A stretch of DNA of 64,000 nt from Candidatus Parcubacteria bacterium (GTDB lineage Bacteria; Patescibacteriota; Minisyncoccia; Phycocordibacterales; Zambryskibacteraceae), in assembly GCA_019661865.1 (NCBI GenBank), contig JAIFWJ010000002.1, positions 52,898 through 116,897 on the forward strand, read 5' to 3'. The notes under the pieces were generated by a model. The model did not search any database, was not told where the DNA came from, and was given only the letters and a program-made list of their open reading frames with translations. This document shows positions 1-64,000 of this stretch, one piece after another; position 1 is the stretch's first letter; the number at the start of each line of letters is the position of its first letter. The position numbers and the translations under genes were made by a program.

Positions 1-1
1 A

Positions 2-1264
2 GAACTGGATAAAAGAAATTCCAGGAAAGTCTTCGAAGAGATTGAGAGACCTCTTGTGCCAGTAGTAGAGGAAATGCATAACATAGGTATAAAGATAGAT
101 CGGAAATTCCTTAAAGAACTTTCAGAGAAATACCATAAAGAACTAGATAGACTACAGGCAGAAATATGGAAGCATGCCGGGGAGGAGTTCAATATAAACT
201 CTCCCAAACAACTCGGAGGGATAATCTTCGAGAAGCTTCTCCTGGGCGGAAGCCGACAAAAGAAGACTGCCACAGGAGGGTTTACTACTAAGGAGTCTGA
301 GCTTGAGAAACTTAAGGATAAGCACCCTATCATCGGCTGTATCTTAGACTACAGAGAACTGGCGAAGCTCTTAGGCACCTATATAGATGCCATACCACCG
401 CTCCTTGATGCGAATGATAGGCTCCACTCTACTTTTATCTTGGCGGGCTCGACCACAGGCCGCATGGCCTCTGAGAATCCAGGTATCCAGAACATTCCTA
501 TAAGAACTTCTCTAGGTCGTGCCATAAGAAGTGCATTTATCGCAGAGAAAGGTAAGTGTCTTCTCTCTCTAGACTACTCGCAAGTAGAGCTACGCATTGC
601 GGCTATGCTCTCAGAGGATTCTAAACTAGTACAAATTTTCAAAGAGGGTACAGACATTCATACTGGAGTGGCGGCCCGGATATTTAAAGTTCGTCCAGAA
701 GAAATAACTAAAGATATGCGAGCTAGAGCCAAAACTATTAACTTCGGCATTTTATACGGTATGGGTGTAACAGCTCTTACGGCTAATTTGAAAACTAACA
801 GAAAGGAAGCTCAGGAGTTTTATAACAACTACTTCGAAACATTTAAAGAATTAGCAGAGTATCTCGATGGTGTCCGAGCCGAGGCAGAAGCTCGTGGATA
901 CACCGAGACTATGTTCGGCAGGCGTAGATACTTCTCTGGGTTCCGTTCACCGCTTCCATACATAAAGGCTCAAGCAGAACGCATGGCCGTGAATGCTCCT
1001 ATCCAAGGTACCGAGGCAGATATTGTAAAGATTGCCATGAAGAAAATCTTCGACAAGATAAAAGAGAAGAATTGGAACGGCAAGGTAAGTATGGTCCTCC
1101 AGGTTCATGACGAAATAGTGCTTGAAGTTGAAGACGACTTGGCAAAAGAAGTTGGTGAGGCCTCTAGAGAAATAATGGAATCTATAATTCCAGAAGAGAA
1201 GAGGAAAGGAGTGCCACTCGTAGCGGAGTTCTCATATGGTAAGACTTGGGGAGATTCGAATTAA
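2..1264 (+). CDS. polA: DNA polymerase I, C-terminal polymerase (family A) domain; the 5' end lies outside the window
   Basis: The reading frame is open from position 2 with no stop. Family A motifs are visible: YSQVELRIAAMLS (motif A region), RRxxKTINFGILYG (motif B), VHDEIVLEV (motif C). Confidence 0.85.
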   Translation, partial: ELDKRNSRKVFEEIERPLVPVVEEMHNIGIKIDRKFLKELSEKYHKELDRLQAEIWKHAGEEFNINSPKQLGGIIFEKLLLGGSRQKKTATGGFTTKESELEKLKDKHPIIGCILDYRELAKLLGTYIDAIPPLLDANDRLHSTFILAGSTTGRMASENPGIQNIPIRTSLGRAIRSAFIAEKGKCLLSLDYSQVELRIAAMLSEDSKLVQIFKEGTDIHTGVAARIFKVRPEEITKDMRARAKTINFGILYGMGVTALTANLKTNRKEAQEFYNNYFETFKELAEYLDGVRAEAEARGYTETMFGRRRYFSGFRSPLPYIKAQAERMAVNAPIQGTEADIVKIAMKKIFDKIKEKNWNGKVSMVLQVHDEIVLEVEDDLAKEVGEASREIMESIIPEEKRKGVPLVAEFSYGKTWGDSN

Positions 1265-1274
1265 TTAAGAATAC

Positions 1275-1718
1275 ATGACAGAGGAATATTATAAGAAAAA
1301 TATTTTCGGAGAAGTCGTTGACCTTGACCGCGCTCTGGAGGAAGAACCTGAGGAAATAAAATCCGGAAAGAAAGCGGAATTCAATGTCTTCACTCTGACT
1401 GATGCAATATCGGAAAGAAATAAACGTAACGCATGGATCACTTATGAGAGAGCTCTGGCAAGTGGGCTTGCAGCAGAAGAAATATTCTGGAGAGTGGTCT
1501 GGGGAGTGAAGAATATTTTAATTGCAGCCAAGACAAACTCTGCCTTAGATGCCGGCATGAATCCATTTGTATATAGGAAGTCCAAGGGCGCCCTTAACAA
1601 ATGGAAAGTTGAAGAGCTGGAAGATCTTTCAGAGAAACTTGTTGTCGGTTACCACGAAGCCAGACGCGGAGAAGTGGAAATAGAAACCTTTCTTGAGAAA
1701 ATACTTTTGAACCTATAA
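1275..1718 (+). CDS. hypothetical protein; weak resemblance to the C-terminal domain of DNA polymerase III delta subunit
   Basis: 147 aa ORF immediately after polA. An all-alpha pattern F..L.DA....N...A......L..G.....IFW is the basis for the delta-subunit guess; the similarity is only by eye. Confidence 0.3.
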   Translation: MTEEYYKKNIFGEVVDLDRALEEEPEEIKSGKKAEFNVFTLTDAISERNKRNAWITYERALASGLAAEEIFWRVVWGVKNILIAAKTNSALDAGMNPFVYRKSKGALNKWKVEELEDLSEKLVVGYHEARRGEVEIETFLEKILLNL

Positions 1719-1722
1719 TTTG

Positions 1723-1795
1723 TGCCCCCAGTAGGAATCGGACCTACGACCCTCTCCTTAAAAGGGAGCTGCTCTACCAACTGAGCTATGGGGGC
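1723..1795 (-). tRNA. tRNA-Lys (anticodon TTT)
   Basis: The reverse complement folds as a cloverleaf: acceptor GCCCCCA/TGGGGGC, D-arm GCTC-AGTTGGTA-GAGC, anticodon loop CTTTTAA, T-arm GTAGG-TCCGATT-CCTAC. Confidence 0.7.
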
Positions 1796-1837
1796 TTAGT
1801 GTCGAAAATATATCGTAATTTAGACCCACTGTCGAGA

Positions 1838-2242
1838 TTATAGAGGTATGTCGAAGGCGAAGCGACCGGCTCCGGTGATGAGTATGGAGAGTGCTATGGC
1901 AAGCATAAGAAGGTAGAAGACAATGTCTCGCTTCAAGACTTCTCTCTCGGTCCACTCTATATAGAACTCGAGTGCTCCAAGGATGACGAAGACGAGTGCG
2001 GCTATCTGGGTATAGAGACCTATAATGAGCATGACACCTCCGATAAACTGTACGGCTCCATATATAAGAGCTAGGTTCTCGGGCGAAGGAAGCCCCAGAG
2101 CTCTTAGAGACTCTATAGTGCGTGCCCTCTCACTTTTAAACTTAAGTATCCCAAGATCTACAAATATGAAGCCGATGGTAAGACGGAGGATAAACGGGGC
2201 TAAGAGAGAGTAGGTGAGTAGGGATGGAAATGTGTTAAGCAT
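1838..2242 (-). CDS. DoxX family membrane protein
   Basis: 134 aa protein with four hydrophobic helices and a DoxX-like pattern (LRLTIGFIFV...GILKF). Confidence 0.65.
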   Translation of the reverse strand: MLNTFPSLLTYSLLAPFILRLTIGFIFVDLGILKFKSERARTIESLRALGLPSPENLALIYGAVQFIGGVMLIIGLYTQIAALVFVILGALEFYIEWTEREVLKRDIVFYLLMLAIALSILITGAGRFAFDIPL

Positions 2243-2253
2243 ATGAGTAGTAT

Positions 2254-2742
2254 ATGTATTCTAGCATGGCCAAAACAGCTGTATTGATACTGGATAATAT
2301 CCGAAGTGTAGAGAACACAGGTTCCATTTTCCGCACCGCGGAGGGCTTAGGAGTATCGAAGATCTACCTGGTCGGTACCACTCCGGCCCCAGTAGATCGC
2401 TTCGGTCGTAAGAGAAGTGACTTCGCCAAGGTCTCTTTGGGCGCTGAGGAGACAATGGACTGGACTTATGTGAAAGGCATTAAGGAAGTGATAGAAGAAT
2501 TGAAATCACAAAATTTCCAAGTTATTTCTCTAGAGCAGAATGAAAAATCTAAAAACTTAAAAGAATTTAAGTCAGAAAATCTATTCGCACTTGTTGTGGG
2601 TAATGAAGTCGAAGGTGTTTCGAAAGATGTTCTCGACTTATCTGATGAGATAGTGGAGATCGAGATGAAAGGGAAGAAGGAATCCTTAAATGTCTCCGTG
2701 GCAGCTGGAATTGCGCTTTTTGAATTACTTAAAATTACTTAA
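2254..2742 (+). CDS. SpoU/TrmH family RNA 2'-O-methyltransferase
   Basis: SPOUT motifs NIRSVENTGSIFRTAEGLGV, LVVGNEVEGVS and LNVSVAAGIALFEL are present. Confidence 0.75.
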   Translation: MYSSMAKTAVLILDNIRSVENTGSIFRTAEGLGVSKIYLVGTTPAPVDRFGRKRSDFAKVSLGAEETMDWTYVKGIKEVIEELKSQNFQVISLEQNEKSKNLKEFKSENLFALVVGNEVEGVSKDVLDLSDEIVEIEMKGKKESLNVSVAAGIALFELLKIT

Positions 2743-3652
2743 ATAGTTTCTGATGGACGTTACAGAAGTGTGCTGACCTACCACCGACAACTGTACGCTG
2801 TATCGTACCCTTGCATCCTTTCTTCATGCACTTCTTACCCGTTCTTCTGTAAGCTTGGTGTTCGTTCTGAAATTTGCCTGGCTCTCCATAAATATTTCTA
2901 TAATCAGACATGGAGTCCCCGCCGAAGTCGATGCCTCGCTTGAGAGTTTCCTTCATAGCTGTAAACATGAGGCCAAGATTCTTCTTTGGGATTTTACTTA
3001 CTATAGAGAGCGGGTGAACAGAAGATCTCCAGAGGATCTCATCAGAGTATATATTTCCAACTCCCGATATAAGAGTCTGATCCATCAATACTTGCTTGAT
3101 CTTTCCCTTTGGTCTCTTATGTATTTGTAAACTGAAATTTGTAAATTGAAAACTTTTCTCCAGTGGTTCTGGTCCGAGTCCCTTCAAGTGCTTAGACTCA
3201 GTCTCGTGCATGGTCTCCACCACCGAGACCTTGGCGAACTTACGCATGTCGGAGAAGGCAAGGTGGTGGCCGTCGTCGAGTGTCGCTACGAAGTGGATGA
3301 ATTTATTAAACGGATCTGCGAGAGGTCCTTTCAGAAGTGGCTTCCAGACCTTATCTTTCTTATTGAATGCATACTTCCCATACATAAGGTGTCCAGTCAT
3401 CTTCATGTGTATGAGAACGGTCTCTCCGTTTGAAAGATCTATAAGTATGTTCTTGGCGCGTCTTCTAGCACCTATGATCTTACTTCCCACCACGAGCCTC
3501 TTAAATTTCTTAAAATAGATTGGATTCTTAATACTCTCACCGTGCATCTTGTGTGCACTCCTGTAGTCTGTCCAGACATTGGTAATCTTCTTACCCTTAG
3601 CGGTTCTGTTTATCCCATTTACTGTTGTCTGTACCTCAGGAAGTTCTGGCAT
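2735..3652 (-). CDS. fpg: formamidopyrimidine-DNA glycosylase (Fpg/MutM)
   Basis: The N-terminus reads M-PELPEV (catalytic Pro2) and there is a C-terminal zinc finger C-x2-C-x16-C-x2-H. The ORF track starts one Met earlier at 3655; the second Met at 3652 is the more likely start. Confidence 0.85.
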   Translation of the reverse strand: MPELPEVQTTVNGINRTAKGKKITNVWTDYRSAHKMHGESIKNPIYFKKFKRLVVGSKIIGARRRAKNILIDLSNGETVLIHMKMTGHLMYGKYAFNKKDKVWKPLLKGPLADPFNKFIHFVATLDDGHHLAFSDMRKFAKVSVVETMHETESKHLKGLGPEPLEKSFQFTNFSLQIHKRPKGKIKQVLMDQTLISGVGNIYSDEILWRSSVHPLSIVSKIPKKNLGLMFTAMKETLKRGIDFGGDSMSDYRNIYGEPGKFQNEHQAYRRTGKKCMKKGCKGTIQRTVVGGRSAHFCNVHQKLFK

Positions 3653-4926
3653 CAAGTTTTACTTAAAACTTTCAATAATTCTTCCTTCGCTACTTCATAA
3701 TCGGACCATTTAAGTTTTTTACCATTAGCCATCATGATGTATGGATCCGTGCCCTTGCCGGTGATAAGTACCACATCGCCAGCTCGAGCGCGTGAGAGGG
3801 CCTCATGTATGGCAGCCCGGCGGTCGAGGATCATGGTCGGAGTGTGGAGTTTGAAGCCTGGAAGCATGTCTTTCAGAATCTGCTCGGGGTCCTCATCATA
3901 TGGATCTTCATTAGTTAAAATGATTTCTTCACAGAATGTGTCTGCCACACGAGCCATCTCGGGTCTCTTCCACTTATCTCTACCACCTCCAGTGTTACCA
4001 AGTACTCCTATAATTCTCTGGCCGGAAAATGTTTTATAAAGTTCGGTAAGAGAGCTCGCGGTATGTGCGTAGTCCACCACTACATCGAACGCTTGTCCGG
4101 CCTTGGCATATACGAACTCCACTCGGCCCTTTATAAGAGAGAGTTTCTCGAGACCATCCTTAATGGCTTGAAGCGGAATCATGAACGCATCTCCGACCGT
4201 GGCAGCGGCAAGTGCATTCTGGATATTAAAGAGTCCTCGGAGAGGCGAGTGGATGTGTACTCCTTTATATGTAAACTCAATACCCTCCGGTCGTGCCACG
4301 TACGGGTATGCATCTTTAAGCGAGAATGGAAACTTCTCCCGAGCACCATACTCGAGGAAATGCTTTGCCTCTGGATCATCTGCATTGGCTACTATTACAG
4401 AGCGTTTCTTAAGCTTGCTTAAGAGTGATTCTGCCAGAGAGAGCTTGGCTTTTCTATAATTTTCGAATGAGCCGTGGGCCTCGATGTGCTCTGGAGTGAG
4501 GTTAGTAAATACGAGTGCATCGAGGTAAATGTACTTATGCCTGTACTGCTTGGCAGCTTCGCTCGAGAGTTCTAGTATGGCCACCTCACATCCGTGGTCT
4601 AGTCCTCTGCGGAGCATTTTCTGTATAAAAAACCTTCCGGGTATGGTCATCTTCCTGGTGTTCGGCTCAGTCTTGTCTAAAACCTTCCACCTAATAGTGT
4701 TAAGAAGGATTGTTTTATATCCCGCGGTTTCAAATATAGAATTAATCATCTCTGTCACAGATGACTTGCCCTTGGTGCCTGTCACTCCGATGGCAATCAA
4801 TTTCTTAGATGGGTGTCGATATAGAACAGAACCTAAGTAGGCGAGTGAGTAATGATACGTAGGCGCAAGTGTATTAAAAAGTTTGCGCGGTATGAAGCGT
4901 TTTATAAATTGGAGAATCTCATCCAT
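3652..4926 (-). CDS. murE: UDP-N-acetylmuramoyl-tripeptide ligase, MurE-like Mur ligase
   Basis: Mur ligase motifs GVTGTKGKSS, NADDPE, VDYAHT and GNTGGGRDKWKRP, with a C-terminal TNEDP. The start is taken at MDEIL (4926), which overlaps the ruvA stop by 8 nt. Confidence 0.8.
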   Translation of the reverse strand: MDEILQFIKRFIPRKLFNTLAPTYHYSLAYLGSVLYRHPSKKLIAIGVTGTKGKSSVTEMINSIFETAGYKTILLNTIRWKVLDKTEPNTRKMTIPGRFFIQKMLRRGLDHGCEVAILELSSEAAKQYRHKYIYLDALVFTNLTPEHIEAHGSFENYRKAKLSLAESLLSKLKKRSVIVANADDPEAKHFLEYGAREKFPFSLKDAYPYVARPEGIEFTYKGVHIHSPLRGLFNIQNALAAATVGDAFMIPLQAIKDGLEKLSLIKGRVEFVYAKAGQAFDVVVDYAHTASSLTELYKTFSGQRIIGVLGNTGGGRDKWKRPEMARVADTFCEEIILTNEDPYDEDPEQILKDMLPGFKLHTPTMILDRRAAIHEALSRARAGDVVLITGKGTDPYIMMANGKKLKWSDYEVAKEELLKVLSKT

Positions 4927-5494
4927 GTTGTGAGAGGAGTTTAAGCGCGGCCTTAACTCTCTCGGCTGCACTCTCTGCCTCTTTAGGAATTTTCTTTATC
5001 ACTTCTCTCACATCGCGTTCATCGTAACCAAGTGAAAGCAAGGCTTCCATGACATCGCCAGCACCCTTCATACTCTTATCTATATCGGCTGAGGTAGTTA
5101 CTAACTTGTCCTTGAGTTCGAGCACAATCTTCTCTGCATTCTTCCTACCAATGCCCGAGACCTTTGTCAGGTAGGAGGTGTCTTCTGTAGCCACTGCTTG
5201 CCTGAGCATACTAGGAGAGGCGACGTTAAGGATGCCCAGTGCAGTCTTCGGTCCTATGCCTGATATACCTATAAGGAGTTCAAACGTATCCAGAGTTTCC
5301 TTGTCCAAGAAGCCGAAGAGATCCAGAGCATTCTCTCTTACTGAGAGGTATGTCCAGAGGAGTATGGACTCGCCGGGCAGAGCATCGAGGGCAGTATCTG
5401 TGGTACAGAAGATCTTGTATCCGACTCCATTTACATCTACCACCACTACGTGGAGGTCTTTATGTCGGACTGTGCCAGATATTGTGCTAATCAT
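4919..5494 (-). CDS. ruvA: Holliday junction DNA helicase RuvA
   Basis: 191 aa with an N-terminal OB domain (VVVDVNGVGYKIF), an HhH pair (GIGPKTALGIL ... VSGIGRKNAEKIV) and a C-terminal domain III. Confidence 0.85.
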   Translation of the reverse strand: MISTISGTVRHKDLHVVVVDVNGVGYKIFCTTDTALDALPGESILLWTYLSVRENALDLFGFLDKETLDTFELLIGISGIGPKTALGILNVASPSMLRQAVATEDTSYLTKVSGIGRKNAEKIVLELKDKLVTTSADIDKSMKGAGDVMEALLSLGYDERDVREVIKKIPKEAESAAERVKAALKLLSQHG

Positions 5495-5508
5495 CTGAGC
5501 ATGATAGC

Positions 5509-5781
5509 ATGCTGCCTATGCCAATTACACGTTCAGCTAAAAAGGCTCTCAGAACAAGCTTTCGCAAGCGGGATTTCAACCGTGTGAGAAAGGAAAATGC
5601 CAACGCCGCTGTAAAGTCTGTAAAGAAACTTGCTGCAACGGGTAAAAAGAAAGAAGCTCTCGCTGCTTTCCGTACTGCTCAGAAAGCTTTAGATAAAGCG
5701 GTCAAGGAACACACCTTGGACAAGAACACTGCCTCAAGAAGAAAGTCTCGACTCTCAAGACTTCTTAAAACTCTAAAGTAA
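5509..5781 (+). CDS. rpsT: 30S ribosomal protein S20
   Basis: 90 aa basic protein beginning MPITRSAKKALRTS, which is typical of S20. Confidence 0.85.
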   Translation: MLPMPITRSAKKALRTSFRKRDFNRVRKENANAAVKSVKKLAATGKKKEALAAFRTAQKALDKAVKEHTLDKNTASRRKSRLSRLLKTLK

Positions 5782-5810
5782 GACCCGACAGGCGGGTCTT
5801 ATTGCTTTAT
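5781..5810 (+). terminator. rho-independent terminator after rpsT
   Basis: Stem agacccg/cgggtct with loop acagg, followed by a T-rich tail. Confidence 0.5.
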
Positions 5811-5852
5811 ATAATGGTGTAAGTAGTATGGTCAGAGACACAAGGAGGTCTC

Positions 5853-6158
5853 ATGGAGATGGATACTCCTCTGGAGGTAAGTGTGGAGTTGGAGGAAGAT
5901 CTGAAGTGCATGAGTAAGGAAGAGCTGGCGCAAGAGCTCATGAGAGTACGTGGACTCATCCGCATGCACAAGAGAATGGAGGACAATGACAGGTGCTGGC
6001 ACAACGACGCTGTGCTCTACGACAGAGTCTTACCTGAGGGCAGTGAGGGGAGGGGAAGAATGGATCTTCCGGAAGGAGTACTAATGCGAAACTGCCTTCG
6101 CTACATCCGTGGCCAAAAGTGTGAACGATATAAGTGTGTAGTACCACCAGCTAAGTAG
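5853..6158 (+). CDS. hypothetical Cys-containing small protein encoded in a GC-rich islet
   Basis: 101 aa ORF with local GC above 50%. A strong SD (aaggaggt) precedes the ATG and a terminator hairpin plus T-tract follows directly. Confidence 0.4.
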   Translation: MEMDTPLEVSVELEEDLKCMSKEELAQELMRVRGLIRMHKRMEDNDRCWHNDAVLYDRVLPEGSEGRGRMDLPEGVLMRNCLRYIRGQKCERYKCVVPPAK

Positions 6159-6180
6159 CTTGGTGGTTTTTCTTTTTTTT
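6144..6180 (+). terminator. rho-independent terminator
   Basis: Stem ccaccagc...gcttggtgg followed by ttttcttttttttt. Confidence 0.5.
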
Positions 6181-6251
6181 GCCCTCACCAGGAATCGAAC
6201 CTGGATTACCAGATCCGCAATCTGGTGTTCTATCCATTAAACTATGAGGAC
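6180..6251 (-). tRNA. tRNA-Arg (anticodon read as GCG)
   Basis: The reverse complement folds as GTCCTCA-TA-GTTT-AATGGATA-GAAC-A-CCAGA-TTGCGGA-TCTGG-TAAT-CCAGG-TTCGATT-CCTGG-TGAGGGC-A. The anticodon read by eye is GCG. Confidence 0.6.
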
Positions 6252-6278
6252 TTTGTGTGCCAGATTAGCACATGCTCT

Positions 6279-6767
6279 CTAGAATCCCAAGTATTCTAAA
6301 AATCTTTCTGTGAACGGAGTGGAGAGCTGGTGCTCGGGGAGTAGGCGAGAGAGGGTGCGGTGCAATCTGTCTGGGTCAGTGGAGCCGAGAGGAATGATTA
6401 TCATGGGCATGAAGAACTTATGTGAGCGAAGAAGAAGCTTGGGATGTGTGATGTGCTCTTCTAACCAGAACGAATGGAGAGTGGAGTAAGGGTAACGCAT
6501 GTGGTCTTTAGTTATGCCCTTCTCATCTACTACGACGTGCACTGTTTCTGGCGGACGATTTATAAATAATGAAAGTGCGAAGACTGCTTCAAGTATAAGG
6601 ATGGCGAATATGACATTACCCAGGATTATAGACACGATGACTACCGCCACAGTGATAATACCCATAACCCAGAACCAATCTCCAGATCTGGATCGATGCT
6701 CATACTCATGTGCATCCCACTCAACTTTAAATGGAGGAACTCTCTGCATACGCAAATATTCTAGCAC
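6279..6767 (-). CDS. hypothetical membrane protein
   Basis: 162 aa with a central hydrophobic segment (VMGIITVAVVIVSIILGNVIFAILILEAVFALSLF). Confidence 0.45.
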   Translation of the reverse strand: MLEYLRMQRVPPFKVEWDAHEYEHRSRSGDWFWVMGIITVAVVIVSIILGNVIFAILILEAVFALSLFINRPPETVHVVVDEKGITKDHMRYPYSTLHSFWLEEHITHPKLLLRSHKFFMPMIIIPLGSTDPDRLHRTLSRLLPEHQLSTPFTERFLEYLGF

Positions 6768-6868
6768 ATACTCAACACGCTGCGGAGGGTATTAGACGAA
6801 GTCAGAACCTCGTTAATGCTGTCAGATTACACCTAGTTTGATGTGGTGAACAGGTGGTAAGCCGGTCC

Positions 6869-7417
6869 TTATGCCGATGCCTTTAGGTAAGCTTCTAACT
6901 TTTTAAGGGCTATTCTTCGCATTGATGTGTCTTTCTGTTCTTCAATCTCCATTTCTCCCCAAGTTTTTTGGTATCCTTTAGGAATAAAAATAGGGTCCCA
7001 TCCAAACCCTCTATCACCCCTTGGCTGAACAGCAATTTCTCCTTCCATCTCACCTTCAAATGTTTTAAGTTCTTGCCCGTCATAAAGACCGAAGCATACC
7101 TTTGCTATAGCTGTTCTATCTTCGTAAGAGTTCAGAAGTTTACATAACCCCGCGTTATCTAACTCTGTAAGGAACCATTTAATTAAAGGTCCTGGAAGCT
7201 TTCCTAGAGCATTAAATACTAGAGATGTGTCCTCAACTAAAACCAAACTACCAATTTGGTTATATGCTTCTCTAGATTTGTGTTCAATTATCTCCTGTAA
7301 ATCTAAAGATTGAATTTCATCTAAATCCAACTTTTTATGAGCAACTGGGTGGTCTAAATGTCTACCTAGCTGTTCAGCTTTTGAAGCGTTGCCTGTTATA
7401 AAAGTAAGGTTTTTCAT
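6869..7417 (-). CDS. rdgB: non-canonical purine NTP pyrophosphatase (RdgB/Ham1, ITPase)
   Basis: N-terminal ITGNxxKxxE and a FGWDPIF motif identify the Ham1 family. Confidence 0.85.
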   Translation of the reverse strand: MKNLTFITGNASKAEQLGRHLDHPVAHKKLDLDEIQSLDLQEIIEHKSREAYNQIGSLVLVEDTSLVFNALGKLPGPLIKWFLTELDNAGLCKLLNSYEDRTAIAKVCFGLYDGQELKTFEGEMEGEIAVQPRGDRGFGWDPIFIPKGYQKTWGEMEIEEQKDTSMRRIALKKLEAYLKASA

Positions 7418-8682
7418 TAGCTTAGAGCTTTTCTTCCAATATCTTTTCGGAACTGTTTGCCTTGGAAGTTAATTAAACTAGCGGTTTTATAAGCTCTATC
7501 TAACGACTTTTTTAAGGTTTTGTCTATTGCGGTGATATTTAGTACCCTACCCCCATTTGTTAGAAATCGCCCGTTCTCTATTTTTGTGCCAGCGTGAAAA
7601 ACAACGACACTCCTGTCTATGGTTTTATCCATCCCACTTATCTGTATTCCTGTGTGATATTTTCCTGGGTAACCTCCTGAAGCAAGGACCACGCAAGAAG
7701 CATATTGCCTTTTCCACCTGATATTTAATTTAGAAAGCTTACCTTGGACACAAGCCAAAAGTATCTCCTGTAAATCTGTGTCCAGTAATCTCATATAAGT
7801 TTGAGTTTCTGGGTCTCCAAATCTTGCATTGAACTCAATGACCTTTGGACCATCTTTTGTAAGCATAATTCCTGGGTATAAAATTCCCACAAACTTTCTG
7901 CCACTTTTCTCTAAGCCCTTTATTGTTGGTATAACAACTTTTTTCTCAATTTCTTTCATCAATTTGGGAGAAACCCAATGCAAGGGGGAAACAGTCCCCA
8001 TTCCTCCTGTATTTGGTCCTGTATCGTCCTCGCCAATTTGCTTATGGTCTTGTGAAGCAGGAAACATCTTTATCGTCTTGCCATCAGAAAAGGCGTGTAT
8101 AGATATTTCTCTACCTTCAAGATATTCTTCAATAACAACTTTCGCTCCAGCTTTACCGAAAATCTTATCAGCCAACATTTCTTTGATAGCTTTGCGAGCT
8201 TCAGTGAATGAATGTGCAATAACGACTCCCTTGCCTAGGGCTAAGCCATCGGCTTTAACAACCAGTGGAAGTGTTTGTTTAGAAATATATTTAAGGGCTT
8301 TATTTAAGTTACTGAACTCCTTGAACCTAGCTGTCGGTATGTTGTTCTCAACCATAAACTTCTTAGCAAATGACTTTGACCATTCAATTTCTGAAGCTAC
8401 CTTCGTGGGTCCGAAAGCCCTTATCTTCGCTTTCTGCAAGGTGTCTACCACCCCTTCCGCTAGATATTGGTCTGGTCCTACCACAACCAAATCAATCTTA
8501 TTATCCTTAACCCAATCAATAAGCTTTTTGTGATTTGATGGGTCTATCCCTACATTTACACCAATTTGTGAGGTTCCAGCATTGCCTGGTAAAAAATATA
8601 ACTCCTTTATCTTGTTAGATTGCCTCAACTTCCATCCGAGGGCGTGCTCTCTACCTCCACTGCCCAGAATTAGTAATTTCAT
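7417..8682 (-). CDS. purD: phosphoribosylamine--glycine ligase
   Basis: N-terminus MKLLILGSGGREHALGWKL followed by an ATP-grasp body. The start is taken at MKLL (8682). The purD stop overlaps the rdgB start. Confidence 0.85.
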   Translation of the reverse strand: MKLLILGSGGREHALGWKLRQSNKIKELYFLPGNAGTSQIGVNVGIDPSNHKKLIDWVKDNKIDLVVVGPDQYLAEGVVDTLQKAKIRAFGPTKVASEIEWSKSFAKKFMVENNIPTARFKEFSNLNKALKYISKQTLPLVVKADGLALGKGVVIAHSFTEARKAIKEMLADKIFGKAGAKVVIEEYLEGREISIHAFSDGKTIKMFPASQDHKQIGEDDTGPNTGGMGTVSPLHWVSPKLMKEIEKKVVIPTIKGLEKSGRKFVGILYPGIMLTKDGPKVIEFNARFGDPETQTYMRLLDTDLQEILLACVQGKLSKLNIRWKRQYASCVVLASGGYPGKYHTGIQISGMDKTIDRSVVVFHAGTKIENGRFLTNGGRVLNITAIDKTLKKSLDRAYKTASLINFQGKQFRKDIGRKALS

Positions 8683-8840
8683 ACCGCAAGTATACCAACT
8701 CAAACAGAATCTATTGAAAAATTGCTCAAAAGGAGTTCTTTGAGAAGCGAGCTAAATATCTTCAAGAAAAGAGAGACCTAGAAAAACTTTTCAACGAAAC
8801 GGGTCAGCGAGTAGACAAGTGGATTGAAACTGGCGACAGA

Positions 8841-9107
8841 ATGTTTGATTTCATTGAGAACGCAAAATATAAGTTTGAAAACGGCAGTCCAGAGATAAAA
8901 TGCTCCATTCTTTCCACTCTAGGTTCAGACCTCACCATAAAAGGCAAAATAGTGAATGTTTCCATAGAGAAATCACTCTTACCCCTAAAGAGGGTCTCAA
9001 AACCAGTAGCTCAAATTAAGAAACGGTTAGAACCTCTAAATACCCTAGAGAAACAAAGACAATTTGATGAATTGTGCGAACAAAATCCAGTAATGCGGAG
9101 GAGGTGA
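8841..9107 (+). CDS. hypothetical protein
   Basis: 88 aa ORF. Its stop overlaps the tRNA-Ser 3' end by about 12 nt. No recognisable domain. Confidence 0.3.
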   Translation: MFDFIENAKYKFENGSPEIKCSILSTLGSDLTIKGKIVNVSIEKSLLPLKRVSKPVAQIKKRLEPLNTLEKQRQFDELCEQNPVMRRR

Positions 9108-9182
9108 GATTCGAACTCACGGTACCCTTTCGAGCACGACGGTTTTCAAGACCGTTGCCTTAAACCACTCAGCCACTCCTCC
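9096..9182 (-). tRNA. tRNA-Ser (anticodon TGA), type II with long variable arm
   Basis: The reverse complement folds as GGAGGAG-TG-GCTG...anticodon loop CTTGAAA...long variable arm...GTGAG-TTCGAAT-CTCAC-CTCCTCC-G. Confidence 0.75.
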
Positions 9183-9183
9183 A

Positions 9184-9295
9184 TATGTTCACTTCGTTCA
9201 AATGGAGGCCGCAAGCGGACCGTGGCTTCGTGGTCGCGCACTACATGCGCGGTTCGGAAGAAAGCAGTTTCTTCCCCATCTCAGCCACTCCTCCA
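9184..9295 (-). other. tRNA-Ser 5'-end fragment (16-nt exact duplicate) plus a ~100-nt GC-rich structured spacer; no complete tRNA
   Basis: ctcagccactcctcca occurs at both 9168-9183 and 9280-9295. The spacer contains perfect hairpins GGAAGAAA-CTGC-TTTCTTCC and CGCGCA-TGTAG-TGCGCG. No T-arm or anticodon arm could be built. Confidence 0.4.
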
Positions 9296-9318
9296 GTCAG
9301 ACTATAAAAGCATAAAAT

Positions 9319-9555
9319 TTATCCTTCTACCACCTCGACCTTGTACTTGCGGGCGATAACAAAAATATAGAAGATCTCGAGTATCCCGAGAGTATTTACT
9401 ATAAGTAGGGCCATGAACCAATACTTTTGTCTGAGTCCGGCGGCTTTCCATAGGGCGACACCTTTCCAAGCCATTGCCCATACTAAGAAAAGTAAGGCAA
9501 GTCCTGGGTGAGCGTTGAGCCAAGCTAGGATTACTGGAGGATTGTTTGTATTCAT
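9319..9555 (-). CDS. small hypothetical membrane protein
   Basis: 78 aa with two hydrophobic helices. Confidence 0.45.
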   Translation of the reverse strand: MNTNNPPVILAWLNAHPGLALLFLVWAMAWKGVALWKAAGLRQKYWFMALLIVNTLGILEIFYIFVIARKYKVEVVEG

Positions 9556-9575
9556 TTGGACATTATACTATGGAC

Positions 9576-9956
9576 ATGGGGTTACTCGGTATAGACTTCG
9601 GAGAGAAACGCGTTGGTGTGGCCTCGACGGATGAGAGTGGAGTCTTCGCACTACCTAGAATGGTTCTTCCTAACGACGAACATCTCTTGAACCACGTCTT
9701 GAAACTACTTAAGAAGTTCGGAGCAGAAAAAATTATTATGGGAGAGTCTAAGAATCTTGATGGGACCCCTAATCCTATTAATAAAGATATAAATAAGTTT
9801 GCGGAAGATCTTAGAGCGGCCGGGGTAGAAGTGGTGCTTCATAATGAAGTCTTTACCTCACAAGAAGCAGAGAGACTGCAAGGTAAGAACAGTATGATAG
9901 ATGCTTCTGCAGCAGCAATTATTTTAAAAAGTTATATTGATACATATAACAGATGA
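9576..9956 (+). CDS. ruvX: Holliday junction resolvase-like protein RuvX/YqgF
   Basis: N-terminus MGLLGIDFGEKRVGVA is the canonical YqgF start. The start is chosen at Met11 of the ORF; alternatives are 9546 or 9570. Confidence 0.8.
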   Translation: MGLLGIDFGEKRVGVASTDESGVFALPRMVLPNDEHLLNHVLKLLKKFGAEKIIMGESKNLDGTPNPINKDINKFAEDLRAAGVEVVLHNEVFTSQEAERLQGKNSMIDASAAAIILKSYIDTYNR

Positions 9957-10297
9957 TAAACATTGACGAGTTCAAGAAAGTAGAGATCAAGGCAGGGGAG
10001 ATTCTTTCTGTGGAAGTGATAGAAGGAAGTGAGAAGTTACTTAAACTCTCAGTCGACTTCGGTGAGGAGAGACCCAGACAAGTGGTCTCTGGTATACGCA
10101 AGTACTTCGAAGACTTGCCTGCGCAGGCGGGTCTACATCCTCTAGTGGGAGTGAAATGCGCCTTCGTCACCAACCTAGAACCTCGTCCGCTTATGGGACT
10201 TGTAAGTGAGGCTATGATACTGGCAGTACATACAGATTCGAGCTTCTCACTTCTTAGGGTTTCTCCGGATACACCGCTCGGTGCCTCGGCTTCTTAA
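9953..10297 (+). CDS. tRNA-binding protein (CsaA/Myf, EMAP-like OB domain)
   Basis: The sequence FKKVEIKAGEILSVEVIEGSEKLLKLSVDFGEE...VVSGI is the pattern of the tRNA-binding OB fold. Confidence 0.75.
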   Translation: MINIDEFKKVEIKAGEILSVEVIEGSEKLLKLSVDFGEERPRQVVSGIRKYFEDLPAQAGLHPLVGVKCAFVTNLEPRPLMGLVSEAMILAVHTDSSFSLLRVSPDTPLGASAS

Positions 10298-10316
10298 GAC
10301 GTGTATAATAATACAA

Positions 10317-11336
10317 ATGGTTTCGCACGTTCCCAGCATGGTAGAGCGCAAGAAGGGATTCTTCGACTTTTTCCCTCCGCCTAAGTTTCTACTCCTCTCT
10401 ACTGAAGGTGTGGCGGTCTCAGATGCAGGAATCCAGTTCGTACAATTCGATAAAGCCTCGAAGAAAGGCGGTTTCGCTCTCCTTCATTGTGCAGAGCTTG
10501 CTCTTCCAGATGGCATTGTGGTGAATGGGGCGGTAGCGAACAAGGAATCCCTAGTTAAGTCTCTTGAAGAACTTCGGGCCAGGTATCATCTCCGCTATGT
10601 CCATGTCACTTTTCCCGAAGAAAAGGCTTATGTATTTACCACTACCATAGAGAAGGTTCAGTATGCTGGCCTCCGAGATGCTATTGCCTTTACTATAGAA
10701 GAGAATGTGCCGGTATCTCTCTCCGAATCTGTTTTCGACTTCGATATTGTGGGAGCTACAGAAGAAAGAGGGGAGATAAAAGTGGCCGTGTCCGTACTTC
10801 CTGCCGAGGTTATGCAATCTTATTTGGAAGTGTACAGTTTGGCAGGATTAATTCCAATATCCTTTGACATTGAGTCTCAAGCCATTGCTCGTGCTCTCGT
10901 ACCGCGTGATGATCCTAGGACACATCTCATTATCAACTTAAATGAGAAAAAATCTGGGTTATATGTGGCAGAGGACGGAGTAGTGCAGTTCAGCTCCACT
11001 CTGCCTCTGGGAGTTGGTACAGCATCAGGCGGAGATGTGGCAGGGCTGAAGTCGGAGATGCGCAAACTCTTCGCTTTCTGGAATACTCGTATAGATAAGG
11101 ATGGTACACCAGGGAAGAGGATTGAAAGGATTCTTTTCTCAGGTATTGGGGCCAAGAATGAGGAATTTATCGGTGAGCTTATGTCCGGTATAGAGATAGA
11201 TTATGCGGTGGGAAATGTGTGGGTGAATGCGTTCTCGTTCGAAGAGTTCGTACCAGATGTGCCGTTCGAAGAATCTCTTTCACTCGCAGGTGCAGTGGGG
11301 GCCGCCTTACCGGTAAACGAAGCTGATTATGTTTAA
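10317..11336 (+). CDS. pilM: type IV pilus assembly protein PilM-like (actin-like ATPase)
   Basis: Contains FFDFFPPPK...GIQFVQF and is followed by PilN- and PilO-like single-pass membrane genes. The start is at Met13 of the ORF. Confidence 0.65.
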   Translation: MVSHVPSMVERKKGFFDFFPPPKFLLLSTEGVAVSDAGIQFVQFDKASKKGGFALLHCAELALPDGIVVNGAVANKESLVKSLEELRARYHLRYVHVTFPEEKAYVFTTTIEKVQYAGLRDAIAFTIEENVPVSLSESVFDFDIVGATEERGEIKVAVSVLPAEVMQSYLEVYSLAGLIPISFDIESQAIARALVPRDDPRTHLIINLNEKKSGLYVAEDGVVQFSSTLPLGVGTASGGDVAGLKSEMRKLFAFWNTRIDKDGTPGKRIERILFSGIGAKNEEFIGELMSGIEIDYAVGNVWVNAFSFEEFVPDVPFEESLSLAGAVGAALPVNEADYV

Positions 11337-11865
11337 ACTTCTTTCTCCAGAGCAGAATAAGATTGTGGAAGGCGAGTATAAGCGCAGGAGGTTTATTGTA
11401 TTTCTACTTGGACTGAACTTCGTACTTGTGCTCGGAGTTATCGGGCTTTTCCCCACGTATGCACTGGTCACTACGAGACTTACCGCAGTTAACGATCTGA
11501 TTAGTAATCTCAACCACAACATGGGTACCTCCACAGATGCAGATCTTAAGGCTTGGGCAGACGAGACCAACAAGACATTGGCGCTTCTCACTCCAGTTAA
11601 TGACACCGATGCGCCGTATGAATTCTTCCAAGAGATAATTAATTCTAAGTCCTCGGGAGTCCACTTAAGCGCACTCTCTTGGCATAAGGATGCTAAGAAG
11701 GTTTCTCTCATTCTTACTGGAGTGGCCAAGGACAGACAGGCCCTTCTTGACTTCGAAAGTAAGTTAAACAGTTCTTCCAAGTTCGCCCCAACGAACTTCC
11801 CGGTGTCGGATTTGGCACAAGATAAAGATATTAACTTCCAAGTGACCTTAAATCCTGCTTTATGA
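11329..11865 (+). CDS. PilN-like single-pass membrane protein
   Basis: N-terminal transmembrane helix after a basic stretch; its position after the pilM-like gene supports the call. Confidence 0.45.
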   Translation: MFKLLSPEQNKIVEGEYKRRRFIVFLLGLNFVLVLGVIGLFPTYALVTTRLTAVNDLISNLNHNMGTSTDADLKAWADETNKTLALLTPVNDTDAPYEFFQEIINSKSSGVHLSALSWHKDAKKVSLILTGVAKDRQALLDFESKLNSSSKFAPTNFPVSDLAQDKDINFQVTLNPAL

Positions 11866-12437
11866 GTTCATTTTCTACCAAAACTTTATTCTTCTTCTCG
11901 ACATTACTACTTATAGGGCTCTTAGGAGTATTTGTTTATGGTGTGTATATTGTGAACAACAAGCAAAAGCAAGTTGAAATGCTCCAAAGTGAAGCGGGTA
12001 GCGGTTCTAAGGGTGACACATTAATCCAAGCTCTGAAAACAATTCAAAATAATGACAGAGATGAGCTCCTGGCTTTAAATGATTTAATAATTACTAAAGA
12101 GAGTTTAGTCACGCTCTTAGAATTGATAGAGAAAACGGCCAAGGATCTTGGACTCGATATAAAAGTGAATTCATTACAAGGTACTGAAAAGACCACCAAG
12201 GCCTCGCCCTCTCCGACCGTGAATGTTTCGTTAACTACTACTGGCAGTTGGATCTCGAGTATTACCTTCGTCCATGCCATAGAGAGCTTGCCTTACAGAG
12301 TGATCATAGACACTACAGATATGAGTACGAGTGTTGGACTGGTAGAAGAAGGGAAGAAGAGTTCTCCGGTGTGGAGAAGTTCGTATCAGTTAACGTTGTA
12401 TTCTTCTAAGGATCCTGTTAAAACTGTCGAACAGTAG
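11862..12437 (+). CDS. PilO-like single-pass membrane protein
   Basis: N-terminal transmembrane helix followed by a coiled-coil region; called from its place in the operon. Confidence 0.4.
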   Translation: MSSFSTKTLFFFSTLLLIGLLGVFVYGVYIVNNKQKQVEMLQSEAGSGSKGDTLIQALKTIQNNDRDELLALNDLIITKESLVTLLELIEKTAKDLGLDIKVNSLQGTEKTTKASPSPTVNVSLTTTGSWISSITFVHAIESLPYRVIIDTTDMSTSVGLVEEGKKSSPVWRSSYQLTLYSSKDPVKTVEQ

Positions 12438-12445
12438 AAAATAAT

Positions 12446-12757
12446 ATGAAAAAGTTTAAATTACCAACATTTGAGCGTAACGGCAAGTTCCTAGGGTTCG
12501 GAACTTCACCTAAAAGAGATTGGAAAATAATCTTTCTCTCCGTTTCTGTGGCCGCGGCCCTGGTTATTGCTTTCTGTGCTTATACATTTCTACATTTAAA
12601 TAGTAATGACACTATAGTAGACAAGGGACAGAGCGCGCCTCTAGGACTTGTTAATGAGAAGCTCTTGAAGAAAGTGGTGACTTATTATAAAGAAAAGAGT
12701 GCGAGACTTGAGACTATAAAAACTACTAAGGATACGATCCTAGACCCATCTCTCTAG
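12446..12757 (+). CDS. small hypothetical membrane protein
   Basis: 103 aa with one transmembrane helix. Confidence 0.4.
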   Translation: MKKFKLPTFERNGKFLGFGTSPKRDWKIIFLSVSVAAALVIAFCAYTFLHLNSNDTIVDKGQSAPLGLVNEKLLKKVVTYYKEKSARLETIKTTKDTILDPSL

Positions 12758-12778
12758 TTTGTGTAATATTGCCGTATT

Positions 12779-12850
12779 GCCTCCGTAGCTCAATGGATAG
12801 AGCAGTGCTCTTCTAAGGCATTGATGTGGGTTCGATTCCTGCCGGAGGCG
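12779..12850 (+). tRNA. tRNA-Arg (anticodon TCT)
   Basis: GCCTCCG-TA-GCTC-AATGGATA-GAGC-A-GTGCT-CTTCTAA-GGCAT-TGATG-GTGGG-TTCGATT-CCTGC-CGGAGGC-G. Confidence 0.75.
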
Positions 12851-12880
12851 TCTCGAATTAAATATATTTTTCTCGTTTTG

Positions 12881-12953
12881 TGGGCGATACAGGACTCGAA
12901 CCTGTGGCATCTTCAGTGTAAATGAAGCGCTCTACCAACTGAGCTAATCGCCC
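12881..12953 (-). tRNA. tRNA-Val (anticodon TAC)
   Basis: The reverse complement folds as GGGCGAT-TA-GCTC-AGTTGGTA-GAGC-G-CTTCA-TTTACAC-TGAAG-ATGCC-ACAGG-TTCGAGT-CCTGT-ATCGCCC-A. Confidence 0.75.
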
Positions 12954-13006
12954 GCACCGAACTGTAGAACGATACTATCATATAGTGTATGCTCAGTGCA
13001 CGGAAT

Positions 13007-13089
13007 GGGCACGTGGCGAAATGGCAGACGCGCTGGCTTCAGGAGCCAGTTCCCTCACGGGATTGGAGGTTCAAGTCCTCTCGTGCCCA
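13007..13089 (+). tRNA. tRNA-Leu (anticodon CAG), type II
   Basis: GGGCACG...CTGGC-TTCAGGA-GCCAG...long variable arm...GGAGG-TTCAAGT-CCTCT-CGTGCCC-A. Confidence 0.75.
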
Positions 13090-13103
13090 CAAGTACTGAA
13101 CTT

Positions 13104-13823
13104 ATGGATAAAATTCCAGAAATTCTATTTGAAGATAAAGATACTCTGGTCATAAATAAACCGGCGGGACTTGTCGTACATTCGGATGGTCGGACTAAGG
13201 AGCCGTCTGTGGCAGAGTGGTTTATAAATAAATATCCGGAATCGAAGAATGTCGGAGAGCCAATAGAACTTAAAAGTGGAGAAAAGATCGAGAGGTGGGG
13301 TGTCGTCCACAGGATAGACAGAGAAACTTCCGGAGTGCTTTTACTTGCGAAGACCGAAGAGGGATTTAATAATCTAAAAGAGCAATTTAAAAACCGAGAG
13401 ATCGAGAAAATTTATCATGCATTCTTATATGGGAAGCTCAAGGAAGATCACGGAACAATTAATTTACCGATTGCTCGCAGTACTAGTGACTTTCGCAAGT
13501 GGTCTGCAGAGAGAGGTGCAAGAGGGGAGAAACGAGAAGCTGTAACATACTTCCAAGTTCTTAAGCGCGGAGATGCTTGGACATTTGTCGAGGCCAAGCC
13601 GAAGACAGGCAGAACTCACCAACTAAGAGTGCATTTTAAAGCCCTACATACTCCAGTAGTTTGTGACTCTTTATATGCTAAAGGAAAAGAGCCAATCCTT
13701 GGCTTCAAGCGCCTAGCGCTCCATGCAAGACAGATTACTTTCACAGATACTTCTGGTCAGAAACAGACTGTAGAGGCGCCGTATCCGGCTGATTTTGAAA
13801 ACGCTATAAAAGCCCTTAAATAA
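13104..13823 (+). CDS. RluA-family pseudouridine synthase
   Basis: Motifs LVINKPAGLVVH and HRIDRETSGVLLLAK identify the family. The ORF track's 12996 start runs through tRNA-Leu, so the true start is taken at MDKIP. Confidence 0.8.
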   Translation: MDKIPEILFEDKDTLVINKPAGLVVHSDGRTKEPSVAEWFINKYPESKNVGEPIELKSGEKIERWGVVHRIDRETSGVLLLAKTEEGFNNLKEQFKNREIEKIYHAFLYGKLKEDHGTINLPIARSTSDFRKWSAERGARGEKREAVTYFQVLKRGDAWTFVEAKPKTGRTHQLRVHFKALHTPVVCDSLYAKGKEPILGFKRLALHARQITFTDTSGQKQTVEAPYPADFENAIKALK

Positions 13824-13918
13824 GGCTCTAAATCCATTATTGACAAAGCTTTAAAATAAGAGTATAATTCAAGAAGATCTTTCAATCGGAGCAGCCATGC
13901 TCCTCAACCCACTGGAGG

Positions 13919-14455
13919 GTGCATAAAATGGCTATCAAGCTGATCTCGATTTGTGATTGGGGCAATTGCTATGTTCTTGAGCTCAACCAGGACGAGTTCG
14001 GGTACTCTGGTACGCTCGTGTATCACAAGCACGGTGTCGAGCCGAGAGTAATATGGACTAACCACAATTTCGCGACGCTCGAAGATGCGGAACGCTTCTC
14101 TTTGGACCGCGGCCAACCGAAGAACGAGGACTGGTATATCGGACTCTGCGAGGGGCTTTTCCCCGAGGATGTAGACGTGGCATTGGTCCGTGCAGAACAT
14201 GCTTTCATGCTCAACCTCGCATACAAGCTGAAGAGCTACGACATTGTCTGGAAACAAGAGGGTCGGTACCATCCTGACAGGCCGCGAGACTCTCGCTTCA
14301 AGTGTCCAGACAGGGTGCTTGTCATCCGGATTCCGGAGAGCGGTGTAGTTCGTTGTCCAGAGCGTTTCTTCGGCCGAGTGATCGGCAAGAAGGGCGTGAA
14401 GATCAATAAGCTGTCCGAGAAGCATGGGGTGCGCATCAACCTTGTAAGGGTCTAA
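13919..14455 (+). CDS. hypothetical protein with a C-terminal KH domain, encoded in a GC-rich islet (~53% GC)
   Basis: C-terminal GRVIGKKGVKINKLSEKHGVRINL is a KH-domain GxxG motif. An SD (ggaggg) lies upstream and a terminator hairpin downstream. An alternative start is 13928. Confidence 0.5.
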   Translation: MHKMAIKLISICDWGNCYVLELNQDEFGYSGTLVYHKHGVEPRVIWTNHNFATLEDAERFSLDRGQPKNEDWYIGLCEGLFPEDVDVALVRAEHAFMLNLAYKLKSYDIVWKQEGRYHPDRPRDSRFKCPDRVLVIRIPESGVVRCPERFFGRVIGKKGVKINKLSEKHGVRINLVRV

Positions 14456-14473
14456 GACCCGAATGATGCAATG

Positions 14474-14504
14474 GGCTCCACGTAGTGTGGAGCCTTATTC
14501 TTTA
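14474..14504 (+). terminator. rho-independent terminator
   Basis: Stem ggctccac/gtggagcc with loop gtagt, then ttattcttta. Confidence 0.5.
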
Positions 14505-14539
14505 CATAAACCTGGTCACATGTTAGATTGTTGCGACTT

Positions 14540-14935
14540 ATGAATAGAGTAATTAGCCCAGTAAAGGTAGAAGACCGAGCCAAGCTCGATTTCCGTTCTG
14601 GAGATACCGTACGTGTCTGGCAGAAGATCCAGGAGAAAGGGAAGACTCGTCTTCAGGCCTTCGAAGGTCTAGTCCTTGCACGCAAGCACGGCACTGAGGC
14701 AGGCGGTACTTTCACCGTACGCCGCGTAGCATCGGGTGTGGGTGTTGAGAGGATCTATCCTTTATACTCTCCTATGGTCGACAAGATCGAGGTGGTGAAG
14801 CGTGCCAAGGTTCGCCGTTCCAAGCTCTACCACATCCGTGATAAGGCCGCCAAGGATATCCGTCGCCAGATGAGAAATGCACGTATGGCTGTTGAGCCTG
14901 AACATGCAGTAGAAGTTCCTAGCGAGAACGCTTAA
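14540..14935 (+). CDS. rplS: 50S ribosomal protein L19
   Basis: Begins [11 protein letters not shown]...FRSGDTVRV; the protein is an L19 homolog. Confidence 0.85.
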
Positions 14936-14957
14936 GATTTGATATTGTGTCCGCATT

Positions 14958-15042
14958 GCGCAGGTGTTGAAATTGGTAGACAAGCACGCTTGAGGTGCGT
15001 GTGCCGTAAGGCGTGGGAGTTCAAGTCTCCCCCTGCGCACCA
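14958..15042 (+). tRNA. tRNA-Leu (anticodon GAG), type II, CCA encoded
   Basis: GCGCAGG...CACGC-TTGAGGT-GCGTG...variable arm...GGGAG-TTCAAGT-CTCCC-CCTGCGC-A-CCA. Confidence 0.75.
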
Positions 15043-15092
15043 AGTTTGGTCAGCTTTATTTAACCCTCTTTCTCTGTTATAAAGAGTGCGAT

Positions 15093-15165
15093 GGTGCCTA
15101 TAGTGTAATGGTTAGCACTGAAGCTTGTGGAGCTTCCAGTTCGGGTTCAAATCCCGATAGGCACC
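15093..15165 (+). tRNA. tRNA-His (anticodon GTG), with encoded G-1 and C73
   Basis: G(-1)-GTGCCTA...GAAGC-TTGTGGA-GCTTC...TCGGG-TTCAAAT-CCCGA-TAGGCAC-C. The 3' half is overlapped by the recombinase ORF on the opposite strand. Confidence 0.75.
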
Positions 15166-16746
15166 CCTTTCGGTCGTTAATATAACTGCCTCTCTGGGGT
15201 ATATATTTGCGACCACACTAGCTCGTTCCTTTGGTAGGACGAGCTTTTGTGTTTCTTCAGATACCATCGCTCCGATTGTTTCTAGTGCTAAAACTATTGG
15301 AGCCTTCTTTGCTTCCACTATCTTCTTCTCTGAAGCCCTAAACTCATCCCAGAATAGCCCTAAATAAAGGCGCTTGAGTGGATCCGTAGCTTTACCATAC
15401 GCCTTACCGATATCTCTTATTAAAGCTAAGAGTTCTTGAATCACATCAACCTTAAGATTTTTAGACTGTTCTAGTTTATAGATCTCGTCATCGATATTAT
15501 CGATCTGTTCTCGGATGTTTTTCTTAATCCTTGTAAACGCTTCATCAGATAGTGTGCTATTAAGAAGTTTTTCCTCAGCTGTCTCTAATTTCTTTTCAAG
15601 ATTTAATCTTGTGGCTACTAATCTATTTTTCTTTTCTGCTACACCTGATTTCTTGTTCTCGTGTAATTCTTTAACCTTTAATACAATCCTTTCTATAAAT
15701 GCAGGGGAAAATTGTAGGTTATTGAAGTGTTCCTGTACTTGCTGTTCCAAGTCCCACGTTTCCACGTATTTGTCAGTGCATTTAATTTGATCTCCCGACC
15801 TGTTGCAGTGATAATATGATTTTTTCTTGGGTATGTGGTGTTCAGCTGTATATCGTTGTCCGCAAATCGCACAGAAGACAAAACCTTTAAGCAGGAAAGT
15901 ATGTTTGCCTCTGCGGCATGCATATTTATTATGTTCGGCGAGTACCTGCTGGCATCGATCATAAATCTCCTTCGTGATTAAAGCCTCATGATTCGCATTC
16001 TTGTTAATCTTTCCTCTCCAATGTGCTTCTCTGAAGTAGAAAGTAGATTTGAACATTCTAGCCATCTTACTGTGAGCGATTCTTTTCCCGACTAAGGTGA
16101 CGAATCCTTTTTTGTGTAATATGTCTCGTATCTCTAACACAGAATAGTCACCTGTACTCAACATTTGAAATGCCTCTGTGACGAGAGGGCCTCTGATTGG
16201 GTCCGTAACTATTATTCGTATCTTTTCATCTGTAGGATCTCCAGCATTCAGATAACCAATAGGTGCTTTTGTAGGCCAACCACCGTCAGCAAACTTCTGG
16301 TCGGTATTCTTAACTGTTTTTCTTGAGGTAATTTGTGACTGTAATTGGTTCACACCTGCAATTACTAGGTCCATGAAGTTTCCTTCGGGAGTATCTTCCA
16401 TACCTGGTTGTGAGACTGAGACCAATCTCACGTCGGCTTTTTGAAGAAGGATTTTGATAGTGAGATGATCTCTCACATTCCTTGTTAGTCTATCAGTGTC
16501 TTGTACGAAGACTGCTTTTATTGTTTTATCTTCCTGTATTCGCAATAACAGATCCTGTAAGCCAGGACGATTCATGTTCGTGGCTGTTTTGCCTGGATCT
16601 ACGTAGACTCCATCTTCAGCTAACTTATATTCCTTACTATCTTCGATTCCTCTTTCGCAAAGCCTCAATTGTGTTTTAAGTGAGTGACGTTCATCACCAG
16701 CTTGTTCATCAGTTGAAACTCTGCAGTATATTAATGCTTTTTTCAT
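15112..16746 (-). CDS. large serine recombinase (resolvase N-domain, recombinase domain, zinc ribbon, coiled coil)
   Basis: N-terminus MKKALIYCRVSTDEQ carries the catalytic Ser at the canonical position. The 544 aa length and a Cys cluster (CAICGQ...CNRSGDQIKC) fit a large serine recombinase. The C-terminal ~45 codons are the complement of tRNA-His plus its terminator. Confidence 0.85.
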   Translation of the reverse strand: MKKALIYCRVSTDEQAGDERHSLKTQLRLCERGIEDSKEYKLAEDGVYVDPGKTATNMNRPGLQDLLLRIQEDKTIKAVFVQDTDRLTRNVRDHLTIKILLQKADVRLVSVSQPGMEDTPEGNFMDLVIAGVNQLQSQITSRKTVKNTDQKFADGGWPTKAPIGYLNAGDPTDEKIRIIVTDPIRGPLVTEAFQMLSTGDYSVLEIRDILHKKGFVTLVGKRIAHSKMARMFKSTFYFREAHWRGKINKNANHEALITKEIYDRCQQVLAEHNKYACRRGKHTFLLKGFVFCAICGQRYTAEHHIPKKKSYYHCNRSGDQIKCTDKYVETWDLEQQVQEHFNNLQFSPAFIERIVLKVKELHENKKSGVAEKKNRLVATRLNLEKKLETAEEKLLNSTLSDEAFTRIKKNIREQIDNIDDEIYKLEQSKNLKVDVIQELLALIRDIGKAYGKATDPLKRLYLGLFWDEFRASEKKIVEAKKAPIVLALETIGAMVSEETQKLVLPKERASVVANIYPREAVILTTERGAYRDLNPNWKLHKLQC

Positions 16747-16806
16747 ATTTTTTGTTTACACACATCATCTCGAGAACAGTGGATATAGCAAGTGGATTAC
16801 CAAGCT

Positions 16807-17256
16807 CTAAGTAACCTTATTTCTGGCTTTATTTCTAATAGATTTTTGAAGTTCGATACACTCAGGTCTTTGCAGTCTTTCCGTAATACAACGTGCGTAT
16901 GCTTCCACATGAGTCTCTTCTATTCCAATAACTTGGACTTGAAAAAGTAAAATGCTAAATTTTTTCAGAAATGTAGTAAATTTTTCAAGGCAATAAACGC
17001 TTCTAGATATTCGCTCAGAATTGTATACATACACTGCTTTGATTTCATCATCCGATATGATTCTGAGCATCAGTTCTGATAAGGCAGCTCTTTCCATACT
17101 CATACCAGATTGGCCAATATCTGTGTAGGTGCCATTTTCGGCAAGTTCGTAGTCCTTGCTGTTACTGATAGCTAGTCTGGTCAATTTTAATTGAGATTCG
17201 ATAGAGTCCCTGTTCTCTAAACTTGTGGTTCTGCAATAAATAAGTGCTTTTTTCAT
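16807..17256 (-). CDS. resolvase N-terminal-domain-only paralog (possibly catalytically inactive)
   Basis: 149 aa, paralogous to the N-domain of the adjacent recombinase (MKKALIYCR..., IKAVYVYNSERISR). The canonical Ser position is Thr (RTTS versus RVST). Confidence 0.55.
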   Translation of the reverse strand: MKKALIYCRTTSLENRDSIESQLKLTRLAISNSKDYELAENGTYTDIGQSGMSMERAALSELMLRIISDDEIKAVYVYNSERISRSVYCLEKFTTFLKKFSILLFQVQVIGIEETHVEAYARCITERLQRPECIELQKSIRNKARNKVT

Positions 17257-17279
17257 TTTGTTTCTAAGATTTATGGTTA

Positions 17280-17714
17280 TTAGTTCAACTGATCAATATA
17301 TTCCTGTCCTATTTCATCGATTAAGGTTTCCTTGCCATTATTTATGTGTGTGATCTTAAACTGGTCACCAGGTTGATGCTGGTGAAAAATATATTCTCTA
17401 ATATCGTCTTCTGTAGGGGAGGTGAATATCCTTTTATAATCATCTTGAAAAGCATTGGTATTTTTCCAATCTAGCGAATAATAGACAGGACTACTTTCTG
17501 CGTTCTTACTTCTTCTTAAGAGATCGTTAAATATAACTGCATAGTTAATTGATTGATCAATCACATCATATATTTGCCCCGCTTGTTCTAAGAATCTATC
17601 TTCTGCATCCTCAATTTCTTTTGTTGTTAACTTTCTCCCAAGTAGAATAAATGCTTTTCTCTGAACATCTCCCTCTGTGACACTAATCCATTCATTTTCC
17701 ATTACGTAACTCAT
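17280..17714 (-). CDS. hypothetical acidic protein
   Basis: 144 aa, AT-rich, in the same orientation as the recombinase genes. No recognisable domain. Confidence 0.45.
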   Translation of the reverse strand: MSYVMENEWISVTEGDVQRKAFILLGRKLTTKEIEDAEDRFLEQAGQIYDVIDQSINYAVIFNDLLRRSKNAESSPVYYSLDWKNTNAFQDDYKRIFTSPTEDDIREYIFHQHQPGDQFKITHINNGKETLIDEIGQEYIDQLN

Positions 17715-17756
17715 ATTTTTATTTAATTTAATAAGGTAATTGATACGGCATTCGAG

Positions 17757-18176
17757 TTATCCATCGCCAGTATTGTGCCTAAGATAAAACGGATAAATTT
17801 CATCATGGAGTTTTGAGAGTGTTTTCTTTTTCTCTCGTGCATGTTGCAAGAGAGGTGTGTGCCATTTCTTCTGTACGCGTATCAGAACGGTTTCTCTTTT
17901 ACGCTTGAAACCCTTTCTAGCTTCCTTGAGCTCTTTCCGAGCGCGTATCTTTTGTTGTTTGAATTTGATAATCATAATTTGTTTACATTTTCTGCATACG
18001 GTCACTTTTTCTCCCCTTATTCTTCGGATGTTTAACTGTGAAGATTTATATATGCCCATAGGTAAGCGCTTTTTCGGCCAGTCAGGTTCTCCTAATTCCT
18101 GAATTTTTGTCTGGTGATAGATCGCTTGAGTTCTTATTGATTGGCAGATAAGGGTCCCCCGTTGAGAAGTGCTCAC
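17757..18176 (-). CDS. hypothetical highly basic (Lys/Arg-rich) protein
   Basis: 139 aa with KKRLP...CRKCKQ...KQQKIRARKELKEARKGFKRKRE. A structured GC-rich region lies directly upstream. Confidence 0.4.
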   Translation of the reverse strand: MSTSQRGTLICQSIRTQAIYHQTKIQELGEPDWPKKRLPMGIYKSSQLNIRRIRGEKVTVCRKCKQIMIIKFKQQKIRARKELKEARKGFKRKRETVLIRVQKKWHTPLLQHAREKKKTLSKLHDEIYPFYLRHNTGDG

Positions 18177-18461
18177 TCAGAGCGGGGACTGGTATCTGAC
18201 AACCAAGAAGTATTGAGCCAATTTTTTATAGAGGATCCGCTGACTACCTCTTACTGTGGGTTTGTTCTGAATTTACTTGAGCAGTATCTTTTTGCTCGAT
18301 TTGCATTAGCAAAATTTCCGCGAGGCGGTCCAAGAAGAAATCTACCGATTCTTCCTCAGTAGATTTTCTTTTATGTGTTTTTACTTCTGGAATCGCCATA
18401 TGCTTATCTTTGCATGAGGCCCTATCTACCGCGCATCTACCTTTAGCGTTCCAAAACAATA

Positions 18462-18492
18462 AAAAAGCCCCTTATTTCCAGGGGTTTTTCTT
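18462..18492 (-). terminator. bidirectional hairpin terminator downstream of the 228 aa gene
   Basis: Stem aagcccct...aggggttt with T-tracts on both strands. Confidence 0.5.
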
Positions 18493-18518
18493 TTATTTAT
18501 CAACAGCGTAACTGAGAA

Positions 18519-19205
18519 TCACTTCACGCGGTATACCTTGTCAGAACTTTTTGCTATTACGTTCAAAACTCTATAACCAGCAGTTTTATTATTATCGATA
18601 ATCGAATTAAGGGGAACGTTAAACGCATCTTGCACCACTTTCCTTATTTCCCCGACAGTTCTACGGATGCTTGTAGGTGTGGCGTCAAACTTATCGGCGA
18701 GGTCTTTAGTTTTGATGTATTTCTTTGCTTTTGCCAGGAAGAATAGAACTTTATAACGCTTTCCACCCATTTCCATTTGATGTGGAGGTTTTTTGCTACC
18801 CTTTAACGATAAGTAACCGTCTATTAAGTTAAATGCATATAATTTCTTACTTGCTTGGCTCTTTTTCAAATCAGCCTCTAAGTCTTTACTATGATTTAAG
18901 AGTCCGTCAGCGTTGAAAACTGTAATTTTCACATCCCTCGGTGTCTTGAGAGGAGCTGCCATATTAATATCGGCGGCACTGCTAATTGAGGTACGAAAAA
19001 TAAACTGATATTCAAAAATGTTCTTTAGGGACTGCTGCAAGTTATCTAGGGCTCTTTTCAGAACATCCAGATCATTTATCAGTGTTTCCTTTAAGAAATT
19101 ATCTATTGATATAACAATACTTCCGTTTTTCTTTCGCTTGCCAAACTTCTTAAGTATTGTGTCTGTTAGGGCTTTCTCAATAAGATTATCGTAGTCGGTC
19201 TTCAT
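18519..19205 (-). CDS. hypothetical protein with a C-terminal HTH-like region (possible replication or regulatory protein)
   Basis: 228 aa; the C-terminus KTKDLADKFDATPTSIRRTVGEIRK looks like a helix-turn-helix. Its terminator lies downstream. It is divergent from a repeat-rich intergenic region. Confidence 0.45.
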   Translation of the reverse strand: MKTDYDNLIEKALTDTILKKFGKRKKNGSIVISIDNFLKETLINDLDVLKRALDNLQQSLKNIFEYQFIFRTSISSAADINMAAPLKTPRDVKITVFNADGLLNHSKDLEADLKKSQASKKLYAFNLIDGYLSLKGSKKPPHQMEMGGKRYKVLFFLAKAKKYIKTKDLADKFDATPTSIRRTVGEIRKVVQDAFNVPLNSIIDNNKTAGYRVLNVIAKSSDKVYRVK

Positions 19206-19345
19206 GTTTCTTAATCTTATCTCTTTTCATAGAAAATGCTAAGCCTGTTGGCATAGGGCTAATTATAATGGTAAAATTTGAGCACAATTGAATAAGAAAT
19301 GACCTAACCCCTCGAGCTAAAACTTTAGGATATGGTCGAAAATCC

Positions 19346-19392
19346 CATGGAAGATACTGAACCCCACGTTCAGCGACTCTTCCATGGGTCAC
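19346..19392. repeat. nested inverted repeat carrying CCATGG motifs (candidate operator, iteron or ncRNA)
   Basis: cccatggaaga-ta-ctgaac-cccac-gttcag-cgac-tcttccatggg. A third cccatggaa copy sits at 19476 and a GNRA hairpin gggccGCAAggccc at 19422. Confidence 0.4.
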
Positions 19393-19479
19393 ATCGGGAA
19401 ACTGGTGTGTGGGCCGCAAGGCCCTGCTGGCGTGGGGTTCTGTGTTTCCACGCTAGCAATTATTCGCTAGTAAAAACCC

Positions 19480-19923
19480 ATGGAAACAAAATCTTCGGTG
19501 AACAACAGTAAGTTTTTGAAAGCGGTTGTGATAATTTTTGGAGTGCTAGTCATAGTAATTTTAATAGCGAGTTCTTCAAATAGCAGTACCCCCGCACCAC
19601 AGGCAGCTGCTCCAAGTGCTGAAGAATTGAGAGTTGCTGCAGAACAAAAGAAGGCTGAGAATGATGCCTTTCTCACTACTCCTGCAGGTAAACTTTGTGC
19701 AAAGTATCCAACGTGGAGAAAGGATGACTGCGAGGGACTAATCAACAATGAGGTCTGGGCGGGGATGACCTTCGAAATGATCACATACCTTCGAGGCAAG
19801 CCTGATCATACAAATATCTCCAACTATGGAGGCAACAACAGGTATCAATACTGCTGGACCAATTTACGACCGTCCTGTTTTTATGACAACAATAATGACG
19901 GAGTTCTAGAAAGTTTTAATTAG
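19480..19923 (+). CDS. hypothetical secreted or membrane-anchored Cys-containing protein
   Basis: 147 aa with an N-terminal hydrophobic helix, a Ser/Pro/Ala linker and four Cys in the mature part. Confidence 0.45.
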   Translation: METKSSVNNSKFLKAVVIIFGVLVIVILIASSSNSSTPAPQAAAPSAEELRVAAEQKKAENDAFLTTPAGKLCAKYPTWRKDDCEGLINNEVWAGMTFEMITYLRGKPDHTNISNYGGNNRYQYCWTNLRPSCFYDNNNDGVLESFN

Positions 19924-20013
19924 CGGGCAAAAAACCTTGTGAGGTATGGGTGAATGGAAGTTCTCCCCATTCCGTCTCTAAGTGTATTAACGTTTATCTG
20001 TTAAAATACATAC

Positions 20014-21093
20014 ATGAGGAAAGTAAAATACGATTTAGCACCTAAAAAAGTAATAGTAGAGAAAAGTTTTAGATCGGCTCCTCCAATGCCTACTATTGAT
20101 ATTGAAAATAGAAGGTATATTGGCAGCAAGGCTAAGCTCTTGGATTGGATTTTTGAACACGTAAAAAGAGAGTGCAAGGGTAATAGTTTTGCAGATATTT
20201 TTGCAGGAACAGGCGTTGTGTCAGCGCGTGCTGCTCGTACGTATAACAAAATTATTTTAAATGATTTACTGCACTCAAATTTTGCCGTCTATCAAGGTTT
20301 TTTTGCGCAAGAAAAGTACGACAGAGAGAAGGTTTTTAATTTCGTCTCTCATTACAATTCAATAAATCCTGTCGACGTCGAACACAATTTTTTCTCGAAA
20401 AACTTTGGTGGAAAATTTTTTGATACTTCCGCAGCAAAGCTGATAGGATTTATACGAGAGGACTTAAAAAAGAGAAGAGGGGAGCTAAACAACAAGGAGT
20501 ACCATATATTACTTACTTCTTTGTTGTACTCTGCAGATAAAATTGCTAACACAGTGGGACACTATGAGGCTTATTTTAAAAACAGTATTTCAGATAGAAA
20601 TTTCAGTTTTCGCTTAATTGAGCCATTGATTAAGGCAGGTAGCGTGTCTATTTATCGCGAAGATGCAAATAAATTGGCACATAAATTAAAGGCTGATATA
20701 GTCTACATAGATCCTCCCTATAACTCTCGGCAGTATAGCCGTTTCTACCATGTTCTTGAGACGCTGGCTCTTTGGGATAACCCTAAATTGTCAGGTGTGG
20801 CATTAAAGCGTCCAGAAGAGAACATGAGTGATTATTGTAGGGTTAAAGCATCTACAGTCTTTGCTGATCTTATAAAAAACCTAGAGACAAAATATATTGT
20901 TGTTTCATATAACAATACATATAAATCTAAGAGTAGCTCTTCAAGAAATAAGATAGAGTTAGAAACCATTGAACAGATTTTAAATTCTAAAGGGAAGACA
21001 AAGGTATTCAAGAAGAATCATCAGTTCTTCAATGCTGGTAAAACCAACTTTGATGATCATCAAGAATTTCTGTTTATTACAAAAGTAAAATGA
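20014..21093 (+). CDS. Dam-family N6-adenine DNA methyltransferase (alpha class)
   Basis: Motif X-like YIGSKAKLL, motif I FAGTGVV and motif IV DIVYIDPPY. Confidence 0.85.
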   Translation: MRKVKYDLAPKKVIVEKSFRSAPPMPTIDIENRRYIGSKAKLLDWIFEHVKRECKGNSFADIFAGTGVVSARAARTYNKIILNDLLHSNFAVYQGFFAQEKYDREKVFNFVSHYNSINPVDVEHNFFSKNFGGKFFDTSAAKLIGFIREDLKKRRGELNNKEYHILLTSLLYSADKIANTVGHYEAYFKNSISDRNFSFRLIEPLIKAGSVSIYREDANKLAHKLKADIVYIDPPYNSRQYSRFYHVLETLALWDNPKLSGVALKRPEENMSDYCRVKASTVFADLIKNLETKYIVVSYNNTYKSKSSSSRNKIELETIEQILNSKGKTKVFKKNHQFFNAGKTNFDDHQEFLFITKVK

Positions 21094-22001
21094 ACCCCGA
21101 TGTTCGGCTTAAACGATCACCATTTTTCTATGTAGGCGATAAGTTTAAACTTATAGCAGAGATTAGAAAACATTTCCCAGAAAAAATTAATACTTTTGTG
21201 GAGCCTTTTTTGGGTGGAGGAAGTGTTTTTTTAAACGTAGACGCTAAACATTATGTCCTCAATGATATAGATGAAAACGTTATTGCACTTCATAAATTTC
21301 TAACAAGTCAGGCAAGTAAAGAAAAGGCCTTAGTTACGCGTATTAAAGATCTTGTAGAGCAATATAATCTATCTTGTTCTGTGTTTGAAAATGTAGTTCC
21401 GATTGAACTTAAAAAGAAATGGCCAAAAACTTATTATGCCGAGTTTAACCGTAAGGGTTATGGCTTGCTCAAGTCTGATTACAATACATCAAAGAAAAAA
21501 GATCTATTAGTTTTGTTTCTTTTATTAATATATGGGTTTAATAGAATGTTGCGCTTTAACCGCAAAGGAGAATTCAACATTCCTGTAGGTAACGTAGATT
21601 TCAATCAGAATGTATTAAAGGCTCTACAGGATTATTTTGTTACCGCACGAGAGAAAGAGGTTAGTTTTTCTGCTCAAGACTTTAAAAAATTCCTTACGAG
21701 TCAAAAATTTAGTAAAAATGACTTTGTGTATGTTGACCCTCCATACTTGATATCAGCAAGTGAATACAATAAGTTGTGGAATGAAGAATTAGACGGTGAA
21801 TTGATGCAGATTTTGGACAGACTTAATGACAAAGGTATTAGGTTCGCACTCTCGAATATATCTGCTTACAATGGCAGAAAAAACGAAAAACTGATATCTT
21901 GGATGAAAAAGTACAATGTTTATCCTATAAAGAGCAACTACATAAGTTATCACAATAACACCAAGAAAGAGATAACTGAGGTATTGATAACAAATTATTA
22001 A
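21090..22001 (+). CDS. Dam-family N6-adenine DNA methyltransferase (second, DpnA/MboIC-like position)
   Basis: YVGDKFKLI, EPFLGGGSVF and VYVDPPY. It overlaps the upstream methyltransferase by 4 nt. Confidence 0.85.
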   Translation: MNPDVRLKRSPFFYVGDKFKLIAEIRKHFPEKINTFVEPFLGGGSVFLNVDAKHYVLNDIDENVIALHKFLTSQASKEKALVTRIKDLVEQYNLSCSVFENVVPIELKKKWPKTYYAEFNRKGYGLLKSDYNTSKKKDLLVLFLLLIYGFNRMLRFNRKGEFNIPVGNVDFNQNVLKALQDYFVTAREKEVSFSAQDFKKFLTSQKFSKNDFVYVDPPYLISASEYNKLWNEELDGELMQILDRLNDKGIRFALSNISAYNGRKNEKLISWMKKYNVYPIKSNYISYHNNTKKEITEVLITNY

Positions 22002-22002
22002 A

Positions 22003-23532
22003 ATGCCAATCAGACACAGTAATCAGTTTAAACCGCTATTGTTTACAACTACCGTTCGAAACCCTGAAAGATTGAAGGGTATGCTTTCTGTGCTCAAGGA
22101 CTATAACAGTGAAGTCCTTACTAATATCTTGGCTGAAAAGGTGGCGGGAGAATTAATTAAAATTGGTTTATATCAACCTACTCGTGTAGGAGATGAGATC
22201 AAAGAAAAATGGGACGCAGGGCTACCGCTTTTAGATGAGGAGGTCACTGTCATACTTCAAACTAATCCACAGAATCACAAGGAAGCAGGATTCGAAAGAG
22301 GTTGGGCTTCGAGGTTTGATACATGGTTTAAATTAGCAAAAGAGCTAGGTTTTGTTTATTACGATATGGGTCAACCAATGGAGTTTTCAGCTATTGGTCT
22401 TAAGCTCGCTGACACTGAACATCCTGAATTTGAACAGCAGGCATTTCTAAATGCATTTGCTAAGTATCAGCGAAACAATCCTCTGCGACGTGTATCAAAC
22501 GAGAATGCACCTCTTATTTTGTTATTAGAGGTAATAAAAAAGATTAACGCTGATCCTGATTTTAATGATGCAGGTATAACTAAATTAGAGGTGCCCCTGC
22601 TTTTAACTTGGAAAGATAATAATGCTGAAGCTCTCTATCAAAAGATTAAGCAAATCCGTGCCGAATATAAATATGAGCCAAGTTGGGAAGTCATACTTAA
22701 AGAGGTTGATGAACTCACTGGAGGTAGACATGCTTCAATGCCAGACAGGACAATTATGGTTGAGTACGTCGATGATTTCTTGAGAAAAATGCGTCTGACA
22801 GGCCTAATAACATCTAGAGGCTTTGGGAAATTTGTCGATTTAAACAAAAAAGAAATTGCTAAGATAGATTATGTTCTTGAACGATATTCTCAATATCCAA
22901 AACATACTACCGAAAGAGAGTATTTTGATTACATATCTTCAATTGATGAAAAATTAATTTCAATTGAAAGGGTGTATGAGACTGATATTGAAGAAGAAAA
23001 TAGGCTTTTGCAGAAGTGGGCTACTCACTTTGATTGGTCAACGTTAAAAACCGAAATTCTTAAGCTGACGACCAGCAGGCCCTCATCTAGTGATGAAGTT
23101 TTGTCACTTATTCCCAGCCCTCTAAGATTGGAGTTTCTTATTTCTCTTGCTGTTATAAGTAAATTGCCCTCTGTAATCGTTAAACCTAATTACATATCTG
23201 ATGATGAGGGTCTTCCTTCTTCTCATGCTCCTGGTAATGGTTCAGACATTGAATGTGAACAAAAAGAGAAATATACCTTGTTGGAGGTTACCCTGTTGAA
23301 TGGTGTAGCTCAAGTTCAAAGGGAAATGGCACCGATAAGTCGACATCTTCAAGACTTTAAAAAAGATCATAAGGATACATCTACTTTTTTCATTGCTCCA
23401 GTGATTCATGCTGACACCATACGCTGGGCGGATTTTATTAAGCACAAGGACGGCCTAGACATAGTAAATTTTTCAATATCCGACTTTATCGCCAAACTTG
23501 ATAGTGGAATAAGCGAGCTACGTTCTTTTTAA
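22003..23532 (+). CDS. putative restriction endonuclease partner of the two methyltransferases (function inferred from context only)
   Basis: 509 aa and translationally coupled to the methyltransferases. No clean PD-(D/E)xK motif could be assigned by eye; candidates are GSDIECEQK and MPD...EYVDD. Confidence 0.35.
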   Translation: MPIRHSNQFKPLLFTTTVRNPERLKGMLSVLKDYNSEVLTNILAEKVAGELIKIGLYQPTRVGDEIKEKWDAGLPLLDEEVTVILQTNPQNHKEAGFERGWASRFDTWFKLAKELGFVYYDMGQPMEFSAIGLKLADTEHPEFEQQAFLNAFAKYQRNNPLRRVSNENAPLILLLEVIKKINADPDFNDAGITKLEVPLLLTWKDNNAEALYQKIKQIRAEYKYEPSWEVILKEVDELTGGRHASMPDRTIMVEYVDDFLRKMRLTGLITSRGFGKFVDLNKKEIAKIDYVLERYSQYPKHTTEREYFDYISSIDEKLISIERVYETDIEEENRLLQKWATHFDWSTLKTEILKLTTSRPSSSDEVLSLIPSPLRLEFLISLAVISKLPSVIVKPNYISDDEGLPSSHAPGNGSDIECEQKEKYTLLEVTLLNGVAQVQREMAPISRHLQDFKKDHKDTSTFFIAPVIHADTIRWADFIKHKDGLDIVNFSISDFIAKLDSGISELRSF

Positions 23533-23543
23533 ATGGCTGCAGG

Positions 23544-24068
23544 CTACGCCCTAGGGTGCCTTTTCACATATGTCTCAAAACCTCCTAATATGGACGTTCT
23601 TAATTTTTCGTATCTTAAATACCTCTTAGTAGGTTTACCCCTATAGGATTGCCGAATCGAAAGAAAACTTATCTGTTTAAACTTGAGATGATTGCGTAAT
23701 GCGGGTTGTATTGATCTATAATTTGCATAAGAGACTTCATATTTTAGACCTAAACATTTCCTACATTCAAATTTGTCCTCGTTAAGGTACAGTATCCCGC
23801 GTCGTGCTGAACACTCAGGACAGGTAAACCAGTACCTAACTCCTCCATAGTTACATTTTGTCTTAGTGAGTTTTATGATGTCTTTCTGGTCAGTTTTAAT
23901 ACCCCAGCATTCGGTTTCAGAATTACGACTTAAGCTAAGCTGAACGTTATTTATCAAAAAATGTTGCTCAAAAGGAAGCCGAGCAAGGATGCCAGCTTGT
24001 TTTATCTTAAATATATTTATAGACTTCCTACTCTCAGTGAGTCCTCTAATTGTAAATAGATCTCTCAT
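23544..24068 (-). CDS. hypothetical zinc-ribbon protein
   Basis: 174 aa with CPEC-x15-CRKC. Confidence 0.4.
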   Translation of the reverse strand: MRDLFTIRGLTESRKSINIFKIKQAGILARLPFEQHFLINNVQLSLSRNSETECWGIKTDQKDIIKLTKTKCNYGGVRYWFTCPECSARRGILYLNEDKFECRKCLGLKYEVSYANYRSIQPALRNHLKFKQISFLSIRQSYRGKPTKRYLRYEKLRTSILGGFETYVKRHPRA

Positions 24069-24455
24069 GGTGAAAATTCAATAATTCAGAAATCATTAGG
24101 GATTATCCACATTGGCAACCCTGCAACTTTAGGAAAATTAGCTTTGTTTGCTTGATAAAAAGGAATTTTACTTGTGGCGGACTGATGCAGTGATAGGGAT
24201 ATGGAATCCGCATGCCTTTACACGCTTTAATCGTCGAGTTCTGTCCTGTTCTTCAACTCTTGCATTACCTTCGCACACAGCTCAATTTACGCTGTCACGG
24301 GGGCCTGCTGGAAGGCAGCAATAAGGTTCATTTTCTCCTTAACGCTAGCCATATACTCTCTGTCGGATAGTATTGTTATAATATCTGTCTGACACTGACC
24401 CCAATATTTCTCAGAACTTGTAAAGGCTACAGATCCCACCACAATGAGTGAGAAA

Positions 24456-24490
24456 ATCAAAAGAGCACCTACAGGGTGCTCTTTTGATTT
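24456..24490. terminator. bidirectional hairpin terminator
   Basis: aaagagcacc-tacag-ggtgctcttt with T-rich tails on both strands. Confidence 0.45.
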
Positions 24491-24530
24491 GCGTGTGGTA
24501 GGGTGACCTCGGACATAACTCGAGGTCTGT

Positions 24531-24971
24531 ATGTCAACTCTTGTATCCTTGTGTGGAGCAGAGTCTTTTTGGAGCAATGGCACAAGCAAAGAGGGCATCA
24601 GTGAAATAGTGCCAAGGGTAATTGATGGCACACCCTCGTTAGTACTCGCGGTGTTTGGCAGAAAGCAAGGAGAGCAGAAGTGGGAAATTCTCGCCGGGGT
24701 TAGTGGGTCAGCGGTAAAAGACTCCGATCTGAAACTTGAGCATTTCCGTCACCTCATGTCTGGCGAGTTTAAGTATGGGTATGCAGAAGTGATGCTTGTC
24801 CGGCTTTTTTGTATCCAGATGGATGAGAACGAAGGCCCCAAGCTCCAAAAGGACGAACCACCACCTAAACCCTTCCGACGCAAGCATCAGTGCTCAGTCT
24901 GTGGTAGTACAGAGCACAACAAGAAATTCCACGATAACAAAGGAGATAACGTAGCGAGCACTCAGAGATGA
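24531..24971 (+). CDS. hypothetical protein with a C-terminal zinc-knuckle-like motif
   Basis: 146 aa, about 50% GC, with CSVCGSTEHNKKFH. Its own terminator lies at 24951-24985. Confidence 0.4.
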   Translation: MSTLVSLCGAESFWSNGTSKEGISEIVPRVIDGTPSLVLAVFGRKQGEQKWEILAGVSGSAVKDSDLKLEHFRHLMSGEFKYGYAEVMLVRLFCIQMDENEGPKLQKDEPPPKPFRRKHQCSVCGSTEHNKKFHDNKGDNVASTQR

Positions 24972-24985
24972 GTGCTCTTTTTTGT
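24951..24985 (+). terminator. rho-independent terminator
   Basis: agcactc-agagat-gagtgct followed by cttttttgt. Confidence 0.45.
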
Positions 24986-25030
24986 ACCTTAATCTTGTAG
25001 CTGCACAGCTTTGTTGATAAAATCGCCCAA

Positions 25031-25609
25031 ATGACAGGGTTTCTCAAGGAAATTGATCAGAGACTGAGAGTCCTCGCAGAGCAACCTACGGCGGTGATTC
25101 ATAAAGATTGGGTGCAAGTGGTTATGTCGACCCTTCGACAACATCTAGAAGCGCTGGGACAGCAACGACGGTATCCAATTCTCATGTTCTATTGCAATTG
25201 GTGTCAGCACAAAGATCTGCATCGTGGTATCGTTCAAGATCTGCTTGAAAAGATCACTGAAATCATAGTGGATGACACTACGGGTCACCCAGCGGATCGA
25301 ATCTCTGAAATACTCTCGCTTACCACCTTCAGATCTGACATCAGAGACATTCTCAAGAAAGGCCTCGGTGTGCAGGCAGGGCTGTTCGAGGATTATGACA
25401 ACTGGAGGAAATTCACTGAGTTGCTGTTTCCATTCATTCTTGAAAAGCCTCTAAAGCGTAAAAGAAAGGCAAAGACACATCACTGGGTTGAATTGCTAGA
25501 GCTATTTGATAATGGTGGCCATGTATTTTGGCGAATTCGTGTCGAGCCTGGCGGTAGCAATTTCATAGGACCTCTACTTCGGACTGAAGACGCGCTAAAT
25601 GCGCAATAA
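25031..25609 (+). CDS. hypothetical protein
   Basis: 192 aa, about 50% GC, with a KRKRKAK patch. No recognisable domain. Confidence 0.4.
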   Translation: MTGFLKEIDQRLRVLAEQPTAVIHKDWVQVVMSTLRQHLEALGQQRRYPILMFYCNWCQHKDLHRGIVQDLLEKITEIIVDDTTGHPADRISEILSLTTFRSDIRDILKKGLGVQAGLFEDYDNWRKFTELLFPFILEKPLKRKRKAKTHHWVELLELFDNGGHVFWRIRVEPGGSNFIGPLLRTEDALNAQ

Positions 25610-26042
25610 ATCGACTCTCAATCACTTGGTTGGAGTAGTGTCTATTAGTGTCATTACCAGACAAGGCCATTAAAGAGTTCATCGAAATATGGAAGAGGGA
25701 ATTTGGTGAGACGCTTAGTCCAGATGGGGCAAGGTCCGAAGCAGGGCGTCTGATCTTCTTCTTTCAGTTACTTAGAGAGAAATTTCCTCAAAGTATCGAT
25801 GACCACATAAAAAGGAGCTCCTAGTTGTCAGAGCTCCTTTGTCGTGCGTTAACCACTCACGCCTGACGCGATGTGTCGTCTTTGATGCGCCAGACAGACA
25901 GTTAAGCTAAAATAGTTCTACTGGTTAGGCAGGACGCGGACTCATTCTGTCGTTAATGATTCGGATATTCTTCACCGCTTGCATCACATCCGGATCGCGC
26001 AGCGCTAACAGGGTTCGAACGTCGTTCCCAAATGCACCCCAA

Positions 26043-26615
26043 ATGGAAAAACTTTTAGAATTTATTGAACTCACTCGTAAGTTTAGGGCGGTGAAGCGCA
26101 GGGTTATTTTTGCAGAGGATAAACAGCAAGAGAATGATATTGAACATAGTTTTCAGCTTGCTCTTACTGCTTGGTATCTTATAAATACGGACAAAATAAA
26201 GCTTGATGTAGAAAAGGCTTTGAAGTATGCATTGGCGCATGACTTGGTGGAGGTTTACGCCGGAGATACGCCCTCAGCCGTTCATAGGTCATATGAAGCT
26301 GAGAGACATACTAAGAAAGCTCGTGAGGAAGAGGCTCTGAAAAGGATAAAGAAAGAATTCCCTGAGTTTAAAGAACTCCATAAGATTATCCATGCGTATG
26401 AGAAGAGAGAAGATAAGGAGAGCAGGTTTGTCTATGCATTAGACAAGGTTATGCCTATCTTAAATATTTACTTGGATAAAGGATATTCTTGGAAGGTAAA
26501 TGATGTAAAGGTGAAAGATGTCATTGCTTATAAGAAAGATCAGATAGCTGAGTCACCTGAGGTGAAGAAGTATTTCGACCAACTAGTACCTCTTATCCGC
26601 AAACTTGAGTTATGA
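26043..26615 (+). CDS. HD-domain phosphohydrolase (YfbR-like 5'-deoxynucleotidase)
   Basis: HSFQLALTAWYL...ALAHDLVEVYAGDTP is the HD motif. The start is taken at MEKLLEF. Confidence 0.75.
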   Translation: MEKLLEFIELTRKFRAVKRRVIFAEDKQQENDIEHSFQLALTAWYLINTDKIKLDVEKALKYALAHDLVEVYAGDTPSAVHRSYEAERHTKKAREEEALKRIKKEFPEFKELHKIIHAYEKREDKESRFVYALDKVMPILNIYLDKGYSWKVNDVKVKDVIAYKKDQIAESPEVKKYFDQLVPLIRKLEL

Positions 26616-26618
26616 TGT

Positions 26619-26993
26619 ATGCATATGAATCCAGAAATTATCCGAGAAAAGACTGATGCCATAGAAGAGGAGATGAAGAAGGTTGGGCTCTGGCAAGCAG
26701 AGGCACTTCCAGAAGAGATGTATGACTTCAACGAAGCCTTCGGAGCGGACAAGCTTAGCCTAGCTCAGTGGCTCCAGTTTATATTTATCCCAAGAATCAG
26801 AGAGTTGATACAGACCAACGGTCCTTGGCCAGAGGAGAGTGAAGTGGGTATATATGCTGCTCAGCAGTACATGTTCTTTAAGCCGACTGAGAATCCAGGC
26901 GAGTATGCCACCCAAGGAACAATGGATAGAAAGGAGAGCAAGCTGGTGGAGCTACTAAGAGAGTTCGATAAATTGTTTAAGTCGAATGTCTGA
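26619..26993 (+). CDS. YqcC-like (DUF446) protein
   Basis: LAQWLQFIFIPRIRELI resembles the E. coli YqcC segment LEWLQWVLIPRMHDLL. This comparison is from memory, not a search. Confidence 0.5.
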   Translation: MHMNPEIIREKTDAIEEEMKKVGLWQAEALPEEMYDFNEAFGADKLSLAQWLQFIFIPRIRELIQTNGPWPEESEVGIYAAQQYMFFKPTENPGEYATQGTMDRKESKLVELLREFDKLFKSNV

Positions 26994-27222
26994 AAATTGG
27001 AATACTAAATACAGTAGAGGGTTTATAGGATTAGTCAGTCTCCTTGTCACTGTCCTCATCATATGTTTTATGGTTTGGAAGATGGGAGCAGAACAGAATA
27101 TAAAAGCTCCTGAGTATAAAGGCGGTTCTTCACCTCTAAACGGATTTAATGCCATAGATCAAGCCAAGAATGCTAAGAACCAACTTGAGAACAGTGTACC
27201 CCCAGGGTATCTGAATCAATAG
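26986..27222 (+). CDS. small hypothetical membrane protein
   Basis: 78 aa with one transmembrane helix. Confidence 0.3.
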   Translation: MSENWNTKYSRGFIGLVSLLVTVLIICFMVWKMGAEQNIKAPEYKGGSSPLNGFNAIDQAKNAKNQLENSVPPGYLNQ

Positions 27223-27265
27223 AGAGCTTATGCAATGAATTAATCCCTCTTTCGTCTTAGAGCGA

Positions 27266-27457
27266 ATGGAAGATATTCCAAAACCAAAGAAGAAAATTGA
27301 TAGTAATGCCATAGTTTCCCCGAAGACCACCAAGAAGCTCTATGGAGAAAATCTTGATATCAAGGAGCCAGTAGCCGGCCAGTCCGACGAGATAAATACC
27401 GAGCTCCCTGAAGATATAGACAACATCGAGGAGAACTTGTTTCCGAGTGCGCCCTAA
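27266..27457 (+). CDS. small acidic hypothetical protein
   Basis: 63 aa. Confidence 0.25.
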   Translation: MEDIPKPKKKIDSNAIVSPKTTKKLYGENLDIKEPVAGQSDEINTELPEDIDNIEENLFPSAP

Positions 27458-27981
27458 GGTCTAAGTATGAAGCGGTAGGGTTTCTCACTCCATTCCTTAG
27501 CATAGGAGACGCCGATACGAGGTGTTCTCAAGATGTTCCTGGGATTTACTTTTGCTCCGTCCTCTATCCAGAGACCAGACTTTACTCCTAGCTTCTTTCC
27601 ATTTAGACTCCGATCTATGCCGAATTCTTTCGTTACTCTGCCTGGACCCCTTACTCTCTCAGTACTTCTTATAAGCACTGCGGCAGGGAAGTCACGTTCT
27701 TCAGTCACAATGTTAAGCATCCAATGCACTCCGTATATAAAGTAAACATATATAGTCCCTGCATCTTGGTACATCACTTCAGTCCTGGGTGTACGACCTT
27801 TAGAGGAGTGTGAGGCAAGATCATGTGGACCTATGTATGCTTCCACTTCTGTAATTTTCTCTCGGATAGTTTTGTTACCAATTTTTCTGACTAAAAATTT
27901 ACCAATTAAATTTTTGGCCACCGTTAGAGTTTTTCTCCGGAAAAATTTGTTTGTCAATCTTCTCATACACATATTGTGCAC
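27454..27981 (-). CDS. mpg: DNA-3-methyladenine glycosylase (AAG/Mpg family)
   Basis: ITEVEAYIG..D.ASHS..GRTPR....MY...G..YVYFIYG is the family signature. Confidence 0.85.
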   Translation of the reverse strand: MHNMCMRRLTNKFFRRKTLTVAKNLIGKFLVRKIGNKTIREKITEVEAYIGPHDLASHSSKGRTPRTEVMYQDAGTIYVYFIYGVHWMLNIVTEERDFPAAVLIRSTERVRGPGRVTKEFGIDRSLNGKKLGVKSGLWIEDGAKVNPRNILRTPRIGVSYAKEWSEKPYRFILRP

Positions 27982-28110
27982 CAGAGCATTTTATTATGCT
28001 TGACGGAGTACCTCAACCTGAGTAGATTAGCTCTCAGGCATGCACATTAGTAGTTCCTACCGAAGCACGTCGCGTGCCCAGTAACCCTCTTACCTCTATG
28101 AGGTAGACAA

Positions 28111-28299
28111 ATGAAACAGATGGTCACAGATCCGGCTGTGTCCACCAACACTCCCACAACTCCATCGACGAATCGGACATGTATCCGCGTCGGCCCAGGA
28201 GGGAAGAGGAGTCGTGTCGAGCTGGGAAGCGGGAGATTCATCGAGAACCTCCCTCCAGTCCCGAGGCATGTCACGACTGACGGCAAAACCTGGTCATAA
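28111..28299 (+). CDS. hypothetical small protein in a GC-rich islet (alternatively part of an ncRNA)
   Basis: 62 aa, about 58% GC. An SD (gaggt) sits 6 nt upstream and two strong hairpins follow. Confidence 0.25.
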   Translation: MKQMVTDPAVSTNTPTTPSTNRTCIRVGPGGKRSRVELGSGRFIENLPPVPRHVTTDGKTWS

Positions 28300-28345
28300 C
28301 GACCAGGTCACCAGCCCGCGGCTACAAGCCGCGGGCTACCCTTAT
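28300..28345 (+). terminator. tandem hairpins (tggtc-ataac-gacca and the 10-bp stem agcccgcggc-tacaa-gccgcgggct)
   Basis: A perfect GC-rich stem followed by AT-rich sequence. There is no clean T-tract, so it could instead be a structural RNA end. Confidence 0.35.
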
Positions 28346-28393
28346 ATAAATTATATAAATTTTTATAAACAATTTTCAGATTATAATTATTAA

Positions 28394-29059
28394 ATGAATC
28401 CATTTCCTAATTGGGCACGCAATATACTTTTTCTTCTGGTGTGCATTCTTTCAGGTTTGGCTCTTGTGATTATCATTAACGGATTAACTACTGGTACAGA
28501 ATTAACTCCATTCAATACAGCTGTCGAACATTTAGTTACTCCCTTCCGTCATGGATGGTTAACTAAAGTCATGCTCTTCACCACAAACCTGGGTTCTCCT
28601 ACAGCACTTTTATTCTTCGGAATTCTCCTGGCTATATATCTTCTTCTGAATAAAGATACTTATGACGCTCTTCTTTACGTAGTATCCATACTCGTTTCTA
28701 TTATTTCATTTATAGTACTTAAAAATATGTTTGTCATAGCACGACCAGACCAAGCTCTTACCACACTTTCTACATGGAGCTTTCCCTCTGGACATGCCAC
28801 AGTGGCTACAGCCTTCTTCTTCGCCACTGCTTATTCTTTCTGGGATCATTTTAAAACCTTCATGAGTAAAATTACTTTTGTTATTTTCTGTATCGTCTCT
28901 GCGACACTGATCTGCTTTTCTAGGCTTTATCTTGGTGTTCATTGGGCACTCGATGTGCTAGCGGGTGTGGCATTAGGACTACTCTCAGTTAGCTTCACCC
29001 TCCTTATCTTCAATATTTTCTTAGAAGAAAGGACTTGGTGGAGAAGGAGAAGGGTGTGA
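28394..29059 (+). CDS. PAP2-family phosphatase (BcrC/PgpB-like)
   Basis: Motifs K-x6-RP, PSGH and SR-x5-H-x3-D sit in a multi-pass transmembrane context. Confidence 0.75.
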   Translation: MNPFPNWARNILFLLVCILSGLALVIIINGLTTGTELTPFNTAVEHLVTPFRHGWLTKVMLFTTNLGSPTALLFFGILLAIYLLLNKDTYDALLYVVSILVSIISFIVLKNMFVIARPDQALTTLSTWSFPSGHATVATAFFFATAYSFWDHFKTFMSKITFVIFCIVSATLICFSRLYLGVHWALDVLAGVALGLLSVSFTLLIFNIFLEERTWWRRRRV

Positions 29060-29063
29060 TAAG

Positions 29064-29855
29064 ATGTTCTCCATGCAGAACGAAAACACACAGTCCCTTA
29101 TCAAATGGGGAAGAATCGTATTAATAATGTTGGGCGTTTTCTTAATAGTTGAGGCACTTGTGGGACTAAAGAGTCTTAGAACTCCAACCCCAGCCGTAAA
29201 TGTCATCTCTATTACCGGTACAGGAGAGGTGATGGTGGTACCAGATATAGCCACAGTCTCATATACTGTTTCAGCCGATGCTAAGGATGTGGCTACTGCG
29301 CAAGAGAGTGTCACCACTAAGATGGATAATATTCTAAACGCACTCAAGAATCTGGGTATAGATGACAAGGATGTAAAGACAACTAATTACAATGTTTATC
29401 CTAAGTACACGTATACTTCTACAGTTTGTACGGTGAACAACTGCCCTCCCTCTCGCCAGATTCCCGACGGATACACGGTAAGTCACGATATAACGGTAAA
29501 GATTAGAAAGACTGACAATGCAGGTAAGGTCCTTGCAGCTCTTGGCTCGAATGGAGCTACCAATATATCCTCAGTAACATTTACAACCGATGATCCAGAG
29601 AAGGTTCAGAATGAGGCAAGGGACAAGGCCATCGCAGATGCTAAGTCTAAGGCTGAAGTTCTTTCTAAGAGTCTTGATATCGACCTTGACCACATCGTGA
29701 ACTTCTACGATAACTCTGGATATCCGTATCCTGTATATGGTATGGGTGGTATGGATCTTAAGGCTCAGTCAGCTGCCCCGGCTGTTGCTCCCACTCTTCC
29801 AACAGGGGAGAACAAGGTAACTTCTAGCGTCACCTTGGTCTACGAAATCCGCTAG
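29064..29855 (+). CDS. SIMPL/DUF541-like periplasmic protein
   Basis: Signal anchor followed by ISITGTGEVMVVPDIATVSYTV, which resembles the SIMPL pattern. Confidence 0.55.
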   Translation: MFSMQNENTQSLIKWGRIVLIMLGVFLIVEALVGLKSLRTPTPAVNVISITGTGEVMVVPDIATVSYTVSADAKDVATAQESVTTKMDNILNALKNLGIDDKDVKTTNYNVYPKYTYTSTVCTVNNCPPSRQIPDGYTVSHDITVKIRKTDNAGKVLAALGSNGATNISSVTFTTDDPEKVQNEARDKAIADAKSKAEVLSKSLDIDLDHIVNFYDNSGYPYPVYGMGGMDLKAQSAAPAVAPTLPTGENKVTSSVTLVYEIR

Positions 29856-29923
29856 GCTTGCCTTAAGTAAAAGCCTCTGGTATTATCTAAAAAGCGCTCA
29901 AGGGGGCGTTTTTTAGTAAACAA

Positions 29924-30106
29924 ATGTCTAGACTAGGAAATTACATACAGGAGACTCGTGCGGAGCTCACCCACGTCAAGTGGCCCACTAGGCGCCAGGC
30001 TGTTGGCTTCACTATTATCGTTATCCTCATATCCATACTTACCTCGCTCTTCTTGGGCTTCTTCGACTATGTCTTCTCTCTGGTTATCCAGAAGTTTGTT
30101 CTTTAA
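29924..30106 (+). CDS. secE: preprotein translocase subunit SecE
   Basis: 60 aa with one transmembrane helix and KWPTRRQ. Its position upstream of nusG-rplK supports the call. Confidence 0.8.
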   Translation: MSRLGNYIQETRAELTHVKWPTRRQAVGFTIIVILISILTSLFLGFFDYVFSLVIQKFVL

Positions 30107-30116
30107 TCGAATTTAC

Positions 30117-30662
30117 ATGACAAAACAAAAAATCTCAGAAGGTAGAAATTGGTACGTCATTCACACCTATGCAGGATATGAGAATGCTGTGCAGAGAAAT
30201 CTTAAGCAGCGCATCGAGTCACTCGGCATGGAGGACAAGATTTTTAACGTAGTCGTACCGACAGAGAAGAAGATTAAGATTAAGAATGGAAAGCGAGTGG
30301 AAGAGGAAGAGAAAATTTATCCGGGTTATATCTTGGTAGACATGATCGTGACCGATGACTCATGGTACGTTGTGCGTAATACTCCTCGCGTGACCGGTTT
30401 CGTCGGTTCTGGAGTTTATCCAGTACCGATAGACAAGACAGAGGTAGACTCACTCTTCCAGCGCATGAATGCAGATAAGGTGCTCCACACTATAAATCTC
30501 ACTACTGATGATGCCGTGCAGATTGTGGACGGTCCGTTTAAGGATTTAGAGGGCAAGGTTAGTGAGGTAGACGAGGAGAGAGGTAAGGTCAAGGTTTTGG
30601 TCTCCATGTTCGGTCGTGAGACCCCAGTTGAACTCGACTTCTTGCAGGTCAAGAAGGTTTAA
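30117..30662 (+). CDS. nusG: transcription antitermination factor NusG
   Basis: NGN domain (WYVIHTYAGYENAV) and KOW domain (GPFKDLEGKVSEV). The ORF track's 29958 start is a frame extension over secE. Confidence 0.85.
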   Translation: MTKQKISEGRNWYVIHTYAGYENAVQRNLKQRIESLGMEDKIFNVVVPTEKKIKIKNGKRVEEEEKIYPGYILVDMIVTDDSWYVVRNTPRVTGFVGSGVYPVPIDKTEVDSLFQRMNADKVLHTINLTTDDAVQIVDGPFKDLEGKVSEVDEERGKVKVLVSMFGRETPVELDFLQVKKV

Positions 30663-30689
30663 GGTATTGTTACGCTCTCAATAATATAT

Positions 30690-31112
30690 ATGGCAAAGAA
30701 AGTTACAAAAGTACTAAAGCTCCAGATCCCCGGCGGTAAGGCCGTACCAGGTCAGCAGCTCGGACCTGTGCTTGGAGGTGCGGGTATAAACATCGGCGAG
30801 TTCGTCAAGCGTTTTAATGATGAGACTAAGGAGAGAGTAGGAGAAACGGTACCTACTATAGTAGAAGTCTATGAGGACCGCACTTACCATCTTACATACA
30901 AGATCGAACCAGTATCAAACTTAATTTTAAAAACTCTCGGTAAGGAGAAGGGAAGCGGCAAACCGAACACTTCTAAGATCGGTACTCTCACCAAAGCACA
31001 AGTGAAGTCCATTGCAGAGAAGAAGATGGCAGACTTAAATGCCACAGACATAAACGCCGCCATGAAGATTGTGGAAGGCTCTGCGAGAAGTATGGGTGTC
31101 GACGTCCGCTAA
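30690..31112 (+). CDS. rplK: 50S ribosomal protein L11
   Basis: Begins MAKKVTKVLKLQIPGGKA; the protein is an L11 homolog. Confidence 0.9.
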   Translation: MAKKVTKVLKLQIPGGKAVPGQQLGPVLGGAGINIGEFVKRFNDETKERVGETVPTIVEVYEDRTYHLTYKIEPVSNLILKTLGKEKGSGKPNTSKIGTLTKAQVKSIAEKKMADLNATDINAAMKIVEGSARSMGVDVR

Positions 31113-31120
31113 CATCTAGC

Positions 31121-31150
31121 AAAAGTCCCGGGAAACCGGGACTTTTTAAA
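31121..31150 (+). terminator. rho-independent terminator after rplK
   Basis: aagtcccgg-gaaa-ccgggactt followed by ttttt. Confidence 0.6.
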
Positions 31151-31236
31151 TTTGTTATGTCAACTTCTGCTTTTTCTTTACGCAAGTAAAGTTATGCCAG
31201 ACAGATCATTAAACAGAATTCCTTCCAGGAGGATAT

Positions 31237-32277
31237 ATGGCAACTGAACGGACTAGTATTTCAGCTGAAGTCGTGGCTGACAGTTTCCACAACAGAAGTA
31301 GACTGACCACTTTCGAGGTGGTTATGCCTCGATTTCTCCTTCCCGAGTTCAACACTCACCGAGATTTTAGTCGAAACTCGGCGAGCTCACGGGCCATCCC
31401 AGTCTGGAAGCGTCTCAAGGAGGTTCTGGAAAAGCCGTTTGTGCCGCTCCAATTCGGGAAGAACAAAGCCGGCATGCAGTCAGCAGAATCCGTGTCGGAA
31501 GAAGATAATGCAGCTTCTCGGCATAACTGGCTTGTAGGGCGCGATGTTGCAGTCCTCCAGGCGTTTTTCCTTTCTGGTGGCACCGCGCAAATCCTGAAGG
31601 ATTCCAAGGGTGACCCTCGGGCAGAAGAGCTATGCAAGAAAATTGAAGATCTTTCCTACTTCTTCAGAGATGTCATTACTAAAATAAAGCCCATCAAGAT
31701 AGGCGTTCACAAGCAACATGCTAACCGTGTGCTAGAGCCGTATAGTTATCACACAGTAATCGTAACAAGCTCTGTGTGGAAAAATTTCTATGCACTCCGT
31801 GCTTCTCCATTGGCTCAACCGGAAATCCAAACTCTGGCGATCGCCATGGCTCGAGCTCATACAGAAAGTGTGCCGTGCCAGCTTGACGAAGGAGGATGGC
31901 ATCTTCCGTTTGTGTTTGATGAAGACAGAAAGGAAGTTTCGGATCCCAAACGCTTAGCGCGTCTCTCATCGGCTCGATGTGCGAGAGTAAGCTATCTCAC
32001 ACATGACGGAAAGAGAAGTCTCGATGCGGATTTCCAGATGGCGGACTCGCTTCAGATTAACGGTCACATGTCACCATTCGAGCATCCAGCGACTATTTTA
32101 CCTAAAGGTTTGTCAGGTCTATGGTACTCTGGCAACTTTACATCTTGCTGGACGCAGTATCGTAAAATGCTTCCGAATGAAAATGATTTCTCTCGAATGA
32201 TCACGAGAGAGTCGCTTCTCCAAGGACTAGAAGAAGACGAAACGCTTGTAAACTTCGTCCTCTCTCTTCCCAACTAG
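31237..32277 (+). CDS. ThyX-like (Thy1 family, flavin-dependent thymidylate synthase-like), unusually long
   Basis: THRDFSRNSASSR matches the ThyX signature RHR-x7-S-x-R except that the first Arg is Thr. The preceding segment TTFEVVMPRFLLPEF also fits. The gene is 346 aa and about 52% GC. Confidence 0.55.
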   Translation: MATERTSISAEVVADSFHNRSRLTTFEVVMPRFLLPEFNTHRDFSRNSASSRAIPVWKRLKEVLEKPFVPLQFGKNKAGMQSAESVSEEDNAASRHNWLVGRDVAVLQAFFLSGGTAQILKDSKGDPRAEELCKKIEDLSYFFRDVITKIKPIKIGVHKQHANRVLEPYSYHTVIVTSSVWKNFYALRASPLAQPEIQTLAIAMARAHTESVPCQLDEGGWHLPFVFDEDRKEVSDPKRLARLSSARCARVSYLTHDGKRSLDADFQMADSLQINGHMSPFEHPATILPKGLSGLWYSGNFTSCWTQYRKMLPNENDFSRMITRESLLQGLEEDETLVNFVLSLPN

Positions 32278-32290
32278 TAGGGATTCGTCC

Positions 32291-32962
32291 CTACTTTTTT
32301 ATATCTCGATCAGTATAGAGTTTGGGGAGCATACTTAGAGGATTCCAGTCTCTCTTCATCTCTTTTATATTTTGGGAGCTTTGGTATTTACCAGTCTTTG
32401 TATAATCAGTTTTAAGAATAGGCCCAGTTTCGAAGAAAATAATTTGGGCAATTCTGCGGCCAACCACTAGAGGGATAGAGTAGTGGGAAGAGTTATTTGT
32501 AATCTCCATGGTCCAACGGTTCGTATATCCTACATCACCCCAGCCTGCACACTTACACACCTCTATAAAATTTCTTCCGAGGGATGAACGAGCTTTCATC
32601 ATAGTAGTTATATGGTTTCGACCTCCGATAAACTCTTGTGTATGTGCTAGAACTGTTTCTCCTGGCTCAAGTAAAATAATTTTTTCATCTGGCTTAATAC
32701 CAATGTATTCAAACTTTGTATCTTGGAAGACTTCCTTGGCCTTCTCTGCCTTGTGTGGGGTAGTGCCCCACACGTGGTCTGTGTGTCTCTTGTCGTAAAT
32801 ATTATAAATGTTGTAGAGATGCTTGGGTCTCTGCTCTCGGAAGTAGTACTCGCCGAGGGTGACATCGTAGCTTGACGTGGCCAGATTTTCTTTGTGGAAG
32901 GGCTCTATAACAATATCTCCCTTCTTCATTTCCTCCAGTATCCGTCTGTCTGAAAGCGCCAT
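32291..32962 (-). CDS. dcd: dCTP deaminase (dUTPase superfamily)
   Basis: GDIVIEPF, SSYDVTLG and GRNFIEVCKCAGWGDVGY. The start is taken at MALSD. Confidence 0.8.
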   Translation of the reverse strand: MALSDRRILEEMKKGDIVIEPFHKENLATSSYDVTLGEYYFREQRPKHLYNIYNIYDKRHTDHVWGTTPHKAEKAKEVFQDTKFEYIGIKPDEKIILLEPGETVLAHTQEFIGGRNHITTMMKARSSLGRNFIEVCKCAGWGDVGYTNRWTMEITNNSSHYSIPLVVGRRIAQIIFFETGPILKTDYTKTGKYQSSQNIKEMKRDWNPLSMLPKLYTDRDIKK

Positions 32963-33011
32963 ATTAGAGTAGAAGTCTAACATGGTGGACAAAGGTGGTA
33001 CAATTCGCTCG

Positions 33012-33698
33012 ATGCCTTGGAATTCCGGAAACTTAATTGTGATCGAAGGAGGGGATGGAGCCGGCAAGGCCACTCAAACTCGACTCCTATACAATGCCTT
33101 AAGAAAGAGCAGGAAGGTTACACTCTTCGAGTTTCCTAGGTATAAACAATCTCAATTTGGTCGGCTTGTGCGGCGCTCACTCGATGGTGAATTCGGAGAT
33201 TTCTTGGGTCTGTCTCCATACTTTTCATCTCTACCTTATGTCCTAGACCGTACTAGAGCCAAGTATCTGTTACAGGAAGCTCTGAAGGAAGGCGATGTAA
33301 TATGCGATAGATATACACCTAGTAATCTTGCCCACCAAGGTGCCAAACTACCCAAGCGTGAAAGAGCCAAGTTTGTCCGCTTCATCGAGGAAGGAGAGTA
33401 TAAGGAGTTGGGACTTCCAGCGCCGGACCTCGTCATATATCTGTGGCTTCCTGCCACGGCATCTGAGGAGCTTATGAAAAAAAGAGTTAAGAAAGATAAA
33501 AGTAGGCACATAGACCAGCATGAGGCACAGATTGAGTATCAAAAGAAGGTTATAGAGATGTATCTCGACCTCGTCAAGGCTCGTAAAAACTGGCATGTGG
33601 TGAAGTGTGTGAATTCTAAAGGAAGTTTACGAAGTCGTAAGGATATTCATCAGGAGGTTCTTCAGATTGTGAAAAAGAGTCTAAAACTTAGGACGTAA
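33012..33698 (+). CDS. tmk: thymidylate kinase
   Basis: P-loop LIVIEGGDGAGKATQ with a DRY-like DRYTPS. An alternative start is 32982. Confidence 0.8.
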   Translation: MPWNSGNLIVIEGGDGAGKATQTRLLYNALRKSRKVTLFEFPRYKQSQFGRLVRRSLDGEFGDFLGLSPYFSSLPYVLDRTRAKYLLQEALKEGDVICDRYTPSNLAHQGAKLPKRERAKFVRFIEEGEYKELGLPAPDLVIYLWLPATASEELMKKRVKKDKSRHIDQHEAQIEYQKKVIEMYLDLVKARKNWHVVKCVNSKGSLRSRKDIHQEVLQIVKKSLKLRT

Positions 33699-33699
33699 A

Positions 33700-34500
33700 T
33701 TGAGTTTGCAAAAAAGGAACTTGTTTGTTACATATAAAGCTAGAACCTTCCTTTTGGAGGAGATTATGACGCTACGGAACTTGGTTTTGCATTTTTTCAG
33801 CATGTATGGTCGACGTAATGATCTTTTTCTACCAGATGTGAGAACTCGTCTTGATCTTTTGAACTTTGGTATTGCAGACTGGCAAGATGCTATTCGCAAA
33901 CATCGAGAAAACAGACAAGTTTTGAACGTGGCTGCCGCTAGAGTAGTGAGCAGAATCTTTTGTGTCAACCACGCATACCCAACTGTAGTGCTAGATATAT
34001 CTCTAGCAAAGAAATTTGGAAGAGGATGTGGATACTGTAAGCACATTCCCTGCATCTGCCAAGGAGACAGAAGGGAATCTCTTACCACCTCCTCGACTCA
34101 ACGTGAGTACTGGTCACTTGGAGATTGGAGTAGCCATCTGGGTGCTCTTTATGGGGAGGCCAATCGGAGGGCCGGGGTTGAAAATGTTCTCAATCGTCTG
34201 CAGAGCGAATTCTCTGAATTCGCTCGCCTAGTCGCAGAGACTCAAACTGGGCGATTCGAGATAGATGAACTTGAGATGGAGCTCGGCCTCGAGCTTGCTG
34301 ACATGCTTGCTTGGACCATCGGACTTGCTGGTGTCCTAGATATTGACTTGGAAGGAGCTGTCAGACATTACTATGGAAAAGGCTGTCTGGCATGCCAGAG
34401 TCCAAGCTGTAGGTGCTCTAAGCACTTTGTCCGGCAAGTAGATTGGTCCAGGTGGCTTCTTACCAGAGGTGAGGAAGCTGCATCTGGGTATGTCCGCTAG
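33700..34500 (+). CDS. MazG-like NTP pyrophosphohydrolase-fold protein with two Cys clusters
   Basis: EIDELEMELGLELADMLAWTIGLA is a MazG-type EExxE helix. Cys clusters are CGYCKHIPCIC and CLACQSPSCRC. The gene is about 50% GC. An alternative start is 33766. Confidence 0.45.
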   Translation: MSLQKRNLFVTYKARTFLLEEIMTLRNLVLHFFSMYGRRNDLFLPDVRTRLDLLNFGIADWQDAIRKHRENRQVLNVAAARVVSRIFCVNHAYPTVVLDISLAKKFGRGCGYCKHIPCICQGDRRESLTTSSTQREYWSLGDWSSHLGALYGEANRRAGVENVLNRLQSEFSEFARLVAETQTGRFEIDELEMELGLELADMLAWTIGLAGVLDIDLEGAVRHYYGKGCLACQSPSCRCSKHFVRQVDWSRWLLTRGEEAASGYVR

Positions 34501-34566
34501 TGTTAGTCCATCCTACGATTATTGGATGGACTTTTTAATTTCTTCAATTTCAGTATGATAGGCAGA

Positions 34567-36135
34567 ATGAAGCAGACTCTCACCGAGCTCATCAAGACAT
34601 TTGTAGGCGGGAATGCACGATTTACTGTAGAGCACCCAACGAATCTTGAGTTTGGAGATTATTCTACTAATGCTGGTATTGTCTCGAAGAAGTCAGATGA
34701 ACTCTTGGAATTTTTAAATAAGAATAAACCAGAAGAAGTAGAAAGAGTGGAGAATAAAAATGGATTTATAAACTTCTATCTTTCAAAAAAGTTTTTTAGT
34801 GATTCGTTAAAAGAAATTATTAAAGCGGGAGATGACTTCGGAAGAGGAGAAAGTGGTAAGGGCTCCAAGGTTATGGTGGAGTACACAGATCCGAACCCTT
34901 TTAAGGAGTTCCATATTGGACACCTCATGTCTAATACTATAGGTGAAGCAGTTTCAAGAATTATCCAGTGGAATGGCGCAGAAGTTAAACGAGCCAACTA
35001 TCAAGGTGATGTAGGCATGCATGTGGCCAAGGCAGTATGGGGGATGCTTCATGAGAAGAAGGACCCATATGTAGCAGGAGAGAAAGCATATGAGGATGAT
35101 GAGAATGTGAAGTTCGAGATTCAAGAAATAAATCGGAAAATTTATGACAAGAGTGATGAGAATATAAATAAACTATACGAAGACGGGAGAAAAAAGAGTC
35201 TGGAGAAGTTTGAAGAAATATACAAGAGACTCGGCACTAAGTTCGACTACTACTTCTTTGAATCAGAGACTGCTGAACTTGGGAAAAAAATTGTTCTAGA
35301 TAACCCAGGTACATTTGTCGAGTCGCAGGGTGCAGTCGTCTTTAATGCTGGTGATCATGACAAGTCGCTCCACACTCGTGTGTTTATAAACTCTGAAGGC
35401 ATACCTACATATGAGGCCAAGGAGTTGGGACTCGCCAAGATAAAATACGATAAGTATCCATATACATTCTCGGTGGTTATCACTGGTAATGAAGTGAAGG
35501 ATTATTTCAGAGTTTTACTCCAGGCCATGAAATTAGTTTTCCCGGACCTAGCGAGTAAAACTCACCATCTTCCGCACGGAATGTTGCGTCTCCCTAGCGG
35601 TAAGATGTCCTCGCGTACCGGAGAAGTCATAACGGCAGAAAGTATGATTGAGGAAGTGAAGGGGAAAGTTAAGGATGATGAGAATGTGGCCATAGGAGCA
35701 TTGAAGTACTCTATACTGAAGCAAGGTGTCGGCGGAGACATTGTCTTCGATATTAATCAGTCTGTTTCTACAGAGGGCGACTCGGGAGTTTACCTCCAAT
35801 ATGCACACGCAAGAGCAAACTCGCTTATTGAAAAAGCAGAAGCACAAGGAGTCTCTATAAATACAGATTCCCAAGAAGATTCTTTAGTAAGAGAAGTAGA
35901 AAGGTTTCTATATAGATTTCCAGAAATTATCCCACGTGCAATGGATGACTTTGCACCTAACTACATAGCTACTTATCTTATTGAGCTTGCCTCAAGCTTT
36001 AATAATTTCTATGCTCATGAGCAAGTGATAGGAGGAGAGAATTCAGGATACAAACTTGCCATAGTTCGGGCTTTCAAAACAGTTATGAAAAATGGCCTAA
36101 CCGTTCTCGGTATTCCAGCCCCTGAAAGGATGTAG
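34567..36135 (+). CDS. argS: arginine--tRNA ligase
   Basis: HIGH motif (FHIGHLMSNTIGEA) and a C-terminal DALR anticodon-binding region. Alternative starts are 34522 and 34555. Confidence 0.85.
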   Translation: MKQTLTELIKTFVGGNARFTVEHPTNLEFGDYSTNAGIVSKKSDELLEFLNKNKPEEVERVENKNGFINFYLSKKFFSDSLKEIIKAGDDFGRGESGKGSKVMVEYTDPNPFKEFHIGHLMSNTIGEAVSRIIQWNGAEVKRANYQGDVGMHVAKAVWGMLHEKKDPYVAGEKAYEDDENVKFEIQEINRKIYDKSDENINKLYEDGRKKSLEKFEEIYKRLGTKFDYYFFESETAELGKKIVLDNPGTFVESQGAVVFNAGDHDKSLHTRVFINSEGIPTYEAKELGLAKIKYDKYPYTFSVVITGNEVKDYFRVLLQAMKLVFPDLASKTHHLPHGMLRLPSGKMSSRTGEVITAESMIEEVKGKVKDDENVAIGALKYSILKQGVGGDIVFDINQSVSTEGDSGVYLQYAHARANSLIEKAEAQGVSINTDSQEDSLVREVERFLYRFPEIIPRAMDDFAPNYIATYLIELASSFNNFYAHEQVIGGENSGYKLAIVRAFKTVMKNGLTVLGIPAPERM

Positions 36136-36192
36136 ACAAAGATGGGAGATAGTAGTACTATCACACTGGTCTTTGTTTAACATGGAGGTTGT

Positions 36193-36534
36193 ATGACAGA
36201 TTTGTTCCGAGAGCTTACAGAACTAAGAGAAAAAGCTCTAAAACGACTTGAGAGGGAGAAGATTGAAGCTGAGCGAGCATCCTTAGAAAGGTGTACAAAA
36301 GAAGCGCAAGAAATTATCAAATCCTTGCCCGACAAATTACGCGAGGCTGCCAATGCAGGCAACAGAAACCTGGAAATCTATACATTTTCTACCTCAAAGG
36401 GCAACAGTGAACACCCTGTATTTGTATTAGTGACCGCTTGGGCTCAGAAACACGGTCTTGTGGCACAAATTATGAAGCAAGTAGATGATGAGGGATATTC
36501 GTATGGCGGAAAGCTAATGATTTTCATTGAGTAA
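36193..36534 (+). CDS. hypothetical protein
   Basis: 113 aa with a coiled-coil N-terminus. No recognisable domain. Confidence 0.4.
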   Translation: MTDLFRELTELREKALKRLEREKIEAERASLERCTKEAQEIIKSLPDKLREAANAGNRNLEIYTFSTSKGNSEHPVFVLVTAWAQKHGLVAQIMKQVDDEGYSYGGKLMIFIE

Positions 36535-36592
36535 CTAGTGGCGGGAGCCACTTTTTTGTAAAAAACATAATAAGTGTTAGGATACGAGAACG

Positions 36593-39500
36593 ATGCCTGA
36601 AGATAAAGGGCTGCCTAAGTCAGCTAGAGCCGAAAGGGAAGAACAAATTCTCGCTTTCTGGAAAGAGAATCAAATATTCGAGAAATCACTTAAGAAACCC
36701 GGGATAAAGGGTGAATTCGTGTTTTATGAAGGCCCCCCTACCGCCAACGGTCGCCCAGGTATCCACCATATAGAGTCACGCTCCTTTAAGGACGCTATAC
36801 CGCGCTTTAAGACCATGCAGGGATTCCATGTGCCGAGGAAAGCAGGCTGGGACACCCACGGCCTCCCGGTGGAGCTTGAAGTAGAGAAGAAGCTAGGGTT
36901 AAAGAGCAAGAAAGAGATCGAGAAGTATGGAGTGGAGAAGTTTAACCAGATGTGCCGCGAGAGTGTGGGCACATATATAGATGAATGGGAGAAGTTCTCA
37001 GAGCGCATGGGTTATTGGGCCGACTTAGATAACGCCTACTTCACTTATAGAAATTCATATATCCAAGCTGTTTGGTCAATTATTTCTCATGTAAATGACA
37101 GGGGACTTTTATATAAGGACTACAAAGTACTTCCATGGTGCCCACGTTGTGGCACTGCCCTTTCCTCGCACGAGCTTGCACAGCCGGGTGCATATCAAGA
37201 TGTAAAGGACCTCTCCATATATGCGAAATTTAAAGTAGTAGGAGAGGATAACACTTTCATCTTGGCATGGACCACAACTCCATGGACTCTACCAGGAAAT
37301 CTCGCTCTCGCAGTTGGGGAAGATATTGATTATATAAAAGTAAAATCTGGTGAGGAAATTTATGTTCTGGGGGAGACCTTCGGGGATCTTGTAGAGAATG
37401 GAGAAGTGGTAGAGAGACTTAAAGGTAAGGATCTCGTAGGTCTTTCCTATGAACCGCTGTATCCATTTATGCGTGAGAGATTCCCGGACAATGACAAAAT
37501 GTTTAAAGTTTACTCGGCCAACTTCGTCACTACAGAGGATGGTACGGGTATAGTTCATACGGCTGTGATGTATGGCCAAGATGACTTCGTCTTGGGGACA
37601 GAGGTGGGACTTCCCAAGGAGCACCTTGTCTCACCAGAGGCCACATTCCTTAAACACACCGGTTGGCTTGAAGGTCGATCGGTAATAGATCCAGAACTAG
37701 CAGTAGATATACTTAAGGATCTTCAGAAAAGAAATCTAGTTTTCAAAAAAGAAAATCATCTTCACTCGTACCCCTTCTGCTGGAGATGTAAAACACGACT
37801 TATCTACTATGCACGTGACTCGTGGTACATAGCAATGTCGCGTCTGCGTGATGGACTGGTTAAAGAGAATGAGAAAATAAATTGGGAACCGGAATACATT
37901 AAGGAGGGCAGATTCGGCGAATGGCTCCGAGAGGTGAAGGACTGGGCAATTTCCCGTGAGAGGTATTGGGGTACACCACTGCCTGTATGGGAGGCACAGG
38001 ATAAGAGTGATCGCATCCTAGTAGATTCACTCGATACTCTTAAAAAATATATTAAAAGTTCTGGCAATAAATATTTTGTCATGCGCCATGGTGGTACGAA
38101 AGGAAACAAGTCTGAGATAGTGAGCTTTAAACATGAGGCCAAAGATCATTTAACTTCTGCGGGCCGAGATCAGGTGGCACTTACAGCACAGGCGCTGCGG
38201 GATAGAAATATTAATGTAATCGTCTGCTCGCCATTTACCCGCACTACTGAAACCGCAGAGATTGTGGCAGAAACCCTAGGTATTAAAACTCTGGTGAAAG
38301 ATAAGAGGTTCCAAGAAGTGGATCCTGGAGAGTTCGATGGTAAAAACTGGAATGAATATCATCAGTACGTATATGGTCTGGGGCCGGACTGGTTTAATCA
38401 TCGGATTCCAGGAGGTGAGTCTCTCTCTGAAGTCAATAAACGCGTGGCAGAGTCGCTTTATGAACTTGAAGAAAAGTATCAACAGAAAAACATTCTCATA
38501 ATCACCCACGGCGGACCAGCTTGGGTAGCGTTTGTAAACTCTGGTCTCCATGTACCAGAAGGGAAAGAATATCGAAACTATACTACTCAAGACACTCGTA
38601 TATTCGTAAATGACTTTAAGCGGTTTCAGAATGCTGAAGTTAGAGAGCTGCCATTTGTGCCGCTACCTCACGACAAAGAATTCCAACTGGATTTACACAA
38701 GCCTTTTATAGATGATGTGATACTAGTTAAAAATGGTAAGGAGTATAAGAGGGTAAAGGAGGTTATGGATGTCTGGCTCGACTCTGGAGCCGTGCCTTTC
38801 GCCCAGGAATCTGGTGAGAGAGAGGTTCCCACAGACTTCTCTCATATTGTCTACCCGGCGGACTTCATTTCGGAAGCTATAGATCAGACTCGCGGGTGGT
38901 TCTATACCTTACATGCCGTGGGTGTACTTATGGAAAAGGGCCAAGCCTTTAAAAACAACATTTGCTTGGGACATATCCTAGACAAGGAGGGCAAGAAGAT
39001 GAGTAAGTCGGTGGGCAATGTAGTAGATCCGTGGATCATGATGGATAAGTTCGGAGCAGACACTCTGCGTCTGTGGATGTATTCGGTAAATCAGCCCGGA
39101 GAGTCTAAGAACTTCGACGAGCGTTCCCTGGATGAAATACAGAAAAGGGTATTTAACCTCCTTGATAATGTTTATGCATTTTATGAAATCTATAGGGATA
39201 AGTCTCTTGAAGTGGAGTCTCAGGTAGAACTTAAGAACGTCCTCGACATATGGATTCTTATGAGAATGAATGAGTTAGTAAATATCATGACGCAGAGACT
39301 AGAGAGCTTCCAACTCCTCGAGCCGGTTAGGGCCCTCCGAGATTTCATTGATGATCTCTCCACATGGTATCTGCGCCGCTCACGGGAGAGGCTTAAGGAA
39401 GGAGATACTGATGCTAAGAGGACCTTGTACTATGTATTGAAAACAGTTTCTAAACTCTTCTCACCCTTCGCACCTTTCGCAGCAGAGGATCTTTACCAGA

Positions 39501-39967
39501 AGTTGAGAGCCGATGCGGATCCATTGAGCGTTCATTTAGAAGCTTGGCCAGAAGGTGGGGAAGTAGATAAGAGTGTGTTAGAGAAGATGAAGAAGACACG
39601 AGAGATCGTCTCGCGCGGACTCGAAGCACGTTCAAAGGCCAATATAAAAATCCGTCAGCCCCTCGCTTCGCTTACTATTAAACTTGACGGAGCTCATGAA
39701 GACTTAATCAAGGAAGAAGTAAATGTGAAGCGAGTAGTAGATACAGATACCGGAGAGGCAATACTTAATACCAATCTTTCACTAGAACTTATCGAAGAGG
39801 GTAAAGTACGAGAAATTATTAGAGCTATCCAAGAAATGAGAAAAGAAAAAGGTCTAAACCCTAAAGACAAGATTCGATATAAGCCAGATCCTGCGAGCAG
39901 AGAACTCTTTTATAAATATCAAGATGTGATTGCCGGTACTACCAATATAGAAATTGAGTGGGACTAG
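36593..39967 (+). CDS. ileS: isoleucine--tRNA ligase carrying an internal histidine-phosphatase (PGAM-like) domain
   Basis: HIGH (PGIHHIESR) and KMSKS (KKMSKSVGN) motifs are present. WAISRERYWGTPLPVW and MDVWLDSG are separated by about 250 aa that include FVMRHGGT...CSPFTRTTETA...IITHGGPAW. Confidence 0.85.
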   Translation: MPEDKGLPKSARAEREEQILAFWKENQIFEKSLKKPGIKGEFVFYEGPPTANGRPGIHHIESRSFKDAIPRFKTMQGFHVPRKAGWDTHGLPVELEVEKKLGLKSKKEIEKYGVEKFNQMCRESVGTYIDEWEKFSERMGYWADLDNAYFTYRNSYIQAVWSIISHVNDRGLLYKDYKVLPWCPRCGTALSSHELAQPGAYQDVKDLSIYAKFKVVGEDNTFILAWTTTPWTLPGNLALAVGEDIDYIKVKSGEEIYVLGETFGDLVENGEVVERLKGKDLVGLSYEPLYPFMRERFPDNDKMFKVYSANFVTTEDGTGIVHTAVMYGQDDFVLGTEVGLPKEHLVSPEATFLKHTGWLEGRSVIDPELAVDILKDLQKRNLVFKKENHLHSYPFCWRCKTRLIYYARDSWYIAMSRLRDGLVKENEKINWEPEYIKEGRFGEWLREVKDWAISRERYWGTPLPVWEAQDKSDRILVDSLDTLKKYIKSSGNKYFVMRHGGTKGNKSEIVSFKHEAKDHLTSAGRDQVALTAQALRDRNINVIVCSPFTRTTETAEIVAETLGIKTLVKDKRFQEVDPGEFDGKNWNEYHQYVYGLGPDWFNHRIPGGESLSEVNKRVAESLYELEEKYQQKNILIITHGGPAWVAFVNSGLHVPEGKEYRNYTTQDTRIFVNDFKRFQNAEVRELPFVPLPHDKEFQLDLHKPFIDDVILVKNGKEYKRVKEVMDVWLDSGAVPFAQESGEREVPTDFSHIVYPADFISEAIDQTRGWFYTLHAVGVLMEKGQAFKNNICLGHILDKEGKKMSKSVGNVVDPWIMMDKFGADTLRLWMYSVNQPGESKNFDERSLDEIQKRVFNLLDNVYAFYEIYRDKSLEVESQVELKNVLDIWILMRMNELVNIMTQRLESFQLLEPVRALRDFIDDLSTWYLRRSRERLKEGDTDAKRTLYYVLKTVSKLFSPFAPFAAEDLYQKLRADADPLSVHLEAWPEGGEVDKSVLEKMKKTREIVSRGLEARSKANIKIRQPLASLTIKLDGAHEDLIKEEVNVKRVVDTDTGEAILNTNLSLELIEEGKVREIIRAIQEMRKEKGLNPKDKIRYKPDPASRELFYKYQDVIAGTTNIEIEWD

Positions 39968-39974
39968 CTCCGTA

Positions 39975-40547
39975 ATGTCTCATCATATTTACAATACTAA
40001 AGGAGTAATTCTTAACTCTCGTACTCAAAGGGAAGCGGATAGAGTCTACTCAATCCTGACGGAAGATCTGGGGCTTGTACGAGCTACAGCTCAAGGTGTG
40101 CGCAAGGGCAGCTCTAAATTGGGAGGAATCCTGATGAAGTTTTCCCTTATAAACCTTTCTCTAGTAAAGGGCAGGAATATCTGGCGCATTACTACTGCTA
40201 CTGGAGATGAGAGAGTTAAGTGGTCAAGAATGAAGCTTGTATCACTGGCTAGAGTGCTATCTCTACTCGAGAAACTAATCCACGGAGAAGAAAAGTCTAA
40301 GAAACTATTTCAGACCCTAGTCGAGTCAATAGAATTTCTTAAATCTGTTGAGGATAATGAAAGTGAATTATGGGAGGTACTGGTTGTATCCAGGTTATTA
40401 AACTCTCTCGGGTACATGTCTCCCACCGAAACGCTGAAGGGCTATCTTACAGATGAGTGGAGTCAAGAGCTCATAAGAGAAACTCTGAAAAACAAGAAAA
40501 ATTTAGTGCAGCTAATAAATAAAGGTCTGAAAGAGAGTGGTTTCTGA
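39975..40547 (+). CDS. recO: DNA repair protein RecO
   Basis: N-terminal OB domain (TKGVILNSRTQREADRVYSILTEDLG) and a helical C-terminal domain. Confidence 0.7.
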   Translation: MSHHIYNTKGVILNSRTQREADRVYSILTEDLGLVRATAQGVRKGSSKLGGILMKFSLINLSLVKGRNIWRITTATGDERVKWSRMKLVSLARVLSLLEKLIHGEEKSKKLFQTLVESIEFLKSVEDNESELWEVLVVSRLLNSLGYMSPTETLKGYLTDEWSQELIRETLKNKKNLVQLINKGLKESGF

Positions 40548-40564
40548 AGTGTTATAATACCTAT

Positions 40565-42487
40565 ATGCAAGAAGATAAAGGAAGAATTGATGATTTAAAT
40601 GAGTCACTAAACTCGCGCACGAGCTACCGTGCTCCAGGGGAGTATCGAGTTCCCATAAGCCCCTCCGAAGCTCCGGCTGTCCAAGATAACTGGCAAGGCT
40701 CTCCAAATATAGATGAAATGCTCACCTCGGACCGCAGAGTAAACCGGAATCATCCTCTGATGAGACGTGTATTTATCTTGGCTTTGGCCTTCTTCATTTG
40801 TGCACTTTTCGCTGCTGCATATATTTTCCTGGGAGGGAAGAACTTTATATCAACTAAAAACGTAGAGGTGAGCATCCGCGGACCAGTCTCGGTAAATGCG
40901 GGAGATATATTAAGTTTCGAAGTCTCAGTACTAAATAAAAATAATGCAGACTTAGATACTTCCTCTCTTACCATTCAGTATCCAGATGGAACCAGGAATC
41001 CAGATAATCCTTCTAAGAACCAGGGCTTCACCAAGGAAGATCTTGGTGAGCTTGGTTCAGGCAAGGAAGTGACAAAGACGGAGAATGCCATTCTTTTCGG
41101 TACTAAGGGAGAAGTGAAGGAGATAAAGGCATCTGTCGACTACAAGATTAAGGGATCTAACGCCACCTTTTCGGTGGATAAAACTTTCGAGGTCACTATA
41201 GGAGCAGTGCCGGTAACTATGACAGTAACTGGAGATACTAATGTCACTTCTGGAGATACTTACACCACTACTGTGACTCTTATTTCTAACTCGCCACAAC
41301 TTCTTAAGAATGTTGTGGTAAAGGGCGAGTATCCGTATGGGTTTACTCTCTTAGACTCTAGTCCATCTTCACCCTCTGGCTCTGATAATGTCTGGGTAAT
41401 AGGTGACATGGTTCCGGGTGCAAGACGGGTGATTACTCTACATGGTAAGTTGTTGGGAGAAGATAGTGAGGAAAGAACATTTAGATTTTACGCCGGAGTT
41501 TCTGCGGCCCAAGATCCAGAGAAACTAGATACGGCGCTTGCTTCAGTATTTCAGACTATCGCACTTAGTCGCCCAGAGGTACAGATTAAGCTTGCTTTAA
41601 ATGGAGAAAGTTCCCAAACATACATCGCTCCTCCTGGTAGACTAGTCGAAGGGACGCTTACACTTACGAACAATTCTCCAACTGCAGTTATAAAAAATCA
41701 CATCGAGGCCAAACTAGTTGGAAATTTCTTGGATCGATCCAGTGTGAAGACCAGCGGAAGCGGTTTCTACAACTCTCAGACGAACACTATAGTCTGGGAT
41801 GCCCAAGACACTCATGACCTCACCAAGATCGCACCAGGAGACAGTGCGCTTTTTTCGTTTAGCTTCCTTTCTTTATTAAATAATACGCCGAATGCTGGTA
41901 CGCCTGAGATTAACCTTTCAGTTTCTGCTTCGGGAGTCACCCAAGGATCTCAGACCGGAAATTACACCACTAATACAACTCGGAAGGTTAAGCTTGCTTC
42001 TGTAGTAAGTCTCGGTGCACGAACTCTACACTCCAAGGGCCCGTTCGAAAATACCGGGCCTCTACCTCCACGCGCAGAACAAGAGACTACATATGCGGCC
42101 GTCTTCGACCTAGGTAACACTCAGAGTGATATAAAGGATGCCAAGCTTACAGCAACCCTTGGTCCTGGAGTGGTCTGGGTTATGCCATACTCTAAAAGTA
42201 GTGAGAGCACCTCGTACGATGCCACTACGCGTAGGTTCACTTGGGATGTGGGCACCTTGCCCTCTGGTACTGGGTTCGGCACTCCGGTGAGAGAAGTGGC
42301 TATACAAGTGCGTCTTACTCCGTCCCTAAGTCAGGTCTCATCAGTGCCTGTGCTCGTAACAGATATCAGATTTACCGGAACAGATACATTTACCAACCAA
42401 GAGATCACTATGACTGCGCCTTCACTTACTACAAGTATGCCGAGTGACCCAGCCTTCATACAGGGTGATGAGGTGGTTGTTAAATAG
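40565..42487 (+). CDS. hypothetical membrane-anchored surface protein (large Thr/Ser/Val-rich ectodomain)
   Basis: 640 aa with an N-terminal cytoplasmic segment, one transmembrane helix (VFILALAFFICALFAAAYIFLGG), then beta-rich repeats. Confidence 0.45.
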   Translation: MQEDKGRIDDLNESLNSRTSYRAPGEYRVPISPSEAPAVQDNWQGSPNIDEMLTSDRRVNRNHPLMRRVFILALAFFICALFAAAYIFLGGKNFISTKNVEVSIRGPVSVNAGDILSFEVSVLNKNNADLDTSSLTIQYPDGTRNPDNPSKNQGFTKEDLGELGSGKEVTKTENAILFGTKGEVKEIKASVDYKIKGSNATFSVDKTFEVTIGAVPVTMTVTGDTNVTSGDTYTTTVTLISNSPQLLKNVVVKGEYPYGFTLLDSSPSSPSGSDNVWVIGDMVPGARRVITLHGKLLGEDSEERTFRFYAGVSAAQDPEKLDTALASVFQTIALSRPEVQIKLALNGESSQTYIAPPGRLVEGTLTLTNNSPTAVIKNHIEAKLVGNFLDRSSVKTSGSGFYNSQTNTIVWDAQDTHDLTKIAPGDSALFSFSFLSLLNNTPNAGTPEINLSVSASGVTQGSQTGNYTTNTTRKVKLASVVSLGARTLHSKGPFENTGPLPPRAEQETTYAAVFDLGNTQSDIKDAKLTATLGPGVVWVMPYSKSSESTSYDATTRRFTWDVGTLPSGTGFGTPVREVAIQVRLTPSLSQVSSVPVLVTDIRFTGTDTFTNQEITMTAPSLTTSMPSDPAFIQGDEVVVK

Positions 42488-42510
42488 ACTGAATACGATA
42501 GGATAACGAC

Positions 42511-43731
42511 ATGGCTGAAAGTGACTTAATGGAGAAAATAATCTCACTCGCGAAGAGAAGAGGATTTATATATCAAGGCTCTGAAATCTATGGTGGTCTG
42601 GCTGGTACTTGGGACTATGGTCCTTTAGGAGTAGAGCTCAGAAACAATGTGAAGGATATCTGGTGGAAGATGTTTGTGAAATCACGCGAGGATATGTACG
42701 GAGTAGGAACTTCCATCATTATGAACAAACAAGTCTGGGAAGCATCTGGACATGTAGCAGGGTTCGCAGATCCTACGGAGACTGGTGAGAAGTTTAATGT
42801 GATGTTTAAGACAACTGTCGGAGCAGGGGAGGAAGCGACTATTTCATATCTAAGACCTGAAACTGCACAGGGAATATTTGTAAATTTTAAGAATATTCTT
42901 GACTCATTTCACCCTAAGCTTCCATTCGGTATTGCGCAGATAGGCAAAGCATTTAGAAATGAGATCTCTCCACGCGACTTTATCTTTCGTTCACGTGAGT
43001 TCGAGCAGATGGAAGTGGAATACTTCGTCCGAGAAGCAGAATGGGAGAAGTATTTTGAGGCCTGGAGAGATACAATGCACGAATTCAGTAAGCTCGTCGG
43101 TATAAAAAACATACACGAACTAAATGTGGGGGATGAAGATCGGGCACATTACTCGAAGAAGACCATAGACTTCGAATTCGAATATCCGTTCGGTAGGAAA
43201 GAACTTTGGGGTCTGGCATATCGTACTGACTTCGACCTCCGGAATCACTCTGGAGCATCTGGTGTATCACTTGAATACTTTGACGAAGAATCTGGAGAAA
43301 GATTTACTCCTCATGTCATTGAGCCCTCTCTTGGAGTAGACAGAACCATTCTTGCCATTCTTGCATCTACATATACGGAAGATGAGCTTGGGGGAGAGAC
43401 TCGCAGCTATTTGAAATTGCCGAAGGAAGTTGCACCCGTACGTGCGGCAATCTTCCCACTACTTAAGAATAAGCCCGAGCTCGTCATTAAGGCCAGAGAA
43501 GTTTATGAAAGTCTGAAAGATGAAAATTATAATATTGTATTTGACGACAATGGTAATATCGGCAAGCGTTACAGAAGGCAAGATGAGATAGGTACACCCT
43601 TCTGTATCACGGTCGACTTCGACACTTTAGGAGAGAATCCAGAGCATAAAGATACCGTAACCCTCCGTGACCGTGATACAGGAGAGCAGAAGAGAGTAAG
43701 GATAGGGGACCTAAAAGAGGCAATAAAATAA
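42511..43731 (+). CDS. glyQS: glycine--tRNA ligase (dimeric class II)
   Basis: Motif 2 FRNEISPRDFIFRSREF and motif 3 GVDRTILAILA, followed by a C-terminal anticodon-binding domain. Confidence 0.85.
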   Translation: MAESDLMEKIISLAKRRGFIYQGSEIYGGLAGTWDYGPLGVELRNNVKDIWWKMFVKSREDMYGVGTSIIMNKQVWEASGHVAGFADPTETGEKFNVMFKTTVGAGEEATISYLRPETAQGIFVNFKNILDSFHPKLPFGIAQIGKAFRNEISPRDFIFRSREFEQMEVEYFVREAEWEKYFEAWRDTMHEFSKLVGIKNIHELNVGDEDRAHYSKKTIDFEFEYPFGRKELWGLAYRTDFDLRNHSGASGVSLEYFDEESGERFTPHVIEPSLGVDRTILAILASTYTEDELGGETRSYLKLPKEVAPVRAAIFPLLKNKPELVIKAREVYESLKDENYNIVFDDNGNIGKRYRRQDEIGTPFCITVDFDTLGENPEHKDTVTLRDRDTGEQKRVRIGDLKEAIK

Positions 43732-43850
43732 GGATTTTCTATTTTTGACAAAAGACCAGTTTTGTTTTATACTGCCCGCAGGTAGTTCCTTAAGCATCCG
43801 CCTCGGATAAGAGGAAATTCCAAGGGCAACCGAGCCCTAAGGAGAGTCCA

Positions 43851-44456
43851 ATGGACTTCGCATCGCAGAACCTAACAGCCGGCCAACTGAACGCCATCGT
43901 GAAGAAACTCGGTGGTGAAGACGGAGCAATGCGGTTCCTCCGTGGTGAAATCGTGGTGGCGGTTCCAACCCCTCCCGCGTTCTCCATCTGGAAGACCGTC
44001 AAGCTCGGCACAGGCAAGAAGAACGCCGACGATTACCGCTCTGCGATCTCGCAGGCGAGGATGAAAATCGGTAACTGGGGCAACGACATCCTCGGCAAGC
44101 CCGCCTTCACGGTGAGCGAGACGGAGGTGGACCTCGACCTCGTGGTCGTGAGGGTGTTGGACCTCGGCTTCAAGGACGGGGCCTACAGTCAGGTCATCAT
44201 CACCAAGGCGTTGGATCTGGGTCTCCAGCTCTGCCCCGCCGAGGTCGGACCGGCACTACGTTTAGAGTATCGCGACCAGCCGAAGGGCGAGTGGCTCGTC
44301 ATCGGGATGGAACCCATCACCGGTTCGGACGGCCATCCCTACGTCTTCCACGTTGCTCACGACCACGACGAGCGTTGGCTCCACGGCTCCCACGGCTACC
44401 CTGTCAACTTCTGGCATGCCGACTACCGTTTCGTCTTCGTTCGTCCGAAGGAGTAA
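43851..44456 (+). CDS. hypothetical protein encoded in a ~60% GC islet
   Basis: 201 aa. An SD (aaggag) sits 6 nt upstream and its own terminator downstream. The composition differs sharply from the flanking genes. Confidence 0.5.
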   Translation: MDFASQNLTAGQLNAIVKKLGGEDGAMRFLRGEIVVAVPTPPAFSIWKTVKLGTGKKNADDYRSAISQARMKIGNWGNDILGKPAFTVSETEVDLDLVVVRVLDLGFKDGAYSQVIITKALDLGLQLCPAEVGPALRLEYRDQPKGEWLVIGMEPITGSDGHPYVFHVAHDHDERWLHGSHGYPVNFWHADYRFVFVRPKE

Positions 44457-44476
44457 CACCTTAAACTCTATAACTG

Positions 44477-44506
44477 GCCCTGCAAAGTATCGCGGGGCTT
44501 TTTTGT
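44477..44506 (+). terminator. rho-independent terminator
   Basis: gccctgc-aaagtatc-gcggggc followed by tttttt. Confidence 0.5.
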
Positions 44507-44542
44507 TGAAAGAAGACGAGAGATCGAGTACTCTAATGATCT

Positions 44543-45811
44543 ATGAAGTACAAAAGAACGAAGTTAAGTAATGGTGTGCGGATTATAACGGTGCCCAATA
44601 AAGGTAATCCTTCAGTTACTGTCATGGTGGCGACAGAGACTGGCTCTAACCATGAGAGTAAGGAAGAAAACGGATTGTCGCATTTTCTTGAGCATATGTT
44701 ATTTAAAGGCACACCAACTCGCCCGAGTTCCATGGCAGTTTCTTTGGAGTTAGACAGTATCGGTGCTGAATCCAATGCATTTACATCTAACGAGATTACT
44801 GCGTACCATGCCAAGAGTGATAAAAGGCATTGGAAGAAACTTCTCGAAGTTGTTTCAGATATGTATCTAAACGCATCTCTTCCAGCCGCAGAGCTCGAGA
44901 AAGAAAGAGGAGTGATCCTCCAAGAGATCTCCATGTATGAAGATTTACCAGAAAGAAAGGTTTGGGATGTATTAGGAACACTTTTATACGGAGATACTCC
45001 GGCCGGTCGTACCACTCTAGGTCTAAGTGAAAATATAAAAAACTTCTCCCAAGCAAAGTTCAGAGAGTATAAAGACAAACACTATGTAGCAGGTAAGACG
45101 ATCGTGATTGTCTCTGGAGATGTTAAGCCTAGTGAGGTAGAGGTTATGGTTAAGAAAATCTTTAAAGATATTCCTAAAGGAAAAGTTATAAAGCAGGAGA
45201 AGGTGGAGGACAATCAGAAAGAACCTGCACTTAAACTTGAGACCAAGACTTCTGATCAGACCCACATGGTCATGGCCTTCCGTGCACATAGTGCTCGCGA
45301 TAAACGTAACATCACGGTGTCACTCCTCATGAATATTCTTGGGGGAGGAATGTCTTCAAGGTTATTTCAAAAACTTAGAAACGAACTTGGTGCATGTTAC
45401 TACGTAAGGACATATAACGACTCCTATACTGATCATGGATTCGTGGCTATAGCCACAGGTATAGATAAAAACCGTGCACCTGAGATCGTAGAAGCTTTAA
45501 TAGAAGAAGCCAAGAAGCTTAAGACTGAGCTTGTCACTAAAGAAGAACTACAAAAGAATAAGGATTATATGATTAGTCACGCCGTCATGGCTCTCGAAAC
45601 GTCGGATAATGTAGCTGGATTCGTGGCCGAAGGAGAAGTAGTAAGAGGCAAAGTTATGACTATTGAAGAAATTGAAAAGAAGATTCTATCTATAACTTCC
45701 AAGGAAGTACAGAAAATAGCTAATGAAATTTTCAAAGATGAGAATATAAACCTGGCAATTGTTGGAAACATCTCTGACGCAGAGCCCATCAAGAAAGTTC
45801 TACACTTCTAA
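44543..45811 (+). CDS. M16-family zinc peptidase (insulinase-like)
   Basis: HFLEHMLFKGT is the inverted zincin HxxEH motif. A downstream Glu (ERGVILQE) provides the third zinc ligand. Confidence 0.8.
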   Translation: MKYKRTKLSNGVRIITVPNKGNPSVTVMVATETGSNHESKEENGLSHFLEHMLFKGTPTRPSSMAVSLELDSIGAESNAFTSNEITAYHAKSDKRHWKKLLEVVSDMYLNASLPAAELEKERGVILQEISMYEDLPERKVWDVLGTLLYGDTPAGRTTLGLSENIKNFSQAKFREYKDKHYVAGKTIVIVSGDVKPSEVEVMVKKIFKDIPKGKVIKQEKVEDNQKEPALKLETKTSDQTHMVMAFRAHSARDKRNITVSLLMNILGGGMSSRLFQKLRNELGACYYVRTYNDSYTDHGFVAIATGIDKNRAPEIVEALIEEAKKLKTELVTKEELQKNKDYMISHAVMALETSDNVAGFVAEGEVVRGKVMTIEEIEKKILSITSKEVQKIANEIFKDENINLAIVGNISDAEPIKKVLHF

Positions 45812-45853
45812 TACGTTCTAGCATGAGTCTAAGAGCGGTGCTAATATGAGCGT

Positions 45854-46906
45854 ATGGAAAGTCTAGACCGTCGTAAAGAGCCCGAGAAGAAGCGAATGGT
45901 CATAACCACCGGTAGTTGGGTTAGAGCGGTGGTGGTTATTGCGTGCGCCGTTGCCCTTTTTCTCATTAGAGATGTACTCCTTATCATTTTGACCTCCATT
46001 GTCATAGCTTCGGCTGTAGAACCTGCAGCGCTCTGGGCTAGACGGAGAGGTATCCCAAGACTACTCTCCATTCTTACCGTTTATGCAGTCATGGCGGTAC
46101 TCTTCGTGGGACTCTTTTATTTCCTGGTTATCCCACTTCTCCAAGAGCTCTCTGACTTTATAAACCAGTTTCCGGATTATGCTGCCTCTCTTACCCAGAG
46201 CTCCATAGTAAGTTCATTCTCAGTTTCGGATATATTGAACCAACTTAACTCTGTCATCCTCTCGTTCTCCAAGGGGGCATTCTCATCTGCGTCGTTCGTC
46301 TTCGGTGGAGTATTGAGTTTCCTTCTTATTGTCATCCTCTCGTTTTACTTAGCAGTACAAGAAGACGGAGTAGGAAAGTTCTTGAAGGTTGTTACTCCGT
46401 GGAGACAAGAGGCATACATCATTAATCTCTGGGCACGCTCCAAGCACAAGATTGGTCTCTGGATGCAAGGACAACTTCTCCTCGCAGTTATCATTATGGT
46501 GTTGGTCTATCTGGGACTTCTTCTGGTCGGTCTTCCGCATGCACTCATACTCTCTGTGGCTGCAGGAATATTTGAAATCATTCCACTCTTTGGTCCCATA
46601 CTTGCAGCCATACCGGCGGTCTTAGTAGGCTTCCAAACGGGTGGTATGACCGCGGCCCTTCTCATTGCTGGGCTCTTCCTTATTATTCAGCAGTTTGAGA
46701 ACCAGCTCATATACCCACTAGTGGTGAAGAAAGTGGTGGGGGTACCACCTATGGTCTCGATCCTGGCACTACTTATAGGAGGTAAGCTTGCAGGGTTCTT
46801 GGGTATCGTTATCTCAGTGCCCATGGCCACCATACTTATGGAACTTCTCACAGATATAGAGGAGCGCAAGATTGCACGCCTCTCAGCGGTCAAAGAAAGT
46901 AATTAG
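45854..46906 (+). CDS. AI-2E family transporter (PerM/UPF0118)
   Basis: 350 aa polytopic membrane protein with a typical AI-2E profile. Confidence 0.7.
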   Translation: MESLDRRKEPEKKRMVITTGSWVRAVVVIACAVALFLIRDVLLIILTSIVIASAVEPAALWARRRGIPRLLSILTVYAVMAVLFVGLFYFLVIPLLQELSDFINQFPDYAASLTQSSIVSSFSVSDILNQLNSVILSFSKGAFSSASFVFGGVLSFLLIVILSFYLAVQEDGVGKFLKVVTPWRQEAYIINLWARSKHKIGLWMQGQLLLAVIIMVLVYLGLLLVGLPHALILSVAAGIFEIIPLFGPILAAIPAVLVGFQTGGMTAALLIAGLFLIIQQFENQLIYPLVVKKVVGVPPMVSILALLIGGKLAGFLGIVISVPMATILMELLTDIEERKIARLSAVKESN

Positions 46907-46920
46907 TAAATAATTAAATA

Positions 46921-48357
46921 ATGAAAAAGAGTTTCTACCTTACAACGACATTGCCGTATGTTAATGCCGACCCGCATATCGGTTTCGCCTGGGAACTTGT
47001 TCAGGCAGATATCTTGGCAAGATGGAAGATTAAAGAAGGTCTAGAAGTATTTTTCAATACTGGTACAGACGAGCACGGCACGAAGATATATAGAAAGGCT
47101 ATCGAAGAAGGAAAGGATCCACAGAAGTATGTAGATGAATACGCAGAAAAGTTTAAGAGTTTGAAGAAGAAGCTTGGTCTTCATGAGAGTCTCCAGTTTG
47201 TGCGTACTACCGAGGAGAGACATGTTAGGGCTGCACAAGAACTCTGGCGTCTATGCATGGAGAAAGGAGATATATATAAAAAAAAGTACAAAGGTCTTTA
47301 CTGCATTGGAGACGAGGCCTTTATAAAAGAGATCGATTTGGTAAACGGCAGATGTCCCAATCATCCTAATCTAGAGCTCCAAGAGATAGAAGAAGAGAAT
47401 TATTTTTTCAAACTAAGTAATTATAAAGATAAACTTCGCGAATATCTCAGTAAGGATAGTGTAGTTCCAGACTGGAGAAGAGATGAGGCTCTGTCTATGA
47501 CAGAGAATATGGAGGACTTCAGCATCTCTCGTGAGAAAACCAGGCTCACATGGGGAGTACCAGTTCCAGGAGACGAGACTCAAGTGATGTACGTGTGGTT
47601 CGATGCTCTCACAAGTTATATCTCCACTTTGGGCTGGCCTGGAGGAGAGAACTTTAAGAAGTTCTGGGAAGAAGGTCAGACGCTCCAGATTGCGGGCAAG
47701 GACCAGGTGAAATTTCAGTCTGTCATATGGCAAGCCATGCTTATGTCGGGGGGAGTTAAGAATACCGATAAGGTCTTCTACCATGGGTTTATTAACTCGG
47801 GTGGTCAGAAGATGTCTAAGAGTTTGGGTAATGTTTTGAACCCCGATGACCTAATAAAGAAATATGGATTAGAGGCCACAAGGTACTTACTGCTTAGACA
47901 TGTGCATCCATTTGAAGATACCGACGTGACTTGGGAGAAGCTAGATGAGTGGTACACAGCAGATCTAGTGAATGGTATAGGAAACCTTGTTTCCAGAGTG
48001 ATGAAGATGGCTGAAGATAACCTGGGGAATGCAGTCGAGGTTAACTCTGAAGTTAATAAGAATGGTAAATTAATAACCGAAATAAACGAGAAGCTCAGTG
48101 AATTCAGGTTCCAAGACGCTTTGGGCATAATACTTGCAAAAGTCGGTGCTCTGGATCTCGAAATCCAAAACACTCAGCCATTTAAATTAATTAAATCTGA
48201 TCCAGAAGGAGCTAAAAATATAATAACTAACCTTGTCACAGAATTGTCAGGCATTGCCTTAGAACTTGAGATATTTATGCCAGAAACTTCTAAGAAAATA
48301 CTTATAGCCATAGGAGCAAACAAAAAACCCGATAATCTCTTTCCCAGGCTTGACTAA
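46921..48357 (+). CDS. metG: methionine--tRNA ligase
   Basis: HIGH region (LPYVNADPHIGFA), KMSKS (QKMSKSLGNV) and a Cys knuckle (CPNHP). Confidence 0.85.
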   Translation: MKKSFYLTTTLPYVNADPHIGFAWELVQADILARWKIKEGLEVFFNTGTDEHGTKIYRKAIEEGKDPQKYVDEYAEKFKSLKKKLGLHESLQFVRTTEERHVRAAQELWRLCMEKGDIYKKKYKGLYCIGDEAFIKEIDLVNGRCPNHPNLELQEIEEENYFFKLSNYKDKLREYLSKDSVVPDWRRDEALSMTENMEDFSISREKTRLTWGVPVPGDETQVMYVWFDALTSYISTLGWPGGENFKKFWEEGQTLQIAGKDQVKFQSVIWQAMLMSGGVKNTDKVFYHGFINSGGQKMSKSLGNVLNPDDLIKKYGLEATRYLLLRHVHPFEDTDVTWEKLDEWYTADLVNGIGNLVSRVMKMAEDNLGNAVEVNSEVNKNGKLITEINEKLSEFRFQDALGIILAKVGALDLEIQNTQPFKLIKSDPEGAKNIITNLVTELSGIALELEIFMPETSKKILIAIGANKKPDNLFPRLD

Positions 48358-49130
48358 TGAGATATATAGACATACATTCACACCTAAACTTCCCAGGTAA
48401 ATACGAAGATGATTGGGAAGAGGTTATAGAAAGGCTCAGAGAAACTGAGACGAGTACTATTGTAGTAGGTACTGATCTTCTGACATCTAAGAAAGCGGTT
48501 GAAATTGCCGAAAAATACGAAAATATATATGCATGTATAGGAGTGCATCCTGTTGATGATCCGAATAAAACTTTTAATGAGAAAGAATTTGAAGATATTT
48601 TGGGCCCTAAGGTAGTGGCAGTGGGAGAGTGTGGGTTGGATTTCTTTCATGTGGATAAAGAAAAAGACTTTAACAGGCAAAAGAAATTATTCCTAGATCA
48701 AATATATTTTGCTCTGAATCATGACAGACCTCTCATGATCCACTCGCGTGATGCATACTTAGACCTTTTAGAAATCCTTGAGCCTCTTAAGGTAGAACAT
48801 GGTGATAAGCTTCGAGGAGATATACATTTCTACGCTGGAGATCTAGAAACTGCTAAAAGATTTTGGAATATTGGATTTACCACGTCATTTACTGGAGTTA
48901 TCACCTTCACGAGAGATTATGATGAAATCATAAAAAATGCTCCGATTGAGATGATTCAAGCAGAAACTGATGCGCCGTTTGTTTCCCCGCTGCCATATCG
49001 TGGTAAGCGTAACGAACCCAGTTATGTGGTGGAAGTGGTGAAAAAGATCGCCGAGATCAGAGGAGAGGATTTAGAAATGGTCGAAAAAGCCTTAATTTCC
49101 AATGCAAAACGACTATTCAGTCTGGTTTGA
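48357..49130 (+). CDS. tatD: TatD-family metal-dependent DNase/hydrolase
   Basis: Begins MRYIDIHSHLNF; an ECGLDF motif follows. It overlaps the metG stop by 1 nt. Confidence 0.85.
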   Translation: MRYIDIHSHLNFPGKYEDDWEEVIERLRETETSTIVVGTDLLTSKKAVEIAEKYENIYACIGVHPVDDPNKTFNEKEFEDILGPKVVAVGECGLDFFHVDKEKDFNRQKKLFLDQIYFALNHDRPLMIHSRDAYLDLLEILEPLKVEHGDKLRGDIHFYAGDLETAKRFWNIGFTTSFTGVITFTRDYDEIIKNAPIEMIQAETDAPFVSPLPYRGKRNEPSYVVEVVKKIAEIRGEDLEMVEKALISNAKRLFSLV

Positions 49131-49153
49131 ATATTAAAGAGGTTTAAGAGATA

Positions 49154-50149
49154 ATGCAGCAAATGAATTTAGGTAAAACTATTGGAAGGCTTGTTTTAAT
49201 CCTTGTAATCGGATTTGGGTTGGGGTGGTTTATCAAGGATAAAACTGCTTCTCCTGCTTCTTCACAACTCATAAGAGAAGTTAGGGTTAATCCTGCTTCA
49301 GTAAACCTGGTTAATCCGCTTCTATATATAAGAACCACAGAGGATACAACCTCAGAGTATAAGTCACTTAAAAAAACTATTAATGATTATGTGAACTCAT
49401 CTATCAAGACAGGCAAGGCTAGTGGTATATCGGTATATGTAAGAGAGATGGATACTGGTATGTGGACGGGAGTTAACGAAAGTACCCTTTATGAGCCATC
49501 GAGTATGCTTAAGGTGTTGGTAATGATGTCATATCTTAAAGCAGCAGAAGAGAATCCAGACTTATTTAATAAGACTCTCTATTACAGTGGTAAAGAAGAT
49601 CCAGGACAATTCTATAAACCCACCACTAAACTCGCTCCTGGACATTATTCTATTCCCGATCTCATAAAGAGAACTATTATAGAGTCTGATAATGAAGCTG
49701 TAAGTCTCTTAACAGATTATAACCCCCAAGTATTTACAGACACCTATAAAACCTTAGAGCTACCACCTGCTCCTACGGCTGGCCAACCCATAGTGGACTT
49801 CATGTCACCCAGAGCGTATTCAGTACTTTTTCGAACTCTTTATAATGCTACTTATCTTTCGGCCAGGCTTTCTGAGCAGGCGCTTGAGCTCATGACAGAG
49901 ACAACATTTAAAAGCGGTTTGGAGGCTGGGGTACCGGCAAGGGTTGTAGTGGCTCATAAATTCGGAGAACATACTGACATCACTGAAGATGGAAAAATAA
50001 TCACACGAGAGTTACATGATTGTGGAATAGTGTATAAACAGGACAGTCCCTATTTTCTGTGTGTGATGACTAAAGGTAATGATTTTAAGAATCTAGAGGG
50101 AATCATTTCTGACATCTCTAAGATGGTATACGCCGAGGCTCTAAACTAG
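49154..50149 (+). CDS. class A beta-lactamase-like serine hydrolase (secreted)
   Basis: Signal anchor, S-x-x-K (SSMLKV), SDN (ESDNEA) and a KTG-like HKFG. Confidence 0.55.
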   Translation: MQQMNLGKTIGRLVLILVIGFGLGWFIKDKTASPASSQLIREVRVNPASVNLVNPLLYIRTTEDTTSEYKSLKKTINDYVNSSIKTGKASGISVYVREMDTGMWTGVNESTLYEPSSMLKVLVMMSYLKAAEENPDLFNKTLYYSGKEDPGQFYKPTTKLAPGHYSIPDLIKRTIIESDNEAVSLLTDYNPQVFTDTYKTLELPPAPTAGQPIVDFMSPRAYSVLFRTLYNATYLSARLSEQALELMTETTFKSGLEAGVPARVVVAHKFGEHTDITEDGKIITRELHDCGIVYKQDSPYFLCVMTKGNDFKNLEGIISDISKMVYAEALN

Positions 50150-50246
50150 CCTTGCTCTCAGGACTCATTCCTGGTAGGGTAGTGAAGCTCCTTCTGTACG
50201 CTCCCACGGGAGTGCCTGGAGTAATTACGAGATAACACAAAAGTCC

Positions 50247-50705
50247 ATGTCCACTACAGAAGATCACAAGGCAGAAGTCTATGAGCTCGGATATCTGGTA
50301 TTACCTAGTATCCCTGAAGACTCTCTTCCAAATGTGGTCTCAAATATTAAATCTGTTTTGAAGAAAGCGGGTGTGAATGAAATCGCCGGAGAAGATCCGA
50401 TGCATATTGATCTTGCATATACTATGTCAAAGACTGTGGGTGCACGTAAGTATGTTGCCAATGATGCATATTTAGGTTGGGTAAAATTCGATACAACTCC
50501 TGATAAAATTTCTTCGGTTAAGGATTCAGTTGAAAAGATTGAAGAGATTTTAAGATTCCTCATAATCAAGACTCCTCGAGAGACTTCATTCACTTTCGCT
50601 GAAGCTCATAAGAGAGAGGTAGAAAGAGAGGCTAAACTTGAAGAGGCTGAGGCTCAGCTTGAGGCAGGGGAAGTCAAGGAGGTAACCGAGGCTGTGGTAG
50701 AATAA
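50247..50705 (+). CDS. rpsF: 30S ribosomal protein S6
   Basis: N-terminal S6 fold (YELGYLVLP) with an acidic C-terminal extension. It leads the rpsF-ssb-rpsR block. Confidence 0.8.
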   Translation: MSTTEDHKAEVYELGYLVLPSIPEDSLPNVVSNIKSVLKKAGVNEIAGEDPMHIDLAYTMSKTVGARKYVANDAYLGWVKFDTTPDKISSVKDSVEKIEEILRFLIIKTPRETSFTFAEAHKREVEREAKLEEAEAQLEAGEVKEVTEAVVE

Positions 50706-50709
50706 AAAT

Positions 50710-51156
50710 ATGTATCTCAACAAGGCCATTATCTTCGGTAACCTGACTCGCGATCCAGAGATGCGCTCTCTTCCTTCTGGTATCCAAGTCTGCTCATTCT
50801 CTGTTGCTACGAATCGTGTTTGGAAGGACAAAAATGGCGCCAAACAGGAGTCAGCCGACTACCACAACATCGTCGTCTTCGGCCGTCAGGCAGAAACTGC
50901 CTCTCAATACCTACGTAAAGGATCAGGAGTTCTGGTGGAAGGCAGGCTTCAGACTAGAAGCTGGGATGGCCCTGATGGTAAGAAGAACTATCGTACTGAG
51001 ATCGTGGCAGATCGTATCCAGTTCGGACCGAGAAGTGCCAATGGTGGGTCTGCGCCTAGTCCAGCGAAGGTTAAAGAAGATAAGCAGGATGCGCCCCCGA
51101 TAGATACCATTGAGTATCCAGAAGAAACAGTTAACCTAGACGATATTCCATTCTAA
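50710..51156 (+). CDS. ssb: single-stranded DNA-binding protein
   Basis: OB fold (AIIFGNLTRDPEMR) and a C-terminal DDIPF tail. Confidence 0.9.
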   Translation: MYLNKAIIFGNLTRDPEMRSLPSGIQVCSFSVATNRVWKDKNGAKQESADYHNIVVFGRQAETASQYLRKGSGVLVEGRLQTRSWDGPDGKKNYRTEIVADRIQFGPRSANGGSAPSPAKVKEDKQDAPPIDTIEYPEETVNLDDIPF

Positions 51157-51194
51157 TTCGACAATCTACAAACTAAATTATTAAAATTGTTAAA

Positions 51195-51398
51195 ATGAAA
51201 AAACAAGATTACTTCAAAGAAAATAAAATAGGATACATAGACTACAAAGATGTTGAGACCTTAAGAAAGTTTCTCACTCCTCATGCTCGTATCCAGGCAG
51301 GAAAGAGGAGTGGCACTGATGCTAAGAACCAGCGCATGCTTTCACAAGCAGTGAAGCGAGCTCGCTTTATGGGATTACTCCCTTACGTTTCTAGATAA
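51195..51398 (+). CDS. rpsR: 30S ribosomal protein S18
   Basis: 67 aa with YIDYKDVETLRKFLT. Confidence 0.85.
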   Translation: MKKQDYFKENKIGYIDYKDVETLRKFLTPHARIQAGKRSGTDAKNQRMLSQAVKRARFMGLLPYVSR

Positions 51399-51405
51399 TC
51401 AATTT

Positions 51406-51987
51406 TTAATTCGTGACTCGGTCAGTGTAGTCTCCTGTTTCGGTATTTACTCTTACTACATCTCCTTCCTTCACGAACATTGGCACTTGTATTTCTGCTC
51501 CCGTTTCAAGCACGACTGCTTTGGTACCGCCTTGAGCTGTATTGCCTTTAACTGCTGGGTGAGCCTCCACGACCTTGAGATCCATCTTTATCGGAAGCTT
51601 GAGACCAATGATCTTACCCTCGTCACTTCCGTCATCATAGATTAACGCTTCGACAACTGTGTTCTGCTTTAGGAATTTACTTCCTGAACCTATAAGAGAT
51701 TCGGGAAGAGTGAAGCGTTTGGACGGATCATTAGCGGCACAGAACCAGAACTCACCTTTGTTTGTGTATAGATACTTGACCTCTCTTTTAGATATATCAG
51801 CTTCTTCTGCTTTGTCAGATACATGAAAAGAGTGTTCTACGATGCGGCCGCTAAGGAGGTTTCGGAGTTTGGTAGCGTTGACGGGCTTCCTTTGCTGTTT
51901 ACGGAAGACGTGAGAATCTATGACTTCATAAGGATCGTTCTCGAAGACGATATACTTACGCTCTGTGATTTCATTGTATTCAAGCAT
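51406..51987 (-). CDS. efp: elongation factor P
   Basis: KOW-like N-terminus and two OB domains. The start is chosen at MLEYNEI by alignment to the EF-P N-terminus. Confidence 0.8.
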   Translation of the reverse strand: MLEYNEITERKYIVFENDPYEVIDSHVFRKQQRKPVNATKLRNLLSGRIVEHSFHVSDKAEEADISKREVKYLYTNKGEFWFCAANDPSKRFTLPESLIGSGSKFLKQNTVVEALIYDDGSDEGKIIGLKLPIKMDLKVVEAHPAVKGNTAQGGTKAVVLETGAEIQVPMFVKEGDVVRVNTETGDYTDRVTN

Positions 51988-52139
51988 GTCGGGATATTCT
52001 AGCCGAGAATGGGGAATTGTCCAGTTTGACAACCTTATGTTGAAGAGTAGTCTGAGTCCAGACCCTTCCGGGAGATCGAGATGAATATCGTTCCAGTTTC
52101 CTCCGACTTATGACTTACTTGCACGCAATGGGTGCTTTT

Positions 52140-53186
52140 TTATTCCTTTAGCTTCTTGCGAATGTCGCGGAGAATTTGGTCAGAGATTTTCTTGTTCTCA
52201 TGGAGGAATTGTCGAGTGGCATCATAACCACGACCGAGCTTCACTTCTTCTCCACCTTCTGGTGTGTACGAGTATGAATTACCGGACTTTTCCATTATTC
52301 CCATTTTTTCTCCGAGAGCGATGAGCTCACCTTCGCGTGAGATACCCTCGTTATACATAAGATCGAACTCGGTTTGTTTAAACGGAGGAGCTACCTTGTT
52401 CTTCACTACTTTCACTCTGATGCGACCACCCATCACTTCTTCTCCCTTCTTTATCTGAGCTATACGACGAATGTCGAGGCGCACTGAGGTATAGAACTTA
52501 AGGGCTTTTCCTCCTGGAGTAGTCTCTGGATTTCCGAACATCACACCAATCTGCATACGGATCTGGTTTATAAATATCACCACCGTTTTCGACTTGGCTA
52601 CTATTGCCGTAAGCTTCCTAAGAGCCTGGCTCATAAGACGTGCTTGCTTACCCACGTGGTGTGCACCCATTTCACCCTCAATCTCATCCCTTGGAGTGAG
52701 GGCAGCCACAGAGTCTATAACGATGACATCCATCTTGCCCGAGCGCACTAATGACTCCACGATTTCGAGAGCCTGCTCACCTGTATCTGGTTGAGAGATG
52801 AGAAGATCATTTATCTTTACTCCAAGTCGGCCTGCATAATCAGGATCCATAGCATGCTCGGCGTCGATGTATGCGCAGAGCCCGCCCATTTTCTGTGCTT
52901 CTGCTACTACATGAAGAGCTAGGGTAGTCTTACCAGACGACTCTGGTCCGAAGATTTCTATTATCCTGCCACGAGGGAGACCACCAACACCGAGAGCAGC
53001 ATCGAGTCCAATAGAGCCAGTGGGAATAGCATCTACTCCTACTTTTGGCTTATCACCAAGCTTCATGATGGCTTCTTCACCGAACTTGGTTTTTATCGCG
53101 TCTATAGCTGCATCAATGTTCTTATTTGAACCATTGTCGGTAGAATCCTCACTCCTTGGAGTATTTTTTGTTTTAGTTTTTGCCAT
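52140..53186 (-). CDS. recA: recombinase RecA
   Basis: Walker [10 protein letters not shown], with the L1 and L2 loop regions conserved. Confidence 0.9.
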
Positions 53187-53196
53187 GGGGTTATAT

Positions 53197-53640
53197 CTAA
53201 GTTCTGACGATGTGTATAATCTTTTCTGTCTCGCGGCCGAATCTGTCGCGGGCTTTAAACTTAATTATACTAGGCCCACCTGGGGCTATCAATTTTTCAC
53301 TGAAATAGCCACTTTGGTCTACAAATATGGGCCTGTCGTTTAAAGATATGAAGGTGGTATTTAAGGCTTGGCCTCTGATAGTAAGAAGAGGATCTGCCAC
53401 ATTTTCCCCATCTTTAGGGAAGGCTATCTGAAGCTGTGGACCTAGGATAAGAAACCGTGCCTGGAAGAGCCCATATATCGTAATAAGTACGAAGAAGACT
53501 GTGACGCCAGCTATCTTGGGAGAAAGTTCTATTCGCATGGGGTCATTATATAGGTTAAAACATATGTTAAATTTCTTCTTCCAATTCTCCGAATCCTTCA
53601 GAAACTTTAGAAGCGCCAATGACCTCTCTCGGTTTGGCAC
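53197..53640 (-). CDS. hypothetical membrane protein
   Basis: 147 aa with one transmembrane helix. It overlaps the ftsK 3' end; the true start may be the internal MRIELS. Confidence 0.35.
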
Positions 53641-55732
53641 CAGAACCTGGCCCTATGATCCCACGTTCCTCAAGTATATCGATGAGTCTGGCAGCACGGG
53701 CATAACCGATGCGGAGCTTCCTCTGCAAGAATGATGTGGATGCTTTTCCTGCTTGTATGACAATCTCTCTGGCTTCTTCATACAGATCGTCATCATCTTC
53801 TGATGCAGAACTATCCAGAGAAGATGAGAAGATTGCATTAGAAGTATTTTCAGACGAGAAATTAATTTCTTCTGTTAACTCATCGGCATAAGTATCACTC
53901 AGATACTTGGCAACTTTTTTCACTTCTCCTTCCGATATAAATGCGGATTGGATTCTTTCTGGTTTTGCCATCTCACCACCAAGGAAGAGCATATCTCCAG
54001 CACCGAGGAGCTTCTCTGCACCAGAAGCATCGAGAATGGTGCGTGAGTCTATCTGAGATGCTACTTGGAGTGCTATGCGAGAAGGGACGTTGGCCTTTAT
54101 AAGACCAGTGATGATATTTACTGAAGGTCTTTGGGTTGAGAGTAGCAGATGTATACCGACTGCGCGACTCATTTGGGCAAGACGGACGATAGCTGACTCA
54201 AGCTCTCGAGGATATGCCTGCATCAGGTCAGCCAATTCATCGATGATGATAACAATGTAAGGCATTGAGTCTATTTCAGATTCTTCATCTTTTTTGTTGA
54301 GTGTAGGGAGAAGAATATTTTTATGGTACGAATCAATATCTCTTACAGAATTTTTCTCCAAGATGTCATAGCGTCTGTCCATTTCTTTGGATGCCCACTT
54401 CAGTGTAAGTATGGCCTTCTTAGCGTCGGTGATAACAGGAGTGAGAAGGTGGGGAATTTTGTTGTAGAGGGTGAGCTCGACTCGCTTGGGATCGATCATT
54501 ATAAATTTCAAATTCTCTGGAGGATTCCTGAAGAGGAGAGAGTTTATGATTGCGTGTATAGTGACAGACTTTCCTGAACCAGTTGCTCCTGCTACGAGGA
54601 GGTGAGGCATCCTTGCAACATTAGCGAACCTAGTTATCCCAGATACATCGCGACCCAGCGCGACGAGCAAGGGCTTGTCTGATGATGCGTACTCTTCTTC
54701 TTCAAGAAGGGATCCAAGACCAATGGTTGCCTTAGAAGTATTCGGCACTTCAATACCTACCAGAGACTTACCAGGGATCGGAGCTTCTATGCGTACTGGG
54801 TGAGCAGCTAAAGCGAGTTCAAGATTGTTCTGGAGTCCCAGGATCTTAGAGAGCTTCACTCCCTCAGCCGGCTTAAGTGCATAACGAGTAACAGACGGAC
54901 CAATTGATATCTCATCCATTTCAACCACAATGCCGAAGTTCTGAAGTGTGCGTTTAATGATGTTGGCATTGGCTTTGATATCTCCTACACCGGGTTTACC
55001 ACGATCCTTTTCGAGGAGAGAAAGTGGAGGTGGAGTCCAGGCTTTACCTAGCCGTCTAGACTGAACTGGGATGAAGCTATCTTCCTCACGAAGAGGCTTT
55101 CTGGACTTATCTTCGCGCCTTTGGGCTTCTGGTACCGATTCCGCTTTCTCCTCAGCCTTTTCTATGGCTCTAGCTTCGACAGGCAAGAGTTCTGGCTGTT
55201 TTTTATCTCGTCTAAGTAACTTCCACAAAACTCTCATCAGGCCGAGCTTCAGGCTTGTATCAAATATAAGAAGGACCGAAATGATTATTAGAGCAACTAC
55301 TATTATTACTGATAAATAGAAGTCGAAGAGTGAGTATAGGGGACCGGCGATTAATCCTCCAACTACACCACCCTTAGTATCTACCAGGAGACTTATAAGG
55401 CCGAGAGAAGAGATAAAGAATAAGACTGAGCCGAGGACTTGGGGTATGGCGAAATTTTTCTCATGAGCTCGAAAGAAGGATATGGCAAGCATTATAAAAA
55501 CTAAAGGCACTAGGTAGTAACCAATGCCAAACAAGTACTCAAGCGAACGGAAGGTAAAGCTACCCACCGGGCCACCCTTGCCGAAGGCGGCCAGAAGTAG
55601 AAAGAAAGTCAGTACCAAGGATAGTATTCCTAGGATGGCATTTATCGTCTCTTCAGAAAGTGTTTCAAACCAGGAAGTAGCTTCTTTCTTGGGCTTCTGT
55701 TTTTTGGCCATTATTATGCTAAATAATAACAC
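53567..55732 (-). CDS. ftsK: DNA translocase FtsK/SpoIIIE
   Basis: N-terminal transmembrane helices, a linker, Walker A AGATGSGKS and a C-terminal gamma-like domain. Confidence 0.85.
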   Translation of the reverse strand: MLLFSIIMAKKQKPKKEATSWFETLSEETINAILGILSLVLTFFLLLAAFGKGGPVGSFTFRSLEYLFGIGYYLVPLVFIMLAISFFRAHEKNFAIPQVLGSVLFFISSLGLISLLVDTKGGVVGGLIAGPLYSLFDFYLSVIIVVALIIISVLLIFDTSLKLGLMRVLWKLLRRDKKQPELLPVEARAIEKAEEKAESVPEAQRREDKSRKPLREEDSFIPVQSRRLGKAWTPPPLSLLEKDRGKPGVGDIKANANIIKRTLQNFGIVVEMDEISIGPSVTRYALKPAEGVKLSKILGLQNNLELALAAHPVRIEAPIPGKSLVGIEVPNTSKATIGLGSLLEEEEYASSDKPLLVALGRDVSGITRFANVARMPHLLVAGATGSGKSVTIHAIINSLLFRNPPENLKFIMIDPKRVELTLYNKIPHLLTPVITDAKKAILTLKWASKEMDRRYDILEKNSVRDIDSYHKNILLPTLNKKDEESEIDSMPYIVIIIDELADLMQAYPRELESAIVRLAQMSRAVGIHLLLSTQRPSVNIITGLIKANVPSRIALQVASQIDSRTILDASGAEKLLGAGDMLFLGGEMAKPERIQSAFISEGEVKKVAKYLSDTYADELTEEINFSSENTSNAIFSSSLDSSASEDDDDLYEEAREIVIQAGKASTSFLQRKLRIGYARAARLIDILEERGIIGPGSGAKPREVIGASKVSEGFGELEEEI

Positions 55733-55830
55733 GCTCTAAATACACACATTATTTCAAATGTTCTCTTGCAAGAAATGTCCCTAATGTCTTATACTGGTAA
55801 TGATTGCAATAAAGGACAAATTGTGGTGTA

Positions 55831-56691
55831 ATGGACATAATGATAACAGACATAGAAGAATTCAATAAAGGGACAAATTCCATGGAATCCCAAGAAAACG
55901 TTGAGCATAAAGGAGAAATTAAGACCTTGGATTTTTCCTTTATACACAAAAAGACAGAAAAACTTTCATCTGCTGTTTATATGCTCACTGGATTCTTTCG
56001 TGACGAGGAGCCAATGAAGTGGAAGCTTCGAACTCTAGCAGGGTTTCTTGTATCAAATTCTATTAGGCTTTCTGATGAGTCTTTTAGTAGCGAGAGGACC
56101 AAGAGAGAATTACAAACCAATATCATAGAAATACGTAGTTTGCTGAATATTTCTAGCTCATCGAACCTTATTTCTCCTATGAACTTCTCCATCGTAGATA
56201 AGGAGTTTCGGAGCCTGTTAACCGCTTTAGGACTTTCTGAGAATGTAGATGGCAAAGGAGTTTTGTCTTTTGAGAATAATTACTTTTTTGTCAAACCCAG
56301 TCTTCAAATCGAATCAAAAGCTCCTCTAAGAAATTTTGTCCCTGAGAAAACCATTGAACCAGTGAGCTCCAGAGAGGGGATTACCGAACTCCTTCCTCGT
56401 ATAAATACACATTCATTTCAAGGGCTCGATTCTAAAGATGCTAAAGAAGAAAGACAAAAAGAGCCCAAATTAAAGGAGTTTGGAGCCGTAGCTGTTAAGA
56501 AGAATGCCCGCCAGAGTGTAATTATTGGGCTCTTAAAGAGAAAGAAGGAAATTATGATAAAGGACGTCTCTCCTCTTATACAGGGTGTAAGCGAGAAGAC
56601 CATTCAGAGAGAGTTACTCAGCATGGTAGGGGACGGAATACTTAAAAAAGAGGGCGAAAAACGCTGGAGTAAATACTCTTTAGCTGACTAA
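55831..56691 (+). CDS. hypothetical protein with a C-terminal winged-helix-like region
   Basis: 286 aa. The C-terminus reads IMIKDVSPLIQGVSEKTIQRELLSMVGDGILKKEG. Confidence 0.4.
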   Translation: MDIMITDIEEFNKGTNSMESQENVEHKGEIKTLDFSFIHKKTEKLSSAVYMLTGFFRDEEPMKWKLRTLAGFLVSNSIRLSDESFSSERTKRELQTNIIEIRSLLNISSSSNLISPMNFSIVDKEFRSLLTALGLSENVDGKGVLSFENNYFFVKPSLQIESKAPLRNFVPEKTIEPVSSREGITELLPRINTHSFQGLDSKDAKEERQKEPKLKEFGAVAVKKNARQSVIIGLLKRKKEIMIKDVSPLIQGVSEKTIQRELLSMVGDGILKKEGEKRWSKYSLAD

Positions 56692-56910
56692 GCTTACGGT
56701 TGACTTTGAGCCTAAAATGCTTTAAACTCAATGTTATCCACAAGTTCTATAGGAACTTGAGAGGCACCTCGATATAATCAAGGGGTGCAGAATTATAAGC
56801 TTGCCGGCAAAGGCTTATCCGTTGCCGGCAATTAATACCCGCGGTTCTTCGGCTAAACAATTACAAGTAATGGTCGAGGTATACGCGCATTAGTTAGATA
56901 GAATTAACAA

Positions 56911-58845
56911 ATGACAAAAATACGAATCGCATCGATCGTTGCCCTAGTGGCAGGTGTTGCATTCTCACTCAGCTTTGCTGCTGCTCCTGCAGCTGCACAG
57001 TCTGTTGGTGACTTGCAAGCACAGCTCGCTGCGCTTACAGCACAACTCGCCGCCCTACAAGGTGGCTCTTCAGTTTCAGCTGGTGGTTCATTCACAATGG
57101 ATCTTACAGTTGGTAGCACTGGATCACAGGTTGTTGCTCTTCAGCAATGGTTAGTTTCAAAAAGATTCCTTAGTATGCCTTCCGGCGTAGCTATGGGTTA
57201 CTTCGGTGGTCTCACAAAGGCTGCTGTAGCAAGATGGCAAGCTTCTGCAGGTATCAGTCCTGCTGCTGGCTATTTCGGTCCTAAGTCTCGCGCAGCTGCT
57301 AACGCAGCAGGCGGTGGCGTAGGCACTGGTACTGGCACTGGTACCGGAACAGGTACTGGTACCGGAACAGGTACTAGCGTAGGTGGTGGAGTTATCTCCA
57401 CTCCTGGTGTAGAGGGTACTCTCTCTGCAGAACTCAACCCAAGTCCAGCTAACGGCACAACCGTTTACGCTGGTCAAACTAGAATTGGTGTATTGGGCAT
57501 TAAGCTCACCGCACACACTTCTGACATTAAGGTTGAGCGCGTAAAGATTCAGATCCCAAGCACGAACTTCTACAACAAGGTCGCTTCAATGATCTATGTA
57601 ATGGATGGTTCGACCGTATTGGCATCTTCACCTCTTAACTCTTCAACAGTTGTTAAGGACGGAACAAATTACTACATCACCTTAACTGGTATGAGTTATG
57701 TCGTTCCTAGAGAGAACAGCAGAGCTCTTACTGTAGCAATTGATACATACAACTCAATTGATTCTACTTATAGAGTTTCTTACACTCTTACCGTTCCTAT
57801 AAACGGAGTTCGTGGTATAGACGGTGCTGGTATTGACCAGTACGCTCCTGCCAGCTCGTTCAGCCGTGATTTGACCGCTGCAGCAAACCTTGCTGACAGT
57901 GCAACCTTCACTGTTTCTACGAGTCCAAGTACTCCTGTGGCTCAGGATGTTATTGCTTCACAGGGTGCATCAGCTGATCAGCTTGATCAATTGGCACTCT
58001 TGAACTTCGATGTCCGTGCTGAAAAGGATAGCGTCAAGCTTACAGAGCTCAAGGCTACAGTTACTGAGTCTGGTCCTGCTTCTGCTTCATCAACCTACCT
58101 CTATGATGGTAATACCCTCATTGGTAGCGCCGCCGTATCTTCGGGCGTAGCAGACTTCACCAACCTTAGTTACACTGTTCCTGCAGGCACTACTAAGACC
58201 CTGACCATAAAGTCAGATGTTCGCAGCGCATCAAACACACTGACAACCTTCAGTGCTTCAATCACTGCTAACACTACAAACGTTGTTGTTGAGAACTCAA
58301 CTGGTACAACTGTCACTCCTACTGGCTCAGCTACTGGAGAGACTATAACTGTACGTAAGGCTGGTCCTGTCTTCTCACTTGTCTCTAAGAGCATTGTGAA
58401 GTCAGCAACCGCTTCTCAGGCAAACATCTCGACCTCGACTGTTGATGCAACATTCAACATTCAGATCAAGGCAGTTGGTGGCGATGTATACTTCGGTACA
58501 CAGTCAGCATCAACAACCTTCAACTTTGCTCCTTACAAGGGCGGTGCTCGTTACGTCAACACTGCGGTCTCAAGCTCAACCAGCTTCCAGATCCCATCAG
58601 GTGTTGTAACTTCAGGTCTATTGTCTACTGATGCCTTCAAGCTCCAGCAGAACAATACCATCACCGTTCCTGTGGACTTCATCTTTGAAGGTCGTACTAC
58701 AGCAGGTGCACTCTTATCAACCGACAACTATGCCGTTCAGCTTGAGGCCATCAAGTGGTCACTCGATGACGGTGTCAACATGCAGACTTCAAACTTCATG
58801 CAAGGCAAGTCGGATTGGAGAACATCATCTGTACCTCTCCCGTAA
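56911..58845 (+). CDS. secreted protein with a peptidoglycan-binding domain, a (GT)n linker and a Thr/Ser-rich beta domain
   Basis: Signal peptide, then a PG_binding_1-like segment (LQQWLVSKRFL...GYFGPKSRAAA), GTGTGT repeats and 400 aa of low complexity. Confidence 0.55.
   Translation: MTKIRIASIVALVAGVAFSLSFAAAPAAAQSVGDLQAQLAALTAQLAALQGGSSVSAGGSFTMDLTVGSTGSQVVALQQWLVSKRFLSMPSGVAMGYFGGLTKAAVARWQASAGISPAAGYFGPKSRAAANAAGGGVGTGTGTGTGTGTGTGTGTSVGGGVISTPGVEGTLSAELNPSPANGTTVYAGQTRIGVLGIKLTAHTSDIKVERVKIQIPSTNFYNKVASMIYVMDGSTVLASSPLNSSTVVKDGTNYYITLTGMSYVVPRENSRALTVAIDTYNSIDSTYRVSYTLTVPINGVRGIDGAGIDQYAPASSFSRDLTAAANLADSATFTVSTSPSTPVAQDVIASQGASADQLDQLALLNFDVRAEKDSVKLTELKATVTESGPASASSTYLYDGNTLIGSAAVSSGVADFTNLSYTVPAGTTKTLTIKSDVRSASNTLTTFSASITANTTNVVVENSTGTTVTPTGSATGETITVRKAGPVFSLVSKSIVKSATASQANISTSTVDATFNIQIKAVGGDVYFGTQSASTTFNFAPYKGGARYVNTAVSSSTSFQIPSGVVTSGLLSTDAFKLQQNNTITVPVDFIFEGRTTAGALLSTDNYAVQLEAIKWSLDDGVNMQTSNFMQGKSDWRTSSVPLP
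57322..57374 (+). repeat. hexanucleotide tandem repeat encoding (Gly-Thr)n
   Basis: ggcactggtactggcactggtaccggaacaggtact... inside the CDS. Confidence 0.7.
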
Positions 58846-58894
58846 TCTCACGATTACTCGAGTAGATCTCGGATCATACGTCTAAGATCGCAAA

Positions 58895-58924
58895 AGCACC
58901 CCGCAAGGGGTGTTTTTGTTTTGT
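58895..58924 (+). terminator. rho-independent terminator
   Basis: cacccc-gcaa-ggggtg followed by tttttgtttt. Confidence 0.6.
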
Positions 58925-58949
58925 AGGAATTATCCTCAAGTTATCCACA

Positions 58950-59690
58950 CCCCTCCCCGCACAAAGGCTAAGCCTTTGTAGTAGCATAAACTATGCGCAA
59001 AATAATCTTTGCCCCAGGTGAGTATTATCATTTATACAATCGAGGTGTGGATAAAAGAGTTATTTTTAATGATAAAACAGATTATGATCGGTTTATTAAA
59101 CTCTTATATCTCACAAATGGGACCAGACCTATCGATTTCCGTAAAATCAGCAAAGGCTTAGCCTTTGTATATGAGAAAGGGGATGCATTAGTAGACATTG
59201 GCGCTTATTGCCTAATGCCTAATCACTTCCACCTCGTGATTAAAGAGAAGCAGCCTGGAGGTATTTCGACTTTCATGCTGAAGCTTTTAACCTCTTATTC
59301 TATGTACTTCAATGCTAGAAATAGTCGAAAAGGGAGGCTGTTTGAAGCTTCATTTCATGCTTCACATGCTGACTCAGACGAGTATTTAAAGTATCTTTTC
59401 GCTTACATACACCTAAACCCAGTGAAAATTATTGACTCAAATTGGAAGGAAAATGGTATCATAAATAAGGATTTGGCCACAAAATACCTTGAAGAATATG
59501 AGTATTCTAGCTTTCAAGACTATGTCGGTAAGAGTAGAGATGCAGGATCAATTCTTAATAAAGTCGAGTTTCCTGAGTATTTTAGAAGTCCTATAGAATT
59601 TACTAGTTCTATCTTTGAATGGTTTGATTATCCTACAAAGGCTAAGCCTTTGTTTAGAATGGAGGAAGCAATAAGCTTGTAGACTTTTGG
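58950..59690 (+). mobile_element. IS200/IS605-like (or REP/RAYT-like) minimal element
   Basis: An HuH-Y1 transposase gene is bracketed by the identical palindromes caaaggctaagcctttg at 58962 and 59636. A near-identical third copy lies inside the ORF at 59151. Confidence 0.5.
58993..59682 (+). CDS. tnpA: IS200-like Y1 (HuH) transposase / REP-associated tyrosine transposase
   Basis: HuH motif CLMPNHFHLV and a downstream Tyr (YLFAYIHLNPVK), with N-terminal YHLYNRG. Confidence 0.7.
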   Translation: MRKIIFAPGEYYHLYNRGVDKRVIFNDKTDYDRFIKLLYLTNGTRPIDFRKISKGLAFVYEKGDALVDIGAYCLMPNHFHLVIKEKQPGGISTFMLKLLTSYSMYFNARNSRKGRLFEASFHASHADSDEYLKYLFAYIHLNPVKIIDSNWKENGIINKDLATKYLEEYEYSSFQDYVGKSRDAGSILNKVEFPEYFRSPIEFTSSIFEWFDYPTKAKPLFRMEEAISL

Positions 59691-59771
59691 GTCCATGAGC
59701 ATATAATTTTAGTATGCGGTATTTTGATAAGGATTTCTTCCGCTTTCTGCTTGTCTTTCTGATCATTTTGG

Positions 59772-61256
59772 TTGTCGCTCTGTCCAGTCTGTACTACATC
59801 CGTGTCCACTACTAAATCTCTACCTTTCTTCATAGTTCTCTTAGCGCTTCCGCTCCTTTCCAACGCTCAGGTTGTAGTGAATGAAATAATGTATGACTCG
59901 CCTGGTGCTGATGATGACTGGGTGGAAATTTATAATTCTGGAAGTGCTCCTGTGAATATTGTTACTGGAAGTGGAAGTGGGTCGTGGAGATTCGTAGACA
60001 GTGGATCGCATGTGCTGAGTCTTGTGACGGGAAGTAATACTATTGATCAACAAGGGTACGCTATTATCACCAATGATCCGGTAAAGTTTCAGTCAGATTG
60101 GCCTGAGTTTAGTGGCATTTTATTTAAAAGTTCATTTTCCGTAACAAATACTGCCGCAACTTTATCTATTAAAGATGGAAGTGGAAATATTACTGGCCAA
60201 GTTTCCTACTCATCTGGTCAGGGAGCAAAAGGGGATGGAAACTCTTTACAAAAGAACGGTGATTCCTGGATAGCTGCTGTACCCACACCAGGCACTTTGA
60301 ATGCATCAGTAGCATCAGTTCCAGCTGATAATTCAGACTCAGATAATTCTGACACACAAAGCGATGCTACCCAAGATTCAGACGTAAGTAAAAAGCAAAC
60401 TTCAATCATTGTTAATGACAACAGTCCGCTGTCATCTCATTATAGTTCTATAATACTAACCGATCCGAAATCTAAGCAGAACTTTATGGTTGGTGCGGGT
60501 AGATCGAGACTTGCTGCTGTGGGCACTCCTCTTCAATTTAAAGCAAATGCGAATACTGATTACACCCGGAATGTCACCTTTAAGTGGTCATTTGGTGACG
60601 GTTCAACAGCTGAGGGAGAAGTGGTGCACCATGTATATAATTTCCCGGGTGAATATGTTGTCATACTTAATGCAAACACTTTAGCCACTGATGAAGCAGC
60701 TTCGAGGACTACAGTCAAAGTCATTCCTGCAGAAATTTTTATATCAGCAGTATCATCCGTAGGTGTTGAGATAGTTAACAATTCCAAAGAAGAAATAAAT
60801 CTCTATGGAAGGACTCTTGTTTCTGGAGAAAATATATTTGTATTCCCTCGAGACACAATTATTTTACCGGGACAAAAAATCATATTTTCTAAATCTTTAA
60901 CTGGACTTAACGCCCATGATACCAATGAAGTTTCTATACAAGTCATAGGTGATGAGCTGGATAGTCTGGGCTCACTATCCCAGGCTACTAAAGAACGTCT
61001 AACTAAAGAGTCTAAAATTCAGATACTGCAAAATGAAATTTCAACAATTAATAATAAATTATACGCAAGAAAGAAGACTCCTATACAAGCAACTGTAGCT
61101 GTAGAAAGTTATTCTGCGGGTAAATTGCCTGAACAATCTGAACAAAACGCTGCTTCTCCGATACTAGCAATATCTACTTCATCTACCTCTATCTCTACCA
61201 CTACTAGTCGAATAACTTGGATTACGAAATTTAAACACTTCTTCGGAGTAAAATGA
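59772..61256 (+). CDS. secreted lamin-tail-domain (LTD) protein with a PKD-like domain
   Basis: Signal peptide, LTD motif VVVNEIMYDSPGADDDWVEIYN, and a PKD-like FKWSFGDGSTAEGEVVHHVYNFPGEY. Confidence 0.6.
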   Translation: MSLCPVCTTSVSTTKSLPFFIVLLALPLLSNAQVVVNEIMYDSPGADDDWVEIYNSGSAPVNIVTGSGSGSWRFVDSGSHVLSLVTGSNTIDQQGYAIITNDPVKFQSDWPEFSGILFKSSFSVTNTAATLSIKDGSGNITGQVSYSSGQGAKGDGNSLQKNGDSWIAAVPTPGTLNASVASVPADNSDSDNSDTQSDATQDSDVSKKQTSIIVNDNSPLSSHYSSIILTDPKSKQNFMVGAGRSRLAAVGTPLQFKANANTDYTRNVTFKWSFGDGSTAEGEVVHHVYNFPGEYVVILNANTLATDEAASRTTVKVIPAEIFISAVSSVGVEIVNNSKEEINLYGRTLVSGENIFVFPRDTIILPGQKIIFSKSLTGLNAHDTNEVSIQVIGDELDSLGSLSQATKERLTKESKIQILQNEISTINNKLYARKKTPIQATVAVESYSAGKLPEQSEQNAASPILAISTSSTSISTTTSRITWITKFKHFFGVK

Positions 61257-64000
61257 AAAAACTGTTAATCATTCTACTTGTCCTACCGTTTGTAACTAAT
61301 GCAGATGTAGATGTGGCGAGCCAGGTAAATTCTGATACTACTTGGTCACCAGATAATGGAGTGTACATACTCAAAGGTGAAGTTGATATACTCGCAAGTA
61401 GTACTCTTAATATTGAGCCAGGTACGATTATAAAAAGTTCTTCAGGTGGAGGATCAGTCCTTAGAATAATGGGAAATTTAAATATAAATGGTACTACTGA
61501 AAATCCTGTGGTATTTACTTTACTGGAGGATGATAGCTTCGGTGGTGATACCAATCAAGATGGTACAACTACTATTCCGCTGATTTCTGGATGGCAGGGA
61601 ATAATATTTCAGCAAGGATCACAGGGGAACATCTCAAATGCCAAGATCTACTACACCGGATATGGAGGATTCGGGTTTGGATTTAGCTCAGCGCTATACA
61701 ATGACGGTGGTCTCATAAATATAAATAATGCAGATTTATCTCATGGTGGCTCCTTGGGAATTTTCCAAGTGAACGGTACTACTACACTCACCCATTCCAC
61801 AATTGACTCCTTTGGTACTGCAGTATCTGTTACTGGTGGTTCGGCAGACATACGAAACAACGTCATTTCTAATAATACTTATGGGGTTAGTAAATTCGGT
61901 GGAGGAATGTTGACACTCATAGAAAATAACTTTTCTAATAATAGTTATACTTCGTATCTGGAATTAGAAGGTGGGTTTAGGCATAGTGGGAACACCTCGA
62001 CAGACAAAGTAAAAAGAGGATTTCAGATATCTGGCTCCTCTCAAGGAGATGTAACTTTAGACTATGATAATTTGCCATATATTGTTGAGAATGCGGTCGT
62101 GCGTGTACCTGTAAACAGTAGTTTGACGGTTCCTCCAGGAACCGTATTTAAACTGGGCGATCAGGCGTTAATCTCCATAGACGGGAAATTAAATGTTAAT
62201 GGGGATGAAAATAACAAAGTGTATTTCACTTCACTTAAAGATGATTCTATAGGAGGAGATACTAATGCTGATGCTGATTCTAGTAAACCAAATGCAATGA
62301 ATTGGCCGACGATTTTCTTCGATCCTGGATCTGAGGTTAATATTAGAAACGCAGTCTTTCAGTATGCGGGTCAATCAACCGGGATTACTGGAGCCCTACC
62401 GACTCTTTATAATGCAGGCAGCACGACTTTACAGAATGTTGATATTAATCATAATCCCTCGGGAGAAGGAATTTATCAAACGGGTGGGAATCTCAATGCA
62501 AATAATCTAAGTTTTTCCGATGTTTATATAGGATTAAAAGTTTTAGGTGGAGAGGTAAATATCCATAACTCTAAAATTTCTAATCTTGTAGTTGGTATAG
62601 ACAACCAAGGAGGAGTGGTTAGAGCCTCTCACAATTGGTGGGGCAGTAAGGATGGACCCCGTACCCAAAACTCTACATCCACGGGGCAGCTGATTAATGG
62701 TGATATAAATTTTGATAACTGGATAAAACGTGATCCAGATTTACCAAATCCGGTGATAATTATTCCGGGGATAATGGGAAGTGAGTTTTTTGAAGGTGAA
62801 CCCTCACTTAATAATGTGATCTGGGTAAGTCCGACTAAGATACTAATTAATCCGAATGATGATTTTCTTGACGTATTAAAACTTGATAACACGGGTATGC
62901 CTACTAACTCCAATATAGTTTTAGGAAATGTAATAAAGGGTATAAATAAAGCTGATTACTTTGGAGGACTGTTTTCTACTTTAGTGACTAGTGGAATTGA
63001 TGAGTCAGAAGTCTACCTATTCTCATACGATTGGAGAAAAGATATATCAGATTCTACATTAGATTTAAAAAATGAAATTGATCATGTTATTTCAGATACT
63101 GGAGCTGAGAATGTTAATTTGATTTCTCATAGTATGGGTGGTCTAGTTGTTAAGAATTATTTAAAAAACTATTCTCCTAAAAATATCAACAAAATAGTAT
63201 CAATTGGCGTTCCTAATAGTGGTGCACCTTCAGGGTTTAAAATATTGATGTATGGAGATAATCTTGGAGTTAGTTATTTATCGGGATTGTTTGGGTTAAA
63301 CCAGGATAAGATCAAAGAAATCTCTCAAAATATGCCTTCTGTTTATGAATTACTTCCAAGTTCAAAATATCTCGATTCTTTAGATCCTGATTACTCTTAC
63401 TACATACTTGATCTTGTGGGGAAGAACGACCGACTAGACTATGAAGAAACAAAGAGTTATCTGAAAGATGCCGGTAGAAATAGCACTTTAGTCGACCGGG
63501 CAGATGCCTTCCACCATCAGGTTGATGATTTAGATCCAGCAGATTATGGGGTAAAAACCTATAACATCATCGGTTGTGGAACTCCTACTATTGGTCAATT
63601 CTATATACTGGATAAACAAGGTGACCATACTACATACAACATAAAGATGATAAATGGAGACGGAACTGTACCACTCAAAAGCGCTGAAGCTATACCAGCT
63701 GTACAAACCTATTTCGTAAAAAATGCCCAACATGCTGTATTGCCCAGTACCTCTGGAGTAAAGGAACTGGTGGCCATGCTTGTATCAACCTCAACAACCC
63801 CAGATGTATCTACTTTCTCAAACTTATCCACAAGTGAAAGTGATTGTCCTAAGCTTAATGGCCAACTTGTGAGCTTCCATAGCCCTATCGAACTCCATGT
63901 ATATGATAATTCTGGAAACCATACTGGACCAGATGTGAATGGAGATATTGAAAATAACATACCCGGTGTTGATTATGAGACTATAGAAGATAATAAATTC
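61253..64000 (+). CDS. large secreted protein with parallel beta-helix repeats and a C-terminal alpha/beta-hydrolase (lipase-like, GxSxG) domain; 3' end outside the window
   Basis: The reading frame (frame 2) is open from ATG 61253 to the window end. It has a signal peptide, repeated NxxxG beta-helix turns, and PGIMGSEF...ISHSMGG. Confidence 0.6.
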   Translation, partial: MKKLLIILLVLPFVTNADVDVASQVNSDTTWSPDNGVYILKGEVDILASSTLNIEPGTIIKSSSGGGSVLRIMGNLNINGTTENPVVFTLLEDDSFGGDTNQDGTTTIPLISGWQGIIFQQGSQGNISNAKIYYTGYGGFGFGFSSALYNDGGLININNADLSHGGSLGIFQVNGTTTLTHSTIDSFGTAVSVTGGSADIRNNVISNNTYGVSKFGGGMLTLIENNFSNNSYTSYLELEGGFRHSGNTSTDKVKRGFQISGSSQGDVTLDYDNLPYIVENAVVRVPVNSSLTVPPGTVFKLGDQALISIDGKLNVNGDENNKVYFTSLKDDSIGGDTNADADSSKPNAMNWPTIFFDPGSEVNIRNAVFQYAGQSTGITGALPTLYNAGSTTLQNVDINHNPSGEGIYQTGGNLNANNLSFSDVYIGLKVLGGEVNIHNSKISNLVVGIDNQGGVVRASHNWWGSKDGPRTQNSTSTGQLINGDINFDNWIKRDPDLPNPVIIIPGIMGSEFFEGEPSLNNVIWVSPTKILINPNDDFLDVLKLDNTGMPTNSNIVLGNVIKGINKADYFGGLFSTLVTSGIDESEVYLFSYDWRKDISDSTLDLKNEIDHVISDTGAENVNLISHSMGGLVVKNYLKNYSPKNINKIVSIGVPNSGAPSGFKILMYGDNLGVSYLSGLFGLNQDKIKEISQNMPSVYELLPSSKYLDSLDPDYSYYILDLVGKNDRLDYEETKSYLKDAGRNSTLVDRADAFHHQVDDLDPADYGVKTYNIIGCGTPTIGQFYILDKQGDHTTYNIKMINGDGTVPLKSAEAIPAVQTYFVKNAQHAVLPSTSGVKELVAMLVSTSTTPDVSTFSNLSTSESDCPKLNGQLVSFHSPIELHVYDNSGNHTGPDVNGDIENNIPGVDYETIEDNKF

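Follow-up and report, generated by a model that had tools for sequence, protein, structure and literature searches.

The window analyzed here, that is, the whole stretch of DNA under study, comprises 64,000 nucleotides of a Candidatus Parcubacteria bacterium (JAIFWJ010000002.1:52898-116897), a host with a small Parcubacteria genome. It contains an intact tRNA-His(GTG) gene, followed by a recombinase gene, several small protein genes, a LOOT RNA, and a restriction-modification (R-M) operon, beyond which the host HD gene begins (Table 1). The large serine recombinase (LSR) matches the Pfam families Resolvase (PF00239, 88 bits), Recombinase (PF07508, 32.3 bits), and Zn_ribbon_recom (PF13408, 40.8 bits), the latter two above the Pfam cutoffs, and also an integrase family of PHROGs. 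Its PDB relatives are the TP901-1 and A118 integrases, and the match includes the A118 integrase C-terminal domain. The open reading frame (ORF) is full length and has every residue that is invariant in the family, with an intact catalytic motif (YCRVSTDEQ) whose R9, S11, and Q15 are invariant in an alignment of 17 homologs. As the first-pass annotation had reported, the 544-aa recombinase is read antisense through the 3′ half of the tRNA gene and through the hairpin of its terminator: the stop codon sits in the tRNA D-loop, 56 of the 74 tRNA bases are overlapped, and the final 18 residues of the protein (RGAYRDLNPNWKLHKLQC) are encoded by the tRNA read in antisense. The gene is absent from the public protein set of this genome, an omission probably due to its overlap with the tRNA, and islands of this type are thus easy to overlook in candidate-phyla-radiation genomes.

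Table 1. Features at the tRNA-His locus, with positions counted from the first letter of the window.
Feature	Position	Strand	Basis or remark
tRNA-His(GTG), integration target	15094-15167	+	ARAGORN; Rfam tRNA, 63.3 bits; intact
Left copy of candidate att core, GCACCCC (final 7 nt of tRNA-His)	15161-15167		Core identity
attL element-side arm (P′)	15168-15213		Inside recombinase 3′ coding end
Intrinsic-terminator-like hairpin and T-run for the tRNA transcript	15220-15255	+	Scan (hairpin with T-run, 15220-15245); antisense within recombinase ORF
Large serine recombinase (integrase), 544 aa	15112-16746	-	Pfam, PHROG integrase, alignment, PDB relatives
Resolvase-catalytic-domain-only paralog, 149 aa	16807-17256	-	Pfam, alignment
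Acidic protein, 144 aa, pI 4.6	17280-17714	-	
Basic protein, 139 aa, pI 10.6	17757-18176	-	
Basic protein, 228 aa, weak HTH match	18519-19205	-	Divergent from LOOT RNA
LOOT RNA unit	19248-19458	+	
Promoter-like site of LOOT unit	19248-19277	+	
LOOT RNA, RF03000	19301-19425	+	Rfam, 85.7 bits (gathering score, 46.4)
G-rich/U-rich 3′ tail of LOOT unit	19426-19451	+	Complementary to hairpin P2 5′ half and apex
147-aa protein, N-terminal hydrophobic anchor	19480-19923	+	54 nt downstream of LOOT
Type II AlwI-family R-M operon	20014-23532	+	Pfam, PADLOC, NCBIfam Dam, BspD6I catalytic-domain match
M1 methylase, D12/Dam-class	20014-21093	+	PF02086
M2 methylase, D12/Dam-class	21090-22001	+	PF02086
R endonuclease RE_AlwI, 509 aa	22003-23532	+	PF09491, 154 bits
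Zinc-ribbon protein, 174 aa	23544-24068	-	Two CxxC pairs, residues 83 and 102
Three ORFs, 146, 192, and 58 aa	24531-25824	+	Higher-GC right part (46%)
Candidate attR: T-arm-like stretch GGTTCGAACGTCGTTCCCAAAT, then exact core GCACCCC	26012-26040	+	Core at 26034-26040

Much of the cargo had been named in the first-pass annotation, and the resolvase-domain-only paralog, the acidic and basic proteins, and the zinc-ribbon protein were all recovered. The paralog is 41% identical to the LSR N terminus and carries threonine in place of the catalytic serine (YCRTTSLEN); its ortholog occupies the same position in locus L008, where a counterpart of the acidic protein (43% identity) also lies beside the recombinase module. 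The C-terminal ∼45 residues of the basic 139-aa protein, which may be ribbon-helix-helix-like, are kept in L008 and L001, and both of these loci possess positional analogs (214 to 237 aa) of the 228-aa protein, with no detectable sequence similarity. The latter had been called an HTH protein, and it does match HTH_11, albeit weakly (E = 0.0017) and under the Pfam cutoff. A homolog of the zinc-ribbon protein is encoded just upstream of another recombinase (L019). Homologs of the three rightmost ORFs were absent from all fetched loci, and these ORFs could be members of the same element. A block of ∼1.8 kb at 50% GC had been described here, a value that proved too high (mean, 46.0%; peak, 49%). 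The GC content of the right 1.9 kb is host-like, and this part could be separate DNA.

The region near the HTH gene had been described as iteron-like, a description that was rejected: no repeat array is present, and the region is instead occupied by a LOOT RNA, matched over its full length (model positions 1 to 121) and followed by a 3′ tail that lies outside the Rfam model. LOOT was found in 10 islands of the recombinase clade. The Rfam entry lists a metagenome-derived sRNA without giving a function (Weinberg et al. 2017, PMC5737381; Rfam 14, PMC7779021), whereas here the RNA goes together with recombinase islands, precedes a membrane-protein gene, and has a complementary 3′ tail. This link provides a testable setting for the motif and, if true, would be the first biological context of LOOT.

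What had been noticed as two Dam-family methyltransferases with a 509-aa partner was resolved by Pfam and PADLOC into two D12/Dam-class methylases and an RE_AlwI endonuclease, whose genes are overlapping or directly adjacent (21090/21093 and 22001/22003) and form one operon. NCBI names the third protein an AlwI family endonuclease, and its C-terminal catalytic domain matches the Nt.BspD6I and R.BspD6I subunits. The RE_AlwI endonuclease and two adenine methylases, as expected for an asymmetric site, are shared with the AlwI/BspD6I Type IIS systems, in contrast to which the methylases here are two separate Dam-class proteins without fusion. The operon is probably Type IIS, with a putative target site on which the frequencies of the words GGATC and GAGTC, neither of them depleted in the window, are uninformative. 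The R-M genes are 70 to 79% identical to those of L001, compared to only 24 to 56% for the core proteins of that locus, and the same cassette is found in L244, at tRNA-Asn, beside a recombinase that is just 23% identical. The cassette has thus been exchanged horizontally in recent times and moves between such islands; its presence in islands with unrelated recombinases demonstrates active defense-gene exchange in bacteria with very small genomes. The suggestion that the island is retained for defense holds with respect to its cargo, a Type II R-M system, while the motive for retention stays conjectural. R-M systems can persist as selfish addiction modules as well.

The insertion is apparent from comparison with related genomes. 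Seven relatives (L090, L114, L122, L091, L103, L097, and L104) keep the order RluA, L19, tRNA-Leu(GAG), tRNA-His, followed by 0.4 to 3.7 kb and then by MPG/221 aa, SIMPL, NusG, and L11, and none of the island genes are present at this locus in any of the seven. In total, 26 of the 28 tRNA-His loci found in relatives are without a recombinase. The GC content of the island is 39.0%, against 43 to 44.5% in the flanks.

The association with tRNA genes extends to the recombinase family. At 59 of 85 homologous loci, spread over many phyla, a convergent tRNA gene lies with its 3′ end at the recombinase stop codon, abutting or overlapping it, and the partner tRNAs include at least 12 isoacceptor types (His, Asn, Glu, Arg, Gly, Lys, Ser, Ala, Leu, Gln, Met, and Phe). 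The corresponding figure for distant LSRs on viral contigs is 2/75. Exact direct repeats of the last 13 to 18 tRNA nucleotides flank islands of 7.9 to 9.9 kb in L014, L043, and L075, and the recombinase ORF crosses the att core in 4/4 islands tested. Judged by these loci, the LSR comes from a widespread clade whose targets are tRNA genes.

At the left end of the island, the element-side arm contains a conserved DNA motif, TTAATATAAC (positions 15177 to 15186), and an imperfect palindrome or hairpin of ∼42 nt (15172 to 15213). The motif is kept 10 to 20 nt past tRNA-His in L001 to L008 and is missing at empty sites; a mirror copy was looked for at the right end and not found. Counterparts of the 42-nt hairpin were seen in L002, L003, L004, and L007, and equivalents of the terminator-like hairpin were seen in L002 to L007. 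The terminator-like hairpin of the tRNA-His transcript is supplied by the element.

The right end, previously set at 25950, is better placed at 26034 to 26040, where the heptamer GCACCCC that ends the tRNA recurs exactly after a T-arm-like stretch, 2 nt ahead of the ATG of the HD gene (26043). The signature GGTTCRA-N(8-25)-CACCC, a pattern defined post hoc with the sequence already seen, has only two occurrences in the window, one in tRNA-His and one at 26012 to 26039, against 0.19 expected. Homology to the closest relative (L081) sets in precisely at the end of the second site; collinearity with this genome, which has other genes upstream of HD, begins at 26028 to 26041. A loose copy of the tRNA 3′ end had been reported at 25995 to 26040, and the signature and the exact 7-nt core bear this out in part. 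However, longer similarity is imperfect (12/18, with an indel), a plain local-alignment scan did not make a tRNA copy at the right end prominent, and an Rfam search matched no partial tRNA there. Likewise, in L001 to L010, which have the most closely related recombinases, a displaced piece of the tRNA did not turn up within 10 kb. Because HD was not found directly after tRNA-His in any relative, the exact empty site was not observed.

Three independent lines (the synteny break, the tRNA habit of the recombinase family, and base composition together with R-M transfer) support the interpretation, made in the first-pass annotation, of an integrated element at tRNA-His, and the observation itself is confirmed. 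We estimate a probability of about 0.8 that it is an integrative genomic island of ∼10.9 kb, spanning ∼15168 to 26033, that was put at the 3′ end of tRNA-His by the LSR. The LSR would carry out attP × attB recombination at the short common core. In the excised circle, the 3′-terminal part of the recombinase gene would hold attP (predicted to contain …GTTCCCAAATGCACCCCTTTCGGTCGTTAATATAAC…) as a mimic of a tRNA 3′ end; attB (predicted to contain …TCCCGATAGGCACCCCAAATGGAAAAAC…) would be the T-arm/acceptor 3′ end of tRNA-His on the chromosome, and a recombinase dimer would pair the two. Strand exchange, and with it the exact crossover point, would fall among the final few tRNA bases. The tRNA would remain intact, with its new 3′ trailer, hairpin, and terminator coming from the element, and the integrated recombinase ORF would continue into the tRNA to reach a stop codon there. 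As for the cargo, protection of an asymmetric site would be divided between the two Dam-class methylases, one for either strand, and DNA that enters unmodified would be cleaved by the endonuclease. The LOOT RNA ahead of the membrane-anchored protein, the divergent HTH-like protein, the basic ribbon-helix-helix-like protein, the acidic protein, and the catalytically altered resolvase paralog may form a regulatory module with the recombinase, the roles of LOOT and of the small proteins in the island being putative.

A more far-reaching generalization, possible but doubtful in our judgment, is that the clade consists of cross-phylum serine integrases whose attB is the T-arm/acceptor 3′ end of a tRNA and whose attP, a mimic of that end, lies in their own last codons. 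The swap of the C-terminal tail upon integration or excision would then serve as a built-in sensor of the integration state, possibly biasing directionality or stability, and in Patescibacteria LOOT would additionally act as a cis-acting structural switch (an aptamer-like fold with a competing 3′ tail) over a membrane-protein gene. In mycobacteriophages such as BPs, attP also lies within a coding region, the integrases are of the tyrosine family, and a role of the switch in regulation has been demonstrated. The likeness consists of an att core inside an ORF and a protein C terminus altered by integration, any function of the tail swap in the island being putative.

Among known systems, the island most invites comparison with the tDNA islands collected by Islander/TIGER, which have tyrosine integrases (PMC4383910). 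It resembles them in the integrase gene beside an intact tRNA at one end, the location past the tRNA 3′ end, the restored tRNA 3′ end and trailer, the short candidate copy at the far boundary, the defense cargo, and the size of ∼10 kb. The Islander definition also includes a tyrosine-family integrase, whereas the serine family is the sole recombinase type in the present island, and here the integrase ORF runs across the att core and has its stop codon within the tRNA. According to the 2014 Islander paper (PMC4383910), no serine-family integrase was known to use tDNAs as targets. The LSR shares its three-domain architecture and short common core with phiC31, Bxb1, A118, TP901-1, SprA, CcrAB, and TnpX, and it is similar in sequence to the integrases of TP901-1 and A118. 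Its identity to the characterized enzymes is low, and no directionality factor was found for it. Characterized LSRs insert into protein-coding genes or with low specificity (PMC5704250); the clade described here is instead located at the 3′ ends of tRNA genes, which it leaves intact. A widespread clade of this kind would alter searches for genomic islands, since Islander-type tools consider tyrosine integrases only, and would offer unidirectional integrases with an attB in almost any bacterium.

Neither an excised form nor replication or transfer genes were detected, and the island may therefore no longer be mobile. It is unlikely, in our view, to be a fixed remnant of an ancient insertion whose attR has decayed and whose recombinase either persists for some other reason or has so far escaped decay. 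Such a remnant would fit an exact repeat that is down to 7 nt, an apparent 6-nt insertion in the T-arm-like stretch, and the failure to find an excised form or identical copy in any collection; the checked genes (16807 to 17256, 18519 to 19205, and 25031 to 25609) are moreover singletons at the 90% clustering level. It sits poorly with the complete recombinase, the intact R-M operon, and the recent horizontal exchange of the cassette. Nor does the short core imply decay, because serine integrases need only a 2-bp identical crossover, as is the case for phiC31 and Bxb1.

The simple genomic island is also preferred over a defective prophage, a phage satellite, or an integrated plasmid, any of which we consider very unlikely. 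No capsid, terminase, portal, tail, lysis, relaxase, Rep, or partition families were matched among the island proteins (Pfam, PHROGs, NCBIfam, and PADLOC), virion structural and packaging genes likewise had no PHROG/Pfam match, and no relaxase, oriT, or type IV secretion genes were found among the island proteins (Pfam and NCBIfam). The PHROG integrase match would suit a phage origin, but IMG/VR contains no close relative, the best viral-contig recombinase being only 31% identical, and the island measures only 10.9 kb. The 228-aa HTH-like protein and the LOOT RNA could form a replication or immunity module, and related R-M cassettes adjoin Zot and FtsK-like genes in other elements. Finally, a conserved host arrangement, with a domesticated recombinase (e.g., an invertase or regulator) among ordinary variable host genes, is hardly credible: although family members share both the overlap and the frame in which the tRNA is read, tRNA identity and cargo differ between its loci, which rules out the overlap as a normal fixed arrangement, most relatives lack the recombinase at tRNA-His, no long inverted repeats flank any segment, and related islands are bounded by direct repeats of the tRNA end.

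An island carried by a large serine recombinase (LSR) at tRNA-His and bearing defense genes is a confirmed observation. Its interpretation as an integrated element, ordinary in role and unusual in its pairing of recombinase with target, is supported by a break in synteny, by the association of the recombinase family with tRNA genes, and by direct repeats in three related islands. The first-pass annotation had the 544-aa LSR reading antisense through the 3′ part of tRNA-His and through the tRNA's terminator hairpin, and both claims were borne out (see the table): the tRNA was called by ARAGORN and Rfam, the LSR domains were recognized by Pfam, the antisense reading covers 56 of the 74 tRNA bases, and the hairpin with its T-run lies inside the ORF. 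The LSR stop codon falls within the tRNA D-loop, and the final 18 residues, RGAYRDLNPNWKLHKLQC, are the antisense translation of tRNA-His. The protein matched a PHROG integrase family, and among solved structures it is closest to the TP901-1 and A118 integrases. It is missing from the public protein set, where the best match is 69% identical and where several other proteins from the island are present under the same NCBI record (MBX4200139, MBX4200142, MBX4200148, and the endonuclease). The LSR was thus apparently left out of the public annotation, probably on account of its overlap with the tRNA. Elsewhere in the window, ARAGORN called a "tRNA-Stop" with anticodon TTA at 1722-1795 (-), as it did in the related locus L154. 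A suppressor tRNA was rejected in favor of an ordinary tRNA-Lys, since the Rfam alignment places the anticodon loop CUUUUAA in the canonical register, giving the anticodon UUU.

Features of the island and positions of the LOOT RNA in LSR-anchored loci (L-numbers are related genome or metagenome loci fetched for comparison; all other positions refer to the window)
Feature	Position	Strand	Basis or remark
tRNA-His(GTG)	15094-15167	+	ARAGORN, Rfam
LSR, 544 aa	15112-16746	-	Pfam: Resolvase 88 bits, Recombinase 32 bits, Zn_ribbon_recom 41 bits
Terminator-like hairpin and T-run	15220-15245		Inside LSR ORF; sequence scan
Resolvase-domain-only paralog, 149 aa	16807-17256	-	41% identical to LSR N terminus
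Acidic protein, 144 aa	17280-17714	-	pI 4.6
Basic protein, 139 aa	17757-18176	-	pI 10.6
228-aa protein	18519-19205	-	HTH_11 match, sub-threshold only
LOOT RNA, full-length (RF03000)	19301-19425	+	85.7 bits; gathering score, 46.4
147-aa protein	19480-19923	+	N-terminal hydrophobic anchor
Restriction-modification operon, tightly packed	20014-23532	+	Two D12/Dam-class methyltransferases, 509-aa RE_AlwI endonuclease
174-aa protein	23544-24068	-	Two CxxC pairs
Three unknown ORFs, 146, 192, and 58 aa	24531-25824	+	
LOOT, window	19301-19458	+	
LOOT, L001	7972-8091		
LOOT, L008	1441-1559		
LOOT, L244	7548-7666		
LOOT, L030	5367-5492		
LOOT, L012	7195-7310		
LOOT, L020	2845-2962		
LOOT, L069	9248-9368		
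LOOT, L019	6776-6905		
LOOT, L076	907-1013		

To compare the locus with empty tRNA-His sites, as the first-pass annotation had proposed, 80 related metagenome loci were fetched using ribosomal protein L19 as the anchor. Many of these share the order RluA, L19, tRNA-Leu(GAG), and tRNA-His, followed within 0.4 to 3.7 kb by MPG and/or a 221-aa protein and then by SIMPL, NusG, and L11, with the window counterparts located at 27454-31112. These syntenic relatives hold the backbone and none of the island genes. No recombinase was found 3′ of tRNA-His in 26 of the 28 relatives with enough 3′ sequence, and the other two bear a distant LSR (23 to 24% identical) with the same antisense overlap. An apparent recombinase match beside tRNA-His in one locus (L103) was discarded, as it proved to be nothing more than the tRNA translated in antisense. 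No fetched locus had the host HD-domain gene directly after tRNA-His, which would be the exact empty site. The closest relative found, L081 (nucleotide identity, 77 to 82%), runs collinear with the window rightward of 26028-26041, where the HD gene starts. To the left it has different genes, suggesting that the junction was rearranged or received a different insertion. Upstream of HD, L081 (1-3170) carries Ham1, HD_4, and fragmented ABC transporter genes in place of tRNA-His; the Ham1-like gene of the window (6869-7417) is on the opposite strand and is just 56% identical to that of L081. The GC content is 39.0% in the island and 44.5% and 43.2% in its flanks.

LSR homologs at 50 to 70% identity are common in Patescibacteria, and their C termini align as RGAYRxSNP…, which is tRNA read antisense. 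The tRNA at the LSR 3′ end is tRNA-His in genome contigs L001-L010 and L016 and tRNA-Asn, -Lys, or -Ser in more distant relatives. A convergent tRNA gene lies within 150 nt of the LSR stop codon, nearly always overlapping it, in 59/85 loci, and the partners include His, Asn, Glu, Arg, Gly, Lys, Ser, Ala, Leu, Gln, Met, and Phe. The host labels are Patescibacteria, Chloroflexota, Verrucomicrobiota, Melainabacteria, Bacteroidota (including the cultured Parafilimonas terrae), Actinomycetota, and others. As a control, a convergent tRNA was found at 2/75 distant LSRs on IMG/VR contigs, with the caveat that trimming at att sites is common among viral contigs. The alternative that the overlap is simply a fixed host gene arrangement, which the first-pass annotation had named as the outcome counting against integration, was rejected: the partner tRNA and the cargo change among loci, and most relatives are unoccupied. 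Thus, the overlap is the footprint of site-specific integration, and the comparison exposes a large clade of putatively tRNA-targeting LSRs.

In outline, the element resembles the classic tRNA-linked genomic island, although the enzyme is a serine recombinase here and a tyrosine recombinase there. No report of tRNA-targeting serine integrases was found in the literature searched, although one could exist elsewhere, for example, in the TIGER database. The search returned only a 2014 statement that serine integrases were not known to target tRNA genes (PMC4383910) and reviews of intragenic targets, including one of integrative mobilizable elements in which site-specific serine recombinases are described as disrupting the genes into which they integrate (PMC5704250).

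Exact direct repeats bound the islands in L014 (tRNA-Asn, 17 bp, 7.9 kb), L043 (tRNA-His, 18 bp, 9.9 kb), and L075 (tRNA-Glu, 13 bp, 8.3 kb), and all three repeats consist of the tRNA's final bases, beginning in the T-loop. In the window, the final 7 nt of tRNA-His, GCACCCC (15161-15167), have an exact second copy at 26034-26040, 2 nt before the HD start codon and precisely where homology to L081 begins. The right end, which had been set at 25950, is better placed at this copy. A looser copy of the tRNA 3′ end had been noted at 25995-26040. The exact GCACCCC within it stands, as does the T-arm-like GGTTCGAAC…TCCC preceding it, and the pattern GGTTCRA-N(8-25)-CACCC, defined post hoc after viewing the sequence, occurs only at tRNA-His and the right end (128 kb, both strands; 0.19 expected). 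The wider similarity was not significant: a simple local alignment of the 3′ half of the tRNA to the window gave 25995-26040 a score of 24, below random matches (25 to 34), and Rfam in E-value mode returned no partial tRNA match over 25600-26100. Because of the post hoc pattern and the nonsignificant similarity, we regard the right end at 26034-26040 as likely and a crossover within GCACCCC as tentative. This core is preferred to a 9-mer, GTCGTTAAT, present at 15173 and 25949, which was rejected because it is at chance level and left of the synteny boundary. Several unoccupied relatives have an ORF starting 0 to 7 nt after tRNA-His (ATG at 0 to 2 nt in L114, L096, L095, L097, and L101), and this tight spacing, seen in the L087-L125 flanks, is mirrored at the right end, where the HD ATG closely follows GCACCCC.

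The motif T(C/T)TTAATATAAC lies 10 to 20 nt after the tRNA, on the element side of the left end, in the window and L001-L008 and is absent from empty sites; this distribution fits a putative LSR half-site. No mirror copy of TTAATATAAC was found at the right end, even allowing 3 mismatches. The motif forms the 5′ arm of an imperfect palindrome or hairpin of ∼42 nt (15172-15213, +) inside the final LSR codons. The palindrome recurs in L002, L003, L004, and L007, where it is followed by a terminator and encodes a poorly conserved peptide. It might serve to bind the recombinase, act as an operator, or form a trailer hairpin for the tRNA. Within 10 kb in L001-L010 and L242, there was no convincing displaced tRNA-His fragment, and following the L001 island through its endonuclease homolog toward the far end revealed neither shared host backbone nor a tRNA fragment. 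In L009, a second T-loop…CACCC resembling a tRNA 3′ end (11506-11539, -) is found inside the LSR 3′ region, on the element side and ∼30 nt away from tRNA-His, and may have been left by a tandem or earlier integration.

Excised forms were reconstructed in silico by joining the right-end arm, the core, and the left-end arm. The LSR reading frame runs on across the core in all four reconstructions, so the C-terminal tail is not the same in the integrated form as in the excised form (18 versus 38 residues after the core start in the window, 42 versus 32 in L014, 19 versus 36 in L043, and 26 versus 4 in L075). For the window, the reconstructed protein of the excised form has the tail …RGAFGNDVRT…PRPA. 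Since the frame crosses the core, the predicted attP is inside the 3′ end of the integrase gene. The attB junction would read …AATCCCGATAGGCACCCC|AAATGGAAAAACTTTTAG… and the attP junction …GGTTCGAACGTCGTTCCCAAATGCACCCC|TTTCGGTCGTTAATATAACTGCC….

The gene order and types listed for the cargo by the first-pass annotation held, with three amendments. Its HTH protein has a sub-threshold match only; the "iteron-like" region beside this gene contains no tandem or direct repeat array and is instead a full-length LOOT RNA; and the ∼1.8-kb block described as 50% GC averages 46.0%. L008 keeps the LSR together with the resolvase-domain paralog, the acidic protein, and the basic protein as a module, and L001 keeps the basic protein alone. 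In the 149-aa paralog, the catalytic serine is replaced (YCRTTSLEN versus YCRVSTDEQ in the LSR). A paralog comprising only the resolvase catalytic domain lies directly upstream of the LSR in two islands, those of the window and L008 (3645-4169, +), and both have an altered nucleophilic serine position with a serine one residue later (CRTTSLE and CRIASLH, respectively). The conservation of this arrangement suggests that the paralog is not a pseudogene but a noncatalytic partner or regulator. Among the island proteins, no families for phage structure, conjugation, or replication were detected, and no close relative of the LSR was found on IMG/VR viral contigs.

The predicted restriction-modification module was confirmed as an operon of two Dam-class methylases and an RE_AlwI endonuclease, which by sequence belongs to the AlwI/BspD6I family of Type II systems. 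Two separate adenine methylases would be compatible with an asymmetric (Type IIS) site; neither GGATC nor GAGTC is depleted (observed/expected, 1.01 and 0.96). The cassette is 70 to 79% identical in L001/L242, where host core proteins are just 24 to 56% identical and the island is also at tRNA-His with an LSR 59% identical to that of the window. It is 74 to 78% identical in L244 (5106-11536) and L245, where the adjoining LSR is 23% identical and overlaps tRNA-Asn. It also occurs in L246 and L247, with no LSR within 10 kb, and in L248 (3070-10456), beside a tyrosine integrase, a diversity-generating retroelement (DGR), and a Zot-like gene. Its occurrence in contexts with differing recombinases indicates that the cassette travels between mobile elements. 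The tRNA-His island of L001 also contains a DGR (3864-6417, equivalent to L242 5083-7636), comprising a reverse transcriptase, a bAvd four-helix protein, and a 233-aa target protein, with a nearby repeat of the target's C-terminal coding region that carries amino acid substitutions, as in a template/variable-region pair.

LOOT is described in Rfam as a metagenome-derived sRNA, with no function given, and now gains a genomic context in LSR-anchored islands. A covariance model built from three copies located it in the 10 distinct LSR-anchored loci of the table, in each case 0.4 to 5 kb from the LSR 5′ end, and in none of ten host-only loci searched. The HTH-like proteins beside LOOT in different islands have no detectable homology to one another. 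In 8/10 loci, the next same-strand ORF, 11 to 175 nt downstream, encodes a strongly hydrophobic segment. A promoter-like site with an extended -10 (10/12 matches) is present at 19248-19277 in the window. The 3′ strand of LOOT hairpin P2 (19380-19389, TTCCATGGGT) is exactly complementary to the start codon region of the downstream ORF (19476-19485, ACCCATGGAA); among the nine remaining loci, only L030 has a similar match, of 9 nt. In every locus, the Rfam model is followed by a 26-nt tail, G-rich and then U-rich, with complementarity over ∼20 to 25 nt to the 5′ half and apex of P2. Cognate tail-P2 duplexes average -28.1 kcal/mol versus -20.0 kcal/mol for noncognate ones, and the cognate mean was reached in 0/20,000 permutations. 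The complementarity and the stronger cognate duplexes suggest an alternative pairing, structural switch, or terminator-like platform that the Rfam model lacks.

What the first reader, a model, noticed from the sequence alone, without database searches (positions are those of the whole stretch)
38072..38536. Histidine-phosphatase (PGAM-like) domain inserted inside isoleucyl-tRNA synthetase
Within the 1124 aa ileS ORF, about 155 aa between the conserved WGTPLPVW and DVWLDSG motifs carry every hallmark of a branch-1 histidine phosphatase. RHG is in FVMRHGGT, CSPFTRTTETA lies in the middle, and the second catalytic His is in IITHGGPAW. The reading frame is continuous, so this is one polypeptide, and both flanks are clearly IleS. 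I know of no described IleS with an embedded phosphatase. It may act on a nucleotide, a phosphorylated intermediate or a phospho-signal, or it may be a captured domain in a reduced genome.
Basis: partly seen in the sequence, partly recalled or inferred. Interest (0 to 1): 0.78.

Follow-up and report, generated by a model that had tools for sequence, protein, structure and literature searches.

The report
Phosphatase domain embedded in isoleucyl-tRNA synthetase
The isoleucyl-tRNA synthetase of this Parcubacteria (CPR) bacterium carries a complete histidine phosphatase domain, with all its catalytic residues, spliced into its catalytic core; the same arrangement is widespread in CPR bacteria, occurs at four or more different insertion points, and I found no paper describing it.

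Summary
ORF 36593..39967 (+) encodes a 1124-aa type-2 IleRS (TIGR00392 850 bits against a cut-off of 621). Residues 495-646 match Pfam His_Phos_1 (E 5e-32, 111 bits against 21.7). Aligned to canonical IleRS2 (PDB 8c8w), the insert is aa 487-695 (nt 38051..38677). It sits at the tip of the zinc-knuckle hairpin between WGTPLPVW and DLHKP, where the canonical enzyme has about 5 residues.

It is not an assembly artefact. All 120 closest database homologues (58-68% identity, independent Parcubacteria/Paceibacteria MAGs) carry it, as do 88 of the 150 best 50%-identity cluster representatives.

The catalytic set R498/H499/N505/R550/E575/H639 is invariant in the close set. The core R-H-R-E(D)-H is kept in about 86 of 88 distant members. 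AlphaFold models are confident, and the domain superposes on PspA, PhoE, CobC and Rv2419c-type phosphatases, not on mutases.

In other CPR lineages (Peregrinibacteria and others) the same domain type sits at three further positions in IleRS, sometimes in two copies. Close syntenic orthologues lack it.

The architecture is therefore real, old, accessory and recurrent. The phosphatase substrate is unknown. No paper describing it was found. Verdict: new variant of a known kind, with moderately high interest.

The parts
36593..39967 (+). ileS ORF, 1124 aa plus stop: type-2 (eukaryote-like) isoleucyl-tRNA synthetase with an embedded phosphatase domain
36593..38050 (+). IleRS N-terminal part (aa 1-486): first half of the Rossmann fold with the HIGH-type motif (PGIHH, aa 55-59), the CP1 editing domain (WTTTPWTLPGN, DGTGIVHTA) and the beta-strand carrying WGTPLPVW
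   Evidence: Aligns to 8c8w residues 9-477. The motif residues are invariant in 120 homologues. pLDDT is mostly above 85.
37988..38011 (+). Degenerate first zinc knuckle (WEAQDKSD). Canonical IleRS2 has WECEGCQH here
   Evidence: 117 of 120 close homologues have no Cys here, while many distant insert-bearing relatives keep CxxC.
38051..38677 (+). The insertion relative to canonical IleRS2 (aa 487-695, 209 aa): short conserved linkers plus a complete histidine phosphatase (branch 1) domain
   Evidence: 8c8w has about 5 residues between the positions aligned to query 486 and 696. The AF2 full-length model gives pLDDT 92-98 over most of the insert. In the model of aa 455-738, most of the domain has pLDDT above 90.
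38075..38530 (+). Pfam His_Phos_1 match (aa 495-646, profile positions 2-154 of 194)
38084..38092 (+). RHG motif: R498, the nucleophile H499, and G500
   Evidence: R498 and H499 are in 120 of 120 close homologues. H is in 88 of 88 and R in 87 of 88 distant insert-bearing representatives.
38105..38107 (+). N505, the phosphate-pocket Asn
   Evidence: Present in 120 of 120 close homologues but only 74 of 88 distant representatives.
38240..38242 (+). R550, the second phosphate-binding Arg (CSPFTRTTETA)
   Evidence: Present in 120 of 120 and 87 of 88.
38315..38317 (+). E575, the presumed general acid/base
   Evidence: Present in 119 of 120. E in 85 and D in 4 of the 89 rows aligned (88 distant representatives plus the query).
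38417..38443 (+). The GES...R segment (E609 to R617), conserved with the active site
   Evidence: E609 is in 88 of 88 and R617 in 86 of 88 distant representatives. R617 is invariant in the close set.
38507..38509 (+). H639, the second catalytic His (IITHGG)
   Evidence: Present in 120 of 120 and 88 of 88.
38678..39964 (+). IleRS C-terminal part (aa 696-1124): DLHKP, degenerate second knuckle VKNGKEY (38726..38746), DVWLDSG, DQTRGWF, KMSKS (38996..39010), anticodon-binding domain and DUF5915
   Evidence: Aligns to 8c8w residues 483-893. Pfam Anticodon_1 and DUF5915. Motif residues are invariant.

Best explanation
This is the housekeeping type-2 isoleucyl-tRNA synthetase of a Parcubacteria (CPR/Patescibacteria) bacterium. 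A complete branch-1 histidine phosphatase domain of the small PhoE/CobC/PspA-like kind has been spliced into the tip of the zinc-knuckle hairpin. That hairpin leaves the Rossmann fold between the WGxPxP strand and the DxWFDSG helix.

Shown: the architecture, its wide and old distribution in CPR bacteria, strict retention of the phosphatase catalytic residues, a confident two-fold model, and intact IleRS synthetic and editing motifs.

Inferred: IleRS charges tRNA-Ile as usual. The embedded domain is an active phosphomonoesterase that works through a phospho-His499 intermediate. R498, R550, N505 and H639 would hold the phosphate and E575 would act as the acid/base.

The same domain type has been placed at four or more different positions in CPR IleRS, is sometimes duplicated, and has been repeatedly lost. 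I therefore infer an accessory activity that benefits from being tethered to IleRS, and not a part of the aminoacylation chemistry. The most likely substrate class is a small phosphorylated metabolite or nucleotide. The actual substrate is unknown.
For: Architecture.

Not an artefact and clade-wide: all 120 best hits carry PF00300. 88 of the 150 best 50%-cluster representatives carry it. GTDB loci L001-L022 from Paceibacteria, Minisyncoccia, Yanofskybacteria, Spechtbacterales and Peregrinibacteria/Peribacteria carry it.

Catalytic residues conserved.

Purifying selection on the whole insert: mean pairwise identity is 50% among close homologues, between that of the anticodon-binding domain (58%) and the C-terminal domain (45%).

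Recurrent insertion sites A, A2, B and C, and double copies.

Accessory nature: insert-less orthologues lie in the same argS-ileS-recO synteny. At least 24 presence/absence changes are needed on a crude NJ tree.
Against: No activity, substrate or structure has been measured. No NCBIfam equivalog cut-off is reached (CobC 94 against 162.9; PspA 69 against 350; dPGM 68 against 225; SixA 42 against 74.5), so homology does not give specificity.

Model coordinates and PAE were not available, so I could not determine whether the phosphatase pocket faces the IleRS active site or the tRNA path.

Conservation of a phosphate-binding pocket is also compatible with a ligand-sensing, non-turnover role.

The domains at the different sites are too diverged (about 27-31% identity) to tell independent captures from intragenic relocation. 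Gene neighbourhoods give no substrate clue.
Confidence: 0.72

Rival explanations
1. The phosphatase is functionally coupled to the aminoacylation site. It would act on something that IleRS binds or makes. Candidates are a nucleotide product (AMP, or ADP/ATP derived from Ap4A side reactions), PPi, or a 3'-phosphorylated or otherwise damaged tRNA-Ile acceptor end. It would thus pull or repair the reaction in cis.
For: Sites A, A2 and B all lie between the two active-site-forming elements of the second Rossmann half (WGxPxP, DxWFDSG, GxDQxRGWF). Recurrent insertion and duplication suggest selection for proximity. One relative (P0269) adds a P-loop kinase-like domain at site B, and another (P0058) adds an HD phosphohydrolase domain. 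The nearest solved relatives include nucleotide-like phosphatases: CobC and the riboflavin HFP.
Against: No geometry is available. From my memory of the fold, its N and C termini lie opposite the catalytic pocket, so the pocket should point away from the attachment point. The embedded domains are not consistently basic (median pI about 7), which does not favour RNA binding. I know of no branch-1 histidine phosphatase that acts on RNA ends or PPi. Site C lies after KMSKS, outside the Rossmann core. Insert-less orthologues function without it.
Confidence: 0.2
2. The domain is a protein phosphatase (phospho-His, or Ser/Thr/Tyr). It would either reverse inhibitory phosphorylation of IleRS itself, for example by toxin kinases of the HipA/HipT kind that target aaRS active sites, or dephosphorylate a signalling protein, with IleRS serving as a scaffold.
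Against: The SixA model is not reached (41.6 bits against 74.5). The domain has the full-size cap region of PhoE/CobC-type enzymes, not the minimal SixA form (best matches are PspA, Rv2419c and PhoE). No kinase is conserved in the neighbourhood.
Confidence: 0.1
3. The domain is a metabolic enzyme that has merely hitch-hiked in IleRS, with no functional link to it. It might be a cofactor-dependent phosphoglycerate mutase, a phosphoserine phosphatase or another housekeeping phosphatase. Fusion would give co-expression in a tiny genome.
For: CPR genomes are reduced and fusion-prone. The top Foldseek hit is the metal-independent phosphoserine phosphatase PspA. No other His_Phos gene is present in the 64-kb window. 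The domain is dispensable in close orthologues.
Against: A neutral hitch-hiker would not be expected at four or more different positions of the same host protein, nor in two copies. The dPGM and PspA equivalog cut-offs are missed by wide margins. The second His sits in an HGG context typical of phosphatases, not the HGNS of mutases (read from the sequence; family knowledge from memory). The rest of the genome could not be inspected for missing gpm or serB genes.
Confidence: 0.2
4. The domain is catalytically inert. It would serve as a structural replacement for the lost zinc knuckle, or as a tRNA or protein docking module.
For: The query's clade has lost all four knuckle cysteines. The linkers (KSGN.YF and NAEVRELPF.PLPH) are conserved, which suggests fixed docking.
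Against: All catalytic residues are invariant or nearly so, down to 36% overall identity. Many insert-bearing relatives still have an intact CxxC...CxxC knuckle, so the insert did not replace it. Some relatives lack both the cysteines and the insert (P0163, P0183, P0232).
Confidence: 0.06
5. The feature is an assembly or gene-calling artefact that joins ileS to a separate phosphatase gene.
For: The window comes from a metagenome-type assembly, and read support could not be checked.
Against: The reading frame is continuous with IleRS on both sides. The same architecture appears in hundreds of independently assembled contigs of up to 808 kb. The AF2 model is confident across both junctions.
Confidence: 0.01

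Closest known systems
Type-2 (eukaryote-like) bacterial IleRS, e.g. Priestia megaterium IleRS2 (PDB 8c8u/8c8w) and Thermus thermophilus IleRS (1ile)
   Different: The canonical enzymes have about 5 residues where this protein has 209, and they have a four-Cys zinc knuckle that the query lacks. Scores against the MupA/MupB mupirocin-resistance models are far below their cut-offs.
Small broad-specificity branch-1 histidine phosphatases: PhoE (1h2e), CobC alpha-ribazole phosphatase (3hjg, 6nru, 6e4b), PspA phosphoserine phosphatase (4ij5), Rv2419c GpgP (4pz9), riboflavin-pathway HFP (9mmh)
   Different: Those are free-standing proteins of about 200 aa, whereas this one is internal to another enzyme. 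Identity is only 20-25%. No equivalog model is reached, so the substrate cannot be transferred.
Other enzymes carrying a fused branch-1 HP domain: mycobacterial MutT1 (Nudix + HP; 9cxx; PMC12407098), Rv2228c-type RNase H/acid phosphatase (NCBIfam PRK07238), PFK-2/FBPase-2 (1c7z, 5hr5)
   Same: In each, an HP domain is covalently joined to a nucleotide- or nucleic-acid-handling enzyme. PRK07238 is among the best NCBIfam matches to the insert (93.8 bits). P0269, with a P-loop kinase plus an HP domain, echoes the kinase/phosphatase pairing of PFK-2/FBPase-2.
   Different: Those are end-to-end fusions. Here the domain is inserted inside the catalytic domain of the host. The host is an aaRS, for which I found no precedent.
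IleRS with an N-acetyltransferase domain (NCBIfam NF040702, ileS_w_GNAT), and class Ia aaRS insertion modules in general (CP1 editing domain, LeuRS leucine-specific domain)
   Same: These are precedents that IleRS can carry an extra enzymatic domain, and that the class Ia Rossmann fold tolerates large insertions.
   Different: The domain family differs (GNAT against histidine phosphatase). The query scores 307 bits against a cut-off of 1999 for that model. CP1 and similar modules serve aminoacylation fidelity, whereas this insert has no known role in it.

Membership tests
Isoleucyl-tRNA synthetase (TIGR00392 ileS) | Whole-protein score at or above the curated equivalog cut-off | tested here: met
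   850.2 bits against 621.4, in two stretches split by the insert.
Isoleucyl-tRNA synthetase (TIGR00392 ileS) | Class I signature motifs (HIGH-type and KMSKS) and the CP1 editing motifs (T-rich WTTTPWT, GTG.VH) | tested here: met
   PGIHH at aa 55-59, KMSKS at aa 802-806, WTTTPWTLPGN and DGTGIVHTA. The key residues are invariant in 120 homologues.
Isoleucyl-tRNA synthetase (TIGR00392 ileS) | IleRS three-dimensional architecture | tested here: met
Isoleucyl-tRNA synthetase (TIGR00392 ileS) | Charges tRNA-Ile with isoleucine | not testable with these tools
   Needs an aminoacylation assay.
Histidine phosphatase superfamily, branch 1 (Pfam PF00300) | Score above the Pfam gathering threshold | tested here: met
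   111.5 bits against 21.7, E 5.1e-32, aa 495-646.
Histidine phosphatase superfamily, branch 1 (Pfam PF00300) | Catalytic core: RHG nucleophile His, second His, two Arg, acidic proton donor | tested here: met
   R498, H499, R550, E575 and H639 are present and conserved in 119-120 of 120 close relatives and about 86-88 of 88 distant ones.
Histidine phosphatase superfamily, branch 1 (Pfam PF00300) | The alpha/beta fold of the superfamily | tested here: met
Histidine phosphatase superfamily, branch 1 (Pfam PF00300) | Phosphomonoesterase or mutase turnover through a phospho-His intermediate | not testable with these tools
   Needs an enzyme assay with the H499A control.
Cofactor-dependent phosphoglycerate mutase (dPGM; NF038349, TIGR01258 and PRK equivalogs) | Equivalog score cut-off | tested here: not met
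   dPGM_arch gives 63-68 bits against 225. Bacterial dPGM models give 23 bits or less against more than 300.
Alpha-ribazole phosphatase CobC (TIGR03162) | Equivalog score cut-off | tested here: not met
   89.5-94 bits against 162.9. This is the best-scoring subfamily but it is still below threshold.
Metal-independent phosphoserine phosphatase PspA (NF045917) | Equivalog score cut-off | tested here: not met
   66-69 bits against 350, although PspA is the best structural match.
Phosphohistidine phosphatase SixA (TIGR00249) | Equivalog score cut-off | tested here: not met
   36.7-41.6 bits against 74.5, and only the N-terminal half aligns.
IleRS with GNAT domain (NF040702) and mupirocin-resistant MupA/MupB (NF000257, NF000258) | Exception-model score cut-offs | tested here: not met
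   307 against 1999, 694 against 1900 and 733 against 1900.

The most novel reading that the evidence does not exclude
CPR bacteria have repeatedly wired a catalytically active histidine phosphatase into the catalytic face of IleRS because the two activities are mechanistically coupled. On this reading the phosphatase acts in cis on a ligand of the synthetase: a nucleotide by-product, a 3'-phosphorylated tRNA-Ile end, or an inhibitory phosphate placed on IleRS by a toxin kinase. That would be a previously unknown aaRS-associated activity, comparable in kind to the acquisition of the CP1 editing domain.
Probability: 0.25. Interest if true: 0.88.

Novelty: new variant of a known kind. Interest (0 to 1): 0.66.

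Why it matters
Aminoacyl-tRNA synthetases are among the best-studied enzymes. In bacteria their known insertions serve tRNA recognition or editing.

Here a second, unrelated catalytic domain is embedded inside the Rossmann fold. Its active site is conserved and it is kept across a large part of the CPR radiation. It has been placed at four or more sites and is sometimes doubled. That points to a selected link between tRNA-Ile charging and a phosphate-ester reaction in organisms with minimal genomes and an episymbiotic lifestyle.

If the link is mechanistic, it defines a new accessory activity of an aaRS. If it is only co-expression, it is still a clean natural example of how catalytic domains can be inserted into an essential enzyme without breaking it. 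It would also be a lineage marker for CPR IleRS.

There is a practical point for annotation as well. NCBI names the identical protein (P0001) and a number of its homologues only 'class I tRNA ligase family protein', although the IleRS equivalog threshold is met.

Tried and rejected
- **Assembly chimera or frameshift.** Rejected: the frame is continuous and the architecture recurs in hundreds of independent contigs.
- **"The insert replaces the zinc knuckle."** Rejected: many insert-bearing relatives keep CxxC...CxxC, and some relatives lack both.
- **Glycolytic dPGM.** Rejected on model scores and motif context.
- **Split-gene precursor next to ileS in insert-less relatives.** Not found: P0123 and Komeilibacteria P0271 show the same synteny with no His_Phos gene within 8 kb.
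- **Substrate clue from gene neighbourhood.** Only the housekeeping synteny argS-ileS-recO-DUF11-class II aaRS is conserved.
- **Origin of the domains at sites B and C, from a domain tree.** Uninformative, because the sequences are too diverged (27-31% identity).
- **Search for nearest stand-alone relatives with the site-C domain.** It returned only two 216-aa proteins at 32-35% identity, so it gave nothing useful.
- **RNA-binding signature from charge.** No consistent basic bias.
- **Orientation of the phosphatase pocket relative to the IleRS active site.** Not possible, because model coordinates and PAE are not exposed, and the afdb50 library was unavailable.
- **Literature.** Seven full-text searches combined IleRS, aaRS or tRNA ligase with histidine phosphatase, PGAM, His_Phos_1, CPR, Parcubacteria or Patescibacteria. 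None found a description. Two papers opened for keyword hits were irrelevant.
Full report
**1. Observation**

The finding lies in ORF 36593..39967 (+), 1124 aa with no internal stop. Pfam splits tRNA-synt_1 into two stretches, the first ending at aa 487. It places His_Phos_1 (PF00300) at aa 495-646 with E 5.1e-32 and 111.5 bits against a gathering score of 21.7. Anticodon_1 and DUF5915 follow.

NCBIfam gives the IleRS equivalog TIGR00392 at 850 bits (cut-off 621), in two stretches.

**2. Exact anatomy**

The closest solved relative is Priestia megaterium IleRS2 (8c8w, E 4e-226). It aligns to query aa 11-486 and 696-1089, and its own residues 477 and 483 flank the gap. The insertion is therefore about 209 aa (aa 487-695, nt 38051..38677), in a place where the canonical enzyme has about 5 residues.

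That place is the tip of the hairpin between the WGxPxP strand and DLHKP...DVWFDSG. In 8c8w this hairpin carries two CxxC knuckles (WECEGC and TCPVCSG). The query has WEAQDKSD and VKNGKEY instead, and 117 of 120 close homologues have no Cys there.

The inserted segment is a whole domain, not a fragment. The AF2 models show the beta-alpha-beta core continuing to a last strand at aa 683-686 (NAEVRELPF), beyond the Pfam match.

**3. Not an artefact, and a lineage trait**

An identical protein is in NCBI as 'class I tRNA ligase family protein [Candidatus Parcubacteria bacterium]'. All 120 best database hits carry PF00300. They are 58-68% identical and come from NCBI, JGI, ENA and Logan assemblies, on contigs of up to 808 kb. 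The source names include Parcubacteria, Zambryskibacteria, Nomurabacteria, Minisyncoccia and Paceibacterota.

I searched 1.84 billion 50%-identity cluster representatives. Of the best 150, 88 carry the domain, at overall identity to the query down to 36%. In these the WGxP-to-DxWFDS distance is about 260 aa, against about 65-75 aa in the other 62.

It returned 22 insert-bearing loci labelled Patescibacteria, Paceibacteria, Minisyncoccia, Yanofskybacteria, Spechtbacterales, Peregrinibacteria/Peribacteria and, by bin label, 'Saccharibacteria'. One bin labelled Gammaproteobacteria is probably mislabelled. Bacteroidota, Firmicutes and others showed only the short canonical hairpin. Ordinary type-2 IleRS therefore do not have the insert.

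**4. Evidence that the phosphatase is functional**

In the 120 close homologues R498, H499, N505, G524, R550, R617 and H639 are invariant, and E575 is present in 119 of 120. The 88 distant representatives were aligned together with the query (89 rows):
- H499: 88
- R498: 87
- R550: 87
- E575: E in 85, D in 4
- E609: 88
- H639: 88

The few exceptions look like truncated sequences.

The insert as a whole is less conserved than the catalytic core (50% against 73-75% mean pairwise identity). It is comparable to the anticodon-binding and C-terminal domains (58% and 45%). This is the pattern of a domain under purifying selection with a preserved active site.

A model of aa 455-738 (pLDDT 86.8) gives PspA 4ij6 as the best Foldseek hit (rmsd 2.1 A). 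Rv2419c, PhoE, CobC and TIGAR follow.

No subfamily model is reached: CobC 94 against 163, PspA 69 against 350, dPGM 68 against 225, SixA 42 against 75. The domain belongs to the small-phosphatase part of branch 1, but its substrate cannot be read from homology.

**5. The wider pattern**

Domain scans of unusually long relatives, combined with motif mapping, show the same domain type at other positions of IleRS.

| Site | Position | Where found |
|---|---|---|
| A | between the first knuckle and DLHRP | the query and the majority |
| A2 | between DLHRP and DxWFDS | second, tandem copy in Peribacteria/Peregrinibacteria enzymes of about 1470-1490 aa (P0253, L018-L021) |
| B | between DxWFDSG and GxDQxRGWF | P0226; P0237 = PCI25629.1, Candidatus Peregrinibacteria |
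| C | after KMSKS, before the anticodon-binding domain | P0169 alone; P0216 as a second copy |

One protein (P0269) has a site-A phosphatase plus a P-loop kinase-like domain (AAA_18/AAA_33) at site B. Another (P0058) adds a C-terminal HD domain.

Many distant site-A proteins still have both CxxC knuckles. So the domain was inserted into an intact knuckle hairpin, and the query's clade lost the cysteines later.

Conversely, close orthologues lack the insert altogether. Examples are P0123 (60% identical, same argS-ileS-recO synteny) and Komeilibacteria P0271. I built a crude NJ tree of the IleRS core with the domains excised. On it, presence or absence needs at least 24 changes over 139 tips. 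That tree is only indicative.

The domains at the different sites are too diverged (27-31% identity, like site A members among themselves) to decide between independent capture and intragenic relocation.

**6. Mechanism: what is shown and what is inferred**

Shown: this is one polypeptide with intact IleRS synthetic and editing motifs, plus a complete HP domain with a conserved active site. The domain is accessory, because it has been lost in orthologues. It is recurrent, because it occupies several sites and is sometimes doubled.

Inferred: IleRS works normally, and the domain turns over a phosphomonoester through phospho-His499.

The substrate is unknown. I rank the possibilities as follows:
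- Most likely is a small phosphorylated metabolite or nucleotide, since the best structural relatives are all small-molecule phosphatases.
- A mechanistic coupling to IleRS ligands is plausible, because sites A, A2 and B lie between active-site elements and the fusion recurred. It is untested.
- A protein phosphatase role has a bacterial precedent in the RHG-type C-terminal domain of MutT1, which dephosphorylates sensor kinases (PMC12407098).
- A pure hitch-hiker is disfavoured by the multiple insertion sites.
- An inert scaffold is disfavoured by active-site conservation.

Neighbourhoods are housekeeping only: thyX-like, tmk, argS, ileS, recO, a DUF11 protein and a class II aaRS. The window holds no other His_Phos gene. 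The domains are not consistently basic.

**7. Comparison with what is known, and novelty**

The host is an ordinary type-2 IleRS, and the guest is an ordinary PhoE/CobC/PspA-like phosphatase. The combination, and the fact that it is an internal insertion, is what is unusual.

Known analogues are end-to-end fusions of HP domains (MutT1, RNase H/acid phosphatase PRK07238, PFK-2/FBPase-2) and an IleRS with a GNAT domain (NCBIfam NF040702).

Full-text searches of 7.7 million PMC papers and 0.34 million bioRxiv preprints found no description of an aaRS with a histidine phosphatase domain. That library does not cover subscription-only papers. The sequences themselves are public and carry precomputed PF00300 hits, so the data are known while the feature appears undescribed.

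I rate it a new variant of a known kind, with interest 0.66.

**8. Limits**

There is no biochemistry. There was no access to model coordinates or PAE, so I cannot say where the phosphatase pocket points. There was no whole-genome complement analysis and no read-level check. The trees are NJ only. The taxon labels of MAG bins are as deposited.

Noticed in passing
window 1722..1795 (-): ARAGORN calls this a 'tRNA-Stop' with anticodon TTA. Rfam confirms a good tRNA (68.4 bits). Read by hand, the canonical cloverleaf register gives the anticodon loop CTTTTAA, that is anticodon TTT (Lys). The suppressor call is therefore probably a one-base register error.
   Followed up: partly
window 19301..19425 (+): A full-length match to the Rfam LOOT RNA motif (RF03000): 85.7 bits against a gathering score of 46.4, E 9e-15. 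It is an sRNA motif of unknown function.
   Followed up: no
related proteins P0253, P0216 and loci L018-L021 (e.g. L019:4459-8931): These are IleRS variants of about 1420-1490 aa with two histidine phosphatase domains. The tandem A+A2 form occurs in Peribacteria/Peregrinibacteria, and the A+C form in P0216. Both copies keep RHG and the second His.
   Followed up: partly
related proteins P0269 (aa 747-869) and P0058 (aa 1140-1258): One IleRS carries, besides the site-A phosphatase, a P-loop kinase-like domain (AAA_18/AAA_33, Walker A GACGAGKT) inserted after DCWFESG. Another carries a C-terminal HD/HDIG phosphohydrolase domain. Each is a single database cluster.
   Followed up: partly
loci L017-L021, upstream of ileS (e.g. 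L019:209-2980 +): In the Peribacteria/Peregrinibacteria loci a RelA/SpoT-type gene (HD_4 + RelA_SpoT domains) lies directly upstream of the double-phosphatase ileS on the same strand. Whether this is more than synteny is unknown.
   Followed up: partly
window 37988..38011 and 38726..38746: The second IleRS zinc site (CxxC...CxxC in 8c8w) has lost all four cysteines in this organism and in 117 of 120 close relatives. Deeper insert-bearing lineages keep them.
   Followed up: yes
window 34522..45811: The gene order argS - 113-aa ORF - ileS - recO - DUF11 surface-type protein - class II aaRS is conserved. argS, recO, the DUF11 protein and a class II aaRS each recur next to ileS in about 10-11 of 22 related loci. 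The ORFs at 33700..34497, 36193..36531 and 43851..44453 have no Pfam match.
   Followed up: partly
P0001 and homologues: NCBI names the identical protein P0001 and a number of its homologues only 'class I tRNA ligase family protein', although they exceed the IleRS equivalog cut-off. The insertion presumably defeats the naming rules.
   Followed up: no
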